Shown: in pieces, positions 1 through 64,000 of the stretch
Position numbering within the stretch: the stretch's first letter is position 1
Layout of the letters: each line of letters opens with the position of its first letter
Origin: a virus
Strand: one strand, 5' to 3'
DNA length: 64,000 bases
Virus record (IMG/VR): IMGVR_UViG_3300045988_187870
Made by a program: the position numbers and the translations under genes
Notes under the pieces: model-generated
What the model saw: the letters and a program-made list of their open reading frames with translations, nothing else
What the model was told of the DNA's origin: nothing
Database searches by the model: none

Positions 1-192
1 ATATGTTTATTGTATTTGGGTATCATGAAAAGCTATTTTCTTGGAACAATCCTACACACTTTATGCTGCGTGTGTGTGATAACTGCGTAGTGTATCGTGA
101 TTGGATGGTTTAATAAACTAGGCGTGTGCAGCCGTTTAGTAGTATGTCATAATAATCTTTAGAAGGAGGCTGTCCCACCCTCCTTCCAACAG

Positions 193-240
193 TAGGATCC
201 TTCAGATCCTTCAACGCTCTATAGTAATGCACAGATATGA
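193..240 (+). repeat. Copy A of a conserved ~45-bp element containing the GGATCcttcaGATCC palindrome; second copy at 1300-1350
   Basis: caacagtaggatccttcagatccttcaa...tagtaatgca versus caacagaaggatccttcagatccatcaa...tagtaatgca. Confidence 0.5.
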
Positions 241-272
241 CCAGCTACTGTCTATTGTGAAAGGAGTACTTT

Positions 273-1127
273 ATGTACAATTACAGCAATTTGGTACACA
301 CTGTTGTAGCTAGTGGTGAAAGATATGCCGCTAGAGTACACAAACAGACTATGCCATTTATGGTTCTGAGGCGTTTGGCAGCGGAGGATAATATGAACTC
401 CACATTTAAGAGTGCAAATATCTCTGCAGGTAGAGCTGTGGAGTACACTTTACGTGGTTTACGTGATACACTGACCGCTCGTAAGGAAGATAAGCCTAAG
501 CTTATGCGCATTTGGGACAGTGGATTCTTGGCTTTGACAGAGATCCTGCGCATTTATGGTGTGAAGATTGTAGAAGGTAGTCATTGTGCGGCAACGCTGT
601 ATAAGACGCTTAAGTCCATTGGTTATGACGTCTTAACAGAGAGCTTTTACAGGGCGAATAACTCAAAGCACATGACAGTTAGGATGTTTAGTCATGCTCT
701 TGCATACCCTGCAATGTATACATCTGCAAATATTTGTCAGCGTACAATAGCTCGTATGCAGCGGCTGCATACCAGATATGGTATCAATATTGAGATGAGT
801 GATTTTTCTGACGAGCAGCGTATTGATGTTGTTAATCTGACAAAGACGATTATTGACTGTGCAGAGGTATCCGGCTACTACTACACGTTTAGATACTTTG
901 CTGCTTTTGCTCCGAGATTTAAGCTCTCTGACCAGTTAGTGAAGAGCATCACGGACTGCCTTGACCACGAGAATTACAATAAGAATGTACTCTTACAGGT
1001 TTATTGGGAGCTCAGGAAGTTAAACGCACAGGGTGAGTTGCCTGAACAGCAGGGTATCATCTACTTATTTGACTTGTATGGTGGACCTTATTTCAACGCC
1101 GGGTACACTAATGTCTTCGGACGTTAA
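273..1127 (+). CDS. hypothetical protein (284 aa)
   Basis: ORF with the RBS gaaaggag 7 nt upstream of the ATG. Confidence 0.6.
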   Translation: MYNYSNLVHTVVASGERYAARVHKQTMPFMVLRRLAAEDNMNSTFKSANISAGRAVEYTLRGLRDTLTARKEDKPKLMRIWDSGFLALTEILRIYGVKIVEGSHCAATLYKTLKSIGYDVLTESFYRANNSKHMTVRMFSHALAYPAMYTSANICQRTIARMQRLHTRYGINIEMSDFSDEQRIDVVNLTKTIIDCAEVSGYYYTFRYFAAFAPRFKLSDQLVKSITDCLDHENYNKNVLLQVYWELRKLNAQGELPEQQGIIYLFDLYGGPYFNAGYTNVFGR

Positions 1128-1228
1128 GTCAGTATAAAGTGTACATTTAGCAGGTTGTAGATCAGGATAACAGAATGAATCTGACTGATTCATTAAGTAG
1201 TTACAGTAATGTGCCATGATGATAAGCA

Positions 1229-1300
1229 ACCTGCACAGCGCATGCAGCTGTGATATTGTAGGCTGATAGTATCTTTGGAGCTGCTGCATGCACTGTGCAG
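1229..1300 (+). other. long imperfect inverted repeat (arms ~22 bp: ctgcacagcgcatgcagctg / cagctgctgcatgcactgtgcag) in a 520-bp non-coding gap
   Basis: arms that are reverse complements of each other, read directly from the sequence. Confidence 0.4.
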
Positions 1301-1350
1301 CTCCAACAGAAGGATCCTTCAGATCCATCAAGTTGTTGTAGTAATGCATC
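1300..1350 (+). repeat. Copy B of the conserved ~45-bp element with the GGATC...GATCC palindrome
   Basis: about 85% identical to 193-240. Confidence 0.5.
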
Positions 1351-1576
1351 ATTTCAGAAGGCAGTATCAAATTATTTTATATTTGTGTGATAACAGATAC
1401 AGTTACTTAGGCTTCATGGCAGTAGTCATGAAGTTTTTATACGGACAGGGCTTTAGCAGCAGTTAAGGCTGAATGTAGGGAATGCCACAAGAGGTGGCAC
1501 AACGCTTGATGGTGGGTTTGAGGCATAACGAGATGACAATTTGCGCATGAGCAGAAAGTCATAACCAAATAGTATC

Positions 1577-1605
1577 TTGACACTAGGATTTAAGTGTGTT
1601 ATACT
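1577..1605 (+). promoter_or_regulatory. sigma-A type promoter: TTGACA, 17-nt spacer, TGtTATACT extended -10
   Basis: perfect -35 hexamer, 17-nt spacer, TGn plus TATACT, about 40 nt upstream of the RBS of ORF 1649. Confidence 0.6.
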
Positions 1606-1648
1606 ATTAGCAAAATAATGTTTCTTAGCTGAGATTGGAGAATAAAGC

Positions 1649-2125
1649 ATGCTTCACGTTTATTTCAATCCTAGGGACGATTATGACAGTGTCTTAACCG
1701 AGGATAACTATCGTATTCAGCCAACCTTTTGGTTTGATTATCAAGGAGGTGCTGATTATATTACTGGAGATGTTGAACGAGCAATTATTGCAGATATCGA
1801 TAAAGGTGAAGTTATCAATAGAAACATGATTGATTTCCCAGTTTTTGGGTGTATGTCTCCAGATAAGCTATCGGGTACTTCCAAAACACTTATTCTTGCC
1901 AACAATGAACCAGGCATATACGTAAATGGGGACTTTGTCGGTAATAATGGTTATAGGTGGATTCTATCTTTAGCAGAAGACAAGGATATCTATCTACATG
2001 CTACGTGTCTGATGCATTTCCAATGCGATTTTAAAGCTCATATTATTAATGATGATTCTTATATTTCCTCTTGGAAGGAGTTTTTAGATAAGGGGGTAGA
2101 TTTCTTATATGAAAGGAATTCGTAA
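1649..2125 (+). CDS. hypothetical protein (158 aa)
   Basis: RBS ggagaataaagc then ATG; overlaps the downstream ATPase gene. Confidence 0.6.
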   Translation: MLHVYFNPRDDYDSVLTEDNYRIQPTFWFDYQGGADYITGDVERAIIADIDKGEVINRNMIDFPVFGCMSPDKLSGTSKTLILANNEPGIYVNGDFVGNNGYRWILSLAEDKDIYLHATCLMHFQCDFKAHIINDDSYISSWKEFLDKGVDFLYERNS

Positions 2126-3083
2126 GTTTCAATTATCCTCAAAGAATATCTTGTTTGATATTGAGCTGCATAGAAATGTTACAGTAATTCGCGGTGACGG
2201 CGCAACATATAAGACAATGTTCTGTAATATGCTTAGAGCAGCCCATGTCAAGGGAAGCGGTGTTCATCTTCGCAGTTATCAAGCTGAAGTCCTCTGTTTA
2301 ACAGATCAGGAGTTTAATGCAGATAATTTAGTACAGTACAAAAATAAAGACGTCATTCTTGTATTTGACGAATCTTCTTCTTGTATACGTACAACAGCAT
2401 TTAGAGAAGCAATTGAATCCACAGGTTGCTACTTTATTCTAATCACTAGAAATAGATGTGACTGCTTTGGTATGAGCATGAAAGAGCTGTATGAGTTCAC
2501 ATATTCTGACTCAGTCGACTTAAGCAAGCGTGTGATTAGCATGAACCCACTTTACAAGAGTGATTGTTATGGAATATTAAGCAATCAGTCACAGGTGATT
2601 ACTGAAGATTCTAATGCAGGCAAGCAGTTCTTTAACAGGGCATATGGGCATGAACACGTTTACACCTCTCATGGCAAAAGTAATATTCCTGCAGCAATAA
2701 AAGAGTATTCAGATAGTATTGTAGTTGTGGATGGAGCAGCATTCGGTTTTGAAGTAGAAGATGTTCTCCCTCTGCTGTCAGCATACAATTGCTATTTAGT
2801 AGCAAAAGAGTCTTTTGAATATGTATTGTTGAAGTCTGGAATTTTGAAGAATCTTGTGACCATTAATATCGATGAGCCGGAGGTTGATTCAAAGAAATAT
2901 TTAACATGGGAACGTTTTTACACAGATTATATTCAAGAGATTACATCAGGAACTGTTTTTGAATATAATAAAGTACATTTAAATGAAGCCTACTACATTT
3001 CGCAAGACAACAAACAGAAAATTTTGGATGTTTACAAATTACCATATGCTTTATTTTCAGAAACCACTTCATATTTTGAATAA
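2109..3083 (+). CDS. P-loop NTPase-like protein (Walker A-like GDGATYKT, Walker B ILVFDE)
   Basis: motifs in the translated ORF; family not resolved. Confidence 0.45.
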   Translation: MKGIRKFQLSSKNILFDIELHRNVTVIRGDGATYKTMFCNMLRAAHVKGSGVHLRSYQAEVLCLTDQEFNADNLVQYKNKDVILVFDESSSCIRTTAFREAIESTGCYFILITRNRCDCFGMSMKELYEFTYSDSVDLSKRVISMNPLYKSDCYGILSNQSQVITEDSNAGKQFFNRAYGHEHVYTSHGKSNIPAAIKEYSDSIVVVDGAAFGFEVEDVLPLLSAYNCYLVAKESFEYVLLKSGILKNLVTINIDEPEVDSKKYLTWERFYTDYIQEITSGTVFEYNKVHLNEAYYISQDNKQKILDVYKLPYALFSETTSYFE

Positions 3084-3139
3084 CACATGTTATGACTGTA
3101 CGCTGTACAGTCATATTTCTTTAGTAGGAGGTAAATATA

Positions 3140-3321
3140 TGTCTACTTATGAGATCATCAGCTTTAACGGCAAAGTTATTTCTACAGGCATATGTAAAGA
3201 CATCAGGCACTATTATGATCCATTTACACATGTAGAAATGGTTGACTTTACAGATTCAGTAACGAATACAGTTATCACGATTTGTAAAGATTTTGTTACT
3301 ATCACACCTTTAGCAGCTTAA
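3140..3321 (+). CDS. small hypothetical protein (60 aa; internal ATG of track ORF 2983-3321)
   Basis: RBS taggaggtaaatat then ATG. Confidence 0.45.
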
Positions 3322-3338
3322 GGAGACGAATAAATATT

Positions 3339-4073
3339 ATGCGTATATGTAAAAAGGGAATTAATGACCTTAAAACTTGGTGCTCACAGCATGGAAATTT
3401 TGGTCAACAGCTAATGACCGAATGGACAGAAGATATTCCAATGGATAGCATAGCCAGAGGAAGTGGTAAAAAAGTCAAATGGAGATGTTCAAAAGGACAC
3501 GAGTGGTATGTAAGCATAAATGAAAGAACAGGGAAAAAGCGAAGTTGTCCTTATTGCTTTAGAGAAAACGCAAGTACATTGATGACAAAAGCAAGCCTTT
3601 CAGAAGAAAACAGTCTTAAAACCTGGTGTATGCAGAATGGCGCATTTGGTCAGCAGCTCATTAGTGAATGGACAGGCAAATTATATGACGGAACCAAAAC
3701 AAATTTAGATGAAGTAACAAGAGCAAGTGGCAAGAGAGTTAAGTGGAGATGTGACAAAGGGCATGAATGGTATGCTACAATATATAGTAGAACGAGACAA
3801 AAGTGTGGTTGTCCTTATTGTTCTGGACGGATGGCTTCAGAAGAAAACAGTTTAAAAACTTGGTGTATGCAAAATGGTGATTTTGGTAAGCAGCTTATGA
3901 GTGAATGGACAGGTGAGCTTGAAGATGGAGCTAAAACAAGTTTAGATGAGGTAGCAAAGGCAAGTCGTAAGAGGGTCAGGTGGAGATGTGACAAAGGGCA
4001 TGAATGGTATACAGCAATCTGGCAAAGAACAAGCCAGAAGACAGAGTGCCCTTATTGTTACAGAAAAAATTGA
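3339..4073 (+). CDS. protein of three tandem ~82-aa zinc-ribbon repeats (W..G.FGQQL..EWT...RV.WRC.KGHEWY...R...CPYC)
   Basis: three ~246-bp near-identical coding repeats; CxxC/CPYC pairs; RBS aaggagac. Confidence 0.7.
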   Translation: MRICKKGINDLKTWCSQHGNFGQQLMTEWTEDIPMDSIARGSGKKVKWRCSKGHEWYVSINERTGKKRSCPYCFRENASTLMTKASLSEENSLKTWCMQNGAFGQQLISEWTGKLYDGTKTNLDEVTRASGKRVKWRCDKGHEWYATIYSRTRQKCGCPYCSGRMASEENSLKTWCMQNGDFGKQLMSEWTGELEDGAKTSLDEVAKASRKRVRWRCDKGHEWYTAIWQRTSQKTECPYCYRKN

Positions 4074-4134
4074 AGCAAATAGGGAATCAGCACTCCTCAC
4101 GTCAACTGATTACTTTTAATTATAAGGAGATTTT

Positions 4135-5052
4135 ATGCTTTACGTATATGAGTACCTAGATTCTATAGTTCTGGTAAGAGAGATATGCAAGCATTGCACA
4201 GATTACATCGCATGTCCACCACGATTTTTTAATGATATGATTAGTCATATAGATTTTACTGATGAAACTATTCATGATATAATTTCACAAGTGGATTCTT
4301 CACTTATAAATCGTATTTATGCTGCAATTGATCATCAAGCGCTAGAAGATGTGTGCGCAATACTGTCAGATAGCTGTAAAACTGCAATTATAGCGCACCT
4401 CTATCAGGATTATTGTATATCGTTGGATTACGCATCATCTTTCTTAGTAGAAGAACTGATTCATAGTTGGGCTAAGCTTCGGGATGTAAGTATAGCAACA
4501 AGCAGACCACTTACGAATGTATATTGCAGTGCTCCAACATATTTTGTCCCAAGAGGAACATGCTATTCAATTGAGGAGATTAATAGATATATTGACGCTG
4601 ATTTGAAAGCAGAGCACAAGTCTTTACGGTGTCAGATGTCTACAGACGGTTTTTATTTAGATTTTGATCTTGCTGGACCTATACAGATAGTGCATGATAA
4701 ATATAGTTGTGCATCTAGACTTTATGAATTGGCACGAACACATACTAATAATATAATGGAAGGCACTGACCTATTATTGGGGGCTTATACACCAGGACAG
4801 TTTACAATGTTTCCACGAACTGCTAAGCATGTTTGGGTGGTTGACCCCTATGAAGAACTTATTGATAGCTCGGTAGTAGCACAGGAAATAATATCAGCTT
4901 CAATGAAGGGGCATTATTTTATCATACCAACATTGAAACCCATGCGCAGTTATTTTCAGGATGCTATTTATACAGATAGAGACCTAACTTTTGCAGAGCA
5001 TACTTTTAAGATACAGAAGCCCACGCCTACTACATCAACTAATTACTTTTGA
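4135..5052 (+). CDS. hypothetical protein, paralog A (paralog of 8466-9350)
   Basis: shared blocks ACPP..FN, LSDSCKT.I..YQ.Y.ISLDY and YF.I.TLKPM..YF with 8466-9350; RBS aaggagatttt. Confidence 0.65.
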   Translation: MLYVYEYLDSIVLVREICKHCTDYIACPPRFFNDMISHIDFTDETIHDIISQVDSSLINRIYAAIDHQALEDVCAILSDSCKTAIIAHLYQDYCISLDYASSFLVEELIHSWAKLRDVSIATSRPLTNVYCSAPTYFVPRGTCYSIEEINRYIDADLKAEHKSLRCQMSTDGFYLDFDLAGPIQIVHDKYSCASRLYELARTHTNNIMEGTDLLLGAYTPGQFTMFPRTAKHVWVVDPYEELIDSSVVAQEIISASMKGHYFIIPTLKPMRSYFQDAIYTDRDLTFAEHTFKIQKPTPTTSTNYF

Positions 5053-5067
5053 TTATAAGGATATTTC

Positions 5068-5127
5068 ATGTCAAAACATCTTTTAGCAGCTGAAAAAAAG
5101 TCTGAAGAAATATGCTGTTACAACTAA
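5068..5127 (+). pseudogene. 19-codon remnant (MSKHLLAAEKK...) of the 5-prime end of a 7357-type zinc-ribbon gene
   Basis: same MSKH start and same upstream context (ttgattataaggatatttcATG) as the 4135 and 7357 gene starts. Confidence 0.35.
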
Positions 5128-5168
5128 ACCTGCAGATGCTATGGCTAATCTGCACTCTGTGCTGATTC

Positions 5169-5405
5169 ATGAATATGAGAGTCGCTGTAAGTAACATGAA
5201 CAAACACATTCGAAATGTTTATAAATCCATATTCAACGAAAATTTCAACCCCGCTTTACCAGACAATCGTTTGAAAATGCAAAGTATGGTATATCTCCTT
5301 CAGGAGAGTGGAACATCATTAGGCGATTATGGTTTTCTATGGTACGAATGCGGCTTATATTGTCAGGCATTAACTGACGATATGCTTGAAGAAAACACAA
5401 AATAA
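5169..5405 (+). CDS. hypothetical small protein (78 aa)
   Basis: ORF only; weak RBS. Confidence 0.35.
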   Translation: MNMRVAVSNMNKHIRNVYKSIFNENFNPALPDNRLKMQSMVYLLQESGTSLGDYGFLWYECGLYCQALTDDMLEENTK

Positions 5406-5448
5406 AACAATAAATGTACGAAAAGGAAACAAATTCTGAGGGAACAAC

Positions 5449-5877
5449 ATGACATTAAACGAAATATTACAGAACATAACAATCCTCACAAACAACAGTG
5501 CGAGCCCCACCGGTTTTGCATGGGAATGCATTGTCTTATGCGGAATAGCATGCTGTATTATGATTGCATGGCTTATATGCGAGATCGTAAATTATGGACA
5601 TACTTCAGTCAAGATTTTTGCAGGCTTTATGGCAACGCTTTTTGCTGCTTGTATAATAGGCGGCATTTTATTGATTTGCAACGAAGACATGCATCTTGCT
5701 GGTACAGTAGTAAACCTATACGTCAGATTCAACGACGTCACAATCGAAGATATGTCACAGTATTTCAAAATAAGTAATATGACAGCGGCAAATGAAGGAA
5801 TATACGCTGATATAACGCCTATTGCTGAATATAGCATGGAAATTAAGCATGCATTGAACAGCATGGGTGTAATCTAA
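5449..5877 (+). CDS. predicted membrane protein (2-3 TM helices)
   Basis: hydrophobic segments; RBS gagggaacaac then ATG. Confidence 0.5.
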   Translation: MTLNEILQNITILTNNSASPTGFAWECIVLCGIACCIMIAWLICEIVNYGHTSVKIFAGFMATLFAACIIGGILLICNEDMHLAGTVVNLYVRFNDVTIEDMSQYFKISNMTAANEGIYADITPIAEYSMEIKHALNSMGVI

Positions 5878-6246
5878 AGATACACAAATCTCTGATAGAC
5901 ACAGTCTATGGTCTGTCTTCCACAGAACTTAATGCAATCTCCACCAGAAATAACAATCAGTTTTACAAGCATAGACAAAGTAAAACACATCATAAGCGAA
6001 GACATTATAGAAACTTCTATAAATATGCTGGTGTGTCATCACACCACGACAAACAGGATTACGAAGATTGTAATAAATATATCGTTCATTTTCGGCGACA
6101 AAATCGCAAACCTGATAACAATTTCGGCTATCATGATGAGCATTTTGTTGAAACAGAAAACAACTGGAAAGAAACATGAGTCAGAAAATAATATCTGTGG
6201 CACAAGCCACGCCACATCAACATTTCTGAAGAAAGGAAAGAACAAA

Positions 6247-7104
6247 ATGCTTAACATTGCCAAATCTGCAAAAATCATTCAGAAAGAACTTGATAAGCAA
6301 GCGCTTGAAAACGCAACGTCTGGCTGGATGGAAGAAAACATCACGCAGACTATATACAGTGGCGGCTGTGAAATCAAAATGCCAAAAACAGATGTCAACG
6401 ATTTCGATGCCTGTATTACATACATTTATGAAACGCTCAAACTTGCAAGAGAAAGAAATAAGCGTTTTTGCATCGACAAGCATGACATTGACAAGGAAAA
6501 CATTGCACAAACTATAACCGCTGTCATATCCGAATTTCAGCGCACGCAGGTAAATCCTGAAATCGATGCATACCGCTATTCCAGACTGGCTGCTGCAGCC
6601 GGCATTCGGGAAAACTATATCCCAAATAAAGCAACCATCACAGCCAGACTATTGAACCAGCTCAGCAAGGTTCGTAGTGAGATAAGTGATAAGGACGATA
6701 TTGTTATTGTCATGAGCCGTCATGCTTACGACAAGCTTATATATTCAGATAAAGTTTCGCAAAATATCGAAACATCTCAGTTCAGACAGGGCGAACTCGA
6801 TTTGTATGTAAAGTCCATTGATAATGTTTATATCATTCCTGTGCCGTCTACAAGAATGAAAACCGCATACACATTCAATGATAACGAGGGATTTGCTGCA
6901 ATCGAAAATGCCAAAGAAATCAACTGGATCATCTGTCCCAGAACAACCCCTATTGCAATATCCAAGACGGACAATATTGTAATCACAACACCCGAAACAA
7001 ATCAGTTTGACCCTGATTTATGGGACGTTGATTACAGCAAATATTATGACCTGTTCATACCCGACAACAAGAAAGCTACTATTGCTGTTTCCATTAGAGA
7101 ATAA
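6247..7104 (+). CDS. hypothetical protein (285 aa; the track ORF 5908-7104 is probably over-extended at its 5-prime end)
   Basis: internal ATG with RBS aaaggaaagaacaaa; the upstream 113 codons are low complexity and lack an RBS. Confidence 0.5.
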   Translation: MLNIAKSAKIIQKELDKQALENATSGWMEENITQTIYSGGCEIKMPKTDVNDFDACITYIYETLKLARERNKRFCIDKHDIDKENIAQTITAVISEFQRTQVNPEIDAYRYSRLAAAAGIRENYIPNKATITARLLNQLSKVRSEISDKDDIVIVMSRHAYDKLIYSDKVSQNIETSQFRQGELDLYVKSIDNVYIIPVPSTRMKTAYTFNDNEGFAAIENAKEINWIICPRTTPIAISKTDNIVITTPETNQFDPDLWDVDYSKYYDLFIPDNKKATIAVSIRE

Positions 7105-7356
7105 CACTTGAAAGAGGTGACAAAACCAACATGATGAATTTCATCATGCCAGACCCTAAAACGTAACCAAAAATAGTATTAAATGCCCCTTGATTCAGGA
7201 AATTGCTATCGATATGTGTAAATCAATGCTGGGCAATGATAATTTCGATACGCAGACATCTTACTGATGTCATGAAGAAAGGAGAATTGACATGACCAAA
7301 AACGAAATTAAGGCAGATTTATGCCTGGGAGCTACTGTTTATTAAAAGGAGTTTTT

Positions 7357-8451
7357 ATGTCAAAACATATATGGGGTTACTGGGACTGCCAGTGTGGGCA
7401 TACGCATATTCGAGGAGACGTCACAGAATGCCCAGGATGCGGTTCTCCGCGTTTAGCAGATACAAAATTTTATGTGGATACATCGGTCAAAGAGTATGTA
7501 GAGGATTCCCAGAAAAATTCAAACCCAAACTGGATTTGCAATTACTGTAATACTCAGAATGCTTCTGCAGACCAAGTATGCAAACAGTGTGGAGCATCAC
7601 GAGAAAAAGATTCTCAGACTTATTTTAATCATGGTGATAGCTCATCAAACAAAAGAATGGTGCAATCTTCAGTTATAGCGCAGTGCAATATGACTAACAA
7701 CGAACAGCCAGCATCTGATAAAGATACAATTTCAAGCAGAATCAGAGCTATTCCTCGACAGGCAAAGTTAGCAATCATATGGACAACCTTAGCAGTGACG
7801 CTAATAGCTTTGTTAGCTTGGCTGTTTATACCAGTCGAGCATCAAATGACAGTTGAAGGCTTTAGCTGGCAACGAAGCATAGCAGTTGAAGAATTAAGAA
7901 CATTTGATGAGTCTGGGTGGTCTCTTCCAACAAATGCTCGTTTGAATTATACTCGTCAGGAGTTTCATCATAATGAAGAAGTCCTAGATCATTATGCTAC
8001 TGAAACTCAGCAGGTTGAGCGTAAGCGCATAACGGGATATGATGAAAGAATTGTAGGATATAGAGATCTGGGAAATGGCCAGTTTGAAGAAGAAACAGTA
8101 AGAGAACCAATCTATGAAACATACTATGAAACAGAGACATATCAGGATCCAGTATACAGAATGGAACCAGTCTATATGACGAAGTACTATTACGAGATAG
8201 ACAGATGGACAAAGACACGCTCAGTAGACACAAGCGATTCAGGTAAAAGCCCGTACTGGGGCAAGATAGCTTTAGTAGACAAAGAGCGACGTGGAACATC
8301 ATCTGAAAGTTATTTCATAAATGGACATATTGAAGATGAATATAAACAATTTTCAATCAATTATGAAGACTGGTCAAGATTATTTGAAGGGGATATAATT
8401 TCGTTTACAACATTTAGATTTGGCAATGAGATTTTGAGCATGACAGCTTAA
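7357..8451 (+). CDS. double zinc-ribbon protein with a central TM helix (MSKHIWGYWDCQCGH...CPGCG...CNYC...CKQCG)
   Basis: four CxxC pairs; TM segment AIIWTTLAVTLIALLAWLFI; RBS aaaaggag. Confidence 0.6.
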   Translation: MSKHIWGYWDCQCGHTHIRGDVTECPGCGSPRLADTKFYVDTSVKEYVEDSQKNSNPNWICNYCNTQNASADQVCKQCGASREKDSQTYFNHGDSSSNKRMVQSSVIAQCNMTNNEQPASDKDTISSRIRAIPRQAKLAIIWTTLAVTLIALLAWLFIPVEHQMTVEGFSWQRSIAVEELRTFDESGWSLPTNARLNYTRQEFHHNEEVLDHYATETQQVERKRITGYDERIVGYRDLGNGQFEEETVREPIYETYYETETYQDPVYRMEPVYMTKYYYEIDRWTKTRSVDTSDSGKSPYWGKIALVDKERRGTSSESYFINGHIEDEYKQFSINYEDWSRLFEGDIISFTTFRFGNEILSMTA

Positions 8452-8465
8452 CAGGAGGAAGTATT

Positions 8466-9350
8466 ATGCTTTACATATGGGAAGATAATATAAATTTACG
8501 TGAAGTCGCAATTGAAAGTAATATGGAATATATAGCCTGTCCGCCAACCTGGTTTAACTCAGAGGCATTTCTGCAGATGAACTTAAACAAATTTAAGGAG
8601 ATTATTCAAAGAGTTGATAATAAGTCTTTAGCAGAGGTTAAAGATCCTATAGCAGACCTTTCAGATAGCTGTAAAACTGTTATCGTCGTATATCGGTATC
8701 CTAACTATATCATCTCCTTGGATTATATGGAATCTTCAGTTGGAGGTGCAATGATTGCAGAACTGTCCAGTATTAGAGATGTAAGAGTAGCTACAGGTCA
8801 TGCAATAGCAGGCTTGCCTTCTAACACACTTGCATACATAATGAATGATGCAGCTGCTCTTCATAAGGATATCAATCAGTGCATTGAAGAGGCATTTAAG
8901 CCTAAAGATAGATCGCTATATTGTAAATCATCTGCTGGAAGTTACAGAACAGAACTTGAGTTTGCAAAGAACATTCAGGTAGTCAGAGGTGACTCCAGAG
9001 AGATGAAGATGCTCTACGATTTTGTCAAGCGTGAAGGAGACATACCTTTAGCAGGAACAAATCTTATGCTAAGTAATTATGAATCTTATAAGTTTCGTAA
9101 TGACCACTATCGGTGCAATAATGTGTACATAACTAATCCATATGATACAGAGTTGGCAGATCCTGCTGTAGCAATGGAGATTATGACAGTGGCTATAACC
9201 GGAGGCTATTTCTTAATCTCAACACTGAAACCGATGCATAACTATTTCACTGAAATGATTGATACACAGGGCAAGCTACGTTTAGTAGGAGACACGTTTA
9301 AGCTTACAATACATAATGAAGCAAGTGAAACTAATCTGTTTGGGAAGTGA
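8466..9350 (+). CDS. hypothetical protein, paralog B (paralog of 4135-5052)
   Basis: same conserved blocks as 4135-5052; RBS caggaggaagtatt. Confidence 0.65.
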   Translation: MLYIWEDNINLREVAIESNMEYIACPPTWFNSEAFLQMNLNKFKEIIQRVDNKSLAEVKDPIADLSDSCKTVIVVYRYPNYIISLDYMESSVGGAMIAELSSIRDVRVATGHAIAGLPSNTLAYIMNDAAALHKDINQCIEEAFKPKDRSLYCKSSAGSYRTELEFAKNIQVVRGDSREMKMLYDFVKREGDIPLAGTNLMLSNYESYKFRNDHYRCNNVYITNPYDTELADPAVAMEIMTVAITGGYFLISTLKPMHNYFTEMIDTQGKLRLVGDTFKLTIHNEASETNLFGK

Positions 9351-9445
9351 GAGATTGAAGCATAACTTGGAAGCAGTTGGAATAATTATCGTATTTTCGG
9401 TTTCACTTTTTATTGTTTTATGTATAATTGGATAAGGAGATATCT

Positions 9446-9919
9446 ATGACGCATTGTTTAAAAACTAAACCGAAATATTTTAACGCAATCCTATCTGGTT
9501 TAAAGACATTTGAGCTAAGAAAGAGTGATCGAAATTATCACATTAACGATGAGCTTATCTTAGCAGAGTATGACACCACATTTACGGGTCGAAAAGTATC
9601 TGCAAGAATTTCATATATCTTAAATGTGGGTGATATTTGTCAGGAAGCTGCTAACTTTGTGATATTAGGTTTAAGCATGCATGATATATCAGAATTTCAA
9701 AATATCTTTGACTATGTTAAGAGCGCTGACTGGAATAACCATGTTTGCTTTGAGCAGTTACGCGCACTTTGGACAGCCTATTGTATACACAATCATTATG
9801 AGTGCGACACATATGCATATGATACAAAGCTGCGAGAATTGTACGAGGAGTATGCACAGCATGATGTTTCCTTAACAGTTGAGCAGTTTGATGAATATAT
9901 GTGTGAACATCTTGTTTAA
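9446..9919 (+). CDS. ASCH/DUF3850-like (PUA-fold) domain protein
   Basis: N-terminus KTKPKYFNAILSGLKTFELRKSDRNY...DELIL.EY matches the DUF3850 pattern; RBS aaggagatatct. Confidence 0.55.
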   Translation: MTHCLKTKPKYFNAILSGLKTFELRKSDRNYHINDELILAEYDTTFTGRKVSARISYILNVGDICQEAANFVILGLSMHDISEFQNIFDYVKSADWNNHVCFEQLRALWTAYCIHNHYECDTYAYDTKLRELYEEYAQHDVSLTVEQFDEYMCEHLV

Positions 9920-9933
9920 TTAGGAGGTACTTA

Positions 9934-10335
9934 ATGTATTTTTCAATGTACGCTACAATCAAATTTAACAGGCCTATAAATAAGGATACTGATTATGTTT
10001 CACCTGGCTCTTATGAAATAGTTTCTGGAGATAAAACATATAGATTTGATTTCGAAACTTATTATGGCAATGTCGATGCGGAAGATAATACAATTCTTCA
10101 TATAGAGTGCATGCATCCCGATGGTTATTGTTTTGAGGATATTGCAAGGCTCACAAAGGATACTTTAGCAGAGATTAAGCAGTTTAGTGAATTTTTCATT
10201 TATATTAATGCATCTGATCTTACACCTATAGCACTAATGGACTGCGACTTTGTTCTTCATGACTTTAACAACGAAGTTATATCATTATCTGAAAATGTCT
10301 GCAGTAAAACTAAATTTTCTTTTTCAGGAGATTAA
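9934..10335 (+). CDS. hypothetical protein (133 aa)
   Basis: RBS ttaggaggtactta then ATG. Confidence 0.6.
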   Translation: MYFSMYATIKFNRPINKDTDYVSPGSYEIVSGDKTYRFDFETYYGNVDAEDNTILHIECMHPDGYCFEDIARLTKDTLAEIKQFSEFFIYINASDLTPIALMDCDFVLHDFNNEVISLSENVCSKTKFSFSGD

Positions 10336-10336
10336 T

Positions 10337-10780
10337 GTGTATAAGATAGTTTATGTACAAAATAATGAATTGCAGGAGTCTACATATTCATTATCATTTT
10401 ATGAAGCGTTAAAGTCAGCAGCAATTTATATACAATTTGCTGACATGCGTGATAACAAATCCCACAAGCTCTTTATTCTAAAAGAAAATAGTAAAACTGG
10501 GTATCTTGAAGAATTTTATAGTGAGATAGGCACAAGTATATCTAAGGATGAGCTAGAGACGACTCTGGGTCCACTTATTTGTGTTAATGCTTCTACAGAA
10601 GACAATATAAACGTGTGGCATGGAATGTACACAAATCAGAACACAGCTATTAAAGCTCTACCTAAGATAGCATTACACTTGAAGCAGCACAAGTCATTGC
10701 TATTTGAACTAACAACCTTTAGCAGTAAGGAAAAGTTAGGCATGTTTGATCAATATGGCAAGGAAGTGGCTTATGGTTGA
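10337..10780 (+). CDS. hypothetical protein (GTG start)
   Basis: open frame following the stop of 9934-10335. Confidence 0.4.
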   Translation: MYKIVYVQNNELQESTYSLSFYEALKSAAIYIQFADMRDNKSHKLFILKENSKTGYLEEFYSEIGTSISKDELETTLGPLICVNASTEDNINVWHGMYTNQNTAIKALPKIALHLKQHKSLLFELTTFSSKEKLGMFDQYGKEVAYG

Positions 10781-11174
10781 TATTTGTTCTGTAAAGACAT
10801 TTAACTATGAGAAGAACTATGATTTAGTTTATATTATAGTGAGAAGTCTTACTGCACTAAGAAATAGTGGAGATCCAATTCTCTCTCGAGGAGTCCAATG
10901 CAAACTGCTAAGTCCGGGGGACATTCTCTTTAAGAAGTACTTAAGTCTGAAGAGAAATGGCAACTGGAATATTGTAACCTTTGAGAATATCTATCGTCCA
11001 GAATTTGAATCTCAAATATCAGAAAGTCAGGAAGCCCAGCTTATGCTCCAGTCATTAGCTTTAGCAGATAAACAAATTGCACTTGTTTGCTATTGTGATT
11101 CTCCATTTCTGTGTCATCGCAGAATTATTGGAGAAATGCTTGAAAATCTCGGGGCAGAGGTTGGATATTATTGA
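10773..11174 (+). CDS. DUF488 family protein
   Basis: C-terminal VCYCDSPFLCHRRIIGEML matches the DUF488 C..CHR motif. Confidence 0.5.
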   Translation: MVDICSVKTFNYEKNYDLVYIIVRSLTALRNSGDPILSRGVQCKLLSPGDILFKKYLSLKRNGNWNIVTFENIYRPEFESQISESQEAQLMLQSLALADKQIALVCYCDSPFLCHRRIIGEMLENLGAEVGYY

Positions 11175-11189
11175 TAAAGAGGTAATTTT

Positions 11190-11447
11190 ATGTTTACAAA
11201 TCGAGCAGAAACAGGCAGAAATAATATCGTAGGAGTGGCTGTGCACGAGTATCGTAAGCAGTTGCGAATCAGCCAGCGCGAACTTGCGGATAGACTGCAG
11301 ATTATAGGCTTGGATATAGACAAGAATGCTGTACAACGTATTGAATCCGGGCAGCGTTTTATAACAGACATTGAGCTAATATATCTAGCACAAGTGTTCA
11401 ATATTACAGTTGAAGAACTTTATGAGGGTAATCAGACACAAATTTAA
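11190..11447 (+). CDS. XRE-family helix-turn-helix transcriptional regulator
   Basis: LRISQRELADRLQ...NAVQRIESGQR HTH; RBS aagaggtaatttt. Confidence 0.75.
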   Translation: MFTNRAETGRNNIVGVAVHEYRKQLRISQRELADRLQIIGLDIDKNAVQRIESGQRFITDIELIYLAQVFNITVEELYEGNQTQI

Positions 11448-11481
11448 CGTATGAATATGCAAACATTTGTTTTGAAATGAG

Positions 11482-11916
11482 GTGATACATCTGAGTGAAA
11501 TACTATATAGAACTGAGTCAGCTTATGGCTCAAAACATAGAGAAATTATTGATGTTATGCAATATGAGATATTTGAGCTAAATAATTCAGATATTCTTGA
11601 TTATCTAATTATTCACCATACTGATGCTTTTGATGTTCATCAGATTAGCAGAATTTATGGTGTCTTTGCTGGCTTAATTAACACAGATAGTGCACAGTAT
11701 GACTTTTGTAGAGAATTGGTAGAAGCTCTTAACAGTTATTACAATGTGCATCTAAAATACTGTTTATGGCTTGCAAGTAAGTCAACAGTACTAGACTTAT
11801 ATAATGCTTCTGAACAGGATATACAGAAATATGAAACATCACCTATTATACTGAGTGATTTGGGTATGGACGGTATGCTTTTTGCCTATGAATCTATGCC
11901 AAGACCTCTAAATTGA
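11482..11916 (+). CDS. hypothetical protein (GTG start)
   Basis: ORF only. Confidence 0.4.
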   Translation: MIHLSEILYRTESAYGSKHREIIDVMQYEIFELNNSDILDYLIIHHTDAFDVHQISRIYGVFAGLINTDSAQYDFCRELVEALNSYYNVHLKYCLWLASKSTVLDLYNASEQDIQKYETSPIILSDLGMDGMLFAYESMPRPLN

Positions 11917-12051
11917 ATGATTATAGTGTATGATATGTTCATATAAGTGTAAAGTCCTTTTACCATATCTCCAACACAGCTGAAATATTATATAAGTATA
12001 CATGTATACTCACAGGGGATATACAGATTACCTTTAGCAGGAGGTTAGATT

Positions 12052-12342
12052 ATGATTCATCGTGACATACGCTATCGTAGGTTCCAGAGACGAAACGCAA
12101 TTCAGCACAAGGTGAAAATTGCTGCCAGCTCATTTAGTTTTTCGCCAGAGTATCTTGCAAATCCCAGGCATGTAGGACAGTGGGCTAAAGGTAAGGTGCA
12201 TTGCTCTTGTCCTTTATGTGCCTGCAAGTCAACAGAGTATTTTGGAGTTCATGATAAGTCTATGCATAATTACAGTGCAAGTGACAGACGCAAGTTCATG
12301 AGCATGCAGGAACAGATTACAGAGTATTATACAGCAGCGTAA
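12052..12342 (+). CDS. small Cys-containing hypothetical protein
   Basis: RBS agcaggaggttagatt. Confidence 0.55.
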   Translation: MIHRDIRYRRFQRRNAIQHKVKIAASSFSFSPEYLANPRHVGQWAKGKVHCSCPLCACKSTEYFGVHDKSMHNYSASDRRKFMSMQEQITEYYTAA

Positions 12343-12377
12343 AGCACCATCTTTTTCAGTTTAGGAGACTATGTGAT

Positions 12378-13166
12378 ATGCGAATAACAACATTTCGTTC
12401 AGGCAAAACAGCAGAGCAGGCAAGAGAACATCTTTTCAAGTATCTAAAGCAGGTATCTTTAGTAGCACCTAAGACAACTGTCATGCCGGATATTCTCGCT
12501 CCTGTGAATGGGAAAGAAACAATAATATCTTTAGTAGCTGATGGTGCAGCAGAAACTGTTGTGAAAGCACGCAGAGAGAATCCAAATGCTAAAATCGCAG
12601 TATTAAACTTTTCCAGTTTTAAACATCCGGGTGGCGGGTTTATGACAGATATGCTTGCACAGGAAGAGAGCTTGTGTTATTGCTCAAATCTGTATTGGGA
12701 ATTAAATAAGCATAGAAATGATTTTTATGCGGTTAACAGTAGCATGCTTAATTCAGGATTATACGCAGACAGGGCTATGCTTTCAGAAAATATTAGTTTT
12801 GTTGCATCAGCACCTGAAAACTATTTGCCTAACAAAGAAATTTGTACAGCAGATGTTATAACATGCGCTGCTCCAAATCTTAATTATATGATGCGAAGAG
12901 GACGCCATTGGGATAAGGAAGTTCTGCAGGCAGTACGGGATCGTATTCATTATGTGAACTCTATCTTAGCAGGACGAAATTACGATATAGTGATTTATGG
13001 TGCCTATGGTTGTGGTGTCTTTAAAAATGATCCTGACTTTGTAGCTAGATGCTTCAAATGGGACCTTCAGCAAAATTATCCCAACTCCTTTAGCAGAGTA
13101 ATATTTGCTATTCCAGATAAGTCAAGCAAGAATTATCTTGCATTCAAGGGGGTGCTCTTTGAATGA
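12378..13166 (+). CDS. PARG-like macrodomain protein (DUF2263/TIGR02452 family)
   Basis: FKHPGGGFMTDMLAQEESL matches the GGG-x6-8-QEE signature of bacterial poly(ADP-ribose) glycohydrolase-like proteins. Confidence 0.6.
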   Translation: MRITTFRSGKTAEQAREHLFKYLKQVSLVAPKTTVMPDILAPVNGKETIISLVADGAAETVVKARRENPNAKIAVLNFSSFKHPGGGFMTDMLAQEESLCYCSNLYWELNKHRNDFYAVNSSMLNSGLYADRAMLSENISFVASAPENYLPNKEICTADVITCAAPNLNYMMRRGRHWDKEVLQAVRDRIHYVNSILAGRNYDIVIYGAYGCGVFKNDPDFVARCFKWDLQQNYPNSFSRVIFAIPDKSSKNYLAFKGVLFE

Positions 13167-13441
13167 AAGTAAAAGATATGTTTATTGAATTTATAAATAA
13201 GACTGAGAGTATCATATCCACAATGGATGAAGACATGAGGATTCAGTGGCTATCTACAAAAGTATCATGCTCAGTGGGAATTATATTGCTGTGTGTGGGT
13301 ACGATACTCAGTTTAGCTGTTGGAGTTACAGCCTGTGCAGCTACGATTCTTTTCTTCAGTATAATGTATTTCTCTATGTCAATTATTATTGGTACTGTGA
13401 CCATTTTATGTATGCCAAAAGAGTCTACTGATAGACTTTGA
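13163..13441 (+). CDS. small membrane protein
   Basis: two hydrophobic helices. Confidence 0.45.
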   Translation: MKVKDMFIEFINKTESIISTMDEDMRIQWLSTKVSCSVGIILLCVGTILSLAVGVTACAATILFFSIMYFSMSIIIGTVTILCMPKESTDRL

Positions 13442-13459
13442 CCAAATTTTAATCAAAAG

Positions 13460-13756
13460 GTGAAATTCCAGCCTGACTGCACAGATTTTGGTAGTTGTTT
13501 TAGTGGATGTTCTATGTATAATCAGTCTACTATTATACCAAATGGCACTATTAATTGTTCAGAAATGTTCTATGATTGTAGTAGTTATGATCAAGAAACT
13601 ATTGTACCTACTAGTGTTAAGAGGACGGATTCTATGTTTAGTTCATGTGAGAATTTTCGTCACAGAGTTCATATCAGTGCAAATCAGCTTTCAGAGGACA
13701 CATTTGATGATTGCAAATATATGAATTCTGATAGTACTACATGTGTATATTTGTAA
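13460..13756 (+). CDS. BspA-type leucine-rich-repeat-like fragment (F..C...I.IP..V..I..F..C)
   Basis: pattern FGSCF...IIPNGTINCSEMFYDCSS...IVPTSVKRTDSMFSSC. Confidence 0.35.
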   Translation: MKFQPDCTDFGSCFSGCSMYNQSTIIPNGTINCSEMFYDCSSYDQETIVPTSVKRTDSMFSSCENFRHRVHISANQLSEDTFDDCKYMNSDSTTCVYL

Positions 13757-13781
13757 TTAATTACATTTAACAAGGAAAGGA

Positions 13782-13964
13782 GTGATCAATATGTCCAGCA
13801 ATCAGAAGATGGCACTGATAATCGCTATCGGCGCTGTTTCTGCAATCGTAGTGGGCGCAATGTGCTATACCGTACCTAAGCTGTTAGCTCTATTCTCAAG
13901 AGCTAATCAACAAACAGCCCTGCAGAAAGGGGTGACAACCATGGACAGAGAAGGCGGTCTGTAA
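13782..13964 (+). CDS. small membrane protein (60 aa)
   Basis: RBS aaggaaaggagtgatcaat; TM helix. Confidence 0.5.
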   Translation: MINMSSNQKMALIIAIGAVSAIVVGAMCYTVPKLLALFSRANQQTALQKGVTTMDREGGL

Positions 13965-14001
13965 TTACCTTGTCCTCTGATTATATCAGAGGACGCATCA
14001 T

Positions 14002-14380
14002 GGGGGCGTAAAGGTTTCGACAGGGTTTTGAAGGTATAGTAAGCGTGTACGGATTGAGTCGTTCCGTTCAAAAGACTCATATCGAATAACATTCGATAGA
14101 CCTGTAGCTCTCGCAGCTTAATGCGATAGGCGTTCACTAGAGCGCTGAAAAGGCACGGAGAGATTGAACTGACGACCTCTGCACTCCGTTGTTTCAAATG
14201 AAATGCCGTCATACTTAATCGAGATGCAGGGTAGCGGTTAAGCATTACTTGCCTGATATGTGACCTGTATGGAGGGTGGTGCCACCAGGCAGGAACTGAC
14301 AACAGTAAAAACACCTACACACGTAGAAAACTATATTGGAAAGATTTTGGACAGGGGTTCGATTCCCCTCGCCTCCACCA
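14002..14380 (+). ncRNA. ssrA: tmRNA (transfer-messenger RNA, SsrA); tag reading frame ends ...VALAA then TAA
   Basis: 5-prime GGGGGCGUAAAGGUUUCGACAGGG and 3-prime GGGGUUCGAUUCCCCUCGCCUCCACCA (T-arm, acceptor, encoded CCA) closely match Bacillus-type tmRNA; internal GUAGCUCUCGCAGCUUAA tag end. Confidence 0.9.
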
Positions 14381-14427
14381 ATATATGTAGACAATCTATT
14401 AGCAGTCACACTTGGAGGTGAGTATCT

Positions 14428-14907
14428 TTGTTACTTGGAGTTCATTTCAAAAACAGCAATATTGGTTTACATGAGCTTACAGAGAACACAATTCTCTTAT
14501 GCGATACTACTGTAGTTAAAGACAGAATAACTAACGATTTAGTAGCTACATTTGTTGATAAGACAGCAGAGCATGTAAACCTTAATGAAGGCTACGAATG
14601 GATTGATAATAACGATGTGAGTTTTAAAAAGATTATGAATTTCCTGCCCACATCAAAATATCAGTTCAATGCACGCAATATTCATATAAATCTTACAGTT
14701 TCGATTGAGCCTGCTATTGTGTATAGTGTAAAGAGTCTATATGACATTTGGTTTGTAAGACTGAGCAGTGATGACAAGCTTTTATTCTATCCTTTAACAG
14801 AATTTGAAAACTATGAGAAGTATAATGACTTAGATGCACTCTATAAAGCAGTAATAGTCGGAAGATTCTCTATAAAGGGAGATGCAAAGGCTATTCCTTC
14901 TGAATAG
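14428..14907 (+). CDS. hypothetical protein (TTG start)
   Basis: RBS ggaggtg 7 nt upstream of the TTG. Confidence 0.5.
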   Translation: MLLGVHFKNSNIGLHELTENTILLCDTTVVKDRITNDLVATFVDKTAEHVNLNEGYEWIDNNDVSFKKIMNFLPTSKYQFNARNIHINLTVSIEPAIVYSVKSLYDIWFVRLSSDDKLLFYPLTEFENYEKYNDLDALYKAVIVGRFSIKGDAKAIPSE

Positions 14908-15110
14908 AGTGGGTGGATACGTTGTTAGAGTTTAGCTATTATGACAGAATAATTCGTTAAACTGTTGCATACAACTGCTTGCTAAGCTCTGATACTCACA
15001 TAGACGATATCCTTATCGACCTAAATTCCTAGATGATTGAAACAAGGGGGTACTACGATGATTAACGATGACAAGCTGAAATCCAAGAAGCACAGACTGG
15101 TACAAACACA

Positions 15111-15767
15111 GTGCCATTAAGATATAACCATAATTGGCTATTGTTTATTATACGAGCTGCAGCAGTAATACTATCTCTTATTTTGCCAGGTATTATTGTA
15201 GACGCCTTCTGTTTGTTCATGCTTTTGTTAGATATTATAACACAAAAAAAAATATGCACTCGGCATGAATTACCGAGCTTTGCAATTGATGTTGAGAGAC
15301 TTATAATTAGTGAAGCTCGACTAACAGGAATGAATACGAATGAAAAAAGTATCACAAATCTACGTGAGGCATGGGATCTAGTTTTAAGAACAATAAATTA
15401 CAAGCTTGACGCTTCCTACTTAGCAGCTATTTGTTTTTGCTTAAATTGTATCAATATGAATAAGGAGACTGACATTGAGATTCCGGAACCTTTAGAGAGA
15501 GCGCTTAAGGAAATCAAAGATCCTATTAGGTTATGTACATATCTATTAAAGCAACCATTGTTTGAACAAGGGGCAGTTACAATTGCTTTAATTGTTGCAA
15601 ATAAAGAATTGATACATACAAAAAGAGGTATTCTTTTGATACCAGAAGAAAAATTCCCAGAATTCAACAGGGAACTTGATGCGTACAGAAAATCAAATGA
15701 TGATAGTCAACTTTATGCTTTCTTATCTTCATGTATCGAACCATTTCCTGAAACTAAAGCAGCTTAG
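15111..15767 (+). CDS. hypothetical membrane-associated protein; start uncertain
   Basis: ORF; a 20-codon ORF with a strong RBS (aagggggt) at 15058 lies upstream in another frame. Confidence 0.35.
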   Translation: MPLRYNHNWLLFIIRAAAVILSLILPGIIVDAFCLFMLLLDIITQKKICTRHELPSFAIDVERLIISEARLTGMNTNEKSITNLREAWDLVLRTINYKLDASYLAAICFCLNCINMNKETDIEIPEPLERALKEIKDPIRLCTYLLKQPLFEQGAVTIALIVANKELIHTKRGILLIPEEKFPEFNRELDAYRKSNDDSQLYAFLSSCIEPFPETKAA

Positions 15768-15864
15768 AGATTGGGTGCATAACATATTTTAATAACCTTA
15801 GCAAACTATGTAATACTTTCTTACCAAAGTATCCTATAGATATAGTAAGAAAGGAATGATTAAC

Positions 15865-16515
15865 ATGAAATGTAGATTACCCAAACAGCAGGAAAAAGAT
15901 TTTATCAAGATAATTGAAGATATCTTTAGCCGTACTGTAAACTCACGCACAGCTCATTATCAGGCAAGTATAACAGAAAAAGAGATTCCAGAGATTTTAA
16001 AACAGATTTATGCAATGAGTATCTTAGCAGTTCCTCATATCAAAAATCTAACACTTGAGCGTCTGGGTAATTATGCAAAATGTTTATACGACTCGTTTAG
16101 CTATCCATTAAAGCAGAATAATAAGCTGACAGATGAAGTGCTCAACAGCATTTTACCTTCAGATCAGCTTAGTGCATGGTGGCATATCTTAACAAAGGAA
16201 AAATCAGAGAATGCTGAATTTATAAGTTACTGTTGCATGTATTTTTGTTGCATTACGCTGTACGCAAGTGCAGAATCTTTAGTAGTTGCAGAAAGTATAC
16301 ATACAGCACTTATTTGCTACTTAGAATCTCTAAAATTGGACTCAGCCTTTGTGACAGGCGGAGCTGTCACTGTTGCATCAAAATGTGGTTGTCAGACAAC
16401 CAAAAAAGACACTTTGCTTGCCGATCCGCTTTCTCACAAGCCGATTAATCAGGAGATTTTTGGACATGTCAACAGCGGGTCAGAAACGCAAGTGGTGTCA
16501 TCATCTCACAGGTAG
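15865..16515 (+). CDS. hypothetical protein
   Basis: RBS aaaggaatgattaac then ATG. Confidence 0.5.
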   Translation: MKCRLPKQQEKDFIKIIEDIFSRTVNSRTAHYQASITEKEIPEILKQIYAMSILAVPHIKNLTLERLGNYAKCLYDSFSYPLKQNNKLTDEVLNSILPSDQLSAWWHILTKEKSENAEFISYCCMYFCCITLYASAESLVVAESIHTALICYLESLKLDSAFVTGGAVTVASKCGCQTTKKDTLLADPLSHKPINQEIFGHVNSGSETQVVSSSHR

Positions 16516-16906
16516 GGATTCATCACCTAAACAGCTACCTTTAGCAGAGTTGAATTCCTGGTACATTACATATCTAGCGAGTTTTGCAGTTCTTTATCCT
16601 ACGCTGGTTTCTGCACAATGCGATGCAAAAATGCATCTAAATAATGTGATCAATAACAAAGGATTTGCATATAAGGATTATCAGATCTCAAATATGCAGC
16701 ATGTTTGTGAAACATACAAAGAGTCTGCTGATAGAAAAACTGAAGAACTTACTAGAATGCATGAAAAATACGCAGAAATTTCTAAAGCTTATTCAGAGCA
16801 GACAAAACAGCCAAAATCATTGACAAAGAAGCTTGAATCAAAGCCATTAACAGTAGTTGCAAAGCCAGAAGTTGCACATGTTGTTGTTGAGAAAAGCAAA
16901 GATTGA
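16466..16906 (+). CDS. hypothetical protein; ends at an in-frame TGA and is followed in the same frame by ORF 16997-17377
   Basis: ORF; overlaps the previous gene. Confidence 0.4.
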   Translation: MSTAGQKRKWCHHLTGRDSSPKQLPLAELNSWYITYLASFAVLYPTLVSAQCDAKMHLNNVINNKGFAYKDYQISNMQHVCETYKESADRKTEELTRMHEKYAEISKAYSEQTKQPKSLTKKLESKPLTVVAKPEVAHVVVEKSKD

Positions 16907-16996
16907 CCTGCAATCATAGATAAACAACGCTCAGAGATTGCAGAATTATCTAGAAGATTAGATGAGGCGTTAAAGCAGCAGCAAGAATCTGATGAT

Positions 16997-17377
16997 ATGA
17001 TAAAAATGTTGTTATCCAATACCAATGAACATCAAATCGAGACGCAGGTGCTTTCAAGTGAAGATAAGCAGCTACTGAAATGCATAAGAGCACACTTTGT
17101 AATGCCTGATTTTAAAGCATTCAGACAACTAAAAGTTCTTATGCCTGGCTCAACATTTGAGTTTGTACCTAAAGAGTCTATTGGAAAGCTTGTTGTTCCG
17201 AAGTCTAAAGAGTTATATCTTTTCTGTACAAGTCATGCTGGTCACTCTGTGTATGAATCATGGTTCAAACAAGTAGCATTCTTAGCAGTACCACATATTG
17301 TCTTTAACAGTTCAAATATTAATGTTATTTGTCATTTGGTATTAGACAATTACAAAAAGAAAGTTCTTCATATCTAG
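16997..17377 (+). CDS. hypothetical protein (possibly a continuation of 16466-16906 through TGA 16904)
   Basis: same frame as the upstream ORF; no clear RBS. Confidence 0.35.
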   Translation: MIKMLLSNTNEHQIETQVLSSEDKQLLKCIRAHFVMPDFKAFRQLKVLMPGSTFEFVPKESIGKLVVPKSKELYLFCTSHAGHSVYESWFKQVAFLAVPHIVFNSSNINVICHLVLDNYKKKVLHI

Positions 17378-17390
17378 CAATATACTATTA

Positions 17391-17424
17391 GCCAGGTCGC
17401 AAATGCGACCTGGCTTATTTCGTT
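17391..17424 (+). terminator. rho-independent terminator (10-bp stem GCCAGGTCGC/GCGACCTGGC, loop AAAT, then TTATTTCGTT)
   Basis: perfect hairpin plus T-rich tail. Confidence 0.7.
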
Positions 17425-17442
17425 ATAGAAAGGCTAGTGATT

Positions 17443-18231
17443 ATGTCTTATAGTTATGATGAAAAACTAAAGATGTTTAATGAGAATCTAGGGCTTGTTT
17501 ATACTGTTGTGTACAAACACTGGGGGTTAAAATATGTGCCTGAGGATGATCTGCTCCAAGAAGGTTTTATGAATTTATGGCTGATTATTGATTTATACAA
17601 CCCTGATAGCGGTACAAAATTTGCAACATATGCTTACGTAGCATTAACAGATAGACTGACTAAATTTACTTTAAAGTATCAGTATGGTAGCTCTATGCGC
17701 AGTTCTTCTTTTCAAGAAGCTATGCCTGCATTGCGTTATGCTAAGTTAAATAACATATCTGTTGATTTAGCATGTGATGCGTTAGGATTTAAAGGCGCTA
17801 AACGAGAATATGCATTGCTCATGGCAAAAGGCAGTCTTCTAGTGGAAAGTCTATCATCACCTGTAGTATCTTCAGACCAGGATTGTGAAACAACACTAGA
17901 GGATATTGTTCCTGATGCATACTCTTTAGCAGATGAGGTATGTGAAAAAGTATCGTCAGAAAATTTAAAGAAGATACTCTATACTGATTTCGTGCAATAC
18001 TGTATCAAAAAACATACAGGGAAGCCGCCTGACTATTTTGAAGATTTAGTAAAAATGTATCTTGATACGATTTTTAATGATGAGCATATCTCTCAGAATG
18101 CTATAAGTAAGAAAATTGGTGTATCTAATACAGTTGTTAGTAAACACTTTAAATGTTTCAAGCAAAATCTCAAGCAATTCATTATACAAAAACATTTGAT
18201 CTCGAGGAGCGTTTCACAATGTTCACACTAA
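17443..18231 (+). CDS. sigma-70 family RNA polymerase sigma factor (region 2 and region 4 HTH)
   Basis: LVYTVVYKHWG...DLLQEGFMNLW...FATYAYVALTDRL (region 2); C-terminal ISQNAISKKIGVSNTVVSKH HTH. Confidence 0.7.
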   Translation: MSYSYDEKLKMFNENLGLVYTVVYKHWGLKYVPEDDLLQEGFMNLWLIIDLYNPDSGTKFATYAYVALTDRLTKFTLKYQYGSSMRSSSFQEAMPALRYAKLNNISVDLACDALGFKGAKREYALLMAKGSLLVESLSSPVVSSDQDCETTLEDIVPDAYSLADEVCEKVSSENLKKILYTDFVQYCIKKHTGKPPDYFEDLVKMYLDTIFNDEHISQNAISKKIGVSNTVVSKHFKCFKQNLKQFIIQKHLISRSVSQCSH

Positions 18232-18255
18232 TCAATAAAATTATACTAAGTATAC

Positions 18256-18284
18256 TTGACAAAGTGACAGAAATATTCTATTAA
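18256..18284 (+). promoter_or_regulatory. putative promoter: TTGACA, 17-nt spacer, TATTAA
   Basis: upstream of ORF 18297. Confidence 0.4.
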
Positions 18285-18296
18285 CGGAGGACTATT

Positions 18297-18527
18297 ATGA
18301 ACAAAATAGCAATGGCTATCACAACTGGTGCAGTCATAACTGCAGTCATAACTTTAGCAGCGCTTGCATACAAGAACCATGATGCAATTAATACGGTAAA
18401 GACAAAGGGAAGGAAAATATTGACCAAATTTAAATATAAAGCTGATGACACAGTTGCTAATGTCGAAGTAACTGCTGAACAGCTTGCAGATCTTTTGAAA
18501 GGACTAAGATCTGATGAAAAGGACTAA
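18297..18527 (+). CDS. small membrane-anchored protein
   Basis: RBS aacggaggactatt; N-terminal TM helix. Confidence 0.55.
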   Translation: MNKIAMAITTGAVITAVITLAALAYKNHDAINTVKTKGRKILTKFKYKADDTVANVEVTAEQLADLLKGLRSDEKD

Positions 18528-18827
18528 AGAGTGCTGGGTGATGTGGATTTACTATTTCACAGCATCTGCATTTATAACTTCTTTTATTTTCTTTATGCTT
18601 TTTATATTTATTGCTAGAATATTAATTACACTTCGATGATGATTATACTAATGCAAAATCATGAAAGACACATAAGCATCAAAGCACGGATCCTGCGTTT
18701 AGGAATTATCAATATAGTTGTTGCAATGACTTCTAGGAATACATAAAGTCTTTGATAAGATGATACTTGTGACAAATGCAGCTGCCGATATTCAGAGAGG
18801 TATCAGTTTATAAATTGTGAGGGAACT

Positions 18828-19064
18828 ATGTCATTGGAAGAAATACTAAAAATGCTAGGAAGTAAGCACCCACTACGTGAAAATCCAATTAAGGAAGTTA
18901 TTGATGGAGATGAGCACATGGATTACTTAACAATATCTGGATGGAAGGCATATGATCGACTTACATCACTTATTTTTGCTCTTGATACACTATGTCCAGG
19001 AACAATCAATATTGATTCTCTTATCGATGAGCTAGATTATCTTGTAGATAATGAACTGTACTAG
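18828..19064 (+). CDS. hypothetical protein (78 aa)
   Basis: RBS gtgagggaact. Confidence 0.5.
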   Translation: MSLEEILKMLGSKHPLRENPIKEVIDGDEHMDYLTISGWKAYDRLTSLIFALDTLCPGTINIDSLIDELDYLVDNELY

Positions 19065-19112
19065 ACATGGGGCAACTCTATCAAACATGTAAATCAGAAT
19101 CGGAGGAATATT

Positions 19113-19439
19113 ATGACAATTAGAGATTATTGTAAAGATTTCACAGAAGCAAATGACGAAAAGCGGCTAATCATCGTGGACGGGCAGACGCACGGTGTTT
19201 TAGCGGATTGCAAAATGATGATCATGCAAAATAGCAAAACTCGTCAATATGAACTGTGCACTATGATGCACGAAGAATTTCTGGATGCTGAAATAATAGA
19301 TGCTATTGATACACAAATTGCTATAACATTTGTTATTCATCCAACTCTTATTAACAGTCATATACCAGTAAAGATAGTTTTGACTCAAGTCAGTAATAGC
19401 AGAGACAATAACAAAGACAAGAGCGAATGCATTTGCTAA
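19113..19439 (+). CDS. hypothetical protein (108 aa)
   Basis: RBS atcggaggaatatt. Confidence 0.55.
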   Translation: MTIRDYCKDFTEANDEKRLIIVDGQTHGVLADCKMMIMQNSKTRQYELCTMMHEEFLDAEIIDAIDTQIAITFVIHPTLINSHIPVKIVLTQVSNSRDNNKDKSECIC

Positions 19440-19446
19440 ATCTATT

Positions 19447-19758
19447 ATGCTTGCATTGGTTATTTTAGCAGGAATATTTTTAATCAATGTAGTAATATAT
19501 CCACCGCAGCCAAGCGAACTCATAAAAGGCACTGCAGATTTTACTATTGTTGATAAGTTTACCTTATCCAATAATTCAAAAAGGAACAACTATGTACGGT
19601 TACATTGCAAAGACTTGAATATTCAAATTATGATATGTGATAGTCAGATATATAGACATAGTAATTTAGGTACAAGTGTATCATTGCCTTATACATATCA
19701 GTATAGTAAGTATACATTCCCTACAACAAATTGTATCTTAGTGGAGGATTTGCCATGA
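19447..19758 (+). CDS. hypothetical protein with an N-terminal TM helix
   Basis: ORF. Confidence 0.4.
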   Translation: MLALVILAGIFLINVVIYPPQPSELIKGTADFTIVDKFTLSNNSKRNNYVRLHCKDLNIQIMICDSQIYRHSNLGTSVSLPYTYQYSKYTFPTTNCILVEDLP

Positions 19759-21285
19759 ACATCAAAAGATCACTTACAACATCTTTAGCAGCTTTGCTAT
19801 TAACTATTACCCACCCCCCCCCTAACACCACTGGTTAGTGCAGAAAGTAACAGTATCTCTATAGCACTTAATGATATTTGTACAAGTGGATATTATACTA
19901 TAAAGACTATCGAAGATCATGGCACACATTTAGTAGTTGATGCAGGGGCATGCGAGCATGGTTCTTACGCAACACATTATTATGATGCAGCAACAAATGC
20001 TACAAATATGTATAGTATGCAGTATAGAGGGGAATCAGGGCTAGTAAGAGATAAATATTCTAATGTAACAACAATACAAGCTAAAGAAGTTAATAATCAG
20101 ACAGGTATACCGATATCTTTTACGTTTTCACCACCACTGTATCAGGGTAAATATATTATTCCTGGTACAAAATATACAGTATCTTGGACAGGCGATGGTA
20201 GACATATTCCTATAAAGTTTCTAGGTAAGCTGAATTATGGAGATACAACAAGGACGACAATGTATGACTATATTTTAGGAGATTCTTATTCAGGATCTTT
20301 TACTGCACAGTTGGAATCTTTAGCAGTATTAAAATATGAACCAACTAGTTCAGCGAGTATAATATCTCTACCGAATGCAGCCGAGTCAGAAGTGGAGACT
20401 CCATCATCATATCAAAATCTAAAACTTTCTGTGACATCTAAACTTGCATTATGCCCATATTCTACACATCCAGTGATTTCAGGTGACCATCCTAATATTA
20501 CAACATCAAGCTATGGAGATAATGCATCTCATTCTGGAGGAACCAACTTCACATGTCACACCTGTAATCGTACATGGAATTATTCTGAGAGTGACGCTGG
20601 TTCAGATAATTCAAGCTCAAGTTCTTCAAGAAAGTATGTATATACAAATCATGAAGGACTTCAGCTAAGCCACCAATTCTATTCATCTGAATGTAGAATA
20701 ACATATACATGGGAGCCTTGTCCAATTCACGGGTATATTGGTCCACACGCAGTAGATGAGAAGTATAACGTTTGGGGAGACCTTGCGTATTTTACATATA
20801 CCGACTTTGGGCTTACTCAGGATGTGAATGTTGAAATTGATACTTCTTTTTATCATAGTAAAGATATAAGTGCGATATCTACAGTTGATGGCGCTTATCA
20901 TTACGCTCCGCAATTCGGATATAGTGGTGGCGCCCAAGCAAAGGCAGTCGTTGGTAAGATCTCGGTTGATACCGATAACATATGTGCAGGATATACTAAT
21001 TATGTTTATGCAATATCTGGAACATCAGTGACATACACACCAGTAACTTCTGTAAAGTATAAATATAAAGTTATTGATATGACTTACACAGAAGATGTTG
21101 CAGGGAAAGCACAACGCATCATTTCAGAAGGTGAGACTAGCAGAGCATTTACTTTTTCAATGCCACCGGCAGAAATTAAGATAGTTATTGAGGCCTCAAA
21201 ACTTCCGCAAACTATAATCACTACTACGAATCTAACCAAACAGTATAATAATACAAAATTTAATTTGGGAGCAACAGTTTCATAA
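19755..21285 (+). CDS. variable secreted protein, family member 1: signal peptide (MNIKRSLTTSLAALLL) + C9 tract + mature domain in the +1 frame (currently OFF)
   Basis: strong RBS gtggaggatttgcc; ATG frame stops 5 codons after the C tract; downstream frame open from the tract to TAA 21285; C-terminus ...YNNTKFNLGATVS. Confidence 0.6.
19814..19822 (+). repeat. homopolymeric C9 tract (slipped-strand or transcriptional-slippage site)
   Basis: nine consecutive C read directly. Confidence 0.8.
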
Positions 21286-21302
21286 TAGAAAGGTGGAAAA
21301 TC

Positions 21303-22776
21303 ATGAACATCAAAAGAACCATTGCAATAACTTTAGCAGTTGCAATGTTAGCAGTTACCCCCCCCCCATACATTAATACAACATGCCAGCGCAAGTACTG
21401 TTGTCTCTGCAACCAAAATCTCGCACAGCTATCCTTATGACTGCAATGAAGGTAGTTATGACGCATCACAGAGTCCTTATGATGGTACTTGGTATGTAAG
21501 GGATAAAAAATTATGTAAGCATGGATCTTTAGCGCCACATCTTTACGATGACAAAGGATATTGCAATTATATTTTGCATGATATAACTGCTGTTGATACA
21601 AAACTTGTTATGGATTATGAGGGAACTTATCATGGATATCCTGAACCATGTCTTTATGAATTCAATGTTAAAGATATTGCAGCAGATTTAGTGGCATCTG
21701 GAATACCTGTGACAGTCTCTATATCTGGACCGATGTATGAGAATAAGTATTTTATTGCAGGGTATAAATATAAACTTAAGACATCGTGTCCTTATCACGT
21801 ACCGCTACTATTATCCTCTAAGGCAGGTGTATTTATAGACGCATATTCAGATGAGGTTGAGGTAATTCCAGAGCAATCAATAGGCCACTCTCTAAGCGTA
21901 GGCACATTATCTGGGCAGATATCTATTGCAAAACGTGATACTAAGACGGTAACTCATGATGCCTTAGCTTGTAGCGAAGGATTTCGGAAGATAATTGGTA
22001 CGCATAAAGATGTACATAGTTCACCAGGAGAAAATCACACAATTTATGATGATAAAGGTAATGCCATTGGTGGATATGGAACAACAAATCATTACTGTGC
22101 ATATTGTAGAACCGGATGGCAAACTGGGGGCAATGCTGTAACTCCAGGATATACAGGAGATGTTTATGACAAAAATGGAAATAAGGTAGGCAGCATATCT
22201 GAATCTGATTGGGGCTCAGATAATACAGGATTAAAATTGGTTTTACTTAATGGACTGCCGTGGTCAACACAGCCTGTGACGGAAAGTAATGCATGTATAA
22301 CTGCGAAGTATGATGTTTGCAGTGAGCATGCTAATTATGTAGGTCCACATTATTTTTGTCCAGATCACGGCTATGTGGGAACATCTAGATACTGTACATA
22401 TGCACTGGATGGTAAGCTATTATATGCAGACACAAAATGCTATGGATTTTCAGGAAATGGGTTTGACAGTATTTCAGTGTATAGTGTGACAATTAAAGGA
22501 GTCAACGGTGCTACAGGATATGCGGATTATGTTTCTTCTGTTCCAGGTGTATTAAATCATTTACACATGTCAAAGAAAACGAAATATCATATCACTACTG
22601 ACCAAGGCACTGAAATATCCTCTGGCGTAGGGACATCTGTTCCATTTACTATGCAGGATGAAAATATCATTATAAAGTTGGAACCAGATAAGCTAACTCA
22701 AACAGTCACATTACAGGGTTTATTGCATAAAACATATAATACAAAAACTTTTAATTTAAGCGCAACTGTTTCATAA
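21303..22776 (+). CDS. variable secreted protein, family member 2: signal peptide + C10 tract + out-of-frame mature domain (OFF)
   Basis: RBS gaaaggtggaaaatc; the ATG frame stops at about 21435; the mature frame is open from the tract; C-terminus ...YNTKTFNLSATVS. Confidence 0.6.
21358..21367 (+). repeat. homopolymeric C10 tract
   Basis: ten consecutive C. Confidence 0.8.
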
Positions 22777-22791
22777 CAAGGAGGAATAATC

Positions 22792-23501
22792 ATGAATATT
22801 AAACGAGCAATAAGTACAGCTTTAGCAGCTATCTTAGTAGTTACCCCCCCCCCCTGAGAGAGGTTAGCGCAGCTTCTTTTTGCCAGGAATATCATCTGCT
22901 GAAGGATACCCACAATGCGTGGGCTTCTCGTGATGATGTTGTGAAATTGCTTGGAGTTAACCCAGACAGTCACACCTTCAGTAACATACATAGCGGTAGT
23001 CATGAAGAATCGACAGGAGCTCCATCCGGAACTCCACAGTATGTTTATCTGTCTTTTATAAGAATCTACATTGACCCTAGACTGACGGGTACTTTTGAAC
23101 TTCATACATTTCATTTCGCGCATGATGACACAATGACATATAATGAATCTTCTAGTGGACTATATCAAGTATATAAGGGTTCAACTGATAGCTATCCTAC
23201 ATTAGGCACTATAGATATAAGATACGTGCCATCACAGGAAGATTTAAGCCGCGGAGTCTCATTTGTGAAAACAGATTCAAAAACTAGAGCTGTTCCTTCA
23301 GATTTTGCAAAAGTAGATCCACTGGCATCTAGCTTTAATATATCTGTTGGAACTGGTGACACTTGCGCCTTCACATTATCAGATATGCTATCCTATGCAC
23401 AGTATGGTGTCTTTAAACAGCCACAGGAAATATCTGTTTGTAAGAACCAGTTAGCAACATACAATCAAGCAGCATTTAATATTATGGTCAGTATCACATA
23501 G
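22792..23501 (+). CDS. variable secreted protein, family member 3: signal peptide + C11 tract + out-of-frame mature domain (OFF; TGA immediately after the tract in the ATG frame)
   Basis: RBS caaggaggaataatc; C-terminus ...YGVFKQPQEISV...YNQAAFNIMVSIT. Confidence 0.55.
22844..22854 (+). repeat. homopolymeric C11 tract
   Basis: eleven consecutive C. Confidence 0.8.
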
Positions 23502-23514
23502 GAGGATACAATAA

Positions 23515-24213
23515 ATGAACATTAAGAAACAAATTGCTACATCTTTAGTAGCTTTAATGATGTTACTCCCACCCCCACCCATAACACAAACTGCTAAAGC
23601 AGTAACATCTACATCTTCAGCCGAAGAGATTGCTAAAGAATTATTTAATTATGAAGATGATGCTTTTAAGGCAATCTATGCAGGAGTAAACAATAGTTAT
23701 AATTCTAGCACTCATGAATCAGGACATAGTCATGGATCATGTATAGTTGTTGATCCTCGTATAACAGGAAAAGTTGAAGTTTACGCACAACGTGCCAATA
23801 GTACCTCTGAAGATGAAATTCTGGGTAATAGAGACTCTTGTTCTTGGTCATTTTCAGTAAATGGAAGAGGTGAATACTCTGGACATAGTAGAATAAGAGT
23901 AGAATATACACCGTCGTCAGAAGATATTATGAATGGCGCTGTTGTATTATGCACACCGCAGCCTTTAACATATACGGGAGCTAATGATTTAGTCTATTTT
24001 GATGGTTCAAGACGATACATCGTAATGCCATCTACTCCTGGAACTACATGTAAGTATAGCACGCAATACTTAGGCTATGGCATAACATTTAAAGATGTAG
24101 TTAAATATGCATTTCCAACTGCATTTCAAGAGTCACAAACAATTATAGTGACAACACCTTGTACAACGATATATAATAAGCCACAGTTTAATCTAGGAGC
24201 ATCAGTTTCATAA
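23515..24213 (+). CDS. variable secreted protein, family member 4: in frame (ON) with an interrupted tract CCCACCCCCACCC (LLPPPPIT)
   Basis: a single ORF includes the signal peptide; RBS taggaggatacaataa; C-terminus ...YNKPQFNLGASVS. Confidence 0.75.
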   Translation: MNIKKQIATSLVALMMLLPPPPITQTAKAVTSTSSAEEIAKELFNYEDDAFKAIYAGVNNSYNSSTHESGHSHGSCIVVDPRITGKVEVYAQRANSTSEDEILGNRDSCSWSFSVNGRGEYSGHSRIRVEYTPSSEDIMNGAVVLCTPQPLTYTGANDLVYFDGSRRYIVMPSTPGTTCKYSTQYLGYGITFKDVVKYAFPTAFQESQTIIVTTPCTTIYNKPQFNLGASVS

Positions 24214-24228
24214 AAAGGAGGCATTATG

Positions 24229-24507
24229 CATATCAAGAAAACTTTGGTAGTCGCAGTATTTGCACTACTGTTATTTACTCCCCGCTAACTAGTCTCAAAG
24301 AACTTATTAGCCACTAAATTATCTGAAGAAGGATATGGTACTGAGCAAATGCAAATACCAGGTGGTACAATTTGCTTTTTGCTTGCAGACGTGATTTCAT
24401 ATGGGAAATATGGTGTTTTTAAGCAATCACAAGATATCACAGTAGATAGCACTAAATCAGTAACATATAACCAATTATCGTTCAATCTAGGAGTTACAAT
24501 TTCCTAG
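24229..24507 (+). pseudogene. truncated family member: signal peptide (MHIKKTLVVAVFALLLFTPR*) followed out of frame by a ~65-aa C-terminal module (...YGVFKQSQDITV...YNQLSFNLGVTIS)
   Basis: RBS aaaaggaggcatt; homology of both ends to family members. Confidence 0.5.
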
Positions 24508-24519
24508 AAAGGAGTAACT

Positions 24520-26012
24520 ATGAATATAAAGAAAATAGCAATGAGCTTAGCAGCAAGTTTACTAATGCTAGTTTTATCTCCCCCCCCACCCAACTGGTCA
24601 ATCTAGCAAGCGCAGAAACTGTAGTTGTTGATTCATGTTTTACTCAAGTAGGAGCAATAAATTATTCAGCATACTGTTCAGATTGCAACTATGCAATACA
24701 ACAAATAACAACTCCTGACAATAAGCATTATTGGAGGATGGCGGACAGTGCTAAAAAGTGCAGCCATGGCTCTTATAACCCACACTATTATAATCCAAGT
24801 ACAGGTGAGTGTTCTGGAAGAGTAACAGGAGTTGATTATTCAACTGCAGTACCAATCAGAGAAGGACAACCATCTCTCAGCGCAGTACCGTATTATACAT
24901 TCGATCCTATTTTAGCAGCTGCACCTCTTAGAAAGTATGCACAGAATGTAAGTGTATCTTATACAGGAAATCTATACCAAGGTAGTTATTATATTTACGG
25001 TAAGTCTTACACTCTATCTATAAAATCATCAAGTCATATTCCAATTACAGTTGAGAATTCATCTTTACTCTATGATGCATATAATATGAACACCAGTGTA
25101 CCTGTAAGTTCAAGTCTGTATACTATTGGGACATTATCAGGAGATGTTACTTTGTATTTAGGCCTTGGCAGACTTCAGCATAGAACAACTCTATGTCCAA
25201 ATAGTCAGCCAGTCTTAACGGGATCACATAAAAATGCTCATGAGGTAAGTTCTTGGTCAGAGAACTATAACGACGGTAATGGTAATATCATAGGTGGTGC
25301 TGGCGGAGCTAAGTTTGAGTGTTCAGCTTGTGGTGCGGCATGGACAGTGTCTGGAGGTGGGCTTACTACTCCTGGATACTCAGGTTCAATCTACAATAGT
25401 GATGGAGATCTAGTAGGAGGAATATCATCATCTAGTGGTACAACGAGCTCTTGGGGTGTGGGTCTTATGCTCGAACGCGGTGATTTTAATTATTCAGCTG
25501 GATCAAGTCTGGTTAGAAAAAATCCATGCTATACAGCAACTTATCCTGTATGTACCAAACATGATAACGCAGTAGGTGCACATTTTTATTGTGAAAGACA
25601 TAATTATTATGGGTTGTCAACCCTTTGCCCATTCGATGATAGAGGTAATCTCTTATATAAAGATGCCAGAGTGTATCAGTTTTATGATCAAAAAGATGAA
25701 ACAAGGGTATACTCTTGTAATTTGTCATGTGCACGTGGAACATTAGTGTATGCCAATTATGCATCTACAGTTCCGGGTGGGCATATTACACTAACTAACG
25801 CAACAAACAGTGACGCAAAATATACAGTCATTGCTAATTCCAAGACTGTTGCATCAGGTGTTCTAACATCAAGTGCTACTTTTGATATGCCTAGTGCAGA
25901 TGTCGTAGTCTATGTCGAGCCGGTTAAGCTTGCACAAAATGTTTCAGTATTAACGAGTTATACAATGCACTATAATAATCAAACATTCGATCTGCAAGCA
26001 GTTGTCTTTTAG
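24520..26012 (+). CDS. variable secreted protein, family member 5: signal peptide + C8(ACCC) tract + out-of-frame mature domain (OFF)
   Basis: RBS gaaaggagtaact; the ATG frame stops at about 24606; the mature frame is open from the tract to 26012; C-terminus ...YNNQTFDLQAVVF. Confidence 0.6.
24580..24587 (+). repeat. homopolymeric C8 tract (followed by ACCC)
   Basis: eight consecutive C. Confidence 0.8.
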
Positions 26013-26042
26013 AGAGGATACTTGTAAAAGTAAAGAAACATT

Positions 26043-26230
26043 ATTAGAAGTGGTAACGCTACATCTATAACTGATACATTGAAAGTAAATGAGGCTGTGA
26101 CATATACAACTTACGGATTAACCAGTATTTCATTGGAAGCTTCAAAACTAACACAGGCATTATCAATTCAGAACAGATTTAGCAAGCAGTACAACAGTAC
26201 TAAATTTAACTTAGGAGTAGCAGTTACATA
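26043..26230 (+). pseudogene. orphan C-terminal cassette of the variable family (...LEASKLTQALSIQNRFSKQYNSTKFNLGVAVT*), with no signal peptide or RBS
   Basis: a 62-codon open frame homologous to the last ~60 aa of member 1. Confidence 0.5.
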
Positions 26231-26232
26231 AA

Positions 26233-26760
26233 ATGAAACTCTTTAACTCAATCATGTTAGGCCTAGCAATCGGACTATTAATCTTTAGTGGCGTGTTGCT
26301 AGGCTTATCTTCACAAATAAACAATCTTATACAGGCAGATTATGTTGAATTTGCAAAAGAACAGGTTGCCATAAATAAGCAGAATAGCACATTGATTGTA
26401 TCATCGTCTCATCCGGAAGGTATTATTCTCGACGATCCAACTAGTGAATTTCATCAGACACTTTTAATACCTGAGCATCCCGGCAAGTATACGGTCTCGC
26501 TCGTTGATATCTATTTGCCAAGTGTTGCTGTTTTTATTCCAAATGTATGGAATTGCTTTAACTATCAACCATCAACGATAAAAGTCGCTACACTGCAAGA
26601 TGCTGACGTGTCATCTTTAGTAGACGCGGAAATAAATTATGTTACAGCACAATGCAATGTGACATATCAAAATATGGCATTATTGCTTGTTACACAAATT
26701 GCAATATCTGCTTTACTTATATGTTTAGCTTTAGCAGGATTAAAAGACAGAGAGGATTAA
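26233..26760 (+). CDS. membrane protein (N- and C-terminal TM helices)
   Basis: ORF; hydrophobic termini. Confidence 0.5.
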   Translation: MKLFNSIMLGLAIGLLIFSGVLLGLSSQINNLIQADYVEFAKEQVAINKQNSTLIVSSSHPEGIILDDPTSEFHQTLLIPEHPGKYTVSLVDIYLPSVAVFIPNVWNCFNYQPSTIKVATLQDADVSSLVDAEINYVTAQCNVTYQNMALLLVTQIAISALLICLALAGLKDRED

Positions 26761-26764
26761 TCAT

Positions 26765-27007
26765 ATGGATGTACCTTTTTGGGTAGCTGTGCCAGATTAT
26801 GGTGGAATAGCATGCCAATCATTTGAGTATATCTTAGATGCACCTGGTCACCCACATGCATTCTTATCAGAAGATGAGTTATCTGTATACATAGCAACTA
26901 GACATTTATCACAAGGCATTACAGAATATCTTCAGTATTATTCCATACCAACAGAAGATTGTCCAACACCGGAGAGACTTTATATTACCACACCTCTACT
27001 AGTATAA
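26765..27007 (+). CDS. hypothetical protein (80 aa)
   Basis: ORF; RBS gagagga. Confidence 0.45.
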   Translation: MDVPFWVAVPDYGGIACQSFEYILDAPGHPHAFLSEDELSVYIATRHLSQGITEYLQYYSIPTEDCPTPERLYITTPLLV

Positions 27008-27045
27008 AATGATTACAAAAATACAATTATACTGGAGGAAATATT

Positions 27046-27321
27046 ATGACGTACTACTTTACCTATGGCGCAGATAATACAATGTTTCATAAAGGAGGTT
27101 GGACGCGGTTAGATTGTCCCGAGGGAACGACAACGGAACAAGCAATTGCAATCTTTACAGCACTTCGTCCATCTCATGGTGAAAGATATGCACATTTTGC
27201 AGGTGTGTATCCAGCAGTTATATTTCATGAAACAAACATATATCTTAACGGAGATAACTGGGGGTATCGCGAGCATGATCATATAACTATTTTGGAGGAA
27301 TCAAATGAAGTTGGGATTTGA
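27046..27321 (+). CDS. hypothetical protein (91 aa)
   Basis: RBS ctggaggaaatatt. Confidence 0.55.
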   Translation: MTYYFTYGADNTMFHKGGWTRLDCPEGTTTEQAIAIFTALRPSHGERYAHFAGVYPAVIFHETNIYLNGDNWGYREHDHITILEESNEVGI

Positions 27322-27889
27322 TATAGACGATGTCCTTTACAAAACATCAGTTATGATAGAACATGAGGTACCCAATATAATGCACAGTATGAATCTCAGA
27401 CCAGAGTTTGATATGTCAGCATATGAATGGGAGGATATGTTCAAACTACCGATGCATGTAATAAAGCAGATACTAAATCAGATGTCATTTGATACACTGG
27501 AATATGTGGACCCTTTAGCAGTGCGAGCAATTAAACAGTACAAGCAGATTCATCCAGATATACAGCTTGCAATTGTGACTAAACGCAATAGAACATCTAC
27601 TGAAATCATAGCAAAATACATAGAAGATTACTTTTATCTCAACTTTGATGAAATTTACACAGACGCTGGAGGAGAGATTTCTAAACTTGAAGTTTGCAAA
27701 CGTAATCAGGTAGATATTCTTTTTGATGATCACCAACGAAATGTAATGCCATTTATAAAGGTTAGCAATCCTTTAGCAGTATTGGTATCTACACCTGCTG
27801 TAAAGCATAATAAAAGATTTGCAGAGACATACCCTCATGTTCTTACAGATTGGAGCGACCTGCATACAATACTTGACAATCTGGTTTAG
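27305..27889 (+). CDS. HAD-superfamily hydrolase, probable 5-prime(3-prime)-deoxyribonucleotidase-like
   Basis: N-terminal motif I GFDIDDVL (DxDxV); RBS ttggaggaatcaa. Confidence 0.45.
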   Translation: MKLGFDIDDVLYKTSVMIEHEVPNIMHSMNLRPEFDMSAYEWEDMFKLPMHVIKQILNQMSFDTLEYVDPLAVRAIKQYKQIHPDIQLAIVTKRNRTSTEIIAKYIEDYFYLNFDEIYTDAGGEISKLEVCKRNQVDILFDDHQRNVMPFIKVSNPLAVLVSTPAVKHNKRFAETYPHVLTDWSDLHTILDNLV

Positions 27890-27922
27890 CAGTAGTATAA
27901 TAATATAAAGAGGTGAACAATT

Positions 27923-28699
27923 ATGCTAGACTTAAGATACTTAAAGTGGGATGATACAACAGCACATGGTAGTAGCTTTGGTATGCTTAACAAGGCAGAG
28001 GAGTTCACCTCAACTGGGAAACATTTTTATTATAAGATGTCGCGTATGCAAGGTAGCAGCGTTGTAGGACATGAAGCAATTTTTGAATATATTGCATCAA
28101 GGGTCTTGGACGTGCTCGACATTCCTCATGTTAGTTATAATCTGCTTCCAGCCAACATATTCTTAAGAAATAAAGAGCTTAAAACAGTTATATGCCAATC
28201 AGAAGATTACAAGCAATCAGAAGATGAAGCCATTCCAATTTGTGAATACTGTCTAGAGCAATCTTTAGCAGAGCAGACAATAGTTAATGATTTTGGATTA
28301 AAGTCTCTATTTCAAATATATTTAGTAGACTTCATTCTCAACAATGTTGATAGACACGGGTATAACATTGAGATTGTGAATGGCATGAAGATTGCCCCAT
28401 TATTTGACCACGGAAACAGCTTGTTATACTGGGCGCCAAATGAAGAATCCGTACGCTCTTACGATGTTATGACTGACTCGCCAACAAATAATTATATAGG
28501 TGATGAGAGCCTATATATTAACTTGAATAAAATAAGTCATCCTGTCTCAGTTACTGCTTTAACTGAACGAGCTCGTTCTTACATTTTTTATAATGTGAAA
28601 AACGAGTTTCTTCCACAGCAAATTAAGGATAAGACTTGGGAAATGATTTGGAGGAGATACAACTATGCCAAAGACAAGGACTTTCTTGTTGAAAGATGA
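27923..28699 (+). CDS. HipA-like Ser/Thr kinase domain protein
   Basis: VDFILNNVDRHGYNIEIVNG...IAPLFDHGNS resembles the HipA C-terminal catalytic motifs (D.H..N ... APxYD). Confidence 0.45.
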   Translation: MLDLRYLKWDDTTAHGSSFGMLNKAEEFTSTGKHFYYKMSRMQGSSVVGHEAIFEYIASRVLDVLDIPHVSYNLLPANIFLRNKELKTVICQSEDYKQSEDEAIPICEYCLEQSLAEQTIVNDFGLKSLFQIYLVDFILNNVDRHGYNIEIVNGMKIAPLFDHGNSLLYWAPNEESVRSYDVMTDSPTNNYIGDESLYINLNKISHPVSVTALTERARSYIFYNVKNEFLPQQIKDKTWEMIWRRYNYAKDKDFLVER

Positions 28700-29033
28700 G
28701 CGACACCCACAGAAACCAGTAGCTACTTTAGCAGTTGTTGAAACAGGCAAACATAGCACTAATCAGTATACTATAAAAGTGCATGCAGACAGTAATCCAT
28801 CGCTTTCCTTAAAGGTTCTAGTTAAACATGCAGGAACAACAACAATTACAGGCAAACGTGCAGCAGACTGGATAGCAGGAAGAGCGACTCCAGCCGGACG
28901 ACAAAATATAGGTGATGTATTACATGCTGTTGGGCTGAGATCTTATGATGCTTGGGGTATTGTACAGGGACACAAGTGCAGATGCACCAGAGATCATATT
29001 TATATGGAGGAAATACAGGACGATCATAAGTGA
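28665..29033 (+). CDS. hypothetical protein (122 aa)
   Basis: RBS atttggaggagatacaact. Confidence 0.5.
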   Translation: MPKTRTFLLKDERHPQKPVATLAVVETGKHSTNQYTIKVHADSNPSLSLKVLVKHAGTTTITGKRAADWIAGRATPAGRQNIGDVLHAVGLRSYDAWGIVQGHKCRCTRDHIYMEEIQDDHK

Positions 29034-29052
29034 CCGTCCTGTGTTTGTTTAG

Positions 29053-30130
29053 AAGGAGTAAAATGAAAACAAAATCTGAATTATTTGAAAAGCTTAGATG
29101 TCCAAGTCAGAGCGATAAGATACTGCTGCTTACTCACACAGATCTTGACGGTGCAGGAGCAGCAATCTTAGCACGCCTTCATTATGCTGATGTAACAGTT
29201 AAACATTGCCCCAATAATACAATGAGCAGAGATATTCTTGAAGCATGTTTAGCAGAACCTAATGAATATGACTTCATTTTTGCTTGTGATATCTCATGTA
29301 ATGACGAAGATGCTGAGAGCATCGAAGCTTCTCCTTGGGCAAGAGACCATTTTGTTCTTATCGATCATCATCCAACTGCAATGTGCCTGAATTCCTATAA
29401 CTGGGCAGTTATTTACTCAGATATGGTTGCAGATAGCTTCAGAGTAAAGGAGTACCCTGACCCTAGTCTAGGTCATTCTTCAGGAACTGGGCTGTTTTAT
29501 GATTATCTATGTTTTAATTATAAAGATGATAATATGCACCCAGCTGTTAAAGAGTTTGTTCGTTTAGTCTCAATGTATGATACCTGGGATTGGACAACTA
29601 TCTTTAACTGTACAGAAGCAAAAGAGTTATCAGCACTATGCTTCCTATACGGATTAGAGTATTTTGAAGAAACAATGAACGACAGATTGTCTGATTCTTC
29701 TTGTAAGTGTTTATTTAATTGTACAGATCAGATTATTCTCAAATGCGAAGAGAATAAGATTAAATCACACATCGAGCGCATTCGCAAGTCATACAAATAT
29801 GGTACAATCACTTTAGCAGGAGTAACATACAATATTGTCTATTGCGCAACTTCACAGTATCTTCCTCAGACTTTTGAGGATATGAAAATCAGATATCCAG
29901 ACCAAGATATTTATATGATTAATTGCGGGAATACAATATCTATGCGTTCACGTAAGGACAGTATAGACCTTGGACCTATTGCAAAACAGCTTGGTGGCGG
30001 TGGACATGCCGGAGCAGCAGGTGTGCCTATTCCTTATGAAAAGCAGATAGCATATTTTGAATCTGCAATTGGATCTAAGTTTAATTACCAACTTGACAAT
30101 GGTCAGACAGATCTCTTTAGCAGGAGGTGA
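29053..30130 (+). CDS. DHH/DHHA1-family phosphoesterase (NrnA-like)
   Basis: LLLTHTDLDGAGAAIL (DHH motif) and C-terminal GGGGHAGAAG (DHHA1 GGGH motif); RBS agaaggagtaaa. Confidence 0.65.
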
Positions 30131-30135
30131 AAGTT

Positions 30136-30324
30136 ATGGAAGAGTTTGAGTCACTTGCACAGCAGATTGAGCAAATGTCAAAAGAAAGTACTACATCTAG
30201 CTCAGAGATGGAGTTAAAGCATGAGCTTCCACCTTATAAGGTTTCACCACAGGATGTTGCTAGTTATAAGTTTGATGCATCTAAACTTTCAAAATCTTTA
30301 ACAGTATCTTTCGACAAGAAGTAA
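30136..30324 (+). CDS. small acidic hypothetical protein
   Basis: RBS caggaggtgaaagtt. Confidence 0.5.
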   Translation: MEEFESLAQQIEQMSKESTTSSSEMELKHELPPYKVSPQDVASYKFDASKLSKSLTVSFDKK

Positions 30325-30343
30325 CGCAGCAAGTAGATAAAAG

Positions 30344-30380
30344 AAATCAGTGTTATCAAAAGATAGCACTGATTTTTATA
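30344..30380 (+). terminator. rho-independent terminator (14-bp stem AAATCAGTGTTATC/GATAGCACTGATTT, loop AAAA, T5)
   Basis: hairpin plus T-run read directly. Confidence 0.7.
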
Positions 30381-30431
30381 TAAGGAAGAGTGACTTCATT
30401 CTCTCCTAATCAAATTTTGGAGGTATAAGTT

Positions 30432-31232
30432 ATGACCAACGCAACAAATGCAACTGTAGGAGAGACTGCAAAGCTATTTAACATAGCTTTAACAGGGGAT
30501 AAGTATGAATTCACTGGAGTTTCAAAGGAGGTGGTTATTGATGAAAATGAAAATTGGGCAGTCACGTACAGACAGATTCGCGCTCTTAAGGACTTTCAGA
30601 CTGTTGATGAAAAGACAGTAAAGACAGGTACTCTTGGAGGATGGCTTGCACCAAGAGCTATTTTGGATCAGAACGGGAACTGCTGGGTTGATGAAACCAG
30701 TTATCTTGAAGATAAGGCAATTATTACAGGTGATGCTCTTGTCAAGAATTCAAAAGTAAGTTTTGGAGTATGTGCAGGTACCACACATCTTGAAAATAGT
30801 AGAATATTAGGTAACTGCAGATTATACAATGTTAAAGCAGTAAATACTCATTTGAGTAATGTTGTAGTAAGTAACACTATGGCTAGGATGACTATTATAA
30901 GTATGCATGTCAAAAACGTTAGAGTTATAGATGCAAACAATATTTTTATCGCAAGTGTGAGCAAGTATTCTGATATTGATTTCAATAATATCGATTTAGC
31001 AGATGGAACTTTCATTGTAGATGCTAGGGAGTTTGCTTATATTCAGAAGGGTTATAATAATCTCGTAATTTATCCAATTACAGATGGTATGACTCGTAGG
31101 TTTGATATATTTACAAGAAATGGTGATAGAATATCTCCAACCGGCACTATTGCAGACATCTGTACGCTTATCATGAAGGATATGCATCTCGTTGGTCAGG
31201 GTCCTGCAGAGGAGACAAATCTGTTTAATTAA
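30432..31232 (+). CDS. hypothetical protein (266 aa), first gene of an operon with the flotillin gene; C-terminus ...AEETNLFN
   Basis: RBS ttggaggtataagtt. Confidence 0.55.
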   Translation: MTNATNATVGETAKLFNIALTGDKYEFTGVSKEVVIDENENWAVTYRQIRALKDFQTVDEKTVKTGTLGGWLAPRAILDQNGNCWVDETSYLEDKAIITGDALVKNSKVSFGVCAGTTHLENSRILGNCRLYNVKAVNTHLSNVVVSNTMARMTIISMHVKNVRVIDANNIFIASVSKYSDIDFNNIDLADGTFIVDAREFAYIQKGYNNLVIYPITDGMTRRFDIFTRNGDRISPTGTIADICTLIMKDMHLVGQGPAEETNLFN

Positions 31233-31259
31233 TTCATATCAAAATATTTGGAGGAAATT

Positions 31260-32771
31260 ATGGAAATCAATTTTGGTTTAGTAGTACCTATAGCAATTAT
31301 TGCTCTTGCAATTATTATAATCTTTAGCTCTGGTTATCGCAAAGCACCACCAGACAGAGCTTATATCATAAGTGGTCTGCGTAAGAAGGCAAAGGTTGTT
31401 ATCGGTAAGGCAACAATAAAGCTTCCTTTTCTTGAGCGTTGTGATATTCTGGAACTTGCTCTGATGTCCGTTGATGTTAAGACTGCCCAGGCAGTTCCAA
31501 CAGCGGATTACATAAATATTTCCGTAGATGCTAATGTTAACGTTAAGATATCACCTGATCCTGACACAATTGCACGCGCTCAGCAGAACTTCCTTAACAA
31601 GAATGTTGATTATATCACAAAGGTAGCTCGTGAGGTACTCGAAGGCAACATGCGTGAGATTGTAGGGCAGATGCGTCTTGAAGAGATGGTCTCCAACCGG
31701 CAGGCATTTGCGGACAAGGTAAAGCAGAATGCAGACCCAGACCTCCGTGCAATGGGTCTTGAAATAGTATCGTTCAACGTGCAGAACTTCGTTGACGACA
31801 ACGGTATCATCAACGACATGGGTATCGACAACACCATGCAGATCAAAAAGAAGGCGGCCATCTCCAAGGCAGAAGCCGAAAGAGATATCAAGATCGCCCA
31901 GGCTGAAGCAAATCGTAAGGCTAATGATGCTAAGGTTGATTCTGAGACCGCCATTGCAGAGCGTGAGAACGAGCTTGCAATAAAGCAGGCTGAACTCAAG
32001 CGCGCCGCAGACATTAAGCAGGCAGAAGCTGATGCAGCCTACACTATTCAGCAGGAAGAGCAGCGTAAGACCATTGAGATAACCACTGCAAATGCAAATA
32101 TAGCAAAGCAGGAGAAGGAAGTCGAAATCAAGGCGAAGGAAGCTGAGATAAAGGAACGTGCTCTTGAAGCAGAAGTAAAGAAGACCGCTGAAGCTCAGAA
32201 GTATGCAGCACAGCAGAAGGCAGACGCAGAGCTGTACACAGTTCAGCGTAGTGCTGAAGCTAAGAAGTATGAAGACATACAGAATGCAGAGGCAGAGCTG
32301 GAAATTAAGAAGAACGAGGCTGCAGCAATTCTAGTAACTGCACAGAACGAGGCAGAAGCTGCGAAGGCTAAGGCAGAAGCTTCCCGCTATGCTGCTGAAC
32401 AGGAGGCAGAAGGTATTCGTGCTAAGGGCGTCGCAGAAGCAGATGCTGTTCGTGCTAAGTCTTTAGCAGAAGCAGAAGGTCTTGATAAGAAGGCAGAAGC
32501 AATGCGTAAGATGGAAGAAGCCGCAGTACTTCAGATGTATTTTGAGCAGATGCCTGCTATAGCAGAAGCAATTGCCAAGCCACTTGAGAATGTAGATAAG
32601 ATCACTATGTATGGCGATGGTAATACAGCAAAGCTTATCAAAGATATTACTGAAGCCACTACGCAGGCATCATCAGGACTTCTTGATGGTCTTGGTATTG
32701 ATCTTAAGTCTTTAGTAGGTAGCTTTGTAACGGGTAAGGCAGCAGCTGCAGGGATTAAGTCCGAGCAGTAA
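31260..32771 (+). CDS. SPFH/band-7 flotillin-like protein with a long Ala/Glu/Lys-rich coiled coil
   Basis: N-terminal TM helix, SPFH core (RAYIISGLRKKAKVVIGKATIKLPFLERCDILEL), EA-rich heptads typical of FloT/YqiK; RBS tttggaggaaatt. Confidence 0.75.
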   Translation: MEINFGLVVPIAIIALAIIIIFSSGYRKAPPDRAYIISGLRKKAKVVIGKATIKLPFLERCDILELALMSVDVKTAQAVPTADYINISVDANVNVKISPDPDTIARAQQNFLNKNVDYITKVAREVLEGNMREIVGQMRLEEMVSNRQAFADKVKQNADPDLRAMGLEIVSFNVQNFVDDNGIINDMGIDNTMQIKKKAAISKAEAERDIKIAQAEANRKANDAKVDSETAIAERENELAIKQAELKRAADIKQAEADAAYTIQQEEQRKTIEITTANANIAKQEKEVEIKAKEAEIKERALEAEVKKTAEAQKYAAQQKADAELYTVQRSAEAKKYEDIQNAEAELEIKKNEAAAILVTAQNEAEAAKAKAEASRYAAEQEAEGIRAKGVAEADAVRAKSLAEAEGLDKKAEAMRKMEEAAVLQMYFEQMPAIAEAIAKPLENVDKITMYGDGNTAKLIKDITEATTQASSGLLDGLGIDLKSLVGSFVTGKAAAAGIKSEQ

Positions 32772-32777
32772 TTCTAC

Positions 32778-32826
32778 ATGTCAAATGGGAGCAGATTTAG
32801 TCTGCTCCCATTTGACATTATTTATA
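32778..32826 (+). terminator. strong rho-independent terminator (17-bp perfect stem, 7-nt loop, then TATTTATAAAAT)
   Basis: atgtcaaatgggagcag / ctgctcccatttgacat. Confidence 0.8.
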
Positions 32827-33004
32827 AAATGTGTTATAGTAGACAGGGGCGATGAATATTATAACCCACAATCAGGCCATTTAACAGTTTAAAAACTAAA
32901 GGATATAACTATGTATAAAGGACAAAATTAATTGATCTGCGTATATTACAACGCGTTCAAAGAATTGTCGAGCAATCTTTAGCAGGGAAGGGTGTGACGG
33001 TGAT

Positions 33005-33397
33005 ATGGAGATAAAACCAGCTGTACAACATATGCAATTCAGGAGTGAAGATACTCCAATTTGTGATGTTTGGTATTGTTTTGCAACGAACTTTATAAAG
33101 GTTGTGAATCACACAGATAATTGGCTTATACTTCCATTTGGTAAAAAAGATCCATCCACAGTCACCCTTGAATACTTTGAGAATATCTTAGAAGAATTCT
33201 ATTGTTTTCCTAGAACTAGGAATAAGTGTCAAGAGATACTTGCAAGCATGGGTTTATGCTGCTATGATCCACTTGCAATAGTTCACATAACACATGGATT
33301 TATGTGGGGAACTCATGAGTGGATACATTTTGATGATGATCCACCTGGATTTAATTATGAACAGTTAAGAAGATTGCATAACCGAGGGTCAGATTAA
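33005..33397 (+). CDS. hypothetical protein (130 aa)
   Basis: ORF. Confidence 0.45.
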   Translation: MEIKPAVQHMQFRSEDTPICDVWYCFATNFIKVVNHTDNWLILPFGKKDPSTVTLEYFENILEEFYCFPRTRNKCQEILASMGLCCYDPLAIVHITHGFMWGTHEWIHFDDDPPGFNYEQLRRLHNRGSD

Positions 33398-33434
33398 TTA
33401 TCTGACTCTTTTCTTATTGTGTTTGGAGGTATGT

Positions 33435-34022
33435 ATGAGAATTTATTATCATGGTACATCAATTGAAAATGCTAGAAGTATCTTGAAGAATGGATTTGGT
33501 GCAGATACCACAATCTGGTATGCTTCTTATCTTAAGTATGTTTATATGCGCGAAGCAGTATCTTCGGAAGCTGGAGAAGATACTTATAATGAGACAATAC
33601 ACTCCGCATTTACAACAGCAGCTATCTGCAATTCACAGGAGAACGGCGTAGCAATATTTCAAATAGAAATTCCAGAGTCTTTAGCAGGTTGTGTTGAGCC
33701 GGATGACTCGGTTGAATATGATGAAAACAGTTATCAGATAGAAGCTGAGCAGCTTAATAAGTTCATTGCTGATGGGAGTATAAAGATTGAGTGCAGGGTT
33801 TTAGAAGGATATAGACCAGAATTCCGTAGCTTTGTGTTAGCGTATACTAATCTAACGCAGATTAATATATCAGACGAAATTAAGCAGGAGCTCAACACTA
33901 TAATATACAATTTTAAATCTGACTTACAATTTTCAGTGTTCGAGTGGATAGAATCTAAGTACAAGCCTTGGGAGAGTCTGAAGGAGCTCAGCTCCACGAC
34001 CGAGACAAGTTACTTTGATTGA
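33435..34022 (+). CDS. hypothetical protein with an N-terminal motif reminiscent of H-Y-E class ADP-ribosyltransferases (IYYHGTS...A..I...GF...Y.SY.KY)
   Basis: resembles the diphtheria-toxin-like SYHGTKPGYVDSIQKGI NAD-binding motif; tentative. Confidence 0.3.
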   Translation: MRIYYHGTSIENARSILKNGFGADTTIWYASYLKYVYMREAVSSEAGEDTYNETIHSAFTTAAICNSQENGVAIFQIEIPESLAGCVEPDDSVEYDENSYQIEAEQLNKFIADGSIKIECRVLEGYRPEFRSFVLAYTNLTQINISDEIKQELNTIIYNFKSDLQFSVFEWIESKYKPWESLKELSSTTETSYFD

Positions 34023-34048
34023 AATTATAAAGATTAAGGGAGTTTTAT

Positions 34049-34807
34049 ATGGAATTTGCACCTGAGCTTATAGAAGACCTCGAGAAGTATGTTTCGCCAA
34101 CTGGTAGTTATATTGTTCCAGTTAAGTGGAGTAGCTATGGTACAATATGCGTTGAAGCCGACAACTTATATGATGCTTTGACAAAACCTTTAGCAGGCGT
34201 TGACATTAGGGATATCATAGAACGCTACGATTGGAGCCCTGGAAGTAATGATTTACAACTTGCAGAGGGTGATGAAGAGTACTACGACTTTTTGCAAGAG
34301 GCAACAGTGGAAGAAGCATTTGAAATAATACACAATGCTGTCACTGTTATATACAAAATAAACAAACTAGTGTATTTTTATGTTTGGTTACGTCACTTAG
34401 ACGATTATCAAATTGAGCCAGAATACTTCTTTGTTCCAAACAAGACAAATTTAACATCTGTATCAAATGCAGTATGCAATACATATTATCGTGTACAAGG
34501 TATGTTAAGAAGCTGGGTGCTAGCTTTAGCTGATAGAATTCATTTAATATATCCAAACTTTAATGTAAACGCAGATATACTGCATGAAATAAACACTTAC
34601 TTTCATGAAGACAAGCACATGACTGTGAATTACTGCAAAGAACAACTAAAGAATATTATTGCGATCCTTGAATCTTTAGCAGGGGATAAAAGCACGCATT
34701 CGTATATTTTGAGTGAGTTCCCAGAGATTAAATTCTCTGCAGACTCTAAGGTCGTAAGAGAGGCATTTGGCAATTATGCAATAGAGGTAACATACAATGA
34801 AAGTTAA
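34049..34807 (+). CDS. hypothetical protein (252 aa)
   Basis: RBS aagggagtttt. Confidence 0.55.
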   Translation: MEFAPELIEDLEKYVSPTGSYIVPVKWSSYGTICVEADNLYDALTKPLAGVDIRDIIERYDWSPGSNDLQLAEGDEEYYDFLQEATVEEAFEIIHNAVTVIYKINKLVYFYVWLRHLDDYQIEPEYFFVPNKTNLTSVSNAVCNTYYRVQGMLRSWVLALADRIHLIYPNFNVNADILHEINTYFHEDKHMTVNYCKEQLKNIIAILESLAGDKSTHSYILSEFPEIKFSADSKVVREAFGNYAIEVTYNES

Positions 34808-35033
34808 AGAGGATAGCTTGATTGCTTGCTTGGCATTACTTATTGCAGTGTTGTTCTTGTTATTCGCTGTAGGTATTAGTTTGTACGCAATAGCACTTGA
34901 TAATGCAGAATATGCACAGATAGAAGCTGGAAAAGTGCAGGATTTGCGTACAGAGCCATGGGAAGGAGGTAAATCTATTGATTCGACACGCAAAACTACT
35001 AGATATGCCGTGGATCCTAAAATCTGCGCGTAA
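34797..35033 (+). CDS. small membrane protein (78 aa)
   Basis: overlapping ORF with a TM helix. Confidence 0.35.
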   Translation: MKVKEDSLIACLALLIAVLFLLFAVGISLYAIALDNAEYAQIEAGKVQDLRTEPWEGGKSIDSTRKTTRYAVDPKICA

Positions 35034-35874
35034 TTTATGTTATCTGAAAAAAACATACACAGCAGATTTGCCATCATGGATATTAAATAAAAGCCTGTAT
35101 GTATATGAGTCTAATGGACGACTTATGGGATTGCTTGGATTTTGCATTGTTAACAGAGTCCTAGTCATTGACTGCGTTTATGCAGTTGGGTTTAGTGCAG
35201 ATGTAAAGCAGAAAGTGATAAAAGAGCTAATTGATTTTGCAGTTCAATCATGTAACGGGTTAGCAGACAAAATCGAAATCGAATTTGACGCAGTTAGTAA
35301 CGAGTCTACAGACTTAGCAGTATTGGAAGAGTACAAACTGAAGATGACCGAATGTAAAGTGGTTAGTTCAACATCACGATTAGAAATGCCAGACGGCTGT
35401 TCAACTGCAAAATGGGGTGATCTCCAATATTTGCGAGCATTACTGAATGGAATGTGTAAGGAGTTAGACTATACTGACGAGGAAAAAGAAACTATTACAT
35501 ATCGTTATATTGAAAACTATAAAAGCACTATTGTCTACAAAGACATTGCGAATGGTAGAGTGCTTGGTTTTGCAGCAATATGCAATGCAGATGCAGGCTC
35601 CAGTTTAGGAATGGGTGTTGCAGATATTGATGTTCTTTACGTTACACCGGATGCACGTAGAAGAGGAATAGGTAAGAAGTTGGTCAATGCATGCTTAGCA
35701 TTAGCAGGTAAACGACATGCACATTTCCTTGAAACAACCATTGATGGAAGTGCTATTGATTATATCAGCATGTATAGAGACTTTGACATTGCTGTCTTTT
35801 CTGGTATTGCTAATTACCCTAGTTCGACTGTCGATACAACCCTTACACAAATACAATCAAAAGTGTTTGAGTAA
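34978..35874 (+). CDS. tandem GNAT-family N-acetyltransferase (TTG start)
   Basis: VLYVTPDARRRGIGKKLVNACLALAG (GNAT motif A); strong RBS ggaaggaggt 7 nt upstream of the TTG. Confidence 0.6.
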   Translation: MIRHAKLLDMPWILKSARNLCYLKKTYTADLPSWILNKSLYVYESNGRLMGLLGFCIVNRVLVIDCVYAVGFSADVKQKVIKELIDFAVQSCNGLADKIEIEFDAVSNESTDLAVLEEYKLKMTECKVVSSTSRLEMPDGCSTAKWGDLQYLRALLNGMCKELDYTDEEKETITYRYIENYKSTIVYKDIANGRVLGFAAICNADAGSSLGMGVADIDVLYVTPDARRRGIGKKLVNACLALAGKRHAHFLETTIDGSAIDYISMYRDFDIAVFSGIANYPSSTVDTTLTQIQSKVFE

Positions 35875-35883
35875 GGAGATAGT

Positions 35884-36364
35884 AATGATATGTTTTCTTT
35901 GCGGTAAACCTTTAGCAGGCAAACGTACTGCAAAATATTATTTGGCATCAACCATTATACGTAAGTGGACAAATCCTAACAGCATTCAGACAAAGCCAGA
36001 GCTGTCCATAAAGGTTGAGACACATGCTTCATGTGCTGCAAGATATCAGGGCACAATAACACTTCTTGCATCTGAGCGATTTAAAAGTCTTTCAGAAGCA
36101 GATCAGGTGCGCTATAGATCAGCTTATGACAATTCTATTAGTATAGCACGTTATGTTAATACTCTTAGCAAGGTAGTTAGAAGTCAGAATAACAAATGTG
36201 CATATTGTGATACAAAAATTACTATGGAAACAGCAGTTCTTCGACGCAGAGACTGTTCAAAACCTAGAGTATGCTGGAATGCAGATGCTGTTTGCATTGA
36301 CTGCAACCATCTGATGAATAAAATCAATTATCAGCTTGAAAGGAGTCAGTGTGGATCTTCTTGA
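35884..36364 (+). CDS. Zn-finger / HNH-like nuclease-domain protein, translationally coupled to the RT
   Basis: N-terminal CxxC; C-terminal KCAYCD...RRRD...N...CIDCNHL resembles an HNH motif; RBS aaggagatagta; the stop overlaps the RT start. Confidence 0.35.
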
Positions 36365-37568
36365 AGCACTATTTGAGCAGGACATTTGGGAAAATGTTAT
36401 TGACAAAGGAGCAGACAAGACAATACCATTATCAGTGCTAAGGAAGTGGTGTCATGTAGATAAACGTCTTGAACTACTGAATAAGATTATTGCAGGTGAG
36501 TACAATATCAAACCTCCAACTCTTGCTCGGATACCTAAAGACAATGGAAAATACAGAGAAATCTGTGTTAACACTGCTGATGACAGAGTTGTTTTAGCAG
36601 CTGTTAATCAAGCACTTTATAAACTGTTTGATTATAAGCTTTCTCCTGCATGTAAAGCATATCGAGAAGGACATAGCTGTGCTAAAACAGTGCAGGAAGC
36701 AGTGAAACACAAAATGTTCGGGTATAAGCTTGATCTGAGTAAGTACTTTGATTCTGTTCCTCATGAAGTCATTAATAAAGCTTTAGCAGAGCTTGACACT
36801 GATTCTCCACTAGAGCAAGTATTGTATAAATATTACAATGATGATACTGTCTATCAGAACCATCAGCTCATTCCGAGATTCAAGTCTCTAGCACAGGGTT
36901 GCGCTGTAGCATCATTTTTAGCTAACTATATTCTGACAGATGTTGATAACAGAATGATGCAGGAATGTCTTTACTATTGTAGATACTCAGATGATATGCT
37001 GCTCTTGTGTGAGGATCAGCAATCTGCAGATAAAGCTTTAGCAGTATTAAAGCAGATGCTTGATAAACTTGGATTATCTCTAAATCCAGACAAGGTCGAG
37101 GCAATCTCTCCTTTAGCAGAGTTTAAGTTTCTTGGTTTTGGTATTCTTGGCGATACGATAACCATATCACAGAAAGATTTCAAGCAAAAAAAGGCAGAAG
37201 TTAAACATGCCTGTAGAGTGGTTGAGACGAATAGAAAGATTTCTAAAGATAAGAAACTCAGAGCTGCTATTAAAGCTGTTCAAAAGGTGTTTTTCTCAAC
37301 TGCAGATCCATCTTATGGTTGGCTCCATTCAAAAGCTATGGGAATAAATAATTTTGAACGTATTGGTGAGCTCGATGCCTACTGTAAGGATTGCATTCGT
37401 GCAGCAGTGACAAGTAGTCAGAATTATACACACAATATTCATACCATTTCAAATGAGCAGCTATCTTTAGCAGGATATGTATCTTTGGTGCATATGGCTA
37501 AGCTTGTTCAGATTGATAAATCCCTGTATGAGACAGAGCATTTGCTGCATATTCAGCAACATAAGTAG
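36351..37568 (+). CDS. reverse transcriptase (RT domain motifs 1-7 plus a C-terminal thumb/X-like region); group-II-intron-like (FLGF), class unresolved
   Basis: IPKDNGKYREI, DRVV, LDLSKYFDSVPH, QGCAVASFLANYIL, YCRYSDDMLLL, LSLNPDKV, FKFLGFGI; GTG start 7 nt after aaaggag. Confidence 0.85.
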   Translation: MDLLEALFEQDIWENVIDKGADKTIPLSVLRKWCHVDKRLELLNKIIAGEYNIKPPTLARIPKDNGKYREICVNTADDRVVLAAVNQALYKLFDYKLSPACKAYREGHSCAKTVQEAVKHKMFGYKLDLSKYFDSVPHEVINKALAELDTDSPLEQVLYKYYNDDTVYQNHQLIPRFKSLAQGCAVASFLANYILTDVDNRMMQECLYYCRYSDDMLLLCEDQQSADKALAVLKQMLDKLGLSLNPDKVEAISPLAEFKFLGFGILGDTITISQKDFKQKKAEVKHACRVVETNRKISKDKKLRAAIKAVQKVFFSTADPSYGWLHSKAMGINNFERIGELDAYCKDCIRAAVTSSQNYTHNIHTISNEQLSLAGYVSLVHMAKLVQIDKSLYETEHLLHIQQHK

Positions 37569-37733
37569 TTAATTATACCGGTGCTAACGGTGCAAGATGC
37601 TTAGCTTGCTATAATTTTGCCATCATAGGAGGTAAACCTCCTTATATGAGAGCTGGGATCATAGATCCCTAATGTCTTAAAGCAATTAGCCAGTGCAAGA
37701 AGAGTATCTAACTAACTATAGTAGGGAGATATT

Positions 37734-38633
37734 ATGGCAAATAAGTATTATTCGCTGCAAGGTAAGCTAAAGAAAAACGGTGAACTCTATAACTTTAAGA
37801 TTCACAGATGTAATCTATACGGCTTTAGTCGTTCATCATTACTTCCTTTCATTCCGAATGGGCGCAGATATTATGCCCCAACACTAAAGCAGATTATGCA
37901 GCTTCTGCGTGTGTATAAGCAATATACAGATTGGCATACATCTCCATCTGACGCTAATTTCTCTAGTTGCTTGCTAGAACGTACAGATTACTTTTTAGTA
38001 CTTCGTCAGATATATTCTCAGCAGCTTTTTGATAGTATTTCAAGCATCCTACATAAGGGTATTTATGAATATCAGATGGAGATTGAAATTAATGAGCACT
38101 CATGGCTTAAGGAAGATGAAGAGAATCTTAGTAGCGAAGAAAAGTGTAAGGCAGTATACGTGAACATGTATGAAATCGCGCATAGAATGCTGAGGGACTT
38201 GCGTAGAGCAAATGGTAATAGAGTAACTGTCATGACTGTTCAGCCAACAACTGTGAACTACTCTTCTGATAAGGAACGTTATAATGATTATCTTTCGAAC
38301 GGTTCAGCATTCTACAAGTGTGGTGAAGCTTTAGCAGTACCTTCTAGTTATCATTCTAATGGACCGCATGCAGATGTGTGTCTTGCACTTGCACTTACAC
38401 TTGCACTTGCTTATAGGGCTTATGGTGCATATGTATTCCTTATGGGTGATGCAACTTACAGAAAGACTCCGCTTTACCCGGAGGAGACAAAGATAGCATT
38501 TGATGAGTATAAGAGAGTGCTAGCAACAGGCGGAGATATGATGAGTATTCTTATTGCATATGCTGATGCGATTGCATATGTGCATCGTAGAGGACATCGA
38601 GCATCACGCACTGAAACAAATTGTTTTGTATGA
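37734..38633 (+). CDS. hypothetical protein (299 aa) downstream of the RT
   Basis: RBS tagtagggagatatt. Confidence 0.55.
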   Translation: MANKYYSLQGKLKKNGELYNFKIHRCNLYGFSRSSLLPFIPNGRRYYAPTLKQIMQLLRVYKQYTDWHTSPSDANFSSCLLERTDYFLVLRQIYSQQLFDSISSILHKGIYEYQMEIEINEHSWLKEDEENLSSEEKCKAVYVNMYEIAHRMLRDLRRANGNRVTVMTVQPTTVNYSSDKERYNDYLSNGSAFYKCGEALAVPSSYHSNGPHADVCLALALTLALAYRAYGAYVFLMGDATYRKTPLYPEETKIAFDEYKRVLATGGDMMSILIAYADAIAYVHRRGHRASRTETNCFV

Positions 38634-38648
38634 TAAAGGAATAGTATT

Positions 38649-39167
38649 ATGATTGATGCAGCAACAGTTTATGACTGGATTCTTGAACTACCACAGGACG
38701 CATTGAAATATTTTTGGTGTATCTTAGACGATGAAAAGCTCTTCTTTAGAAGAACTCTCGTGTACGAAAGAGGGAAGTTCATTGCTTCAATTAAGTCTAA
38801 GCTTATAGGTGAGACAAGTGCCAAGGAGCTGAATAGGATTCCACTCATCACTTTAGCAGGTACTGAAAATTGGCAGACTGTTGTTGCATCCCTTTATGAT
38901 AACTATAAAACCTATGTTCCTAGCTATGACAAAAAGTATTTAAACTTTCCCTGTATGAATAAAAACACGTTTGATCCTTTTACCATGCGTCCAGCAGATG
39001 ATTATGATCGTTTAGCGCTTGAACTCTATGTCTTATTTCACAAAGCACAGAATGATTTAACTTGGCCGGATGACGATAGATTCTTTATAAAAGTATCAAA
39101 TGACTGTGCAGTATACAGGAAGTGGATAACTGGCTCACGCAGTCTTGCAAGTAGTTATTTTAAATAA
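38649..39167 (+). CDS. hypothetical protein (172 aa)
   Basis: RBS ataaaggaatagtatt. Confidence 0.55.
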   Translation: MIDAATVYDWILELPQDALKYFWCILDDEKLFFRRTLVYERGKFIASIKSKLIGETSAKELNRIPLITLAGTENWQTVVASLYDNYKTYVPSYDKKYLNFPCMNKNTFDPFTMRPADDYDRLALELYVLFHKAQNDLTWPDDDRFFIKVSNDCAVYRKWITGSRSLASSYFK

Positions 39168-39196
39168 TGGTGCTTTTATCTACTGATAAAACCACA

Positions 39197-39222
39197 CAAC
39201 CAGCCTACCGGCTGGTCAGTTT
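39197..39222 (+). terminator. putative terminator (7-bp stem, loop TACC, T5)
   Basis: aaccagcc tacc ggctggt cag ttttt. Confidence 0.45.
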
Positions 39223-39279
39223 TTGTAGTATCGTGACAGAAGTAAAGGCTTGCAAAATCTTTAGAAGGGACAAAGATAT

Positions 39280-40197
39280 ATGAGTAATGTATTACAGGAA
39301 AATCTACAGAAATATCATGGGAGAATTTCTGTTGCAAAACGTCATGCCCTATACAACAAGGTACTTTCAACCGGAGAACTTTATAACCCACATGTTCACG
39401 CTTCCTTTGCTCCATGGCAGTTTCTTAAAATGTGGAATGGTACGACATCCACGATGAGAACACCTAATCCTGAAAAGGTCATTACAGCAGCACTTAGAAT
39501 GCTGAAGATCTTGAAGGATTACAATACAGATGAGGACTCATATAAAGCAATTGAGAATATTGTATATGAGAATGAGGTAGAGGAATCCTTAAGACGAATC
39601 CTAAGTTTTAGCAGATATTGCCTTGATGAAAACTTTGATAAGGAGTTTGAATGCTATCCATCTGTTGAATCTGTTCTGCGAACCTTTGGCGTCACATTAA
39701 GAACAGTAGAGTGCTTCGGTCCACGTCGAGTAGGTACATTGGCATACTGCTATCTTGTATTTCCATATACATATCGTGCATATATTGCATGTACATCAAG
39801 GGACATGGGTACTATTGATAAGCCATCTAATAGGATTTCAAATTCAATGTCTACATATTTCATTGTGCATCAGGGTTCCGCATATCGCGTTAGACAGAAT
39901 ATAGAGAAGTATGTAGATATTCCTGAGTTTGGAGATATCTATTATGATTTCTTAATGTGCACAGAGCATTTGTGCAGGGCTTATCTAGACTTTGGTAGAT
40001 ACCTTACAATAAAATACTTCTATACGTTCAGAGATAAATATAATATCTCTGATGATTTAGCAGACGAGTTAAAGGAAGCTCTAGATTATGCCAAACAGAC
40101 AGCTTGTGCTTATCATCAAACTGATGATATAATGCTTACTTATTTAAAGGATAGTGTGATGCTATCAGAAACAGCAGAAACTAAATATTTCAGTTGA
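39280..40197 (+). CDS. hypothetical protein (305 aa)
   Basis: RBS agaagggacaaagatat. Confidence 0.55.
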   Translation: MSNVLQENLQKYHGRISVAKRHALYNKVLSTGELYNPHVHASFAPWQFLKMWNGTTSTMRTPNPEKVITAALRMLKILKDYNTDEDSYKAIENIVYENEVEESLRRILSFSRYCLDENFDKEFECYPSVESVLRTFGVTLRTVECFGPRRVGTLAYCYLVFPYTYRAYIACTSRDMGTIDKPSNRISNSMSTYFIVHQGSAYRVRQNIEKYVDIPEFGDIYYDFLMCTEHLCRAYLDFGRYLTIKYFYTFRDKYNISDDLADELKEALDYAKQTACAYHQTDDIMLTYLKDSVMLSETAETKYFS

Positions 40198-40210
40198 AGG
40201 AGGTGATATC

Positions 40211-40429
40211 ATGCAGATAAAGCTAAACAGTATACAGGATGTGAAAGATTTCGTCAATGCAGCCAATAAATCGGCGAAAGAGATTGACGTGAAGAGCGGA
40301 CGTTATAGTGTTGATGCAAAATCATTGCTTGGAATGTTTTCACTTGATCTTTCCTGTCCTGTTGACGTAATTGTTTCTGGAGAACCTGATATGGAATTTA
40401 CAGAGGCAATTCAGAAGTTCTCAATTTAA
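40211..40429 (+). CDS. hypothetical small protein (72 aa)
   Basis: RBS ttgaaggaggtgatatc. Confidence 0.6.
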   Translation: MQIKLNSIQDVKDFVNAANKSAKEIDVKSGRYSVDAKSLLGMFSLDLSCPVDVIVSGEPDMEFTEAIQKFSI

Positions 40430-40492
40430 GATCATACCTGCTTTAGCAGTTATGAAATATACATTATTTTTTTTCAATGGAGGATTATACCA

Positions 40493-40837
40493 ATGAAGAG
40501 ACTTATTACACTAGCAGCAATTGCTGCTACCATCGCAATTACAGCAACTTGCGCATCTGCAGAAACAGTCGAGCCTGAGGTTAATTATGACGACCAGGTA
40601 GTACTCATTTCTGCAACCGAGGAGTCAGTACCTGCTGTAGGTTCTACTGTAGAGGTGACTGACACAGTCACATCCGAAGCCGAGACAGTTGCAACTGCCG
40701 AAGTCAATACAGTGACTCCTGCTACTGTGGAGGCAGATGACAAGGGTTCCCCTGACACCGGCGTTGAGGGCGTAGCTGCTCTTGCAGGTATTGCAGTTCT
40801 TGCAGCGGGTGCAATTATTCTTACTCGCAAGAAGTAA
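40493..40837 (+). CDS. small surface protein with a signal peptide and a C-terminal sortase sorting signal SPDTG + hydrophobic segment + RKK
   Basis: MKRLITLAAIAATIAITATCASA ... KGSPDTGVEGVAALAGIAVLAAGAIILTRKK; matches the (S/P)PxTG motif of Clostridioides-type sortase B. Confidence 0.6.
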   Translation: MKRLITLAAIAATIAITATCASAETVEPEVNYDDQVVLISATEESVPAVGSTVEVTDTVTSEAETVATAEVNTVTPATVEADDKGSPDTGVEGVAALAGIAVLAAGAIILTRKK

Positions 40838-40941
40838 TCTTTAGCAGATATGAGGAGAGTCAGCCACAGGCTCTCCTCTTCATATCAGTACAAAAAGGTA
40901 ACTGTCTTTGAGTGCTGTCCATAACTATCGGAGGTTTATTC

Positions 40942-41334
40942 ATGTATCATATCTCAATTATCAATAGAACTAATGGCCTTAAGAAGACATTTCAGCTTCT
41001 TGAGCCATCAAAGTATTTAACAGATGAAGGTATCACATTTTGTTCAGACAATGCATGGGATGGCATGCTTCACTTTATTCCATGCAGAGGAGTAGACAAG
41101 AATATTAGCATAACTTATAAGGTTCTTGGTAGAGTAGGTGACGCACGTACAATCAATGATGTACTGAAGTCAGCAGGAAGAATTTTTATAGCTGAGCAGG
41201 TTATTATTAAAGATGCACATAATAAAACCTTGTGTAGCTGTTCACCCTGTGAAGTTCCTGATAATTTAAGAAAGCTTAAGTATTCGTCAGTATACAAGAT
41301 TAGTAACAAATATTACTTTAAGGTAGGAGAATAA
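40942..41334 (+). CDS. hypothetical protein
   Basis: RBS atcggaggtttattc. Confidence 0.5.
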   Translation: MYHISIINRTNGLKKTFQLLEPSKYLTDEGITFCSDNAWDGMLHFIPCRGVDKNISITYKVLGRVGDARTINDVLKSAGRIFIAEQVIIKDAHNKTLCSCSPCEVPDNLRKLKYSSVYKISNKYYFKVGE

Positions 41335-41340
41335 AGACTA

Positions 41341-42204
41341 ATGAAAATGCAATCCACAGCCATTGCGCTGTTATGTAGCATTATGGCTGTAACACAGTTA
41401 TCTGGCTGTGAAATGGTGCAAAATGCCTTAGGTTCTAATAAGCAAACAGTCGATTACTCGGAAGTATTAGCAAGGTCTGACTCATTCTTTAGCAGTAAAC
41501 CAAGTGCTATAAATATTGAAGAAATCTCTAATACACTTAGACTTGAGTATGTGTATGGAGATTATTTTTCTGTCACAGAAACTTATAAGTTTGAGAATAA
41601 TGCGGTCCAGACAACCACAATTGTATATCCTGGAGAAATAAGCACAGTGCCAGAGTTCGTTTACTACACAAACAACACATTATCAACAGCAAATCTCCAG
41701 GCAACAATAAGTGGCACATATAAGTGGACAGGAGAACCACTGCTTATTCCAGGAATAGCAAATCTTGATCAGGAACACGCAGTACCTTTAGCAGAACAGC
41801 TGAAGGAGGAAGTAGACAACAACCCGGGCATTCCGCCTGACTTCATTTTGCCGTCAGAAGAGCAAACAGATGCGATCACACAGGAGACAATTGACACTAA
41901 TGAAGATGCTATTACACTACCTGGTTTGACAGATAATGGTTTATCAATTTTGGAATATTCTGATAACACACTTACAATGGATAAGTATGCTATTCACGTT
42001 GGAATAGACAAAGAGCGCCAAATTACAATAGCACAATGCCCTAAAGATTATGTAGATAAGCTTGTGTTCATTTCCGATAATCCTACAATTGCTTCAGTAG
42101 ACTCTAAAGGTATAGTAAGAGGTCATAAAAATGGGTCTGCAACTATAACAGTTACAGTTGATGGCGCTGCAGGATATTCTAGTATTATGGTGTATGTATA
42201 CTGA
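41341..42204 (+). CDS. lipoprotein (lipobox LSGC) with a C-terminal bacterial Ig-like (Big_2) domain
   Basis: MKMQSTAIALLCSIMAVTQLSGC; C-terminal ...ATITVTVDGAAGYSSIMVYVY. Confidence 0.55.
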   Translation: MKMQSTAIALLCSIMAVTQLSGCEMVQNALGSNKQTVDYSEVLARSDSFFSSKPSAINIEEISNTLRLEYVYGDYFSVTETYKFENNAVQTTTIVYPGEISTVPEFVYYTNNTLSTANLQATISGTYKWTGEPLLIPGIANLDQEHAVPLAEQLKEEVDNNPGIPPDFILPSEEQTDAITQETIDTNEDAITLPGLTDNGLSILEYSDNTLTMDKYAIHVGIDKERQITIAQCPKDYVDKLVFISDNPTIASVDSKGIVRGHKNGSATITVTVDGAAGYSSIMVYVY

Positions 42205-42278
42205 GGTGGAAAATGATAAAAGCCAAGGGAGAACTTGGTATGGCAATATTATTTATTGAGATAAGGGGTTAGAATAAC

Positions 42279-42674
42279 TTGCAATGTAAAACTGTCACAT
42301 TTGAATTTCACAATCTAGACGAAGTAACTTTAGCAGCTGGAAAAATGCAGATAACATTATCTGATATTACTTCAAACATTAAAATAGCAAATGCACATGC
42401 TAATTTAAAGAAGAAAGCAAGGAAAGCTGAAATAATTTTCAAGAGAGATTTCTTTGATGGGCGCTTCAGAGAGTCACAAGATTTGGAATGTATAGCTATC
42501 GAAACAAATGCAAAATGCTTCCGAATATATTTTGACAATAAATTTTCAGACAGCATAAACCTCAACGAGCATGTGTGGATGAATGACTTCGATAATATGT
42601 GTATCGCTATAGGGGAATATTCTGAAAACGAACTAAAACAAGTGCATGAGAGATTGAATTATGAATTTAAATGA
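42279..42674 (+). CDS. hypothetical protein (TTG start)
   Basis: ORF. Confidence 0.35.
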   Translation: MQCKTVTFEFHNLDEVTLAAGKMQITLSDITSNIKIANAHANLKKKARKAEIIFKRDFFDGRFRESQDLECIAIETNAKCFRIYFDNKFSDSINLNEHVWMNDFDNMCIAIGEYSENELKQVHERLNYEFK

Positions 42675-43086
42675 TGAAATAACAAGGCGCATGACACTGT
42701 TGGGCATTTCACAAAGCAGAACATTAGCAGTATCTACATATAGAGGAATTGAGTCCCCAAGTAAAGATGTTAGAGATTATGTCACCTACCTAGAAGAAGA
42801 AAATAAATGTACCATTTATCATGTGATAGAAGGTCCAGAACTTCTTTCAAATAGATTCTTTATGCTTGCAATCTCCAATGATTCAAACGCTTGGAACAGT
42901 GAGCTTGTTGCTCTACCTGAGAACAGGTTTAAAGCATATGCCTATTTTGGCTCATATAGACAATATCACTATGAACCAGGATACATAACAATAGAACGAC
43001 ATGGTAATCACTATAGCTACGTAGCTAATCCGAATCTGAGAGAACTCTTTAGCAGTATTCCATGTCCAGGGAAGAAGGTGAACTGA
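42661..43086 (+). CDS. hypothetical protein
   Basis: ORF; overlaps the neighbouring genes. Confidence 0.45.
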   Translation: MNLNDEITRRMTLLGISQSRTLAVSTYRGIESPSKDVRDYVTYLEEENKCTIYHVIEGPELLSNRFFMLAISNDSNAWNSELVALPENRFKAYAYFGSYRQYHYEPGYITIERHGNHYSYVANPNLRELFSSIPCPGKKVN

Positions 43087-43524
43087 GTGACATTAGAAGA
43101 ATTTACAAAGAATTTGTTTGGTGATCAGTTGATTGCCCTATGTAGTACATCAGCAGCGAATGTTTTTTGGCTAGGTACAGCAGCATCAGCAGCAAAGTCT
43201 ATATATGCATACAGTCAGATACTTGCTATTGATTTAGCAGATGCAAAGTTTCAGCCTAAACACCTAACGCGAGCAGACTATTGGAACATAATGTATATTC
43301 AGATGGTTGATAGCACCCTTAACAGCAATGGCTTTAAGCATTTGTGTTACGCAATTTATCTGAACTATTGGGAAGAAATGCATGTGTTTGATTGTGGAAT
43401 GGAGCCAATATGTTATGAAGAGTTCCTTTCAAATGAATATAAAGACAGTGAAGTAATGAAGGAAATTCTTTCACCATCTTTGTTCGAGCAGTATATTAAG
43501 ATGAAGGAGGGTGTAAATTCATGA
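43087..43524 (+). CDS. hypothetical protein (GTG start directly after TGA)
   Basis: RBS gaaggtg 6 nt upstream. Confidence 0.45.
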   Translation: MTLEEFTKNLFGDQLIALCSTSAANVFWLGTAASAAKSIYAYSQILAIDLADAKFQPKHLTRADYWNIMYIQMVDSTLNSNGFKHLCYAIYLNYWEEMHVFDCGMEPICYEEFLSNEYKDSEVMKEILSPSLFEQYIKMKEGVNS

Positions 43525-44090
43525 CATACAGAGAAGTATCTTGCGAAGGAAAAGATCTTAAAGAAGTTGTAGTGTATCTTGTTTCTTTAGCAGCTGAAGG
43601 AGAATTGGTCTGTACAAACTATCAGGGGACAATGCTGTATTCTGATAAAGTTAGCTTAAATAGTGCATTTATGAATATACTGGGCAAATCTTACCAGAGT
43701 TACCTTGAGAAAACGCATAAGCAGTCAGATAGTTCAGCTGATTTGGATGAAACAAGCATTACTCAGACCCTATTAGGTAGAGGTAAGCAGATTATCGATT
43801 CACAGTTTTACTCTACTTGGGAAAAATATGTACTAAAGTATGTTAGTAAACAGGGATTTATCGAAATCTTCAATTATGCTCTGAAGATCCTCGCACTTGT
43901 TAACAAAGGCTGCATGTCAGAGGCTGCAACTACGTACAATTCTTGTCCGCCTGCATATCATAAGAACATTTGTCTCTTAGTGGAAAAGTGTTCAGCCTAT
44001 GGCGAAAACTTTGTAGCTCGCGTTATTAGTGCACAGAATATCTACAATGATACAGGAATCACAGGCAGTACGGAGTACTTTAAAAAGTAG
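43521..44090 (+). CDS. hypothetical protein (189 aa)
   Basis: ATGA overlap; RBS gaaggagggtg. Confidence 0.55.
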   Translation: MTYREVSCEGKDLKEVVVYLVSLAAEGELVCTNYQGTMLYSDKVSLNSAFMNILGKSYQSYLEKTHKQSDSSADLDETSITQTLLGRGKQIIDSQFYSTWEKYVLKYVSKQGFIEIFNYALKILALVNKGCMSEAATTYNSCPPAYHKNICLLVEKCSAYGENFVARVISAQNIYNDTGITGSTEYFKK

Positions 44091-44185
44091 TGTATTACCT
44101 GCAAATACTTTAGTAGTGGTAGTTACAACACTAACATGGTTATAGAGCAGACCTTATTACTCAATTCATGAAGGAGATTGTTATT

Positions 44186-44722
44186 ATGAATAAGCGTATT
44201 ATTACAATGGATGAGGTGGTTGCCAGACCTCAGGATGTGCCTCTTGGAAGAGTGTCATGGAAAGATATGAAAGTTGGCGGTATATATCAGCGTAAAGATG
44301 GAAGATATTACATTTATGCTGGTAGAGCTAATACAACACATACAATCCTCGCATCAAGAACTGACTTTGGTGAGAAGTATTATTACACTTACATCTATCT
44401 AGACTATCCTACTGTTTTTACAGAGGACGTGGATACTAACAAGCTGCGAATCATTGCAAGCTCTGCTAAAATCAGAACATCTGAATATAGAGACATTGCA
44501 GAGGCACAGATTGGTATGCTTCCTGGATTTGTAGAACAGTCTGTATGGGAAGTTGCTGACTTTACAATCTATACTGATCCAAAGCATGTAAGTGGCGGCT
44601 CTAAGAAGGCAAAAGTTAAGTTTAGTGCAGAAGCAGCTGCAACATTTAAGGTTTATGAGAAGAAAGCCGAACTTCAGCAGAAGAAAAAGCGTGCGGGCAG
44701 AAAGGCTAAAACAAAAGTATGA
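44186..44722 (+). CDS. hypothetical protein with a basic C-terminal tail
   Basis: RBS gaaggagattgttatt. Confidence 0.5.
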   Translation: MNKRIITMDEVVARPQDVPLGRVSWKDMKVGGIYQRKDGRYYIYAGRANTTHTILASRTDFGEKYYYTYIYLDYPTVFTEDVDTNKLRIIASSAKIRTSEYRDIAEAQIGMLPGFVEQSVWEVADFTIYTDPKHVSGGSKKAKVKFSAEAAATFKVYEKKAELQQKKKRAGRKAKTKV

Positions 44723-45045
44723 CAGATAAGAAAAAGATATCGAAAATAATCAGCACTATCATATGGGCAGTAGTGTTTTTTGCTGTAGGAGCTTTAGCAG
44801 CAATTATGATAGCCTTGGAAGGAATGAAGGGTGCAGCATCATCAACACCTATTATGTATCTTGCAATGGGTAATACACTTTCAGGCACTGTGCAGGATAA
44901 ATCCTATGATGCTGGAGCTCATATGCTTTCACTGGAGACAAATGAGTTTGGGACAATTACTGTAGATTGTTCTACTGATATGTATAACTCTTGTGACATA
45001 GGCGACACAGTTCATGTCGACTTCGAGCTTTATGCTAACAAATAA
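44719..45045 (+). CDS. small membrane protein
   Basis: ATGA overlap; TM helix. Confidence 0.5.
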   Translation: MTDKKKISKIISTIIWAVVFFAVGALAAIMIALEGMKGAASSTPIMYLAMGNTLSGTVQDKSYDAGAHMLSLETNEFGTITVDCSTDMYNSCDIGDTVHVDFELYANK

Positions 45046-45069
45046 ATCCTTAGTAGGAAGGAGAAGTGT

Positions 45070-45330
45070 ATGGTTAACTATACTCCAAAGTTTAAAGTTG
45101 GAGATGACTGCATTGTTGAGACATTCACCTCTCGAACATCATTGACGCGTACTCTTAATGACAGGGAGTTCGCAAAAGGTAAAATTATTTATGTACACCC
45201 CACACACGGTTGGGCTACTTATAGAGCTTTAGGCTATAACATGTCACTTCCCAATGATCAGATTATGACAGTGACAGAGTATCAGGCAATGATTGCTGGT
45301 AAGTCTAATGTAAAACCACTTCGTGTGTAA
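45070..45330 (+). CDS. hypothetical small protein (86 aa)
   Basis: RBS gtaggaaggagaagtgt. Confidence 0.6.
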   Translation: MVNYTPKFKVGDDCIVETFTSRTSLTRTLNDREFAKGKIIYVHPTHGWATYRALGYNMSLPNDQIMTVTEYQAMIAGKSNVKPLRV

Positions 45331-45337
45331 AATTAAT

Positions 45338-45451
45338 GGCTGTAGGATTATCCTACAGCCATTTTCCGTTAAAGAGGCTGCAGGATTATCCTGCAGCCAT
45401 TTTCAATTAAAGAGGCTGCAGGGTACCCTGCAGCCATTTTCAATTATACAG
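45338..45451 (+). repeat. three tandem 38-bp units, each a 10-bp-stem palindrome (GGCTGCAGGa tta tCCTGCAGCC) followed by ATTTTCAATTAAAGA
   Basis: period exactly 38 bp; unit 1 carries compensatory changes (tgtagga/tcctaca) that preserve the palindrome. Confidence 0.8.
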
Positions 45452-45465
45452 AAAGGATTCACAAC

Positions 45466-46509
45466 ATGGCAAAAGCAGTGAAGATGCAGACATCCTCTGC
45501 ACCTAAAGTTGGAGGCGGAACAGGTAAGCGTATCATAGCGCTTGTACTTATGGCATCAATGATTGTAGGCTTATTATTCCTGGCATCAATGATTATGAAT
45601 CAGCGTGAAGAGTTAGTATCTGTAATGCGCCTTAAGAAATCAATTACATCTGGCACAGCAATTACGGATAGTATCTTAGAAGAATATCAGATGCCTAAGA
45701 GCACTTATGAAACTCTTGGTTCTATTACAATGTATGACGCAAACAATAATCCATATCAGCAGCAGACTTATTTGCTTTGGCAGCAGAAGGAGCAGGTGCT
45801 TGGGATGTTTGCATCTAATTATATTGCTCAGGGTGATGTGCTCACATCAATGGACCTCACACGAACTTTAACAGTACGAAATCCATGGGTTACTGCAATG
45901 AAGGAAGACGAAGAGATATTCACAATGTCTTTTGATGCAGGTACTATTAACACGCGAATGATTTACCCTGGAACTCGTCTAAGAGCTAGATTTGTATCTG
46001 AAGTACCTGTAGACAAGCTTAGTGAAGTAAAAACACAGATTGAGCATGCAGAAAATATTGGCGATGAAACTGATGATATTGTTCATGATGCAGTAACCAC
46101 TCTTCATGGCGATATCTTAGAAGACTCTGAAGCTAAGAATAGTGTACAGGTTGCTGAAGTTATTATCGATGAGATTATTATCACGGACATGACTAATAGC
46201 TCCGGTGAGAGTATTTATGATCTCTATATGAGTCTTCTCAAGCTCCCAATCAATGAACGTATCAACTATTTGAAAACAGGTATTGGTTCAAATGATATTT
46301 CTAATAACTGGGCAGCAAGAGTTACACCTTCTACAATCACATTCATCCTCGATAAAAAATCAGCATCTCGTTTAGCAGAATTTGAACAGACAGGTGGTAC
46401 AATTAAGTACACAATTCTTCCAGATAAGGCAGATTCTGAAGATCAGGCGAATCTGATGTCTCAGTTTGTTGAACTTAGCAACCAGATAAACACTGTTACG
46501 GAGGATTAA
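45466..46509 (+). CDS. CpaB/RcpC-like Flp pilus assembly protein (N-terminal TM)
   Basis: position at the head of the Tad-like operon; TM helix + periplasmic domain; RBS cagaaaggattcacaac. Confidence 0.4.
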   Translation: MAKAVKMQTSSAPKVGGGTGKRIIALVLMASMIVGLLFLASMIMNQREELVSVMRLKKSITSGTAITDSILEEYQMPKSTYETLGSITMYDANNNPYQQQTYLLWQQKEQVLGMFASNYIAQGDVLTSMDLTRTLTVRNPWVTAMKEDEEIFTMSFDAGTINTRMIYPGTRLRARFVSEVPVDKLSEVKTQIEHAENIGDETDDIVHDAVTTLHGDILEDSEAKNSVQVAEVIIDEIIITDMTNSSGESIYDLYMSLLKLPINERINYLKTGIGSNDISNNWAARVTPSTITFILDKKSASRLAEFEQTGGTIKYTILPDKADSEDQANLMSQFVELSNQINTVTED

Positions 46510-46511
46510 GC

Positions 46512-47387
46512 ATGAATATCAAACAGCAGCTTATAACTCCACTTGTGACATTGCTTAAGACATTTTCTGGCACCGAAGAAATTCAGGTAAATGTCCCAGA
46601 TTACAGTAACGTCTTTGGGTTTTACTCACCAACAGGTGGTACAGGTGTAACTACATTCGTAGCAAACCTGGGGTATGTCCTTGCATCTCAACTTAAGGTT
46701 GCTATTGTTGATTTTGACTTATATCATCCAGCACTATTTAGATTCTTACTTGATGATAGTGATGATAAAACAGGATTGCATCCAGAAGCTGATTTAGTGG
46801 ATAAACTTATCACGTCAGGAGCTAATATTACTTCTTTTGGGCATACATCAAAGTATAACAATATAACATTGTTCACCGGTATGCCACAGGATGACATCAT
46901 TAAGTTCTGTGAGCTGGATTATAGTAATATTGTGCAATGTATTAAGGAACTCTCACGCCTCTACGATATTGTTTTAGTAGACTTTAAGGGCAATCTTGCA
47001 CAAGAAACCGTAATGGCTTCGATTGATGCTTGTACGCGAGTGTTCACATTTATCAGGCCATTGTTTAGTGATGTTGATAGCGTGCACAAGGATAATGATC
47101 TGTTGATTCGTTATGGTTATGGAAAGAAACTTACGGCAATCGTGCAGGCTAATATTCAAAAGCGATATCTGCCTGATAGCGCTTTTGATGATGATGACAT
47201 TGTAACTGTAATGCGTCTACCATATGTAAAATCAGTCGAAGATACTGGTGAGAGCTTTGATATTTTCTATGCGACCAATGCAGGCTCATCAAAAGCTGGT
47301 GCAGCTTATGCAGAGTGTTGCAAGTTTATGGCAGAGTATTTATGCAACTATGAAAGAATGATTTTTGAGAAGGGAGATGAGAAGTAA
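46512..47387 (+). CDS. ParA/MinD-like ATPase (TadZ/CpaE-like; deviant Walker A PTGGTGVTT)
   Basis: FYSPTGGTGVTTFVANLG; operon context. Confidence 0.45.
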   Translation: MNIKQQLITPLVTLLKTFSGTEEIQVNVPDYSNVFGFYSPTGGTGVTTFVANLGYVLASQLKVAIVDFDLYHPALFRFLLDDSDDKTGLHPEADLVDKLITSGANITSFGHTSKYNNITLFTGMPQDDIIKFCELDYSNIVQCIKELSRLYDIVLVDFKGNLAQETVMASIDACTRVFTFIRPLFSDVDSVHKDNDLLIRYGYGKKLTAIVQANIQKRYLPDSAFDDDDIVTVMRLPYVKSVEDTGESFDIFYATNAGSSKAGAAYAECCKFMAEYLCNYERMIFEKGDEK

Positions 47388-48919
47388 TGGCGCTTACAAA
47401 GGGATTTTTCACAGCACGACGTTCAGAAAGCGCAGGTAGTGATCTTGCTTCTTGTATTTCCTTTGAGCAGTGCGTAGATATTCTATATTCTTATATTAAT
47501 CAATGTACTCTTGAGCAGGAGAGTACCGTCGAGAATATGAATTATGCACAGGTCCGCAAGTTTACTGCAGACTGTATTGTAAACTATGTAAGTTCAAAGC
47601 ATCCTTTGGTGACTGGGTTTGTTGACGAAACAGGAAAAGCCGAATATGGTCGACTTACTAAAGCTTTAACAGATGAAGTGCTTGATTGGGGTGTCTTAAC
47701 AGATGCAATGCAAGACCCTAATGTGTCAGAAATTCAAGGTAATGATTATAAGAGTATCTATGTGGAGAAGAGTGGTAAAACAGATCTTCTTCGCTCGGAT
47801 ATTACTGATAAGATCATAACTTTTGAGTCAGCCGATGACATGCTCAAGATAGCAAATAAGCTATTACGTTTTTCTGAAGTATCACTTAGTAGGAATGGAG
47901 CATTGCAGGGCGGTATGACACGTGAGGGCTTCCGTGTTGCAGTCTGCGACCCATCTGTAGCAGCGCCTGATAAGGGAGAAAATCAATTAAAAGATAAATC
48001 TCCTATGTTTGTTATACGTAAGTATGGCTCAACACCACCTAGCCTTGAAAAGTTGATTGGATGGCACTCAGTTACTATACAACAGGCAAATTTTATGAAG
48101 ATCCTAGCAAAGACTGGTTTACCGATTGTAATTTGCGGAGCAACTGGTTCTGGTAAAACAGTACTACTTCAGTCTATTTTAAATAATCGTGTACCCACTA
48201 GACGTTTAGCAGTTGTTGAGGATCAGTCAGAGTTAAACGCACGCATGCGTGATGAAAACGGTATAGATAAGTCAAACACAATACAGTTTGAGGCAAGACC
48301 AACACCACCTAGCGGCACGGCACCTCTTACTTTTCCAACATTCAGTAATGTTACGATGCAGCTACTTCGTATGACACCTAGACTTATTGTATTAGGTGAG
48401 ATGAGAACGGATGAAATTGTATCACAGGCAATAACAGCAGCTTACACCGGCCATGGTTTGTATTCTACTATTCATGCCGAGAATGTTGAAGACTGCGTAA
48501 CACGTATGACAAAGTGTGTACAGGCAACATCTAATGGTACTCCATGGGACGTAAACATGCAAACAGTATGTGCTGCTATTCCATTCATTATCTCTCAGCA
48601 GAGGCTTGATGATGGATCTCGTAAGATGCTTGAATTCTCTGAAATTGAAGGTACTATCATGAAAGATGGAAAGCTAATGCCTAAGGTGAACACATTATTC
48701 AAGTTCATTTCTGACGGACAAGGTATTCATCCTGAGGATGGTAAGCTTCATGGTGAGTTCTATCAGATTAATAAGCTTTCATCTAAAATGATGGAACGCT
48801 TGAAGCTCAAGGCACTTACAAAAGACGAACTGAATATATTACTCTCTGGTCCCGAGCCAGGAACTATGCTTTCATGCACATTTGATGATACAACAGAGCA
48901 GCAGGTAGTAAGGGGGTGA
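47387..48919 (+). CDS. TadA/CpaF/VirB11-family secretion ATPase
   Basis: Walker A VICGATGSGKTVLLQS, Walker B/Asp box RLAVVEDQSEL, His-box-like IVLGEMRTDE. Confidence 0.75.
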   Translation: MALTKGFFTARRSESAGSDLASCISFEQCVDILYSYINQCTLEQESTVENMNYAQVRKFTADCIVNYVSSKHPLVTGFVDETGKAEYGRLTKALTDEVLDWGVLTDAMQDPNVSEIQGNDYKSIYVEKSGKTDLLRSDITDKIITFESADDMLKIANKLLRFSEVSLSRNGALQGGMTREGFRVAVCDPSVAAPDKGENQLKDKSPMFVIRKYGSTPPSLEKLIGWHSVTIQQANFMKILAKTGLPIVICGATGSGKTVLLQSILNNRVPTRRLAVVEDQSELNARMRDENGIDKSNTIQFEARPTPPSGTAPLTFPTFSNVTMQLLRMTPRLIVLGEMRTDEIVSQAITAAYTGHGLYSTIHAENVEDCVTRMTKCVQATSNGTPWDVNMQTVCAAIPFIISQQRLDDGSRKMLEFSEIEGTIMKDGKLMPKVNTLFKFISDGQGIHPEDGKLHGEFYQINKLSSKMMERLKLKALTKDELNILLSGPEPGTMLSCTFDDTTEQQVVRG

Positions 48920-48927
48920 GTTGATAG

Positions 48928-49905
48928 ATGGAAAACATCGTTTTAGCAGGTATTGGAATACTTGCCTACTTCTTTATGCGCACTTTAACGGGGCTAAAGA
49001 TCTTCCCGTTACTTCATGAGATACTCACTGCTTTAACAGGCTCTGCAGTTAAGTCTACAACTCAATTTCGAGAACAGACTGCAGTGACATTTAGAAGAAT
49101 GTCACTTGATGAAAAGCGTAAGAGCGTGAAATATCGCTACTACTGTTTCATCAATGAGGTTTTAGCAGCATTCGGCTTAAAACAGCGTGGAATCAATGTT
49201 GAGGGCTTTACAATGTCTCTTATTGCAGTTGTGATTGCAATAAGCATTGTTATTGCACTAGTAACTTCATCAGTGGCTTATGCTTTGCTATTACCAATTA
49301 TCTTACTGCCAACTTTTATTGCATTGATATTTTTAGGATCACGTATGAGGGTACGCAAACGCAAAATTGAACTTTTGGATGCCATGGATATCTTATGTGC
49401 AGTTATGACAGATGGAATACTGAAAGCTGTTAAAGAGAACTATGCACAATTCCCTACAGATATCCAGGATTACTTTAAGAAATTTGTAAATAACGTGGAA
49501 CTTCTCAATATGTCAGTACCACAGGCAGTACAGGAGTTGAACGAGGATATTGGTAGTCTGTATGATGAATTTTGTGATAGTGTCATCACATACGAGGCAA
49601 ATAGAGCTAGAGGTATGGAAACACTGTTTAACTTCTATATTTCAGAAAATGGTAAAACACAAGCTCGTGATAGACAGATAAAGCGATTAAGCGATTCAGC
49701 TAATATGGACTATTTTGCTTCACTGCTAGTTATTGTGCTATTTGGTGTCTTCTCATCAGTGTTTCTTGGGGGCGGTTCAAGCTTGTGGGCAACACCATTA
49801 GGCAAAGTTGTAATAGTACTACTGATCTTGGGAGCAGTAGGTGTATTCATATACATTCAGTACTTGCTTTCGAAGCCATTCATTTATACGGAGAAAGATA
49901 ATTAA
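48928..49905 (+). CDS. TadB-like polytopic membrane protein (GspF fold)
   Basis: multiple TM helices; follows the ATPase. Confidence 0.45.
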   Translation: MENIVLAGIGILAYFFMRTLTGLKIFPLLHEILTALTGSAVKSTTQFREQTAVTFRRMSLDEKRKSVKYRYYCFINEVLAAFGLKQRGINVEGFTMSLIAVVIAISIVIALVTSSVAYALLLPIILLPTFIALIFLGSRMRVRKRKIELLDAMDILCAVMTDGILKAVKENYAQFPTDIQDYFKKFVNNVELLNMSVPQAVQELNEDIGSLYDEFCDSVITYEANRARGMETLFNFYISENGKTQARDRQIKRLSDSANMDYFASLLVIVLFGVFSSVFLGGGSSLWATPLGKVVIVLLILGAVGVFIYIQYLLSKPFIYTEKDN

Positions 49906-50849
49906 TGACACAGATTGCCAACAACATAGTCAAGTTCTTCTCAGAGAAATGGCCTATACTGGCAATTGCAGTTGTTGCCATAATATTCTGTTTTCTGCTT
50001 TACAAATGGTTGTTTACGCCAAGAAAAAGCACAGTACAGAGTAATTCAGAGAAGAATCGTAAACGGATTGATAAAGGCATTTCTTATAAAGAAAACCAAA
50101 AAGCATTACAAGCTAAAATCGACATTGCAAAGTTCTGGGGAAAGTTACCACTAGTTTCTTTCACAGAAGAGGACAAAGAAGAGCTTCAAAAACTCATTTT
50201 AGCAGTAGACAAACGAACGCCATCTGGACGTTTGATGCTACCTGAAGAGATTTATTGCCAGCAGCTATTTATAGCTCTGGCAATAATTTTTGTATGTGTA
50301 ATCTTGATGTTTCTTACACCTTTTACAATCTTGGGTGTACTTATAGTTCCAATCATTATGCGTACACCAGTTAAAACGTTAGAAGGAGAACGGAAGGATT
50401 TTGCTGTTGCTTTAGCAGATGAATTTCTCTCTTTTTATAAACTGTATTTTGTCCAGTTTATTCAACCGGATAATACAACTACTCTCTCAGCAGTAATTAA
50501 TGACTATTTACAAAATGCATCGTTGTCAGTAAAGAAAATACTGAAAGTAGTAGATAGTGATTTGGCTAAGGGGGAAGAATTTGCACTGAAGCGTTTTGAT
50601 GCACGCTTCCCAGATAGCCCAAAAGTACATAAGTTTTGTTCTGTCGCACGAGCTAGGACAAAGGGTGATGAAACAAGCTATGAAACAATGAAAAGCTTTC
50701 TGGATCTTTTACAGGAAGAGCACGATGTGTATTTTGACACAGAGTGCAAGAAACGCGAAAAGCGAATTGAATCAGTTATAGGCATATTCTTAGCAATAAG
50801 TTTATGTATTGTTGCATTCATGGCTTTCGCGATGATGTTTATGGTCTAA
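49905..50849 (+). CDS. TadC-like polytopic membrane protein
   Basis: TM topology; ATGA overlap with the upstream gene. Confidence 0.45.
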   Translation: MTQIANNIVKFFSEKWPILAIAVVAIIFCFLLYKWLFTPRKSTVQSNSEKNRKRIDKGISYKENQKALQAKIDIAKFWGKLPLVSFTEEDKEELQKLILAVDKRTPSGRLMLPEEIYCQQLFIALAIIFVCVILMFLTPFTILGVLIVPIIMRTPVKTLEGERKDFAVALADEFLSFYKLYFVQFIQPDNTTTLSAVINDYLQNASLSVKKILKVVDSDLAKGEEFALKRFDARFPDSPKVHKFCSVARARTKGDETSYETMKSFLDLLQEEHDVYFDTECKKREKRIESVIGIFLAISLCIVAFMAFAMMFMV

Positions 50850-50862
50850 GGAGGACACATAT

Positions 50863-51084
50863 ATGAATCTTAAGAAGATAGGGCCAGTTGTAGCAATTTT
50901 GGCCGTAGTACTCGTAATCGCAATTGTAGTTATCGCAAACTGGACTAAATGGGCTACTGCTTTAGGCGACTATGCTGGTCAGCAGGTAGGCCTTGATGGG
51001 CTTGGTACTGCTGTTATTGGTGATGCAACAGGTAGAGATGGCGCGCAGGGTAATGGTAATGGCGGAGGCGCACAGGTTCCGTAA
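50863..51084 (+). CDS. small pilin-like protein (73 aa; N-terminal hydrophobic helix, Gly-rich C-terminus)
   Basis: MNLKKIGPVVAILAVVLVIAIVVIANW; RBS taaggaggacacatat; no canonical Flp G/xxxxEY motif. Confidence 0.35.
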   Translation: MNLKKIGPVVAILAVVLVIAIVVIANWTKWATALGDYAGQQVGLDGLGTAVIGDATGRDGAQGNGNGGGAQVP

Positions 51085-51157
51085 TTACTAAATTGACGCT
51101 TATATAGGGGGAGTCCTAGCTCCCTCTAACTTTTGATTAAAGATAAAGGAGAAAAAT

Positions 51158-51793
51158 ATGCATAGATTCACATGGGTGGCCAAGGGGCTCTTAGGGTTCA
51201 TTTTAGCAGTTATTGCATTTGATATAATTATGCTCTGCTATTCATTTAGCGTTGTATCAAGCGCAATGGATGATACTTTGGACACAATAGCTGCAATGGT
51301 TGCAGAGGAGAATTGTCTTGACAAGGGTTTGGATAGCGGAAAAGCAATTAAAACTACTATTGACCCAAAAGTCACAATATCTAAAGACTCTAAGATATAC
51401 TCAGCGCTCTCTGTTATGGTTGAAAATGCACCAATCTGGCTAACATACAATCAAAATGGCATGTCCGAGCTTAAAGATGGTAGCAATTGGATTCCTAAGA
51501 ACCCAACTAATACACAAATAACAGTACTTCGGGGTAAACCTGATGATGCAATTAAGAATATCGATGTTAGTTGCTTAACACTAAATGGAACATCTATCAA
51601 CAGTGATATTACATATTTCAGTTATGAGAATTGTCCACAAAGAGGTACCCCTATAACAGTTGAGCTAACTGGATACTGGACGATACAGGTGCTTCCTCAT
51701 TTCGGGAATGGCGCACCTTGGGATGGTTCTGTAAATTTTCAGATTAAGCGTTCTGTTACTGTAGTCGGTACAAAATTTTATAAAGGTAAGTGA
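51158..51793 (+). CDS. TadE-like pseudopilin / membrane-anchored protein
   Basis: N-terminal TM helix GLLGFILAVIAFDIIMLCYSF; RBS aaggagaaaaat. Confidence 0.35.
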   Translation: MHRFTWVAKGLLGFILAVIAFDIIMLCYSFSVVSSAMDDTLDTIAAMVAEENCLDKGLDSGKAIKTTIDPKVTISKDSKIYSALSVMVENAPIWLTYNQNGMSELKDGSNWIPKNPTNTQITVLRGKPDDAIKNIDVSCLTLNGTSINSDITYFSYENCPQRGTPITVELTGYWTIQVLPHFGNGAPWDGSVNFQIKRSVTVVGTKFYKGK

Positions 51794-51797
51794 TAGT

Positions 51798-52709
51798 ATG
51801 TATCTGAAGAAAATAGCTTTAGCAGTTCTTGGATTTTTCATTTTAAGTTTTGCATCAGGATTTATCATTTGGTGCAATGATTTGACAAAACATGAGTCAG
51901 ATCTTCAAACATACATCCGTTTAGCAGTTAAAGATGCTATCATAAATGTACAAACAACTGAGCAGGAAGGCTTAAACTTTACAGTAGCAAATGCAAGAGC
52001 AAGCCAGGAAAAATATGAGGCATATCTTGCGGATTTAAAATCATCAGCAGGGAAGAATCCTGCAGTTGATGAAACTCTTAAAACTATTAGAACATTCTTA
52101 AACAATAACAACGAAGCCTTGCGGAGTACTAAAATAGATGGAGAAGGGTTATTCCGTCCTATACAATTTGGAATGACATATCTTGATAAGGAGTTATTTG
52201 AGGAATCATTTAAAAAATCCTTATCAAATCTTATTGAGGTAAATTATAATTCTGATCATAACATTTCAAAGAGTTTCACATGCTATGACGCTTTACATGT
52301 GTACACAGAGACAATTAACTTTAATATTGATGGCCCTTATGTTGTTCCTTTAACAGATACAGATGACAAGACTAAACAGTTCTTACGCCAGCTTTATGGA
52401 ATAGACAAAGCAAGTGAATATATCTCAGGATATAATGATGCCTTGGGTGCAGATAGTGCAAGTTTGGGTATTTCAACTAATACTGTTCCTGATTTTTATG
52501 TGTATTATGACATCACTGTTGATGTGCCCTGGGGATCTTCAACAGCATTTCCTTTCCTGAGTAAGTCTGTTTGGGATAATAAAGGGTTTAAGAATATAGA
52601 ATATTCTGATCCTGCAAATCAAGATGTTACAGACGCTCAGCGTTTTATTCGTTGGCATAGTGATAGCACTGTCGAGACATATACGTATCGCTATGTATTA
52701 TTAAATTAA
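51798..52709 (+). CDS. membrane-anchored protein (TadE/TadG-like?)
   Basis: N-terminal TM helix. Confidence 0.3.
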   Translation: MYLKKIALAVLGFFILSFASGFIIWCNDLTKHESDLQTYIRLAVKDAIINVQTTEQEGLNFTVANARASQEKYEAYLADLKSSAGKNPAVDETLKTIRTFLNNNNEALRSTKIDGEGLFRPIQFGMTYLDKELFEESFKKSLSNLIEVNYNSDHNISKSFTCYDALHVYTETINFNIDGPYVVPLTDTDDKTKQFLRQLYGIDKASEYISGYNDALGADSASLGISTNTVPDFYVYYDITVDVPWGSSTAFPFLSKSVWDNKGFKNIEYSDPANQDVTDAQRFIRWHSDSTVETYTYRYVLLN

Positions 52710-52726
52710 TTCATGAGGTTTAGCAG

Positions 52727-54253
52727 ATGTTAAATGTAATTCTAACAAACAAACCAAACAAACGTGACCTCTTAGACAGGTTTATTCGATCAAGAGGAAT
52801 TTCAAATTTTATCATCATCACAGAGGCTGCAGATATTGGGAGTATTCTCAGTGATATTATGATTACTAGCGATTCGACTTTTAATCTCCATATTTTTGAC
52901 TATTACGGAGACCTTTCGATAGTTAATACAATTCGTGATTACAGAGATCAGATTAATCTTCTTCGTGTATACGTAGCATCTATTGAGGATTCACATGCAT
53001 ATCTGACTTTAACAGAAGATGTGTTTATAATGCCGAATGTATTTGATATTCTTATGTACTTTTGGGATTCAGATGCTTGTCGAGCTAAGAATGTTGCTGC
53101 GTTTGACTTGATGCATATTGACTTCTTCAAAGTAAACATTCCTGACTCACTTGGTAGAACAGATCAGTTAGCAATTAATATAAACACGCAGCAGATTCCT
53201 TTGAAGTACAAGACAGCAAGTGGCTCGATTGTAGAAACACAGGGACCACAGCTTGTAGTTTCTTGTAAAGCAAAGTCAAAAGAGATTAAATCAATCTTTG
53301 ATACAAGAAATCAAGAGGAAGTCTATAGTCACCGAGTCAGAGATCTATCTGACCTTCCAACAGACATTGTGGAAGATCCAGTTCCTAAGAAAGAACAGGA
53401 AATTGTCATCTCTAAAGAGCCCAAACCTATCAAAGTCAAAGAACCTAAACCAGTTAAAGTTAAAGAGCCCAAGTCTATTAAGGAAAAACCGATTAAGCAG
53501 GCACAACCGGAGAAAGGAAGCTCAGATAAACATGATAATGGTTTCTCTGCTTTCTTTAAGAAGTTCAAGTTCAAGGAAGATGAACATGTTACAGAACCCT
53601 TAGCAGTTAAGGAAGAACCTGTTGCAACGCCGGAGCCAGAACCAATTCAGGAACAGATACCAATACAAGAGGAGCAGAAGTACACAGAGTCTATACCAAC
53701 TTCACAACCAGAGGAATCAAAGTCAAAGCCAGAACTAAAACCTTTTGTTACTTTCTCTGGTGTGAAGGGTGGTACAGAAGTAGCGACTGGTCGTGCACCT
53801 ACACGCAGATACACACTATCAGAGGTGTATGCATCAATATCGCAGTTTTGCATTGAGAAGAAATATATTTCTGCTGAGGATGGTGTATCTTTACAGAAGG
53901 AAGTTGCTAATAAGCCTTCAAGAGATGCACTGTTTGGTAATCTTGCATTGGAACGTGGTCTGATTACAGAAGAGCAGCTGATAGATGCAGTAACACAGGT
54001 AAACCATGTAGAGATTCTTACATGGGAAAAAATATCTGCAATGGAGCTCGATTTCACATACTTTAACAGTGACAAGTGCAAGGAGTTCAAGTTCTTTAAA
54101 CTTAAAGATGCTCAGCCTAATGATACAGCACAAATAGTTTGTGCTTTCTCTCTATCTAGTATACATCCAGAGGTTAGACGTTTATTCGATAATCCACGAA
54201 TTTTGTATACGCTCGATTCCTACATCACACGTAAGTTAGGAGAAACTTCATGA
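52727..54253 (+). CDS. protein with a KEPKPxKV repeat linker and a C-terminal GspE-N (T2SSE_N/MshEN-like) domain
   Basis: C-terminal LFGNLALERGLITEEQLIDAVTQ resembles the GspE/PilB N-terminal domain; 21-bp tandem repeats at 53415-53498. Confidence 0.4.
   Translation: MLNVILTNKPNKRDLLDRFIRSRGISNFIIITEAADIGSILSDIMITSDSTFNLHIFDYYGDLSIVNTIRDYRDQINLLRVYVASIEDSHAYLTLTEDVFIMPNVFDILMYFWDSDACRAKNVAAFDLMHIDFFKVNIPDSLGRTDQLAININTQQIPLKYKTASGSIVETQGPQLVVSCKAKSKEIKSIFDTRNQEEVYSHRVRDLSDLPTDIVEDPVPKKEQEIVISKEPKPIKVKEPKPVKVKEPKSIKEKPIKQAQPEKGSSDKHDNGFSAFFKKFKFKEDEHVTEPLAVKEEPVATPEPEPIQEQIPIQEEQKYTESIPTSQPEESKSKPELKPFVTFSGVKGGTEVATGRAPTRRYTLSEVYASISQFCIEKKYISAEDGVSLQKEVANKPSRDALFGNLALERGLITEEQLIDAVTQVNHVEILTWEKISAMELDFTYFNSDKCKEFKFFKLKDAQPNDTAQIVCAFSLSSIHPEVRRLFDNPRILYTLDSYITRKLGETS
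53415..53498 (+). repeat. 3.5 copies of a 24-bp in-frame tandem repeat (AAAGAGCCCAAACCTATCAAAGTC) encoding KEPKPIKV
   Basis: read directly from the sequence. Confidence 0.7.
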
Positions 54254-55620
54254 TAGGTGTTGTATTGACAAAACGTCGAGAAGAGTTCTATAAACTTGCA
54301 TCTAAGTATGCATTACAGTTCGAGGAAATATTTGATATCTCTGATACTGAAACTTTATGTTCCTATGAGAAAATTTATACTGATGGTCCTGCTATTCCTG
54401 CAGGGCCATTTTTGGTTACGGATATATCTTCAGTTGATCTTAGAACAATTTTTATAGAATCGCCATTGATAGACGCTGAAGTTTTGTTAAAACAGGCATA
54501 TCTTAGATATACTTTTGAAAAGTTTCAAGATGCTATACGGGTTGAGCCATTATCATTCTCTTGTACCTTTGAGGAGCCTTCTATTGTTGATGAATCTACT
54601 CAAGTTAAGATAAAACCGGTTATACTTGATAAAGTACAAGCAAATCCTGTTATAGATAAACCTGTTTTTGAAAAAGAACCTACAGTTGACTTTCAAGACA
54701 TCTTTAACAGCGGTGAACCTGAACCTGAACCAGTACAAGAATGTGAGCAAGAGTCAACATTCATAAACGAGCCTCCATCATCAAAAGTATATCCTACAGA
54801 CTTGTTTGTACAAAAACCAAAGCAGACGCAGCCTGTCAGAAGAACTTCATTGCAACCTGGATCAATTCGAGTACGTGGATTCACACAAAGAAAAAAGATA
54901 TTCCAGGTTCCTGTTTTCACATTTAACAGTTTAACAGATAGAACTGGCACAACAACTCTCACAGCAGCTTTAGCAGTGGCAATGGCAATCCAGCAACCTT
55001 CTGCAAAGATATTGTACTTGGATTTGGATATATCAAATCCAAATTATCTTTTGGAAATGTGGAATCGTAATCCAGGAACAGATGCTAGTGTTAAAACAAT
55101 TGCAGGTTTAGCAGAGGCTGATTTTGAGCAGAACATTTCTCTGTTATCGGAAACTATTTCTGTTTCACAAGCAGTATTTTCATTAATTACTTGGGGACAG
55201 ACCACTTTCGTTGAAAAGAGAATATTAGCAGCACAGGATTTCAATTTATTCATAAACATTATCTACAATAGCTTTGACCTCATTCTTGTAGATATGGGAA
55301 AGCTCCAGTCAACTCTTGATTATCAGATGAAAATGCTCATGTCAACATCAACAAAGCATTTCATTATTGCAGATGGTTCAACATCTCGTAATGTGAGTAC
55401 ATTCATTCAGTTAGCCAGTCAGTTACCTTATAATTTTGAAGTAATTATAAATAAGAACGTGCCTCAATCAGGATCTTTTGCAATTACACAACAATTAAGA
55501 CAAAATCCTATTGCTACTGTAGGATATTATAGAAATATTGATAGAATTCTCACTGATCAGTTACCTATGCAGGGGACTGCGCTGTTCACTGAATTGTGTG
55601 AGTTAGGAGGTAAACTCTGA
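54250..55620 (+). CDS. TadZ/CpaE-like protein (N-terminal receiver-like domain + ParA-like domain)
   Basis: ATGA overlap; TDRTGTTTLTAALAVAMA region. Confidence 0.35.
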   Translation: MIGVVLTKRREEFYKLASKYALQFEEIFDISDTETLCSYEKIYTDGPAIPAGPFLVTDISSVDLRTIFIESPLIDAEVLLKQAYLRYTFEKFQDAIRVEPLSFSCTFEEPSIVDESTQVKIKPVILDKVQANPVIDKPVFEKEPTVDFQDIFNSGEPEPEPVQECEQESTFINEPPSSKVYPTDLFVQKPKQTQPVRRTSLQPGSIRVRGFTQRKKIFQVPVFTFNSLTDRTGTTTLTAALAVAMAIQQPSAKILYLDLDISNPNYLLEMWNRNPGTDASVKTIAGLAEADFEQNISLLSETISVSQAVFSLITWGQTTFVEKRILAAQDFNLFINIIYNSFDLILVDMGKLQSTLDYQMKMLMSTSTKHFIIADGSTSRNVSTFIQLASQLPYNFEVIINKNVPQSGSFAITQQLRQNPIATVGYYRNIDRILTDQLPMQGTALFTELCELGGKL

Positions 55621-56411
55621 TGAACTTAGAAGAACGCATGCGTGAATCAGCACAGCGAGCAACAGCACCAAGACCAGGAGAAGACTACAGCGCATTGAAA
55701 GACCCTAATATAGTATCTATGCTTCGAAACGCCATTAAAGAATCAGAGCCAGAGGATGCTAAATCGTCAGATATAGATGAGCCTGAAGATATGACGCTTG
55801 ATGATGAGGACGAAGTTTTAGATATGCATGCCATGGCTAACAAAATTGCACCTGCTGTTGGCGTATCAGTAACAGGCAAGACAGAAAGTAGTACGCCTGC
55901 GACAACATCTTTAGTAGAAGATAAAAATAGCTCAATGTTAGATTTGGATGATCTGTCGCTGGATAAAAAGGATGAAGATACAGATGAGCCTCAGAACAAT
56001 AAGTTAAAGTTTATTGTTGCAGGTATAGTTTTTATAATCATCTTGGCTATTGTAATAATTTTTAAGATAAAATCTTCTTCTGAACAGCAAAATTCTTCAA
56101 CACAGTCAACTAGCACAACTCAGCAAATTGAATCCAACATACATAAGTATTCAAATGATACTTTAGCGGTGACAGATAGTCAGACATATCAGGATTCAAT
56201 GACAATCAGCAAGTACATTGAGATTATAGACGATGCTTGTTTATTTGTGTTTGAAGGATACGCAGAAAATGCTAGGGCATTTGTTAAAGCTTATGTAGAT
56301 ATTGATACTTACAATACCTACAAGGTTGGAGCACGTGTACCTATCATATATAACCGAATAACAATCGGTAATAAAGATTATTATATGAAAGTGAGGTTGA
56401 ACATTTCATGA
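55620..56411 (+). CDS. acidic protein with a single TM helix
   Basis: RBS gttaggaggtaaactctg; TM helix FIVAGIVFIIILAIVIIF. Confidence 0.5.
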   Translation: MNLEERMRESAQRATAPRPGEDYSALKDPNIVSMLRNAIKESEPEDAKSSDIDEPEDMTLDDEDEVLDMHAMANKIAPAVGVSVTGKTESSTPATTSLVEDKNSSMLDLDDLSLDKKDEDTDEPQNNKLKFIVAGIVFIIILAIVIIFKIKSSSEQQNSSTQSTSTTQQIESNIHKYSNDTLAVTDSQTYQDSMTISKYIEIIDDACLFVFEGYAENARAFVKAYVDIDTYNTYKVGARVPIIYNRITIGNKDYYMKVRLNIS

Positions 56412-57052
56412 GAACGAAAAAGAAGATGTATGTCTTCAGTTTGTTTGCATGCTTCATGTGTTGGATTGGTTTGTTTAGCACATCTGTTTTAGCAGCAAAT
56501 AACTTAGTGCCTTATGATGATACATCGCAGAGCTCATCAGTAACAGCTGTTACTGCTAGCACACCAGAAGACTCTGTAAAGGAGCCACATGATTATGCTG
56601 GCGAGATTTTCCAGGATGTTAAGTATTCAGAGGATCCAGCTGTTACTGGTGCAGTAAGTTCTGTAGCAAAGGTGCTTAGCTGGATAATTACATTTGTTAT
56701 TGGCGTTGTCCCATATGTTATGGGCATTTTGATGGTTATTGATATTGTTTGTTTACTTATCAAACAGGTCAATGTCCTTTTAGCAGGTTTGCCTATTCAG
56801 TTATACTCTGATACTGTTATAGAAATCAACGGTATTCAGTTCGTGGGAACAGGTGAAGGTAACAAAGGCACAACCAATGTTGAGAAAAAGGACCTTAAGG
56901 GTCAATCAAAGTTTTTGTATTACATAAAATCAAAATTCTTTGATATTCTGATAGCAGTAACATTGTTCTTGCTACTACACACGGGCATTCTCTTCGATGT
57001 GATATTCTGGATTGCAAACAGGATTGTAGGATGGATTGATGGTCTTATATGA
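56408..57052 (+). CDS. secreted/membrane protein (signal peptide + 2 TM)
   Basis: ATGA overlap. Confidence 0.45.
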   Translation: MRTKKKMYVFSLFACFMCWIGLFSTSVLAANNLVPYDDTSQSSSVTAVTASTPEDSVKEPHDYAGEIFQDVKYSEDPAVTGAVSSVAKVLSWIITFVIGVVPYVMGILMVIDIVCLLIKQVNVLLAGLPIQLYSDTVIEINGIQFVGTGEGNKGTTNVEKKDLKGQSKFLYYIKSKFFDILIAVTLFLLLHTGILFDVIFWIANRIVGWIDGLI

Positions 57053-57363
57053 TTAAAGCAATTATACGTATTTTTGCTGCAATTAAATGTTCATTGCAGG
57101 AAAAGAATCGCCAATCAAGACAGTTTCAGCAGAAGCAACGTGAGGTGTATAACGAAAGCCTGATAGAAGTAAAACTGATGCAGCAATTGCAGTATATCGT
57201 AGATGAAATGATAAACGATCCTACTATCGAAACTATTAGAATACGTTTCGCTCAGTCTGCATTGCCTTTTGTTGAAGATGCTTTCGCTCACACTCCTCTG
57301 AGGGTTACAGAATGCGCAGAAGAGACAGAATTTATTATCAGTTGCGACGAGGAATTGTTATAA
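57049..57363 (+). CDS. hypothetical protein (104 aa)
   Basis: ATGA overlap. Confidence 0.4.
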   Translation: MIKAIIRIFAAIKCSLQEKNRQSRQFQQKQREVYNESLIEVKLMQQLQYIVDEMINDPTIETIRIRFAQSALPFVEDAFAHTPLRVTECAEETEFIISCDEELL

Positions 57364-57857
57364 TCCTCGTCATTTTTAGTTGCATAGCCTGCACACCTTT
57401 AGCAGGTTATGCAACAAGCTCTCTGGATACAAAGAATGGATATTCTATTGGCAGAAATGATAACTTAACAAATGCTGTACCACAAACAACATCAAAACCA
57501 GGAGTAATTAATTCAGATGACTCTGAATTGATAGACCCTGTTAAGTCTAAAGAGGCGATAGATACAGAATCATTCAATAATGATTTTATCGATACTGCTA
57601 TTTATATCATTGGAGGTTTAGCAGGTATTATGATGATGCTTCAGATCGCAGCATTTTGCTTTACAAAAGTCTATCCATCAACAAATCGCTTTTTTGAGAA
57701 ATTAAAATTCATAGGTATTGATGGTTACGATAGAGGATTTGTTGTGCCAACAATCAAAATTTTACTTTTGGGAATACTATCATTTTTCTGTATCTCAGGA
57801 CTACTAAAACAAGCCATTGCTTATATCTTAGGCTGGTTTGTAATCACATTTGGATAA
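57312..57857 (+). CDS. membrane protein
   Basis: ORF; TM helices. Confidence 0.35.
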   Translation: MRRRDRIYYQLRRGIVIILVIFSCIACTPLAGYATSSLDTKNGYSIGRNDNLTNAVPQTTSKPGVINSDDSELIDPVKSKEAIDTESFNNDFIDTAIYIIGGLAGIMMMLQIAAFCFTKVYPSTNRFFEKLKFIGIDGYDRGFVVPTIKILLLGILSFFCISGLLKQAIAYILGWFVITFG

Positions 57858-57867
57858 GGAGGTTTAT

Positions 57868-58950
57868 ATGCAAACAAAGATAAATAAATGGATGTGCGTT
57901 GATAGGCAAACGCACATTTTTCGTGCTTTAGTATCATTGCTCATTGTTGCAATGATGTTTCTATCTCAAGCATCTTTAGCAGTGACATCATATGCAGCAA
58001 CATCAGTTAGTTTTGATGATTATGCAACTTTTCTTGCTTACAATCGAGCAAAAAACAGTATAGACCCAAAGTCGGGTACTACAGAGAATAAAGACTTTGC
58101 TTTAGCAGATACAGATAGTGCAGAAGAAACTAAAGATACTGACATCTCCGGTGTGTGGACGCTTATTGATGATGTCGCTAAAGCAAAAGCTGCCGGCAAG
58201 ATTGATTCCGTAAAGCAGCCTGTTCTGACAAAACTTGCAGCAACAGCACAACGTATTGTATCAAGTACAACACAAGCCAAATTCACAGAGCAGGTTAAGG
58301 CGGTTTACGCTGCAGCTGGTGGTACAATAAAAATTCATACTGGCACAGGCGCCTATGAAGCAGGGGAGTCTAACTATGCTTCAAAATTGCGCACTGCAGT
58401 AGGCAACTTCAATGCAGCTCAGGCAAGCAGTGCAGCAACTGATGTTTTTGAGTCTATATATGGCGCAGAAAACTGGCATCCTGATACGGGGCTTGCTACA
58501 GAGGCAATGGCAGTTATCTATTCTGTTGTAAATGTTATCTTTACCGTTGTTGCGCAGATTATTATGTGGTTCTTTATGGCACAATCAGCATTTGATTTAT
58601 TCTATATCTCATTTGAACCTATTAGACCCTTCATTGGTCCAAAGGGTAGCGGAGAGAGTAGAGCTAACAACAATGGCGGCGGGGGATTTTGGGATAAGTT
58701 TTGTATTCCGATCTGCTCTAATGCCGCAGTTGAAGCCGCAAATGGAAGCGGCAAGGGTGGTATGGATGGCGGAGCTAGCACAAACTCCAGTAAAGCTGCT
58801 ATCAACTACATAATTAAACGTGCACCATTACTGATAACAATTGCAATTTACTTTATTCTTTCAGTAATGGGTTACTGGACAAAGGTTATTGGTTGGGTAG
58901 CAGATTTTGTTATCAGAATCTTTAACTTTATTTTATCTATCGGCGGATAA
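57868..58950 (+). CDS. membrane protein with an N-terminal TM/signal, a Gly-rich segment and C-terminal TM helices
   Basis: RBS taaggaggtttat. Confidence 0.5.
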   Translation: MQTKINKWMCVDRQTHIFRALVSLLIVAMMFLSQASLAVTSYAATSVSFDDYATFLAYNRAKNSIDPKSGTTENKDFALADTDSAEETKDTDISGVWTLIDDVAKAKAAGKIDSVKQPVLTKLAATAQRIVSSTTQAKFTEQVKAVYAAAGGTIKIHTGTGAYEAGESNYASKLRTAVGNFNAAQASSAATDVFESIYGAENWHPDTGLATEAMAVIYSVVNVIFTVVAQIIMWFFMAQSAFDLFYISFEPIRPFIGPKGSGESRANNNGGGGFWDKFCIPICSNAAVEAANGSGKGGMDGGASTNSSKAAINYIIKRAPLLITIAIYFILSVMGYWTKVIGWVADFVIRIFNFILSIGG

Positions 58951-58982
58951 TCATGTATGTGTCCGCCATATGGGGGACATAT

Positions 58983-61900
58983 ATGAAAAAAGTCATAGCA
59001 ACAATCATGGCTGCGGCAGTTATGCTGTCGCAGCTTTCTTTACTCGTCAAGGCAACAGATGGTAATCCTTTAGCAGTATCAAATAGAGTGACTGCAGACA
59101 TTAATGAACTTAGACAGCGCGAAGAGGATATCAAAAATCAACGTGCTGCGCAAAAAGCAGCCTCAAGAGCCCTAATTAACTACGGAAAAACTACGGGAAA
59201 GACAAATGATCTCTCGTTTTATATAAATCGTAAAAATCTGACTAAACGCGAATTCGAAGCATTCAAGTGGTCATTTATATTTAGTCAGTTTGCACATCCT
59301 TTAGAAGATTCTTTATTAAATGTTTTTGATCAGGATTTCTTTCAAGAATTGTCTAAGGCTGATCTTGATATTGATTCAGTTAGAACGACGATTTTGAATA
59401 GTGGCTTAGTAGCAGATTCTGATGATATCAAAGCTAGCTCGATGGATACAGATCTTCAGGCAATGATGTTGCAAGATGTGAATTTTAATGAATTAGCTGA
59501 AGTTATAAAGTCTAATTATGCTATATACCCGTTAGTAGACTCAAATGGAACACCTGCAAGCCTGGATTCTTTTATATCAGGGGATCTCGGTCTTTATGAG
59601 CCTTTCTTTATCTATGACACCCATGGAACTGCTGATAGTGTTAATGAACTTAATGCACTTTTATATTCCAAGGATAAACTGACCGACCTGGATAAGAATT
59701 ATGGAGATAAATGGACTCTTACAGGGTTTACAACAGATGATTCTGCAGAACCCTATAAAGTGCCTGTATTATTTTATGACAGTAATACATTTTTAGCTAT
59801 GCAGATGGCAATGACAATCTACATGACAAATAATGATTACAGTTCTCTGACAGAAGCGGTGGCATTTCTTGGTGCGCAAACTTTAGCAGTAGATTCTTAT
59901 GGTAATATTTGCTTACAGAAGCAATCAGGCGACGCTGTTATATTTATCCCCAACTTTTATAATACAGTATTAACATCAGTGTTATGCGAGATAGATGGCG
60001 GTGAGAAGACTAAACAGGCTTTGCGTGAGACAATGGATTTGTTTAATGTTTGGTTTGTTGCATTGTATTCAAAAAACACTAGAACTCGTACAACTATTTA
60101 TCCAGCTGTTTATACAACACATGTAAATGGTAGTACATCAAAAATCGTAAACCCAGATACTGGCGAAATTGAAGAAAAGGCAACAGAAGTCTTAGCAGAC
60201 CATTACGCACAACTAATAGGAGGTACAAGTCACTCATTATCTCGAAAGTTTCTGTTGGTAGAAAACTCAATCATATCTCCAGGAGAACAGCAAACTCAGG
60301 CTGTAGTGGATAGTGCTATAGATAATAAAGATGATGAAACTGCATTAGCATTTTCTCATGCAGCAAAAATGATAGCAGAAAAAACATTGAGTGAGTATAT
60401 AGATTCTTGGTTTCCTGGAAACATGAGTTCACGTCCAAAATCTGACGCATCAAATGTTGGTACTCTCGTTTCACCTTATAACACACATGCTTCAGCATTT
60501 ATGCCATTTACTGCAAATGACTCGAGTAAACCAACATACTTTGAGAATAAGTATCCACTTGCACAAGCACAAGTTGCCTTTAAGGAAAAAGATGTAATAA
60601 GCTCTGATGCAGCAAGTGCAACAAACTTTAGCAGGTTTGCAGCTATACTTGAAAATGCAAAATGGAAGTATATACTCTCTCCGAGAAGAGGAAGCTATAG
60701 TACTCATAGTATACAGAGCTCCATGCATGCAGCATACAACGATAGTTCAAATATGATGGCTATTAATCCAACTGTTTCATTGATGACATCACTTCCAGCA
60801 GAGCAACTCATTCCAGACTTAAGATTTGTTAGTGCAAAGAAGAGCGAGCAATCAACAGGAGCTAGAACAGTAATATTTTTGCCAAAAGAAATACTTGACT
60901 TAGGACAGACCATGTCTGCATATACTCTATCAGATGAGAAAGGAATGTTCTTGTCTCAATATGAGGTTTATTTCTCGGGAGATATAGAAAGATTTCGAGA
61001 GTATATGCTGGGAACATATAATCAAGTTCTAGGTACAGATTCAGGCCGATTCTTGACAGTAGATTATGATAGTGGAGTGCTCAAGGTGAAATCACTAGCG
61101 ACCTTTAACAGAACCTATCTCACTGAAGACACTGAATTTACACTATCTTGGAGCACTAATAAATATACTAGTACAGATTTTTTCGATTATGTTCATTACA
61201 GTATTAAAGATGAGTATAAAAGCGGTCATTACAATGAGGGAGCACGATATGTTTATGAGGTCTTGAAGGAAAAAAAGGACGAAGATGGTAATACATATTA
61301 TGAAAATTATGATCCTCCAAAATACACCGTTAGTAGTGATGAGAAGTCCGGAGACAAGTACAGTTTTATTGCCGCTTATTATTATGATTCTGATATTATT
61401 GATCCGGGCATATCTACTGGTTCATGTAGCGAGATTCCAACACCAGATTACAAGTTGAAAAATGATAGTGCAGACGCTAAAATGAAAGCAGGAGCTCAAG
61501 CCTTATGGGCAGCAGGTGCTGCTATTGCAGGTATGTCAAAAGATGCAGAATATGGTAGTACTGAAGGATTTCAGAAGCTCTTAGCAGATGTGTGTGCATC
61601 ATGTGGCTTTAACACAGACGAATTCTATTACATGCTCGTAAACATCTATAGATTCAATGGAAAAGATAATGGTACATTTGGAATAAACAGTGTTTATTTC
61701 TATGATGAATATACTTGTCTATTGCGTAATGGTGCAACAGCATTTTCTGATATTGATTGTGAGAACTCTGATGACTTTGTGCAAACAACTTATTACTGGG
61801 ATAGATATTATTTAACTAAACAGCAGCTTTCTCAGGATGTTTCAGATTATGTAAACAAGCAGTATGAGTCTATAGATTCTTTAGTAAGTGATTATGAAAA

Positions 61901-64000
61901 TTATCTTAATCAGACATTTCAAACATCACTACAATATAGTTTTTCGCGGTATCTACAGGATTACAAGAGTACAGCAACACTTCCACCATTTGCAAACGAA
62001 TACGCACTGCAGGTTCAATCTTTAGCAGAGTGGAAGACTAAGAATCCTGCAGTATCAAAACTGCTACAAAGCAAACAAGCTTCTCTCGTGTATGAGTATT
62101 TAGCAGACGATACAATAATTCTATATCCATTTGGATGGGATGATTATTATTATGATCTACACTTGTATGCCGGAGCAGGGGATACAATATACCAACATTC
62201 AGCAAGTGGAGAGGCAAATACAGAGCAGATAAATGTAGCTAGAACTAAGACATCTGTTAATTTAATTCAGACACTATTAGCTCTGCAGAAGAATACAGAT
62301 TATCAGCACAATAATCTTAAAACAACATATACTCAGCGCATAGATGAAAATCATGTAACTAGGGAGGAATTGATGGATAAGGCAAATCAGTTCTTTGACA
62401 GTCCAGTCTCAGGGCTAAGCTACATCTTAACAGGATTCCTTTATCAGATTCATGAATCTGTAGCAACTGGAGATTTTGGTAGCATATTCAACATTAGCTA
62501 TTTAACAGAAACTGATGCATATAAGTGGATAATGGATAGATACATTGCATTAGTTACAATAGCTATTGCAATTGTATTATTCCTTAAGCTTATTCAATTC
62601 GCAATGAATAAGAGCAAGGATTTTGCACACATTGGACGTTCTATTTTAGGTATCTTAGCAATGTGTATGGTCCCTGTAGTAGTCTTTAACAGTTTTGTAT
62701 GGGCATTTGATGTCTCGTCAGATTGGGCGATGAAGAGTACATCAGATAAGATACTTCTTGCACAAATAAACAGATACTGTTCAGATGCAAATAATGATGG
62801 TAATGTGACTGCAGAAATTACTGCCTTTAAACAGCAATTTAGCAGTGTGAAGGGTACATATGATTGTCTGCAATTCGAGCAGATGACAAACTACTCACTT
62901 GGCTCCGGTCCAGTATATTCAGTAGTGCCTATTTCGGACATGATTGCAAATCTACAATATTCAACATCATATGACACATGGTACTCTAATAAATCATTTA
63001 TACCAGTCCATCAAGACTTATATAAGGATTCTTATTTCTACTTCTTTTATGACTATATTAAGCAAGAATTCTTAAAGTATTCAGCAGAGCACGATGACGG
63101 TAGTTCGGAAGTAAAACAAGCAGGCGAAAGCTTTGAAACTAATCGCAAAAGCTTAAAAGCAGGCTCTGCTGATGATATCGCAAAGGATATTAATGCAGCA
63201 GAAAATCTGTTCAGAACATCACGCGGCAGTTTCAGACGTATGCTTCTTGACACAGACTTTGTATATAAAAACTCTGTGCATGAAACACAAGAAGCAAGAT
63301 ATGGTGGACCTCATGCAACTGATTTAGCAGGTATGTACATGATTTTCGATGCGTCTGCAGCAGGACAAGTTACTAAGACCCTACAAGACACAGTGTACTT
63401 TAGAGCATATACAGATGCAGATGCAATGAAGGTATCTAATGAAGGAATGATATCTGAAACATGGCTGAATCAGAATGCGATTAGTGATTATGTAGAAAAA
63501 CAGATTTCTCTAGGCAAAGGTATTCGTGGTGACCCTGGAAAAGGTTCATATGCAATCTATACTTCAGGACTTGACCCATATGAAGGAACTTTGAATACAA
63601 ATGCTTATTTAACAGATGCAACAAATACAGCTACAGCACCTATTATAACACCACTCGAACAGGCGCTTATCGATGTTACAGAAAAGACATACAATCAGAC
63701 AATGACAGCTCTTAACTATCTTCCTGGACAGATGCATGATGAAGCAGCAATTGTGCTAATGGCTTATATTGCCACATTTAATCTCAATCAGGCGATGAGT
63801 TATGAACCTCAAGCACCTTTAACACAGTCTGTTACTCTGGATGATGTTGTTTCTACAGCATTCCTAACAGACCTTGACATGATAGGCACAGAGACGAATA
63901 CTCTATATGCTATGATAGCTCAAGGTGATAGTGTAGGTAAGGCAGCAATAGTTGTTATACTTGAAATAATCATTTGCTTATCGTCAATATTCAGAGTACT
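58983..64000 (+). CDS. giant secreted/surface protein (more than 1670 aa; partial, runs off the window) with a signal peptide and internal TM segments
   Basis: RBS ggggga 6 nt before the ATG; no in-frame stop found on manual codon-by-codon reading to the window end; absent from the ORF track because it has no stop. Confidence 0.6.
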   Translation, partial: MKKVIATIMAAAVMLSQLSLLVKATDGNPLAVSNRVTADINELRQREEDIKNQRAAQKAASRALINYGKTTGKTNDLSFYINRKNLTKREFEAFKWSFIFSQFAHPLEDSLLNVFDQDFFQELSKADLDIDSVRTTILNSGLVADSDDIKASSMDTDLQAMMLQDVNFNELAEVIKSNYAIYPLVDSNGTPASLDSFISGDLGLYEPFFIYDTHGTADSVNELNALLYSKDKLTDLDKNYGDKWTLTGFTTDDSAEPYKVPVLFYDSNTFLAMQMAMTIYMTNNDYSSLTEAVAFLGAQTLAVDSYGNICLQKQSGDAVIFIPNFYNTVLTSVLCEIDGGEKTKQALRETMDLFNVWFVALYSKNTRTRTTIYPAVYTTHVNGSTSKIVNPDTGEIEEKATEVLADHYAQLIGGTSHSLSRKFLLVENSIISPGEQQTQAVVDSAIDNKDDETALAFSHAAKMIAEKTLSEYIDSWFPGNMSSRPKSDASNVGTLVSPYNTHASAFMPFTANDSSKPTYFENKYPLAQAQVAFKEKDVISSDAASATNFSRFAAILENAKWKYILSPRRGSYSTHSIQSSMHAAYNDSSNMMAINPTVSLMTSLPAEQLIPDLRFVSAKKSEQSTGARTVIFLPKEILDLGQTMSAYTLSDEKGMFLSQYEVYFSGDIERFREYMLGTYNQVLGTDSGRFLTVDYDSGVLKVKSLATFNRTYLTEDTEFTLSWSTNKYTSTDFFDYVHYSIKDEYKSGHYNEGARYVYEVLKEKKDEDGNTYYENYDPPKYTVSSDEKSGDKYSFIAAYYYDSDIIDPGISTGSCSEIPTPDYKLKNDSADAKMKAGAQALWAAGAAIAGMSKDAEYGSTEGFQKLLADVCASCGFNTDEFYYMLVNIYRFNGKDNGTFGINSVYFYDEYTCLLRNGATAFSDIDCENSDDFVQTTYYWDRYYLTKQQLSQDVSDYVNKQYESIDSLVSDYENYLNQTFQTSLQYSFSRYLQDYKSTATLPPFANEYALQVQSLAEWKTKNPAVSKLLQSKQASLVYEYLADDTIILYPFGWDDYYYDLHLYAGAGDTIYQHSASGEANTEQINVARTKTSVNLIQTLLALQKNTDYQHNNLKTTYTQRIDENHVTREELMDKANQFFDSPVSGLSYILTGFLYQIHESVATGDFGSIFNISYLTETDAYKWIMDRYIALVTIAIAIVLFLKLIQFAMNKSKDFAHIGRSILGILAMCMVPVVVFNSFVWAFDVSSDWAMKSTSDKILLAQINRYCSDANNDGNVTAEITAFKQQFSSVKGTYDCLQFEQMTNYSLGSGPVYSVVPISDMIANLQYSTSYDTWYSNKSFIPVHQDLYKDSYFYFFYDYIKQEFLKYSAEHDDGSSEVKQAGESFETNRKSLKAGSADDIAKDINAAENLFRTSRGSFRRMLLDTDFVYKNSVHETQEARYGGPHATDLAGMYMIFDASAAGQVTKTLQDTVYFRAYTDADAMKVSNEGMISETWLNQNAISDYVEKQISLGKGIRGDPGKGSYAIYTSGLDPYEGTLNTNAYLTDATNTATAPIITPLEQALIDVTEKTYNQTMTALNYLPGQMHDEAAIVLMAYIATFNLNQAMSYEPQAPLTQSVTLDDVVSTAFLTDLDMIGTETNTLYAMIAQGDSVGKAAIVVILEIIICLSSIFRV

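What the first reader, a model, noticed from the sequence alone, without database searches (positions are those of the whole stretch)
34978..40197. Reverse-transcriptase module with an upstream overlapping Zn-finger/HNH-like ORF and a GNAT, flanked by unknown genes
ORF 36351-37568 has the complete RT motifs 1-7 (IPKDNGKYREI, DRVV, LDLSKYFDSVPH, QGCAVASFLANYIL, YCRYSDDMLLL, LNPDKV, FLGF) plus a ~150-aa C-terminal extension. The FLGF and QG signatures point to a group-II-intron-like or G2L lineage.

It is not a DGR RT, because motif 4 lacks the DGR-type SQ. It also lacks the retron NAxxH and VTG signatures.

The start of the RT overlaps the stop of a 160-aa Cys-rich protein with an HNH-like C-terminus (KCAYCD...RRRD...N...CIDCNHL), so the two are translationally coupled. 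A tandem GNAT lies just upstream, and three co-transcribed unknown proteins of about 300, 172 and 305 aa lie downstream.

I could not identify a domain V-like hairpin, so a canonical intron RNA is not evident. This could be a defence-associated or element-specific RT system of unknown type. The co-occurrence with a genome-wide strand-specific motif invites the question of whether the two are linked.
Basis: partly seen in the sequence, partly recalled or inferred. Interest (0 to 1): 0.72.

Follow-up and report, generated by a model that had tools for sequence, protein, structure and literature searches.

The report
Phage UG27 reverse-transcriptase system with RNAs

Summary
The reverse transcriptase (RT, 36351-37568) is not of unknown type. 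It scores 307 bits (E 4.6e-92) on the UG27 profile, a class 2 UG/Abi RT that Mestre et al. 2022 described in human-gut phages. The 172-aa downstream protein is UG27's "cluster 346" partner, which six other lineages fuse to the RT C-terminus.

It has very strong covariation. Copies nc1 (37574-37714) and nc2 (39126-39260) lie in the finding. Three more lie at the window start (118-256, 1132-1232, 1233-1373) and belong to a second, truncated UG27 system. Distant UG27 phages also carry several copies.

The 299- and 305-aa proteins are divergent paralogs, each preceded by an RNA copy. The GNAT and Cys-rich genes occur only in syntenic close relatives. HNH similarity is sub-threshold, and the candidate catalytic His is Cys here. 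No intron, retron or DGR features were found. The TTTAGYAG motif tracks the phage lineage, not UG27.

Verdict: a new member of a known kind.

The parts
34978..35874 (+). GNAT acetyltransferase (298 aa). A neighbour in this phage lineage only; not shown to belong to the RT system.
   Evidence: Pfam Acetyltransf_1 E 1.6e-12 on residues 168-257. The N-terminal half gives no hit. Homologs next to the RT occur only in L092, L001, L002 and L093. dN/dS 0.16.
35885..36364 (+). Cys-rich 159-aa protein with two predicted zinc sites (C3/C6/H47/C50 and C105/C108/C137/C140). Its stop overlaps the RT start by 14 nt.
   Evidence: Sequence and alignment A11. Sub-threshold Endonuclease_7 hits. Only 3 clusters found in 5.8 billion proteins. 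AF2 pLDDT 43.
36351..37568 (+). UG27 reverse transcriptase (405 aa), class 2 UG/Abi, with catalytic residues intact.
   Evidence: PADLOC RT_UG27 E 4.6e-92, 307 bits. RVT_1 E 6e-32. 2688 homologs at E<=1e-20. Invariant D128, Y212, D214, D215.
37574..37714 (+). Structured RNA copy nc1. Hairpin H0 37577-37591. Closing stem P1 37595-37609 pairing with 37695-37709. P2 about 37622-37649. P3 37655-37669. Pseudoknot 37583-37587 with 37686-37690.
   Evidence: CM R1, built from two other phages: 18.7 bits, E 0.015. CM R2: 74 bits (R2's seed included L096, a 98%-identical relative). Fold z-score -2.7. Covariation.
37734..38633 (+). p299, a fast-evolving paralog of the ~300-aa UG27-associated protein. It shares only the N-terminal ~90-aa domain (KY..L...GE.YN..H).
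   Evidence: dN/dS 0.10 against L092, 67.6% aa identity. Family profile hits p299/p293 at 18.6-25.8 bits; hhalign E 9e-5. No Pfam, PADLOC or PHROG hits.
38649..39167 (+). p172, the UG27 'cluster 346' partner protein. Its last 13 codons read through the 5' part of nc2.
39126..39260 (+). Structured RNA copy nc2. H0 39129-39143. P1 39145-39160 pairing with 39240-39255. P2 about 39168-39197. P3 39199-39216. Pseudoknot 39135-39139 with 39232-39236.
   Evidence: CM R1: 78.8 bits, E 7.5e-18. R2: 97 bits. Fold.
39280..40197 (+). p305, the ~300-aa protein that follows the RNA element. Ortholog of L001 341 aa and L093 338 aa, and paralog of p284 and p299.
   Evidence: tblastn 33% identity to L001 and 32% to L093. 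Alignment A2. Only 5 relatives among 1.84 billion representatives. dN/dS 0.26.
1..113 (+). 3' end of the cluster-346 gene of a second UG27 system (system A). Its RT lies upstream of the window.
   Evidence: Window 1-1286 is 97.3% identical to L005 7522-8807, where the order is RT, 346, IGR, 284 aa.
118..256 (+). Structured RNA copy nc0 of system A (pseudoknot 126-130 with 228-232).
   Evidence: CM R1: 19.8 bits, E 0.0078. R2: 93 bits (R2's seed included L005, the 97%-identical counterpart).
273..1127 (+). p284, the ~300-aa protein of system A.
   Evidence: Matches the 284-aa product of L005 over the 97.3%-identical DNA stretch. BLASTP to p305 E 6e-4.
1132..1373 (+). Two tandem RNA copies after p284: 1132-1232 (short, weaker) and 1233-1373.
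   Evidence: R2: 29.3 bits (E 2e-4) and 88.2 bits. R1: 33 bits for 1233-1373. Sequence read.

Best explanation
The finding is a UG27 reverse-transcriptase system (class 2 UG/Abi, Mestre et al. 2022) carried by a jumbo human-gut phage.

Shown:
- The RT is a UG27 member.
- p172 is its conserved cluster-346 partner, which other lineages fuse to the RT C-terminus.
- p299 and p305 are two divergent paralogs of the ~300-aa protein that accompanies the system in this clade.
- Two copies of a ~135-nt pseudoknotted three-way-junction RNA (nc1, nc2) lie directly upstream of those two genes, on the coding strand.
- The same phage carries a second UG27 system at the window start with three more RNA copies.
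- Several RNA copies per system is a family-wide trait.

Inferred (about 0.3 for the whole chain):
- The RT-346 enzyme binds the RNA through the invariant U.G plus AG/AG internal loop and the pseudoknot.
- It uses the conserved single-stranded stretch (UUGUAGYAA...) or adjacent sequence as a template to make a short or repetitive cDNA, as the related ncRNA-dependent RTs DRT2, DRT9 and DRT10 do.
- The fast-evolving ~300-aa proteins act with that RNA/cDNA complex for the phage's benefit, either as counter-defence or as competition with other phages. They would not serve as a host defence.

GNAT and the Cys-rich zinc protein are lineage-specific upstream neighbours that may be co-expressed. They are not demonstrated parts of the system.
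For: - RT_UG27 at 307 bits against UG26 at 193 bits.
- RTas346 hit. The 346 family is found in 80 of the 96 sequences searched (95 loci plus the window).
- RT-346 fusions in six loci, tested with a profile built only from stand-alone proteins: domain E 1e-20 to 1e-22.
- Published UG27 description: gut phages, clusters 336/337/346, an intergenic ncRNA, no defence-island enrichment (PMC9226505).
- Phage identity: major head protein phrog_422, E 4e-63. Contigs of 195-382 kb.
- RNA specificity: a CM built from two other phages finds exactly four full-length hits in the 64-kb window, all inside UG27 modules and all on the + strand. R2 adds a fifth.
- RNA covariation: 92.9% of cells paired against 53% in shuffles, and 38 of 39 pairs with double changes.
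- Pseudoknot, which the CM did not model: 96.6% paired against 50% in shuffles and 22-45% with slid partners.
- Untrained copies are found in L095 (64 and 57 bits). An independent distant set shows 90% pairing.
- The second system is shown.
Against: - No experimental data exist here on transcripts or cDNA. The template role of the RNA is by analogy only.
- Homology of p305/p284 to the canonical post-346 protein of distant UG27 loci is not demonstrated (hhalign probability 14%).
- P3 followed by a U-run in nc2 scores as a terminator-like site, so a cis-regulatory role is possible.
- CM-derived alignments lean towards the modelled structure.
- Hits in distant loci are weak (17-34 bits), and TRF sees no sequence-level tandem repeat there.
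- A 2026 preprint that discusses the UG27 ncRNA and cDNA (10.64898/2026.09.22.753630) could not be read. It may contradict or supersede the mechanism.
Confidence: 0.8

Rival explanations
1. The repeated RNA elements are cis-regulatory leaders or attenuators of the downstream genes. They might be bound by the conserved N-terminal domain of the ~300-aa proteins for autoregulation, or act as terminators. On this view they are not RT substrates.
For: - nc0, nc1 and nc2 each lie immediately upstream of a ~300-aa paralog, with the ribosome-binding site 10-20 nt after the element.
- The paralogs share only their N-terminal domain.
- nc2's P3 plus its T-run scores as an intrinsic terminator.
Against: - Copies also occur with no ~300-aa gene downstream: window 1132-1373, two tandem copies after the gene in L095, and a copy after a 125-aa gene in L094.
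- Distant loci hold several copies in a row upstream of the 346 gene.
- The T-run after P3 is absent in nc0 and nc1.
- Elements are found only beside UG27 genes.
- A pseudoknotted junction with a conserved single-stranded segment resembles known RT-bound ncRNAs.
Confidence: 0.15
2. The system works like a retron. P1a plays the role of the a1/a2 stem. The invariant G of the UAG internal loop, just 3' of that stem, is a 2'-OH priming (branching) G. The RT then copies the 3' strand inward to give an RNA-linked ssDNA.
For: - The closing stem is formed by the 5' and 3' ends, with an invariant U.G pair (12 of 12) and an invariant G immediately after it.
- The geometry recalls the retron msr/msd, where the branching G follows the a2 repeat (established retron knowledge).
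- Several copies occur per system.
Against: - The RT scores far better on UG27 than on retron profiles (E 4.6e-92 against 1e-17).
- No Rfam retron RNA hit.
- The AG/AG loop is equally well read as tandem sheared G.A pairs, a protein-binding motif.
- The analogy is structural only.
Confidence: 0.08
3. It is a bacterial-type anti-phage defence system (a DRT) that the phage carries to exclude competing phages, with the ~300-aa proteins as abortive-infection effectors.
For: - Its closest profile relatives are DRT/UG groups.
- Several paralogous, fast-evolving effector-like proteins are present.
- Relatives occur in Bacteroidales and Firmicutes assemblies, possibly as prophages.
Against: - UG27 shows no defence-island enrichment and is predominantly viral (PMC9226505).
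- Here it sits in a 300-380-kb phage with a head gene nearby.
- No effector domain is recognisable.
Confidence: 0.15
4. GNAT and the Cys-rich zinc protein are true components: a five- to six-gene operon with an acetyltransferase and an HNH/Endo VII-like nuclease working with the RT.
For: - Tight packing, and a 14-nt overlap between the Cys ORF and the RT.
- GNAT-Cys-RT order is conserved in L092, L001/L002 and L093, down to 68% RT identity.
- The same weak Endonuclease_7 region appears in all four homologs, with a conserved CxxC...CxxC.
Against: - Those loci are syntenic over the whole region, including the flotillin, p201 and HPr-like genes. Co-occurrence there is therefore not independent evidence.
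- RT relatives at 53-56% identity (L003, L005, L094, L095) and all IMG/VR loci examined lack both genes.
- The candidate catalytic His is Cys or Tyr in the window clade.
- There is no HNH hit at profile level.
Confidence: 0.15
5. It is an ordinary group II intron or a G2L-type RT.
For: The best-scoring solved RTs by sequence include group II intron RTs (6ar1 E 1.7e-27, 7uim E 2.4e-26).
Against: - No Intron_gpII or any other intron RNA family in the whole window at gathering thresholds, nor at E<=1 around the RT.
- UG27 profile at 307 bits against a generic RT profile at 133 bits.
- No maturase or endonuclease domain detected.
- The conserved neighbours are UG27-specific.
Confidence: 0.01

Closest known systems
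UG27 systems (class 2 UG/Abi RTs) of human-gut phages, Mestre et al. 2022 (PMC9226505)
   Same: - The RT profile match.
- An adjacent cluster-346 protein.
- A ~300-aa accessory protein.
- A structured ncRNA in the intergenic region next to the RT.
- A phage carrier from the gut, with no recognisable effector domains.
   Different: - The window's RT subclade (50-99% identity hits) is absent from IMG/VR, where the best match is 41%, and from 185k species genomes.
- The gene order differs: RT, RNA, p299, 346, RNA, p305. Distant loci instead have an ORF-free stretch, then 346, then a ~300-365-aa protein.
- There are two systems in one phage.
- GNAT and a zinc protein lie upstream.
- Homology of p305 to the canonical post-346 protein is unproven.
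- I could not compare my RNA model with their Supplementary Figure S6 ('three long stem-loops').
DRT2 (UG2): RT plus a pseudoknotted ncRNA that is copied by rolling-circle reverse transcription (PMC12039810)
   Same: - A class 2 UG/Abi RT with no fused effector.
- Depends on a neighbouring pseudoknotted ncRNA.
   Different: - DRT2 is a bacterial defence with a single ncRNA upstream of the RT and no 346 or ~300-aa partners.
- Sequence similarity is weak (PDB 9c0i E 2.5e-11 over residues 177-314).
- No cDNA product is known here.
DRT9 (UG28) and UG26/UG17
   Same: Next-best profile matches after UG27: UG26 at 193 bits, UG17 at 120 bits and Drt9 at 109 bits. UG28 also has a conserved ncRNA (PMC9226505).
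   Different: - Lower scores.
- Different neighbours (SLATT, Vsr-like).
- Bacterial defence context.
Retrons
   Same: - An RT with a dedicated structured RNA whose 5' and 3' ends pair.
- A conserved G next to that stem.
   Different: - Retron RT profiles score far lower.
- No Rfam retron RNA.
- The RNA lies downstream of the RT and in several copies.
- The accessory genes differ.
Group II intron RTs and CRISPR-associated RTs
   Same: The RT fingers/palm motifs. These are the best-scoring solved structures by sequence (7kft, 6ar1).
   Different: - No intron RNA and no maturase/En domains.
- No Cas1/Cas6.
- The family-specific profile is UG27.

Membership tests
UG27 system (class 2 UG/Abi) | The RT belongs to the UG27 sequence group. 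| tested here: met
   PADLOC RT_UG27 E 4.6e-92, 307 bits, covering residues 8-362 against profile positions 5-358 of 420. The next best is UG26 at 193 bits.
UG27 system (class 2 UG/Abi) | An associated cluster-346 protein. | tested here: met
   p172 hits RTas346 at E 2.3e-6. It is orthologous to the protein directly after the RT in L001, L003 and L005. The family occurs in 80 of the 96 sequences searched (95 loci plus the window). It is fused to the RT in six loci.
UG27 system (class 2 UG/Abi) | An associated cluster-337 (and 336) protein. | tested here: inconclusive
   p305, p284 and p299 occupy the equivalent position. Comparison with the post-346 protein of distant loci gives hhalign probability 14%, E 0.0019, limited to one N-terminal motif. 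There are no PADLOC hits. The cluster 336/337 sequences themselves were not available.
UG27 system (class 2 UG/Abi) | A structurally conserved ncRNA in the intergenic region beside the RT. | tested here: met
   nc1 lies directly after the RT. Covariation is shown. Related elements occur in distant UG27 loci. Identity with the published model could not be checked.
UG27 system (class 2 UG/Abi) | Encoded in a phage genome, not in a defence island. | tested here: met
   Major head protein at 5908-7104 (phrog_422, E 4e-63). One-strand gene packing. Near-identical RTs (98-99%) occur on contigs of 195 and 382 kb.
Group II intron | Intron RNA domains (I-VI, domain V) around the RT ORF. | tested here: not met
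   The Rfam gathering search of the whole window finds only a tmRNA. An E<=1 search of 36900-40300 finds nothing relevant.
Retron | A retron-type RT and an msr/msd RNA. | tested here: not met
   The best retron RT profile reaches E 2.2e-17 against 4.6e-92 for UG27. There is no Rfam retron RNA.
Diversity-generating retroelement | A template/variable repeat pair near the RT. | tested here: not met
   The only direct repeat of 30 nt or more in 33000-42000 is a 73% chance match that contains the TTTAGCAG motif.
HNH / His-Me finger nuclease (Cys-rich ORF) | A significant match to an HNH-superfamily profile or fold. | tested here: inconclusive
   Endonuclease_7 hits at E 0.099, 4.6, 1.5 and 2, all below the cut-off, over the same region in four homologs. 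No HNH chain in the PDB profile search. The AF2 model has pLDDT 42.8, so no fold search was run.
HNH / His-Me finger nuclease (Cys-rich ORF) | A catalytic His preceding the conserved Asn and the second CxxC. | tested here: not met
   At the aligned position the window and P0123 have Cys and P0122 has Tyr. Only L001 and L093 have His.
GNAT acetyltransferase | A match to GNAT profiles above the curated cut-off. | tested here: met
   Acetyltransf_1 at 48.2 bits against a cut-off of 20.7, residues 168-257. A second (tandem) GNAT domain was tested and not found.

The most novel reading that the evidence does not exclude
UG27 may be a modular, multi-cartridge reverse-transcription system of large phages. 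Each cartridge would be a pseudoknotted RNA handle or template, often paired with its own rapidly diversifying ~300-aa protein. One RT-346 enzyme would serve several cartridges: two systems, five RNAs and three paralogs in this phage, and arrays of four or more RNAs in others. It would convert part of each RNA into DNA during infection to disarm host defences or rival phages. The retron-like geometry (terminal stem plus invariant loop G) would then mark a new priming mode outside the retron family.
Probability: 0.12. Interest if true: 0.8.

Novelty: new member of a known kind. Interest (0 to 1): 0.4.

Why it matters
UG27 is one of the few reverse-transcriptase families that live mainly in phages rather than in bacterial defence islands, and its function is unknown. 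This locus adds the following:
- A divergent subclade from jumbo gut phages.
- A concrete, covariation-supported RNA model: a three-way junction plus a pseudoknot.
- Evidence that the RNA comes in several copies per system.
- Evidence that cluster 346 is a physical partner of the RT, from the fusions.
- A pairing of RNA copies with fast-evolving paralogous proteins.

Together these give defined constructs (RT plus p172 plus nc1/nc2) for testing what a phage does with a reverse transcriptase. None of it overturns the published picture, and a 2026 preprint that I could not read may already cover part of it.

Tried and rejected
- **Single-protein scan of viral contigs with the RT:** no close relatives. 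An alignment query was needed.
- **Reading the 2026 'Minerva' preprint (10.64898/2026.09.22.753630):** four look-ups failed. Only term counts were obtained: UG27 74, 'UG27 ncRNA' 11, cDNA 24, 'cDNA synthesis' 3. Probes for a multi-copy description were uninformative.
- **Mestre supplements:** not held. Clusters 336 and 337 could not be mapped directly.
- **Cys-protein structure:** pLDDT 43, unusable.
- **PDB profile search for the Cys protein:** only zinc-finger noise.
- **MAFFT alignment of the RNA copies:** it put the hairpins out of register. It was replaced by a two-sequence seed plus Infernal realignment.
- **TRF on the ORF-free gap of L046:** no sequence-level tandem repeat. The array there rests on CM hits only.
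- **First 346 profile:** it was contaminated by fusion ORFs. The test was redone with stand-alone proteins.
- **Codon usage as the cause of the TTTAGYAG excess:** rejected. There are 73 in-ORF sites against 8.9 +/- 2.9 in synonymous shuffles.
- **A link between the motif and UG27:** rejected.
- **Sigma-70 promoter scan:** no more sites than in shuffles.

Full report
**1. Observation.**
- The RT starts at GTG 36351, five bases after AAGGAG, and ends at 37568. The Cys-rich ORF starts at ATG 35885, after GGAGA, and ends at TGA 36362-36364. The two overlap by 14 nt.
- Pfam confirms RVT_1 (E 6e-32) and one GNAT domain (E 1.6e-12, residues 168-257).
- The N-terminal half of the 'tandem GNAT' has no detectable GNAT similarity.
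- Against L092, a metagenomic locus with the same gene order and 87% RT identity, all six genes show purifying selection (dN/dS 0.06-0.26). This includes the 299-aa ORF at 0.10.
- Synonymous divergence differs strongly between genes (0.15 for p305, 0.24 for p172, 1.1 for the RT, about 2 for p299). That points to recombination between modules.

**2. What the RT is.**
- Against PADLOC profiles the RT scores 307 bits (E 4.6e-92) on RT_UG27 over nearly its whole length. UG26 follows at 193 bits, a generic RT at 133 bits, and retron RTs at about E 1e-17.
- Mestre et al. 2022 (PMC9226505) defined UG27 as a class 2 UG/Abi RT. They found it mostly in predicted human-gut phages of Bacteroidetes and Firmicutes. 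They described gene clusters 346 and 337 (and 336), an intergenic ncRNA 'with three long stem-loops', and no enrichment in defence islands. They suggested an addiction or anti-defence role.
- The window's 172-aa protein hits PADLOC's RTas346 model. It aligns with the small protein that directly follows the RT in relatives.
- An iterated profile finds this family in 80 of the 96 sequences searched, that is 95 loci plus the window.
- A clean profile of 74 stand-alone members matches the C-terminal ~100 residues of six long RT ORFs (L019, L038, L042, L078, L088, L089) at domain E 1e-20 to 1e-22. This gene fusion argues that the RT and 346 work as one enzyme.

**3. Context.**
- The window is phage DNA. 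It encodes a major head protein (phrog_422, E 4e-63), and every ORF of 180 aa or more lies on one strand.
- Near-identical RTs (98-99%) sit on contigs of 195 and 382 kb. The 97%-identical counterpart of the window start (L005) comes from a 303-kb contig.
- The window's RT subclade (50-99% identity) comes only from metagenomes. The best IMG/VR relatives reach 41%. In 185,579 species genomes the best match is 42% on a partial locus, and full-length matches reach at most 39%.
- Contig ODUK01000010.1 carries two UG27 RTs 35 kb apart. Window 1-1286 is 97% identical to the region after the second RT in L005.
- The window therefore begins inside a second UG27 system: the 346 C-terminus at 1-113, an RNA, and p284 at 273-1127.

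**4.
Folding the intergenic regions of several relatives showed one shared architecture:
- a short 5' hairpin, H0 (CCGG-N7-CGG);
- a long closing stem P1, interrupted by an internal loop (UAG on the 5' strand, A-R-G on the 3' strand);
- two strong hairpins, P2 and P3, of variable sequence;
- a 24-nt joining stretch, J, that holds UUGUAGYAA.

Specificity and covariation:
- A covariance model seeded only with L001 and L093 was run with filters off on the whole window. It gives exactly four full-length + strand hits below E 0.1: 39126-39260 (78.8 bits), 1233-1373 (33), 118-256 (19.8) and 37574-37714 (18.7).
- On the 12-sequence structure-guided alignment, 92.9% of cells pair, against 53% in shuffles and about 42% with slid partners. 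38 of 39 pairs show double changes, and one U.G pair next to the loop is invariant.
- A second model scores the window copies at 74-97 bits. Near-identical relatives of these copies (L005, L096) were in its seed. It adds a short tandem copy at 1132-1232 (29 bits). It also finds two tandem copies in L095 that were not in the training set (64 and 57 bits).

Pseudoknot:
- The H0 loop is complementary to part of J. The pairs are TCATG/CATGA in L001, CCATG/CATGG in L093, TCACG/CGTGA in nc2, GCTAA/TTAGC in nc1 and GTGCA/TGCAC in nc0.
- The CM did not model these five pairs. They are nevertheless 96.6% paired, against 50% in shuffles and 22-45% with slid partners, and all five show double changes.
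- This is the least biased evidence that the RNA is real and pseudoknotted.

Other points:
- No Rfam family matches the element.
- nc2's H0 and the 5' strand of its P1 lie inside the last 13 codons of p172. That protein has an 11-residue extension relative to its orthologs.

**5. Copy number and arrangement.**

| Locus or system | Order of genes and RNA copies |
|---|---|
| Window system B, L092, L096 | RT, nc1, p299, 346, nc2, p305 |
| System A (L005) | RT, 346, nc0, p284, two tandem copies |
| L003 | one copy before and one after the 302-aa gene |
| L094 | one copy at the RT 3' end and one after a 125-aa gene |
| L095 | two tandem copies after the 306-aa gene |
| L001, L093 | one copy detected |

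- In distant IMG/VR-type loci, a 0.25-1.0-kb ORF-free stretch usually precedes the 346 gene, even when the RT is 1-5 kb upstream.
- The model places several consecutive hits in those stretches, for example L046 at 11654-11834, 11839-12002, 12003-12164 and 12305-12463.
- These hits are weak (17-34 bits), and TRF sees no sequence repeat there. However, the independent 11-sequence alignment is 90% paired against 56% in shuffles, with covariation in H0, P1 and P2. P3 is replaced by an insertion.
- Several direct copies per system is therefore a family trait.
- I could not establish whether this has been published.

**6. The ~300-aa proteins.**
- p305 is orthologous to the protein after the RNA in L001 and L093 (33% and 32% identity).
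- p284 is a paralog (BLASTP E 6e-4).
- p299 shares only the N-terminal ~90 residues with the family (profile scores of 18.6-25.8 bits; hhalign E 9e-5).
- The family is tiny and fast-evolving. An exhaustive HMMER search of 1.84 billion representatives finds 5 members.
- Homology to the canonical post-346 protein of distant loci is not established (probability 14%). The only aligned segment is the same N-terminal motif.

**7. GNAT and the Cys-rich protein.**
- Both occur next to the RT only in L092, L001/L002 and L093. Those loci are syntenic with the window well beyond the module (flotillin, p201 and the HPr-like gene).
- RT relatives at 53-56% identity lack both genes.
- The Cys protein has two invariant zinc-type quartets.
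- All four homologs give the same sub-threshold Endonuclease_7 match over CxxC...CxxCN. A PDB profile search shows no HNH relative, and the AF2 model failed.
- At the position of an HNH catalytic His, L001 and L093 have His, the window and P0123 have Cys, and P0122 has Tyr.
- A His-Me-finger-derived zinc domain is plausible. An active nuclease in this window is unlikely.

**8. The strand-specific motif.**
- TTTAGYAG occurs 99 times on the + strand and 3 times on the - strand.
- In ORFs there are 73 sites, against 8.9 +/- 2.9 after synonymous shuffling. 66 of the 73 are in the frame nnT-TTA-GCA-Gnn, and Leu-Ala dipeptides are themselves in excess.
- The motif is equally dense in the related phages L001, L003, L005, L092, L093, L096 and L099. 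L095 has the variant TCTAGCAG.
- It is absent from L094/L097, which carry the same RNA family, and from all distant UG27 phages.
- It is a property of the phage lineage and possibly a Chi-like or other polar signal. It is not tied to UG27.

**9. Mechanism.**

Shown:
- UG27 identity.
- The RT-346 partnership.
- A pseudoknotted multi-copy RNA confined to UG27 modules.
- Paralogous ~300-aa genes behind RNA copies.

Inferred by analogy with DRT2 (PMC12039810), DRT9/UG28 and DRT10 (bioRxiv 10.64898/2026.06.29.735271, abstract seen):
- RT-346 binds the RNA and copies part of it into DNA.
- The ~300-aa proteins act downstream.
- The phage, not the host, benefits.

I put about 0.3 on that chain. Alternatives are a cis-regulatory leader (0.15), a retron-like priming variant (0.08), and a phage-carried exclusion system (0.15, at the level of function).

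**10. Verdict.**
This is a real feature that was misclassified as 'unknown type'. It is a new, divergent member of the published UG27 family. Useful added detail comes from the RNA model, the copy number, the fusions, and the presence of two systems in one jumbo phage.

Noticed in passing
whole window, + strand (e.g. 1146, 3309, 12033, 30116, 36593, 37037): TTTAGYAG occurs 99 times on the + strand and 3 times on the - strand. In ORFs there are 73 sites against about 9 expected from synonymous shuffles, mostly in the frame nnT-TTA-GCA-Gnn. The motif is shared by related phages, L095 has the variant TCTAGCAG, and L094/L097 and distant UG27 phages lack it. It looks like a polar, lineage-specific DNA or RNA signal of unknown function.
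   Followed up: partly
window 14002-14380 (+): Full-length Rfam tmRNA match (123.7 bits, E 7e-48) inside the phage genome. ARAGORN reports no tmRNA or tRNA anywhere in the window.
   Followed up: no
window 1-1648: Tail of a second UG27 system: the 346 C-terminus, an RNA copy, p284 and two tandem RNA copies. An ORF-free stretch then runs to 1648, before a DUF4869 gene. The RT of this system lies just upstream of the window (as in L005).
   Followed up: yes
L019, L038, L042, L078, L088, L089 (RT ORFs of 537-594 aa): Natural fusions of the UG27 RT with the C-terminal ~100 residues of the cluster-346 domain.
   Followed up: yes
L046 11469-12486; L020 11020-11672; L011 7258-8189; L007 (BS-TP1) 6252-7600: A 0.9-1.35-kb ORF-free stretch lies upstream of the 346 gene in distant UG27 phages. 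In L046 and L020 the RNA model places three to four consecutive weak hits there. L007 and L011 gave only E>0.1 hits.
   Followed up: partly
window 38649-39260: The p172 ORF has an 11-residue C-terminal extension that reads through hairpin H0 and the 5' strand of the closing stem of nc2. Coding sequence and RNA structure overlap for about 35-40 nt.
   Followed up: yes
window 34978-40197 vs L092: Synonymous divergence differs more than tenfold between adjacent genes (p305 0.15, p172 0.24, GNAT 0.47, RT 1.1, p299 about 2). This suggests recent recombination that swaps modules within the locus.
   Followed up: partly
window 40211-40429 (+): A 72-aa HPr-like protein (PTS-HPr, 28 bits, above the cut-off) lies directly after p305. 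It is conserved in the same position in L092, L001/L002 and L093.
   Followed up: partly
L007 = PQ571274.1 79351-80613: The UG27 RT of the cultured Bacteroides phage BS-TP1 is annotated as 'tail protein' in GenBank. This phage could serve as an experimental model.
   Followed up: no
window 3339-4073 (+): A 244-aa protein made of three near-identical repeats (KTWC.Q.G.FGQQL..EW ... KV.WRC.KGHEWY ... CPYC). The equivalent gene in L005 carries a DUF4379 annotation.
   Followed up: no
window 31248-32771 and 29030-30130 (+): The phage encodes a flotillin/Band_7-like protein, 93% identical in L001 where Pfam families Band_7 and Flot are recorded. It also encodes a DHH-family phosphoesterase-like protein, by weak Pfam marks on the truncated upstream DHH/DHHA1-marked gene at the start of L092.
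   Followed up: no

What the first reader, a model, noticed from the sequence alone, without database searches (positions are those of the whole stretch)
45338..45451. Three tandem 38-bp palindromic units with compensatory substitutions upstream of the Tad-like operon
The three units have an exact 38-bp period. Each contains a 10-bp perfect inverted repeat (GGCTGCAGGA / TCCTGCAGCC) with a 3-nt loop, followed by ATTTTC(A/C)... and AAAGAG. In unit 1 both arms carry the matching change (TGTAGGA / TCCTACA), and in unit 3 the loop differs, so the palindrome is maintained by covariation.

The units could be iterons or operator sites for a dimeric regulator of the secretion operon. They could equally be stacked intrinsic terminators, or the processing sites of a small structured RNA array.
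Basis: seen in the sequence. Interest (0 to 1): 0.58.

Follow-up and report, generated by a model that had tools for sequence, protein, structure and literature searches.

The report
Tandem terminator hairpins before phage Tad operon
Three near-identical hairpin-plus-T-run units sit between a small gene and a Tad-pilus-like operon of a very large phage; they are most likely stacked transcription terminators that throttle read-through into the operon, an ordinary kind of element whose multi-copy form recurs at this one site in related phages.

Summary
Window 45338-45451 holds three hairpin units starting exactly 38 nt apart, each followed by ATTTTC. They begin 8 nt after the stop codon of an 86-aa gene and end 30 nt before the ATG of the next gene.

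The window comes from a huge phage: it has a major head protein and a sigma factor, and a 99%-identical relative lies on a 382-kb contig. The downstream genes are Tad-like (RcpC/CpaB-like by fold, ParA/MinD-like ATPase, TadA/CpaF-type ATPase).

Relatives carry one to three hairpin-plus-T-run units at the same site, with different stem sequences and periods (38, 58, 47, 33, about 84 nt). Imperfect stems use only G·U pairs on the coding strand, so the structure is selected in sense RNA. No further copies occur in the 64-kb window, in the relatives' flanks or as a dispersed family in species genomes. No sigma-70-like promoter lies between the hairpins and the ATG.

Best reading (about 0.6): stacked, individually leaky intrinsic terminators that attenuate read-through into the Tad-like operon. 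Operators or iterons, REP elements and CRISPR-like arrays are not supported. A regulated antitermination gate or a role in RNA stability and processing remains possible. This is a new member of a known kind, of modest interest.

The parts
45070..45330 (+). Upstream 86-aa ORF, the last gene before the array. Its stop codon TAA (45328-45330) lies 8 nt before hairpin 1. A small ORF of 78-116 aa lies directly upstream of the RcpC-like gene in every relative examined; orthology is seen directly for L003 and L007 and inferred from position for the others.
   Evidence: ORF list and sequence. No Pfam, PHROG, NCBIfam or PDB match. A similar small ORF occupies the same position in L001-3, L012-16, L018-23 and L036.
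45338..45375 (+). Unit 1: hairpin GGCTGTAGGA-TTA-TCCTACAGCC (45338-45360; the stem can extend to 45335-45363) plus tail ATTTTCCGTTAAAGA.
   Evidence: Hairpin free energy -16.3 kcal/mol.
45376..45413 (+). Unit 2: hairpin GGCTGCAGGA-TTA-TCCTGCAGCC (45376-45398) plus tail ATTTTCAATTAAAGA.
   Evidence: Listed first among 31 terminator-like sites in the 19-kb scan. Free energy -18.3 kcal/mol.
45414..45451 (+). Unit 3: hairpin GGCTGCAGG-GTAC-CCTGCAGCC (45414-45435) plus tail ATTTTCAATTATACAG.
   Evidence: Listed as terminator-like on the + strand, and also on the - strand. Free energy -17.7 kcal/mol.
45452..45457 (+). Shine-Dalgarno-like AAAGGA, 8 nt before the ATG at 45466. Only 30 nt separate hairpin 3 from the ATG.
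   Evidence: Sequence. The SD region (GAAAGGA) is conserved in relatives. No sigma-70-like + strand promoter match lies between the hairpins and the ATG in any of the 15 lineages scanned.
45466..46509 (+). First gene of the Tad-like operon: RcpC/CpaB-like protein (347 aa, N-terminal transmembrane helix).
   Evidence: AlphaFold2 model with mean pLDDT 72. Foldseek top hits are RcpC, the Tad pilus alignment complex protein (9gzr, E = 4e-8), followed by SAF-domain proteins. 25 homologues found.
46512..47387 (+). ParA/MinD-type ATPase (CpaE-like).
   Evidence: Pfam CbiA and AAA_31 matches below cut-off, and PHROG ParA-like.
47387..48919 (+). TadA/CpaF-type secretion ATPase.
   Evidence: Pfam T2SSE, E = 6e-26, 91 bits. 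Best NCBIfam hit is the TadA family, E = 2e-27, below the curated cut-off.
48928..50849 (+). Two membrane proteins (325 and 314 aa) in the position of TadB and TadC. Their identity is not verified.
   Evidence: Only weak DUF2207_C matches. Gene order is conserved in all relatives.
51105..51128 (+). Next single terminator-like hairpin downstream (TAGGGGGAGTCCTAGCTCCCTCTA + ACTTTTG), after a 73-aa pilin-like ORF (50863-51084). It is a likely 3' boundary of this transcription unit.

Best explanation
The three units are stacked intrinsic (factor-independent) transcription terminators acting in the sense (+) RNA.

Each unit is a 9-13-bp GC-rich hairpin followed by a short U-run (AUUUUC). Such a unit should release only a fraction of RNA polymerases by itself. 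Three in series multiply the effect.

The hairpins start 8 nt after the stop codon of the 86-aa gene and end 30 nt before the next ATG, and no promoter-like site lies in between. The RcpC/CpaE/CpaF Tad-like operon is therefore most likely transcribed by polymerases that read through the array. On this reading the array works as an attenuator: it sets a low, fixed ratio of Tad-like operon mRNA to upstream mRNA, and it gives the upstream mRNA a protective 3' hairpin.

**Shown:**
- the anatomy of the units
- site-specific conservation of hairpin plus T-run in relatives
- sense-strand-only wobble pairs
- no additional copies found in the 64-kb window or in the relatives' flanks
- a sigma-factor gene in the phage, which implies use of a bacterial-type core RNA polymerase

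**Inferred:**
- that termination actually occurs
- that it is partial
- that copy number compensates for weak U-runs
For: **1. Anatomy.** The stems have 9-10 pairs, 6-7 of them G-C, with loops of 3-4 nt and free energies of -16 to -18 kcal/mol, followed by ATTTTC. Units 2 and 3 head the 31 terminator-like sites listed for window 36000-55000, against 10.2 +/- 3.7 expected.

**2. Position and orientation.** The array lies directly after a stop codon and is co-oriented with all genes.

**3. Same site in relatives.** Hairpin plus T-run is kept while the stem sequence changes:
- L001-3: 1 copy, followed by TTTTTT
- L009/10: 1 copy, followed by TTTTT
- L021-23: 1 copy, followed by TTTTTT
- L005: 3 x 58 nt
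- L036: 3 x 47 nt
- L018-20: 2 x 33 nt
- L004: 2 x about 84 nt
- L011: at least 2 copies

**4. Strand test.** There are 14 G·U pairs in 9 hairpins on the + strand. No hairpin is appreciably more stable on the - strand (at most 1.5 kcal/mol). The + strand fold is more stable by 2.5-6.7 kcal/mol.

**5. Covariation.** It supports the helix: 6 of 11 pairs have changes on both sides, 18 cells in all, reached by 0 of 500 shuffles, and the slid-partner controls collapse.

**6. T-runs are directional.** There are 4-6 T in the 8 nt after the stem in 20 of the 22 hairpins tabulated at this site, and fewer A before it in the relatives.

**7. Not a dispersed repeat.** The covariance model finds no other copy in the window; the next best hit scores 15.6 bits at E = 0.17 and is a different terminator hairpin. 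It finds none in 159 kb of the relatives' flanks outside this site. Species genomes gave only 12 isolated single hits.

**8. Similar single sites elsewhere.** Other single hairpin-plus-T-run sites of the same build lie just upstream of other genes, at 3091, 17390, 32778, 39199 and 51105.

**9. Polymerase.** The phage encodes a sigma-70-family factor at 17437-18231, so a bacterial-type RNA polymerase, the enzyme on which such terminators act, transcribes at least part of it.

**10. Co-transcription.** In relatives without hairpins (L017, L037) the RcpC-like gene abuts or overlaps the upstream gene, which fits co-transcription from upstream.

**11. Site-specific arrays.** Among the window and all related loci, the only tandem repeats of period 20 or more that TRF finds outside ORFs are at this site.
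Against: - The U-run is short: four U, preceded by A and followed by C. Unit 1's extended stem consumes part of it, and the scan did not list unit 1.
- In the window's own lineage the palindromes are perfect, so they say nothing about strand. An A-rich stretch (AAAGA) precedes units 2 and 3, and unit 3 also scores as a minus-strand terminator.
- No RNA data are available. Termination, its efficiency and read-through are all inferred.
- Stem sequence is conserved (GGYTGYR...) among relatives down to about 63% protein identity. This is more than a pure structure-only constraint needs.
- A hairpin that only stabilises or marks processing of RNA would look nearly the same.
- The link between copy number and U-run strength rests on about 10 lineages only.
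Confidence: 0.6

Rival explanations
1. The hairpins act in sense RNA but not mainly as terminators. They are intercistronic stabiliser or processing elements. Either they block 3'-to-5' exonucleases so that the upstream mRNA segment outlives the downstream one, or they are cut by an endoribonuclease that separates the two segments. REP hairpins in malE-malF and the RNase III sites between T7 genes work this way (own knowledge).
For: The evidence for an RNA-level, sense-strand structure is the same as for the best explanation. The weak U-runs are compatible with little termination. The array lies between two co-directional genes with no promoter in between.
Against: A T-run follows nearly every hairpin at this site in every lineage. 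Termination needs a T-run, but exonuclease blocking and RNase cleavage do not. The stems are perfect and lack the internal loops typical of RNase III sites. No nuclease gene is linked to the site.
Confidence: 0.14
2. A single terminator is functional, and the extra copies are neutral by-products of slippage or unequal recombination at a palindrome-rich site. They are kept alike by gene conversion. The multiplicity itself has no function.
For: Units within an array resemble each other more than they resemble units of other lineages. Periods differ between lineages (33-84 nt), which implies separate duplication events. Between 99%-identical strains unit 2 switches between TGTAGG/CCTACA and TGCAGG/CCTGCAG. 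That looks like conversion from a neighbouring unit or palindrome-templated repair.
Against: Arrays recur at this one site in at least five lineages. None of the other terminator-like hairpins in the 64-kb window or the relatives' flanks is duplicated. Copy number is stable among near-identical contigs, with no polymorphism within the groups window/L006/L008, L001-3, L012-16, L018-20 and L021-23. Single-copy lineages have the longest uninterrupted T-runs.
Confidence: 0.1
3. The palindromes are DNA sites, either operators for a dimeric regulator of the Tad-like operon or iterons of an origin or packaging site.
For: The window holds perfect 22-29-bp palindromes, repeated three times at a fixed 38-bp spacing directly upstream of an operon. 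An XRE-type HTH gene and a sigma factor exist in the window.
Against: In the relatives the symmetry is broken only by G·T, and only on the + strand. A duplex-binding dimer would see these positions as mismatched half-sites. Stem sequences differ completely in more distant relatives that keep the operon. No sigma-70-like promoter overlaps the units on the + strand. There is no GC-skew change and no replication gene nearby. Contiguous 10-bp arms with a 1-3-bp centre are atypical for HTH operators (own knowledge).
Confidence: 0.05
4. The array is transcribed from the minus strand, or is processed, into small hairpin RNAs that act in trans. They might be a decoy for a hairpin-binding host protein, in the manner of repeat-mimicking anti-CRISPR RNAs (own knowledge).
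For: The best promoter-like match in the 19-kb scan is on the minus strand: TTGCCA-18-TATAAT at 45472..45443, matching 11 of 12 positions. It would start transcription at the edge of hairpin 3. A similar match is present in L006, L008 and L036. The window's perfect palindromes fold equally well on either strand.
Against: Promoter-like matches occur at chance frequency overall: 68 found against 63.9 expected. The minus-strand match is absent in L003, L005, L009, L012, L018 and L021 under the same rule, and it is largely a by-product of the conserved ATGGCAA start and the SD region. Minus-strand folding is weakened in the relatives. The 15-nt 'spacers' are near-identical, so this is not a CRISPR-like array. 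No Rfam family reaches threshold.
Confidence: 0.03

Closest known systems
Tandem intrinsic terminators (for example E. coli rrnB T1-T2) and phage late-operon terminators such as lambda tR' and T7 T-phi (own knowledge)
   Same: GC-rich hairpin plus U-run after a stop codon, co-oriented with transcription. Several sit in series so that read-through is multiplied down. They act on bacterial-type RNA polymerase.
   Different: Here the copies are near-identical tandem duplicates with an exact 38-nt period, not unrelated neighbouring terminators. They lie inside a co-directional gene string with no room for a downstream promoter. The multi-copy state recurs at the orthologous site of divergent huge phages, with different periods.
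Weak, NusA/NusG-stimulated intrinsic terminators of Bacillus subtilis (Mandell et al., eLife 2021, PMC8060035, listed; details from own knowledge)
   Same: Hairpins with short or interrupted U-tracts that terminate only partially by themselves. SD-rich, low-GC context that suggests a Firmicutes-type host.
   Different: Factor dependence is untested here. The host is unknown. The hairpins here are strong and perfect; only the U-run is weak.
REP/BIME extragenic palindromes of enterobacteria (own knowledge)
   Same: Palindromes of 20-40 nt in intergenic regions, sometimes clustered, that can stabilise upstream mRNA and cause partial termination.
   Different: REP elements are dispersed in hundreds of copies, and clusters alternate in orientation. 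This unit was found only at one site in 64 kb, not in the relatives' flanks, and not as a family in 185,579 species genomes.
PeSL (promoter-early stem-loop) cassettes of T4-type phages (own knowledge)
   Same: Repeated intergenic stem-loop modules in large phage genomes, placed between co-directional genes.
   Different: PeSLs pair a stem-loop with an early promoter and are scattered across the genome. No promoter-like sequence accompanies these units, and they are confined to one site.

Membership tests
Intrinsic (Rho-independent) terminator | GC-rich stem-loop (stem about 5-14 bp, loop 3-8 nt) | tested here: met
   Stems of 9-13 bp with 6-7 G-C pairs, loops of 3-4 nt, free energy -16.3 to -18.3 kcal/mol.
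Intrinsic (Rho-independent) terminator | U/T-rich tract immediately 3' of the stem | tested here: inconclusive
   The tail is ATTTTC: four T after one A, and 4-5 T in the first 8 nt. Units 2 and 3 pass the scan's rule, but unit 1 is not listed. Relatives have T3 to T6.
Intrinsic (Rho-independent) terminator | Lies downstream of a stop codon, in the orientation of transcription; the structure forms in the transcript | tested here: met
   The array starts 8 nt after TAA. All genes are on the + strand. Wobble pairs in the relatives occur on the + strand only, and covariation supports the helix.
Intrinsic (Rho-independent) terminator | RNA 3' ends or polymerase release at the U-tract | not testable with these tools
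   No transcript data are available. This needs Term-seq or in vitro transcription.
REP/BIME-like dispersed extragenic palindrome | Many dispersed copies across the genome | tested here: not met
   Pattern search gives 3 hits, all here. The covariance model R1 finds no other copy in 64 kb or in 159 kb of related loci outside the orthologous site. Species genomes gave only 12 isolated single hits. Caveat: the other roughly 320 kb of the 382-kb relative contig was not seen.
CRISPR array or mini-array | Repeats separated by unique spacers of comparable length | tested here: not met
   The 15-nt intervals are near-identical (ATTTTCCGTTAAAGA and ATTTTCAATTAAAGA) and shorter than any spacer.
Iterons or operator array | Sequence-specific duplex symmetry conserved with the cognate binding protein; association with a promoter or origin | tested here: not met
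   Symmetry in the relatives is broken by G·T on one strand only. Stems are unrelated in distant relatives that keep the operon. No + strand promoter-like site. No skew change. Protein binding itself is not testable here.
Any curated RNA family (Rfam 15) | Match at or above the family's gathering score | tested here: not met
   Nothing at the site in gathering mode. Permissive mode gave only sub-threshold hairpin or terminator-like hits; the best was 33.1 bits against a gathering score of 55.
Terminator cluster under processive antitermination (lambda N/Q, LoaP or put-type) | An antiterminator gene or RNA, and a recruitment site upstream of the terminators | not tested
   No such gene was recognised among the window ORFs scanned, but most of them have no annotation. 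Recruitment sites cannot be recognised without a model.

The most novel reading that the evidence does not exclude
The array is not a passive stop but a regulated gate. A phage-encoded processive antiterminator or hairpin-binding factor would let RNA polymerase cross three otherwise efficient terminators only at a defined stage of infection. That would time expression of a phage-encoded Tad-like (RcpC/CpaE/CpaF) machine. Selection for a tight gate would explain why the multi-copy state has arisen repeatedly, with different periods, at this one site in a family of huge phages.
Probability: 0.15. Interest if true: 0.5.

Novelty: new member of a known kind. Interest (0 to 1): 0.3.

Why it matters
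Taken alone, this is a routine regulatory element. It marks a transcription boundary, or throttle, in front of a Tad-pilus-like operon carried by an uncultivated huge phage.

It has some value in three ways. It helps define the operon structure of these phages. It gives a clean natural example of terminator copy number evolving at a fixed site: one to three copies and five different periods across relatives. It also points to a concrete experiment (0, 1, 2 or 3 units in a reporter) on how stacked weak terminators set expression ratios.

The more unusual biology lies around it: the phage-borne Tad-like system itself, and a strand-polar octamer that is about 80-fold over-represented.

Tried and rejected
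- **Dispersed REP-like repeat.** Rejected. Pattern search and a covariance model found no further copies in the window or in the relatives' flanks. A scan of 185,579 species genomes gave 12 isolated, unrelated single hairpins; the one in a Lachnospiraceae MAG (L027) is an ordinary single terminator in unrelated, higher-GC DNA. IMG/VR has no match.
- **Known RNA family.** None found.
- **Replication origin.** There is no GC-skew inflection.
- **Promoter inside or after the array.** No sigma-70-like + strand match in 15 lineages. By eye I also considered ECF-type and SPO1-late-type readings of the recurring 'CGTTA' tail. I dropped them because the spacings do not fit and the start site would fall after the SD sequence.
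- **Antisense promoter.** A good match exists in the window lineage but is not conserved. Kept only as a minor rival.
- **CRISPR-like or anti-CRISPR RNA mimic.** The spacers are identical and only 15 nt long, and the strand evidence argues against a minus-strand reading. The idea could not be tested against repeat databases.
- **Relatives in public collections.** INPHARED phages, IMG/VR and GTDB genomes gave nothing. Relatives came only from Logan, ENA and NCBI metagenome contigs and one JGI-collection scan.
- **Whole-window inverted-repeat listing**. It was uninformative, so I replaced it with my own perfect-hairpin scan.
- **Literature.** Searches for phage-borne Tad systems and for the octamer found nothing relevant.

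Full report
**1. The observation**

Three hairpins start at 45338, 45376 and 45414, exactly 38 nt apart.

- Unit 1: GGCTGTAGGA-TTA-TCCTACAGCC, followed by ATTTTCCGTTAAAGA.
- Unit 2: GGCTGCAGGA-TTA-TCCTGCAGCC, followed by ATTTTCAATTAAAGA.
- Unit 3: GGCTGCAGGGTACCCTGCAGCC (22 nt), followed by ATTTTCAATTATACAG.

Several measures show this is more than chance.

- TRF gives period 38, 2.9 copies and score 169.
- The degenerate palindrome pattern occurs three times in the window, all here, against none in 100 shuffles.
- The region folds 34 kcal/mol better than shuffles, z = -9.7, and equally well on either strand in this lineage.
- A scan for perfect hairpins with stems of at least 9 bp finds 12 distinct sites in 64 kb, three of them in this array. 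That scan returned 21 nested entries, against a mean of 2.4 in shuffles.

Two other assemblies of the same phage (L006, L008) also have three units.

**2. Context**

All sizeable ORFs lie on the + strand.

The window is phage DNA. It has a major head protein at 5908-7104 (phrog_422, E = 4e-63). Most ORFs have no family match. A sigma-70-family factor lies at 17437-18231. A 99%-identical relative of the downstream gene lies on a 382-kb contig (L006), and other relatives lie on contigs of 120-205 kb.

The array lies between an 86-aa ORF (stop codon at 45328-45330) and the ATG at 45466, with an SD-like AAAGGA at 45452-45457.

The downstream genes are Tad-like.

- The first protein models at pLDDT 72. 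Its best structural match is RcpC, the Tad pilus alignment complex protein (9gzr, E = 4e-8), followed by SAF-domain proteins.
- Next come a ParA/MinD-type ATPase and a T2SSE/TadA-type ATPase.
- Then two membrane proteins, a 73-aa ORF with an N-terminal hydrophobic helix, and two ORFs with N-terminal transmembrane segments.

**3. Comparative evidence**

Homologues of the RcpC-like protein (25 proteins at 39-99% identity) were traced to contigs, and I read the orthologous upstream region in each.

| Lineage | Protein identity to window | What lies upstream of the RcpC-like gene |
|---|---|---|
| window, L006, L008 | 99-100% | 3 units, period 38 |
| L001-3 | 75% | 1 hairpin, AGGCTGTGAGGT-TA-ACCTCACAGCCT + TTTTTTCG |
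| L009/10 | 68% | 1 hairpin, GGGGTTGTGGC...GCCACAACCCC + TTTTTCG |
| L004 | 65% | 2 composite units of about 84 nt |
| L005 | 64% | 3 units, period 58 |
| L011 | 63% | at least 2 units (contig end) |
| L012-16 | 55% | 2 unlike hairpins |
| L018-20 | 48% | 2 units, period 33 |
| L021-23 | 47% | 1 strong hairpin + TTTTTT, plus a weak second |
| L036 | 46% | 3 units, period 47 (GGGAGTAGC...GCTGCTCCC + ATTTTTGG) |
| L007, L017, L037 | 39-53% | none; in L017 and L037 the gene abuts or overlaps its upstream neighbour |

TRF over the window and all related loci finds tandem repeats of period 20 or more outside ORFs only at this site. Copy number does not vary among near-identical contigs.

So a hairpin plus T-run is an orthologous, site-specific feature. 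Its stem sequence drifts, and it has been multiplied, apparently independently given the different unit boundaries, in at least five lineages.

**4. RNA or DNA, and which strand**

The window's own palindromes are perfect and therefore say nothing about strand. In the relatives, every imperfection is a G·U (G·T) pair on the + strand: 14 such pairs in 9 hairpins. No hairpin is appreciably more stable on the - strand (at most 1.5 kcal/mol). The + strand fold is 2.5-6.7 kcal/mol more stable than the - strand fold.

On an alignment of 15 GGYTG-type units, 6 of the 11 stem pairs show changes on both sides (18 cells). That is reached by 0 of 500 shuffles, and the signal collapses when partners are slid.

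T-runs follow the stems: 4-6 T in 8 nt in 20 of the 22 hairpins tabulated at this site. In the relatives the upstream side is not correspondingly A-rich.

This indicates a structure selected in the sense transcript and followed by a U-run, which is the signature of an intrinsic terminator.

One caveat concerns close strains. Between them, unit 2 switches between TGTAGG/CCTACA and TGCAGG/CCTGCAG. Conversion from a neighbouring unit or palindrome-templated repair explains that more simply than two independent compensatory mutations. The 'covariation' visible inside the window is therefore weaker evidence than the wobble pairs in the relatives.

**5. Not a dispersed repeat, a known RNA or an origin**

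- Covariance model R1 finds only the three units in the window. The next hit scores 15.6 bits at E = 0.17 and is a different terminator-type hairpin at 32782. In the related loci it finds only the orthologous units.
- A scan of one genome per bacterial and archaeal species found 12 isolated single hits in unrelated organisms. IMG/VR gave none.
- Rfam has nothing above threshold at the site.
- GC skew is uniformly positive with no inflection.

**6. Mechanism**

Only 30 nt, including the SD sequence, separate hairpin 3 from the ATG. No sigma-70-like + strand match lies between the hairpins and the ATG in any of the 15 lineages. Relatives that lack the hairpins have the gene fused to its upstream neighbour.

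The operon is therefore most likely transcribed from upstream, through the array. Each unit has a strong hairpin but a short U-run (AUUUUC) and should terminate only partially. Three in series would pass roughly the cube of the single-unit read-through. They would also leave the upstream mRNA with a protective 3' hairpin.

Single-copy lineages have the longest uninterrupted T-runs (T5-T6), while arrays mostly have T3-T5, often offset by one base. This suggests copy number compensates for U-run weakness, but the sample is small.

Other single hairpin-plus-T-run sites sit just upstream of other genes, at 3091, 17390 (before the sigma-factor gene), 32778, 39199 and 51105. So this phage appears to use such elements generally, and only this site is multi-copy.

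Termination, its partial nature and read-through are inferred. No transcript data could be consulted.

**7. Rivals**

- RNA stabiliser or processing hairpins: same structure, but this does not explain the conserved U-runs. Confidence about 0.14.
- Neutral duplication of a single functional terminator: site-specific recurrence and stable copy number argue against it. About 0.10.
- DNA operators or iterons: strand-specific wobble, divergent stems, no promoter and no origin argue against it. About 0.05.
- Antisense or processed small RNAs: there is a good minus-strand promoter-like match, TTGCCA-18-TATAAT at 45472..45443, but it is not conserved. About 0.03.
- A regulated antitermination gate is a variant of the main explanation. 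It is given as the novel case, at about 0.15.

**8. Comparison with known elements, and novelty**

The element works like tandem intrinsic terminators or attenuators. It meets the structural and positional criteria. The U-tract criterion is only partly met, and activity is untested. It fails the defining tests for REP/BIME, CRISPR arrays and iterons or operators.

It is a new member of a known kind. The one feature I have not seen described is the recurrent, site-specific tandem multiplication of the terminator in front of a phage-borne Tad-like operon.

Two jumbo-phage overviews contain no mention of phage-encoded Tad or type IV pilus assembly genes. Targeted literature searches found none.

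**9. Verdict**

Interest is modest (0.3).

The more striking things in this window were seen in passing. Chief among them is the octamer TTTAGCAG, with 81 copies on the + strand against 2 on the - strand, which codon usage does not explain and which the relatives share. The phage-borne Tad-like system itself is the other.

Noticed in passing
whole window, e.g. 1451, 8626, 19783, 32977, 44792, 62020; also L001-3, L005, L006, L012-16, L018-23: The octamer TTTAGCAG (usually CTTTAGCAG) occurs 81 times on the + strand and twice on the - strand, where about 1 per strand is expected, with a mean spacing of 777 nt. 60 of the 81 copies sit in the frame nnT-TTA-GCA-Gnn (Leu-Ala). Codon usage does not explain this: 72 of 151 Leu-Ala pairs use TTA-GCA (17% expected), and 52 of those 72 have T before and G after (12% expected). 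The same polar enrichment is seen in related phages and not in unrelated loci. It looks like a Chi-, KOPS- or uptake-signal-like polar DNA or RNA motif. No literature match was found.
   Followed up: partly
window 45466-52709 (and the same gene order in L001-L023, L036, L037): A huge phage carries a Tad-like gene set: an RcpC/CpaB-like protein (by fold), a ParA/MinD-like ATPase, a TadA/CpaF-type ATPase, two polytopic membrane proteins, a 73-aa pilin-like ORF (50863-51084) followed by a terminator-like hairpin, and two ORFs with N-terminal transmembrane segments. Two jumbo-phage reviews searched do not mention phage-encoded Tad or type IV pilus assembly genes.
   Followed up: partly
window 19759-20007, 21286-21573, 22777-22940, 24214-24737: Four neighbouring ORFs (starting at 20008, 21574, 22941 and 24738) are each preceded by an ATG plus a signal-peptide-like stretch and then a run of 8-11 C (interrupted at 19759-20007 and 24214-24737). 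The run puts the ORF out of frame with its start. These are either phase-variable homopolymer tracts or homopolymer assembly errors.
   Followed up: no
window 14002-14380 (+): A full-length tmRNA gene scores 123.7 bits in Rfam RF00023 (E = 7e-48). ARAGORN did not report it, and no tRNA genes were found in the window. A perfect 10-bp hairpin at 13972-13994 lies just upstream.
   Followed up: no
window 34978-37568: A reverse transcriptase (RVT_1, E = 6e-32) at 36336-37568 follows a GNAT acetyltransferase at 34978-35874. The RT is also present next to the Tad-like operon in L012-16. This may be a diversity-generating retroelement; template and variable repeats were not looked for.
   Followed up: no
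window 17390-17415 and 17437-18231: A sigma-70-family factor (Sigma70_r2, E = 1.6e-8) is preceded, 22 nt upstream of its start, by a strong 11-bp hairpin (AGCCAGGTCGC-AAAT-GCGACCTGGCT) with tail TATTTCGTTA. This is the same hairpin-then-SD layout as the finding, but in single copy.
   Followed up: partly
window 45361-45371, 17416-17425; L003 4022-4033, L009, L018, L007, L012: After the T-run, the motif (C/G)GTTA recurs: ATTTTCCGTTA, TATTTCGTTA, TTTTTTCGTTA, TTTTAACGTTA, TTTTGACGTTA, TTTTTTCCGTTA, TTTATGCGTTA. It may simply be inherited sequence, or it may be part of the terminator or pause signal. No promoter reading fitted.
   Followed up: partly
window 45443-45472 (- strand): This is the best sigma-70-like match in the 19-kb scan (TTGCCA-18-TATAAT, 11 of 12 positions). 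It points leftwards into the hairpin array and overlaps the ATG and SD region of the RcpC-like gene. It is present in L006, L008 and, more weakly, L036, but not in other relatives.
   Followed up: partly
window 3599-4059: A 237-nt tandem repeat of 1.9 copies at 78% identity lies inside the ORF at 3339-4073. It is presumably a duplicated protein domain.
   Followed up: no
window 12378-13166, 29030-30130, 31248-32771: Accessory genes typical of large phages: a microbial-type PARG domain protein, a DHH/DHHA1 phosphoesterase, and a Band-7/flotillin-like protein of 507 aa.
   Followed up: no
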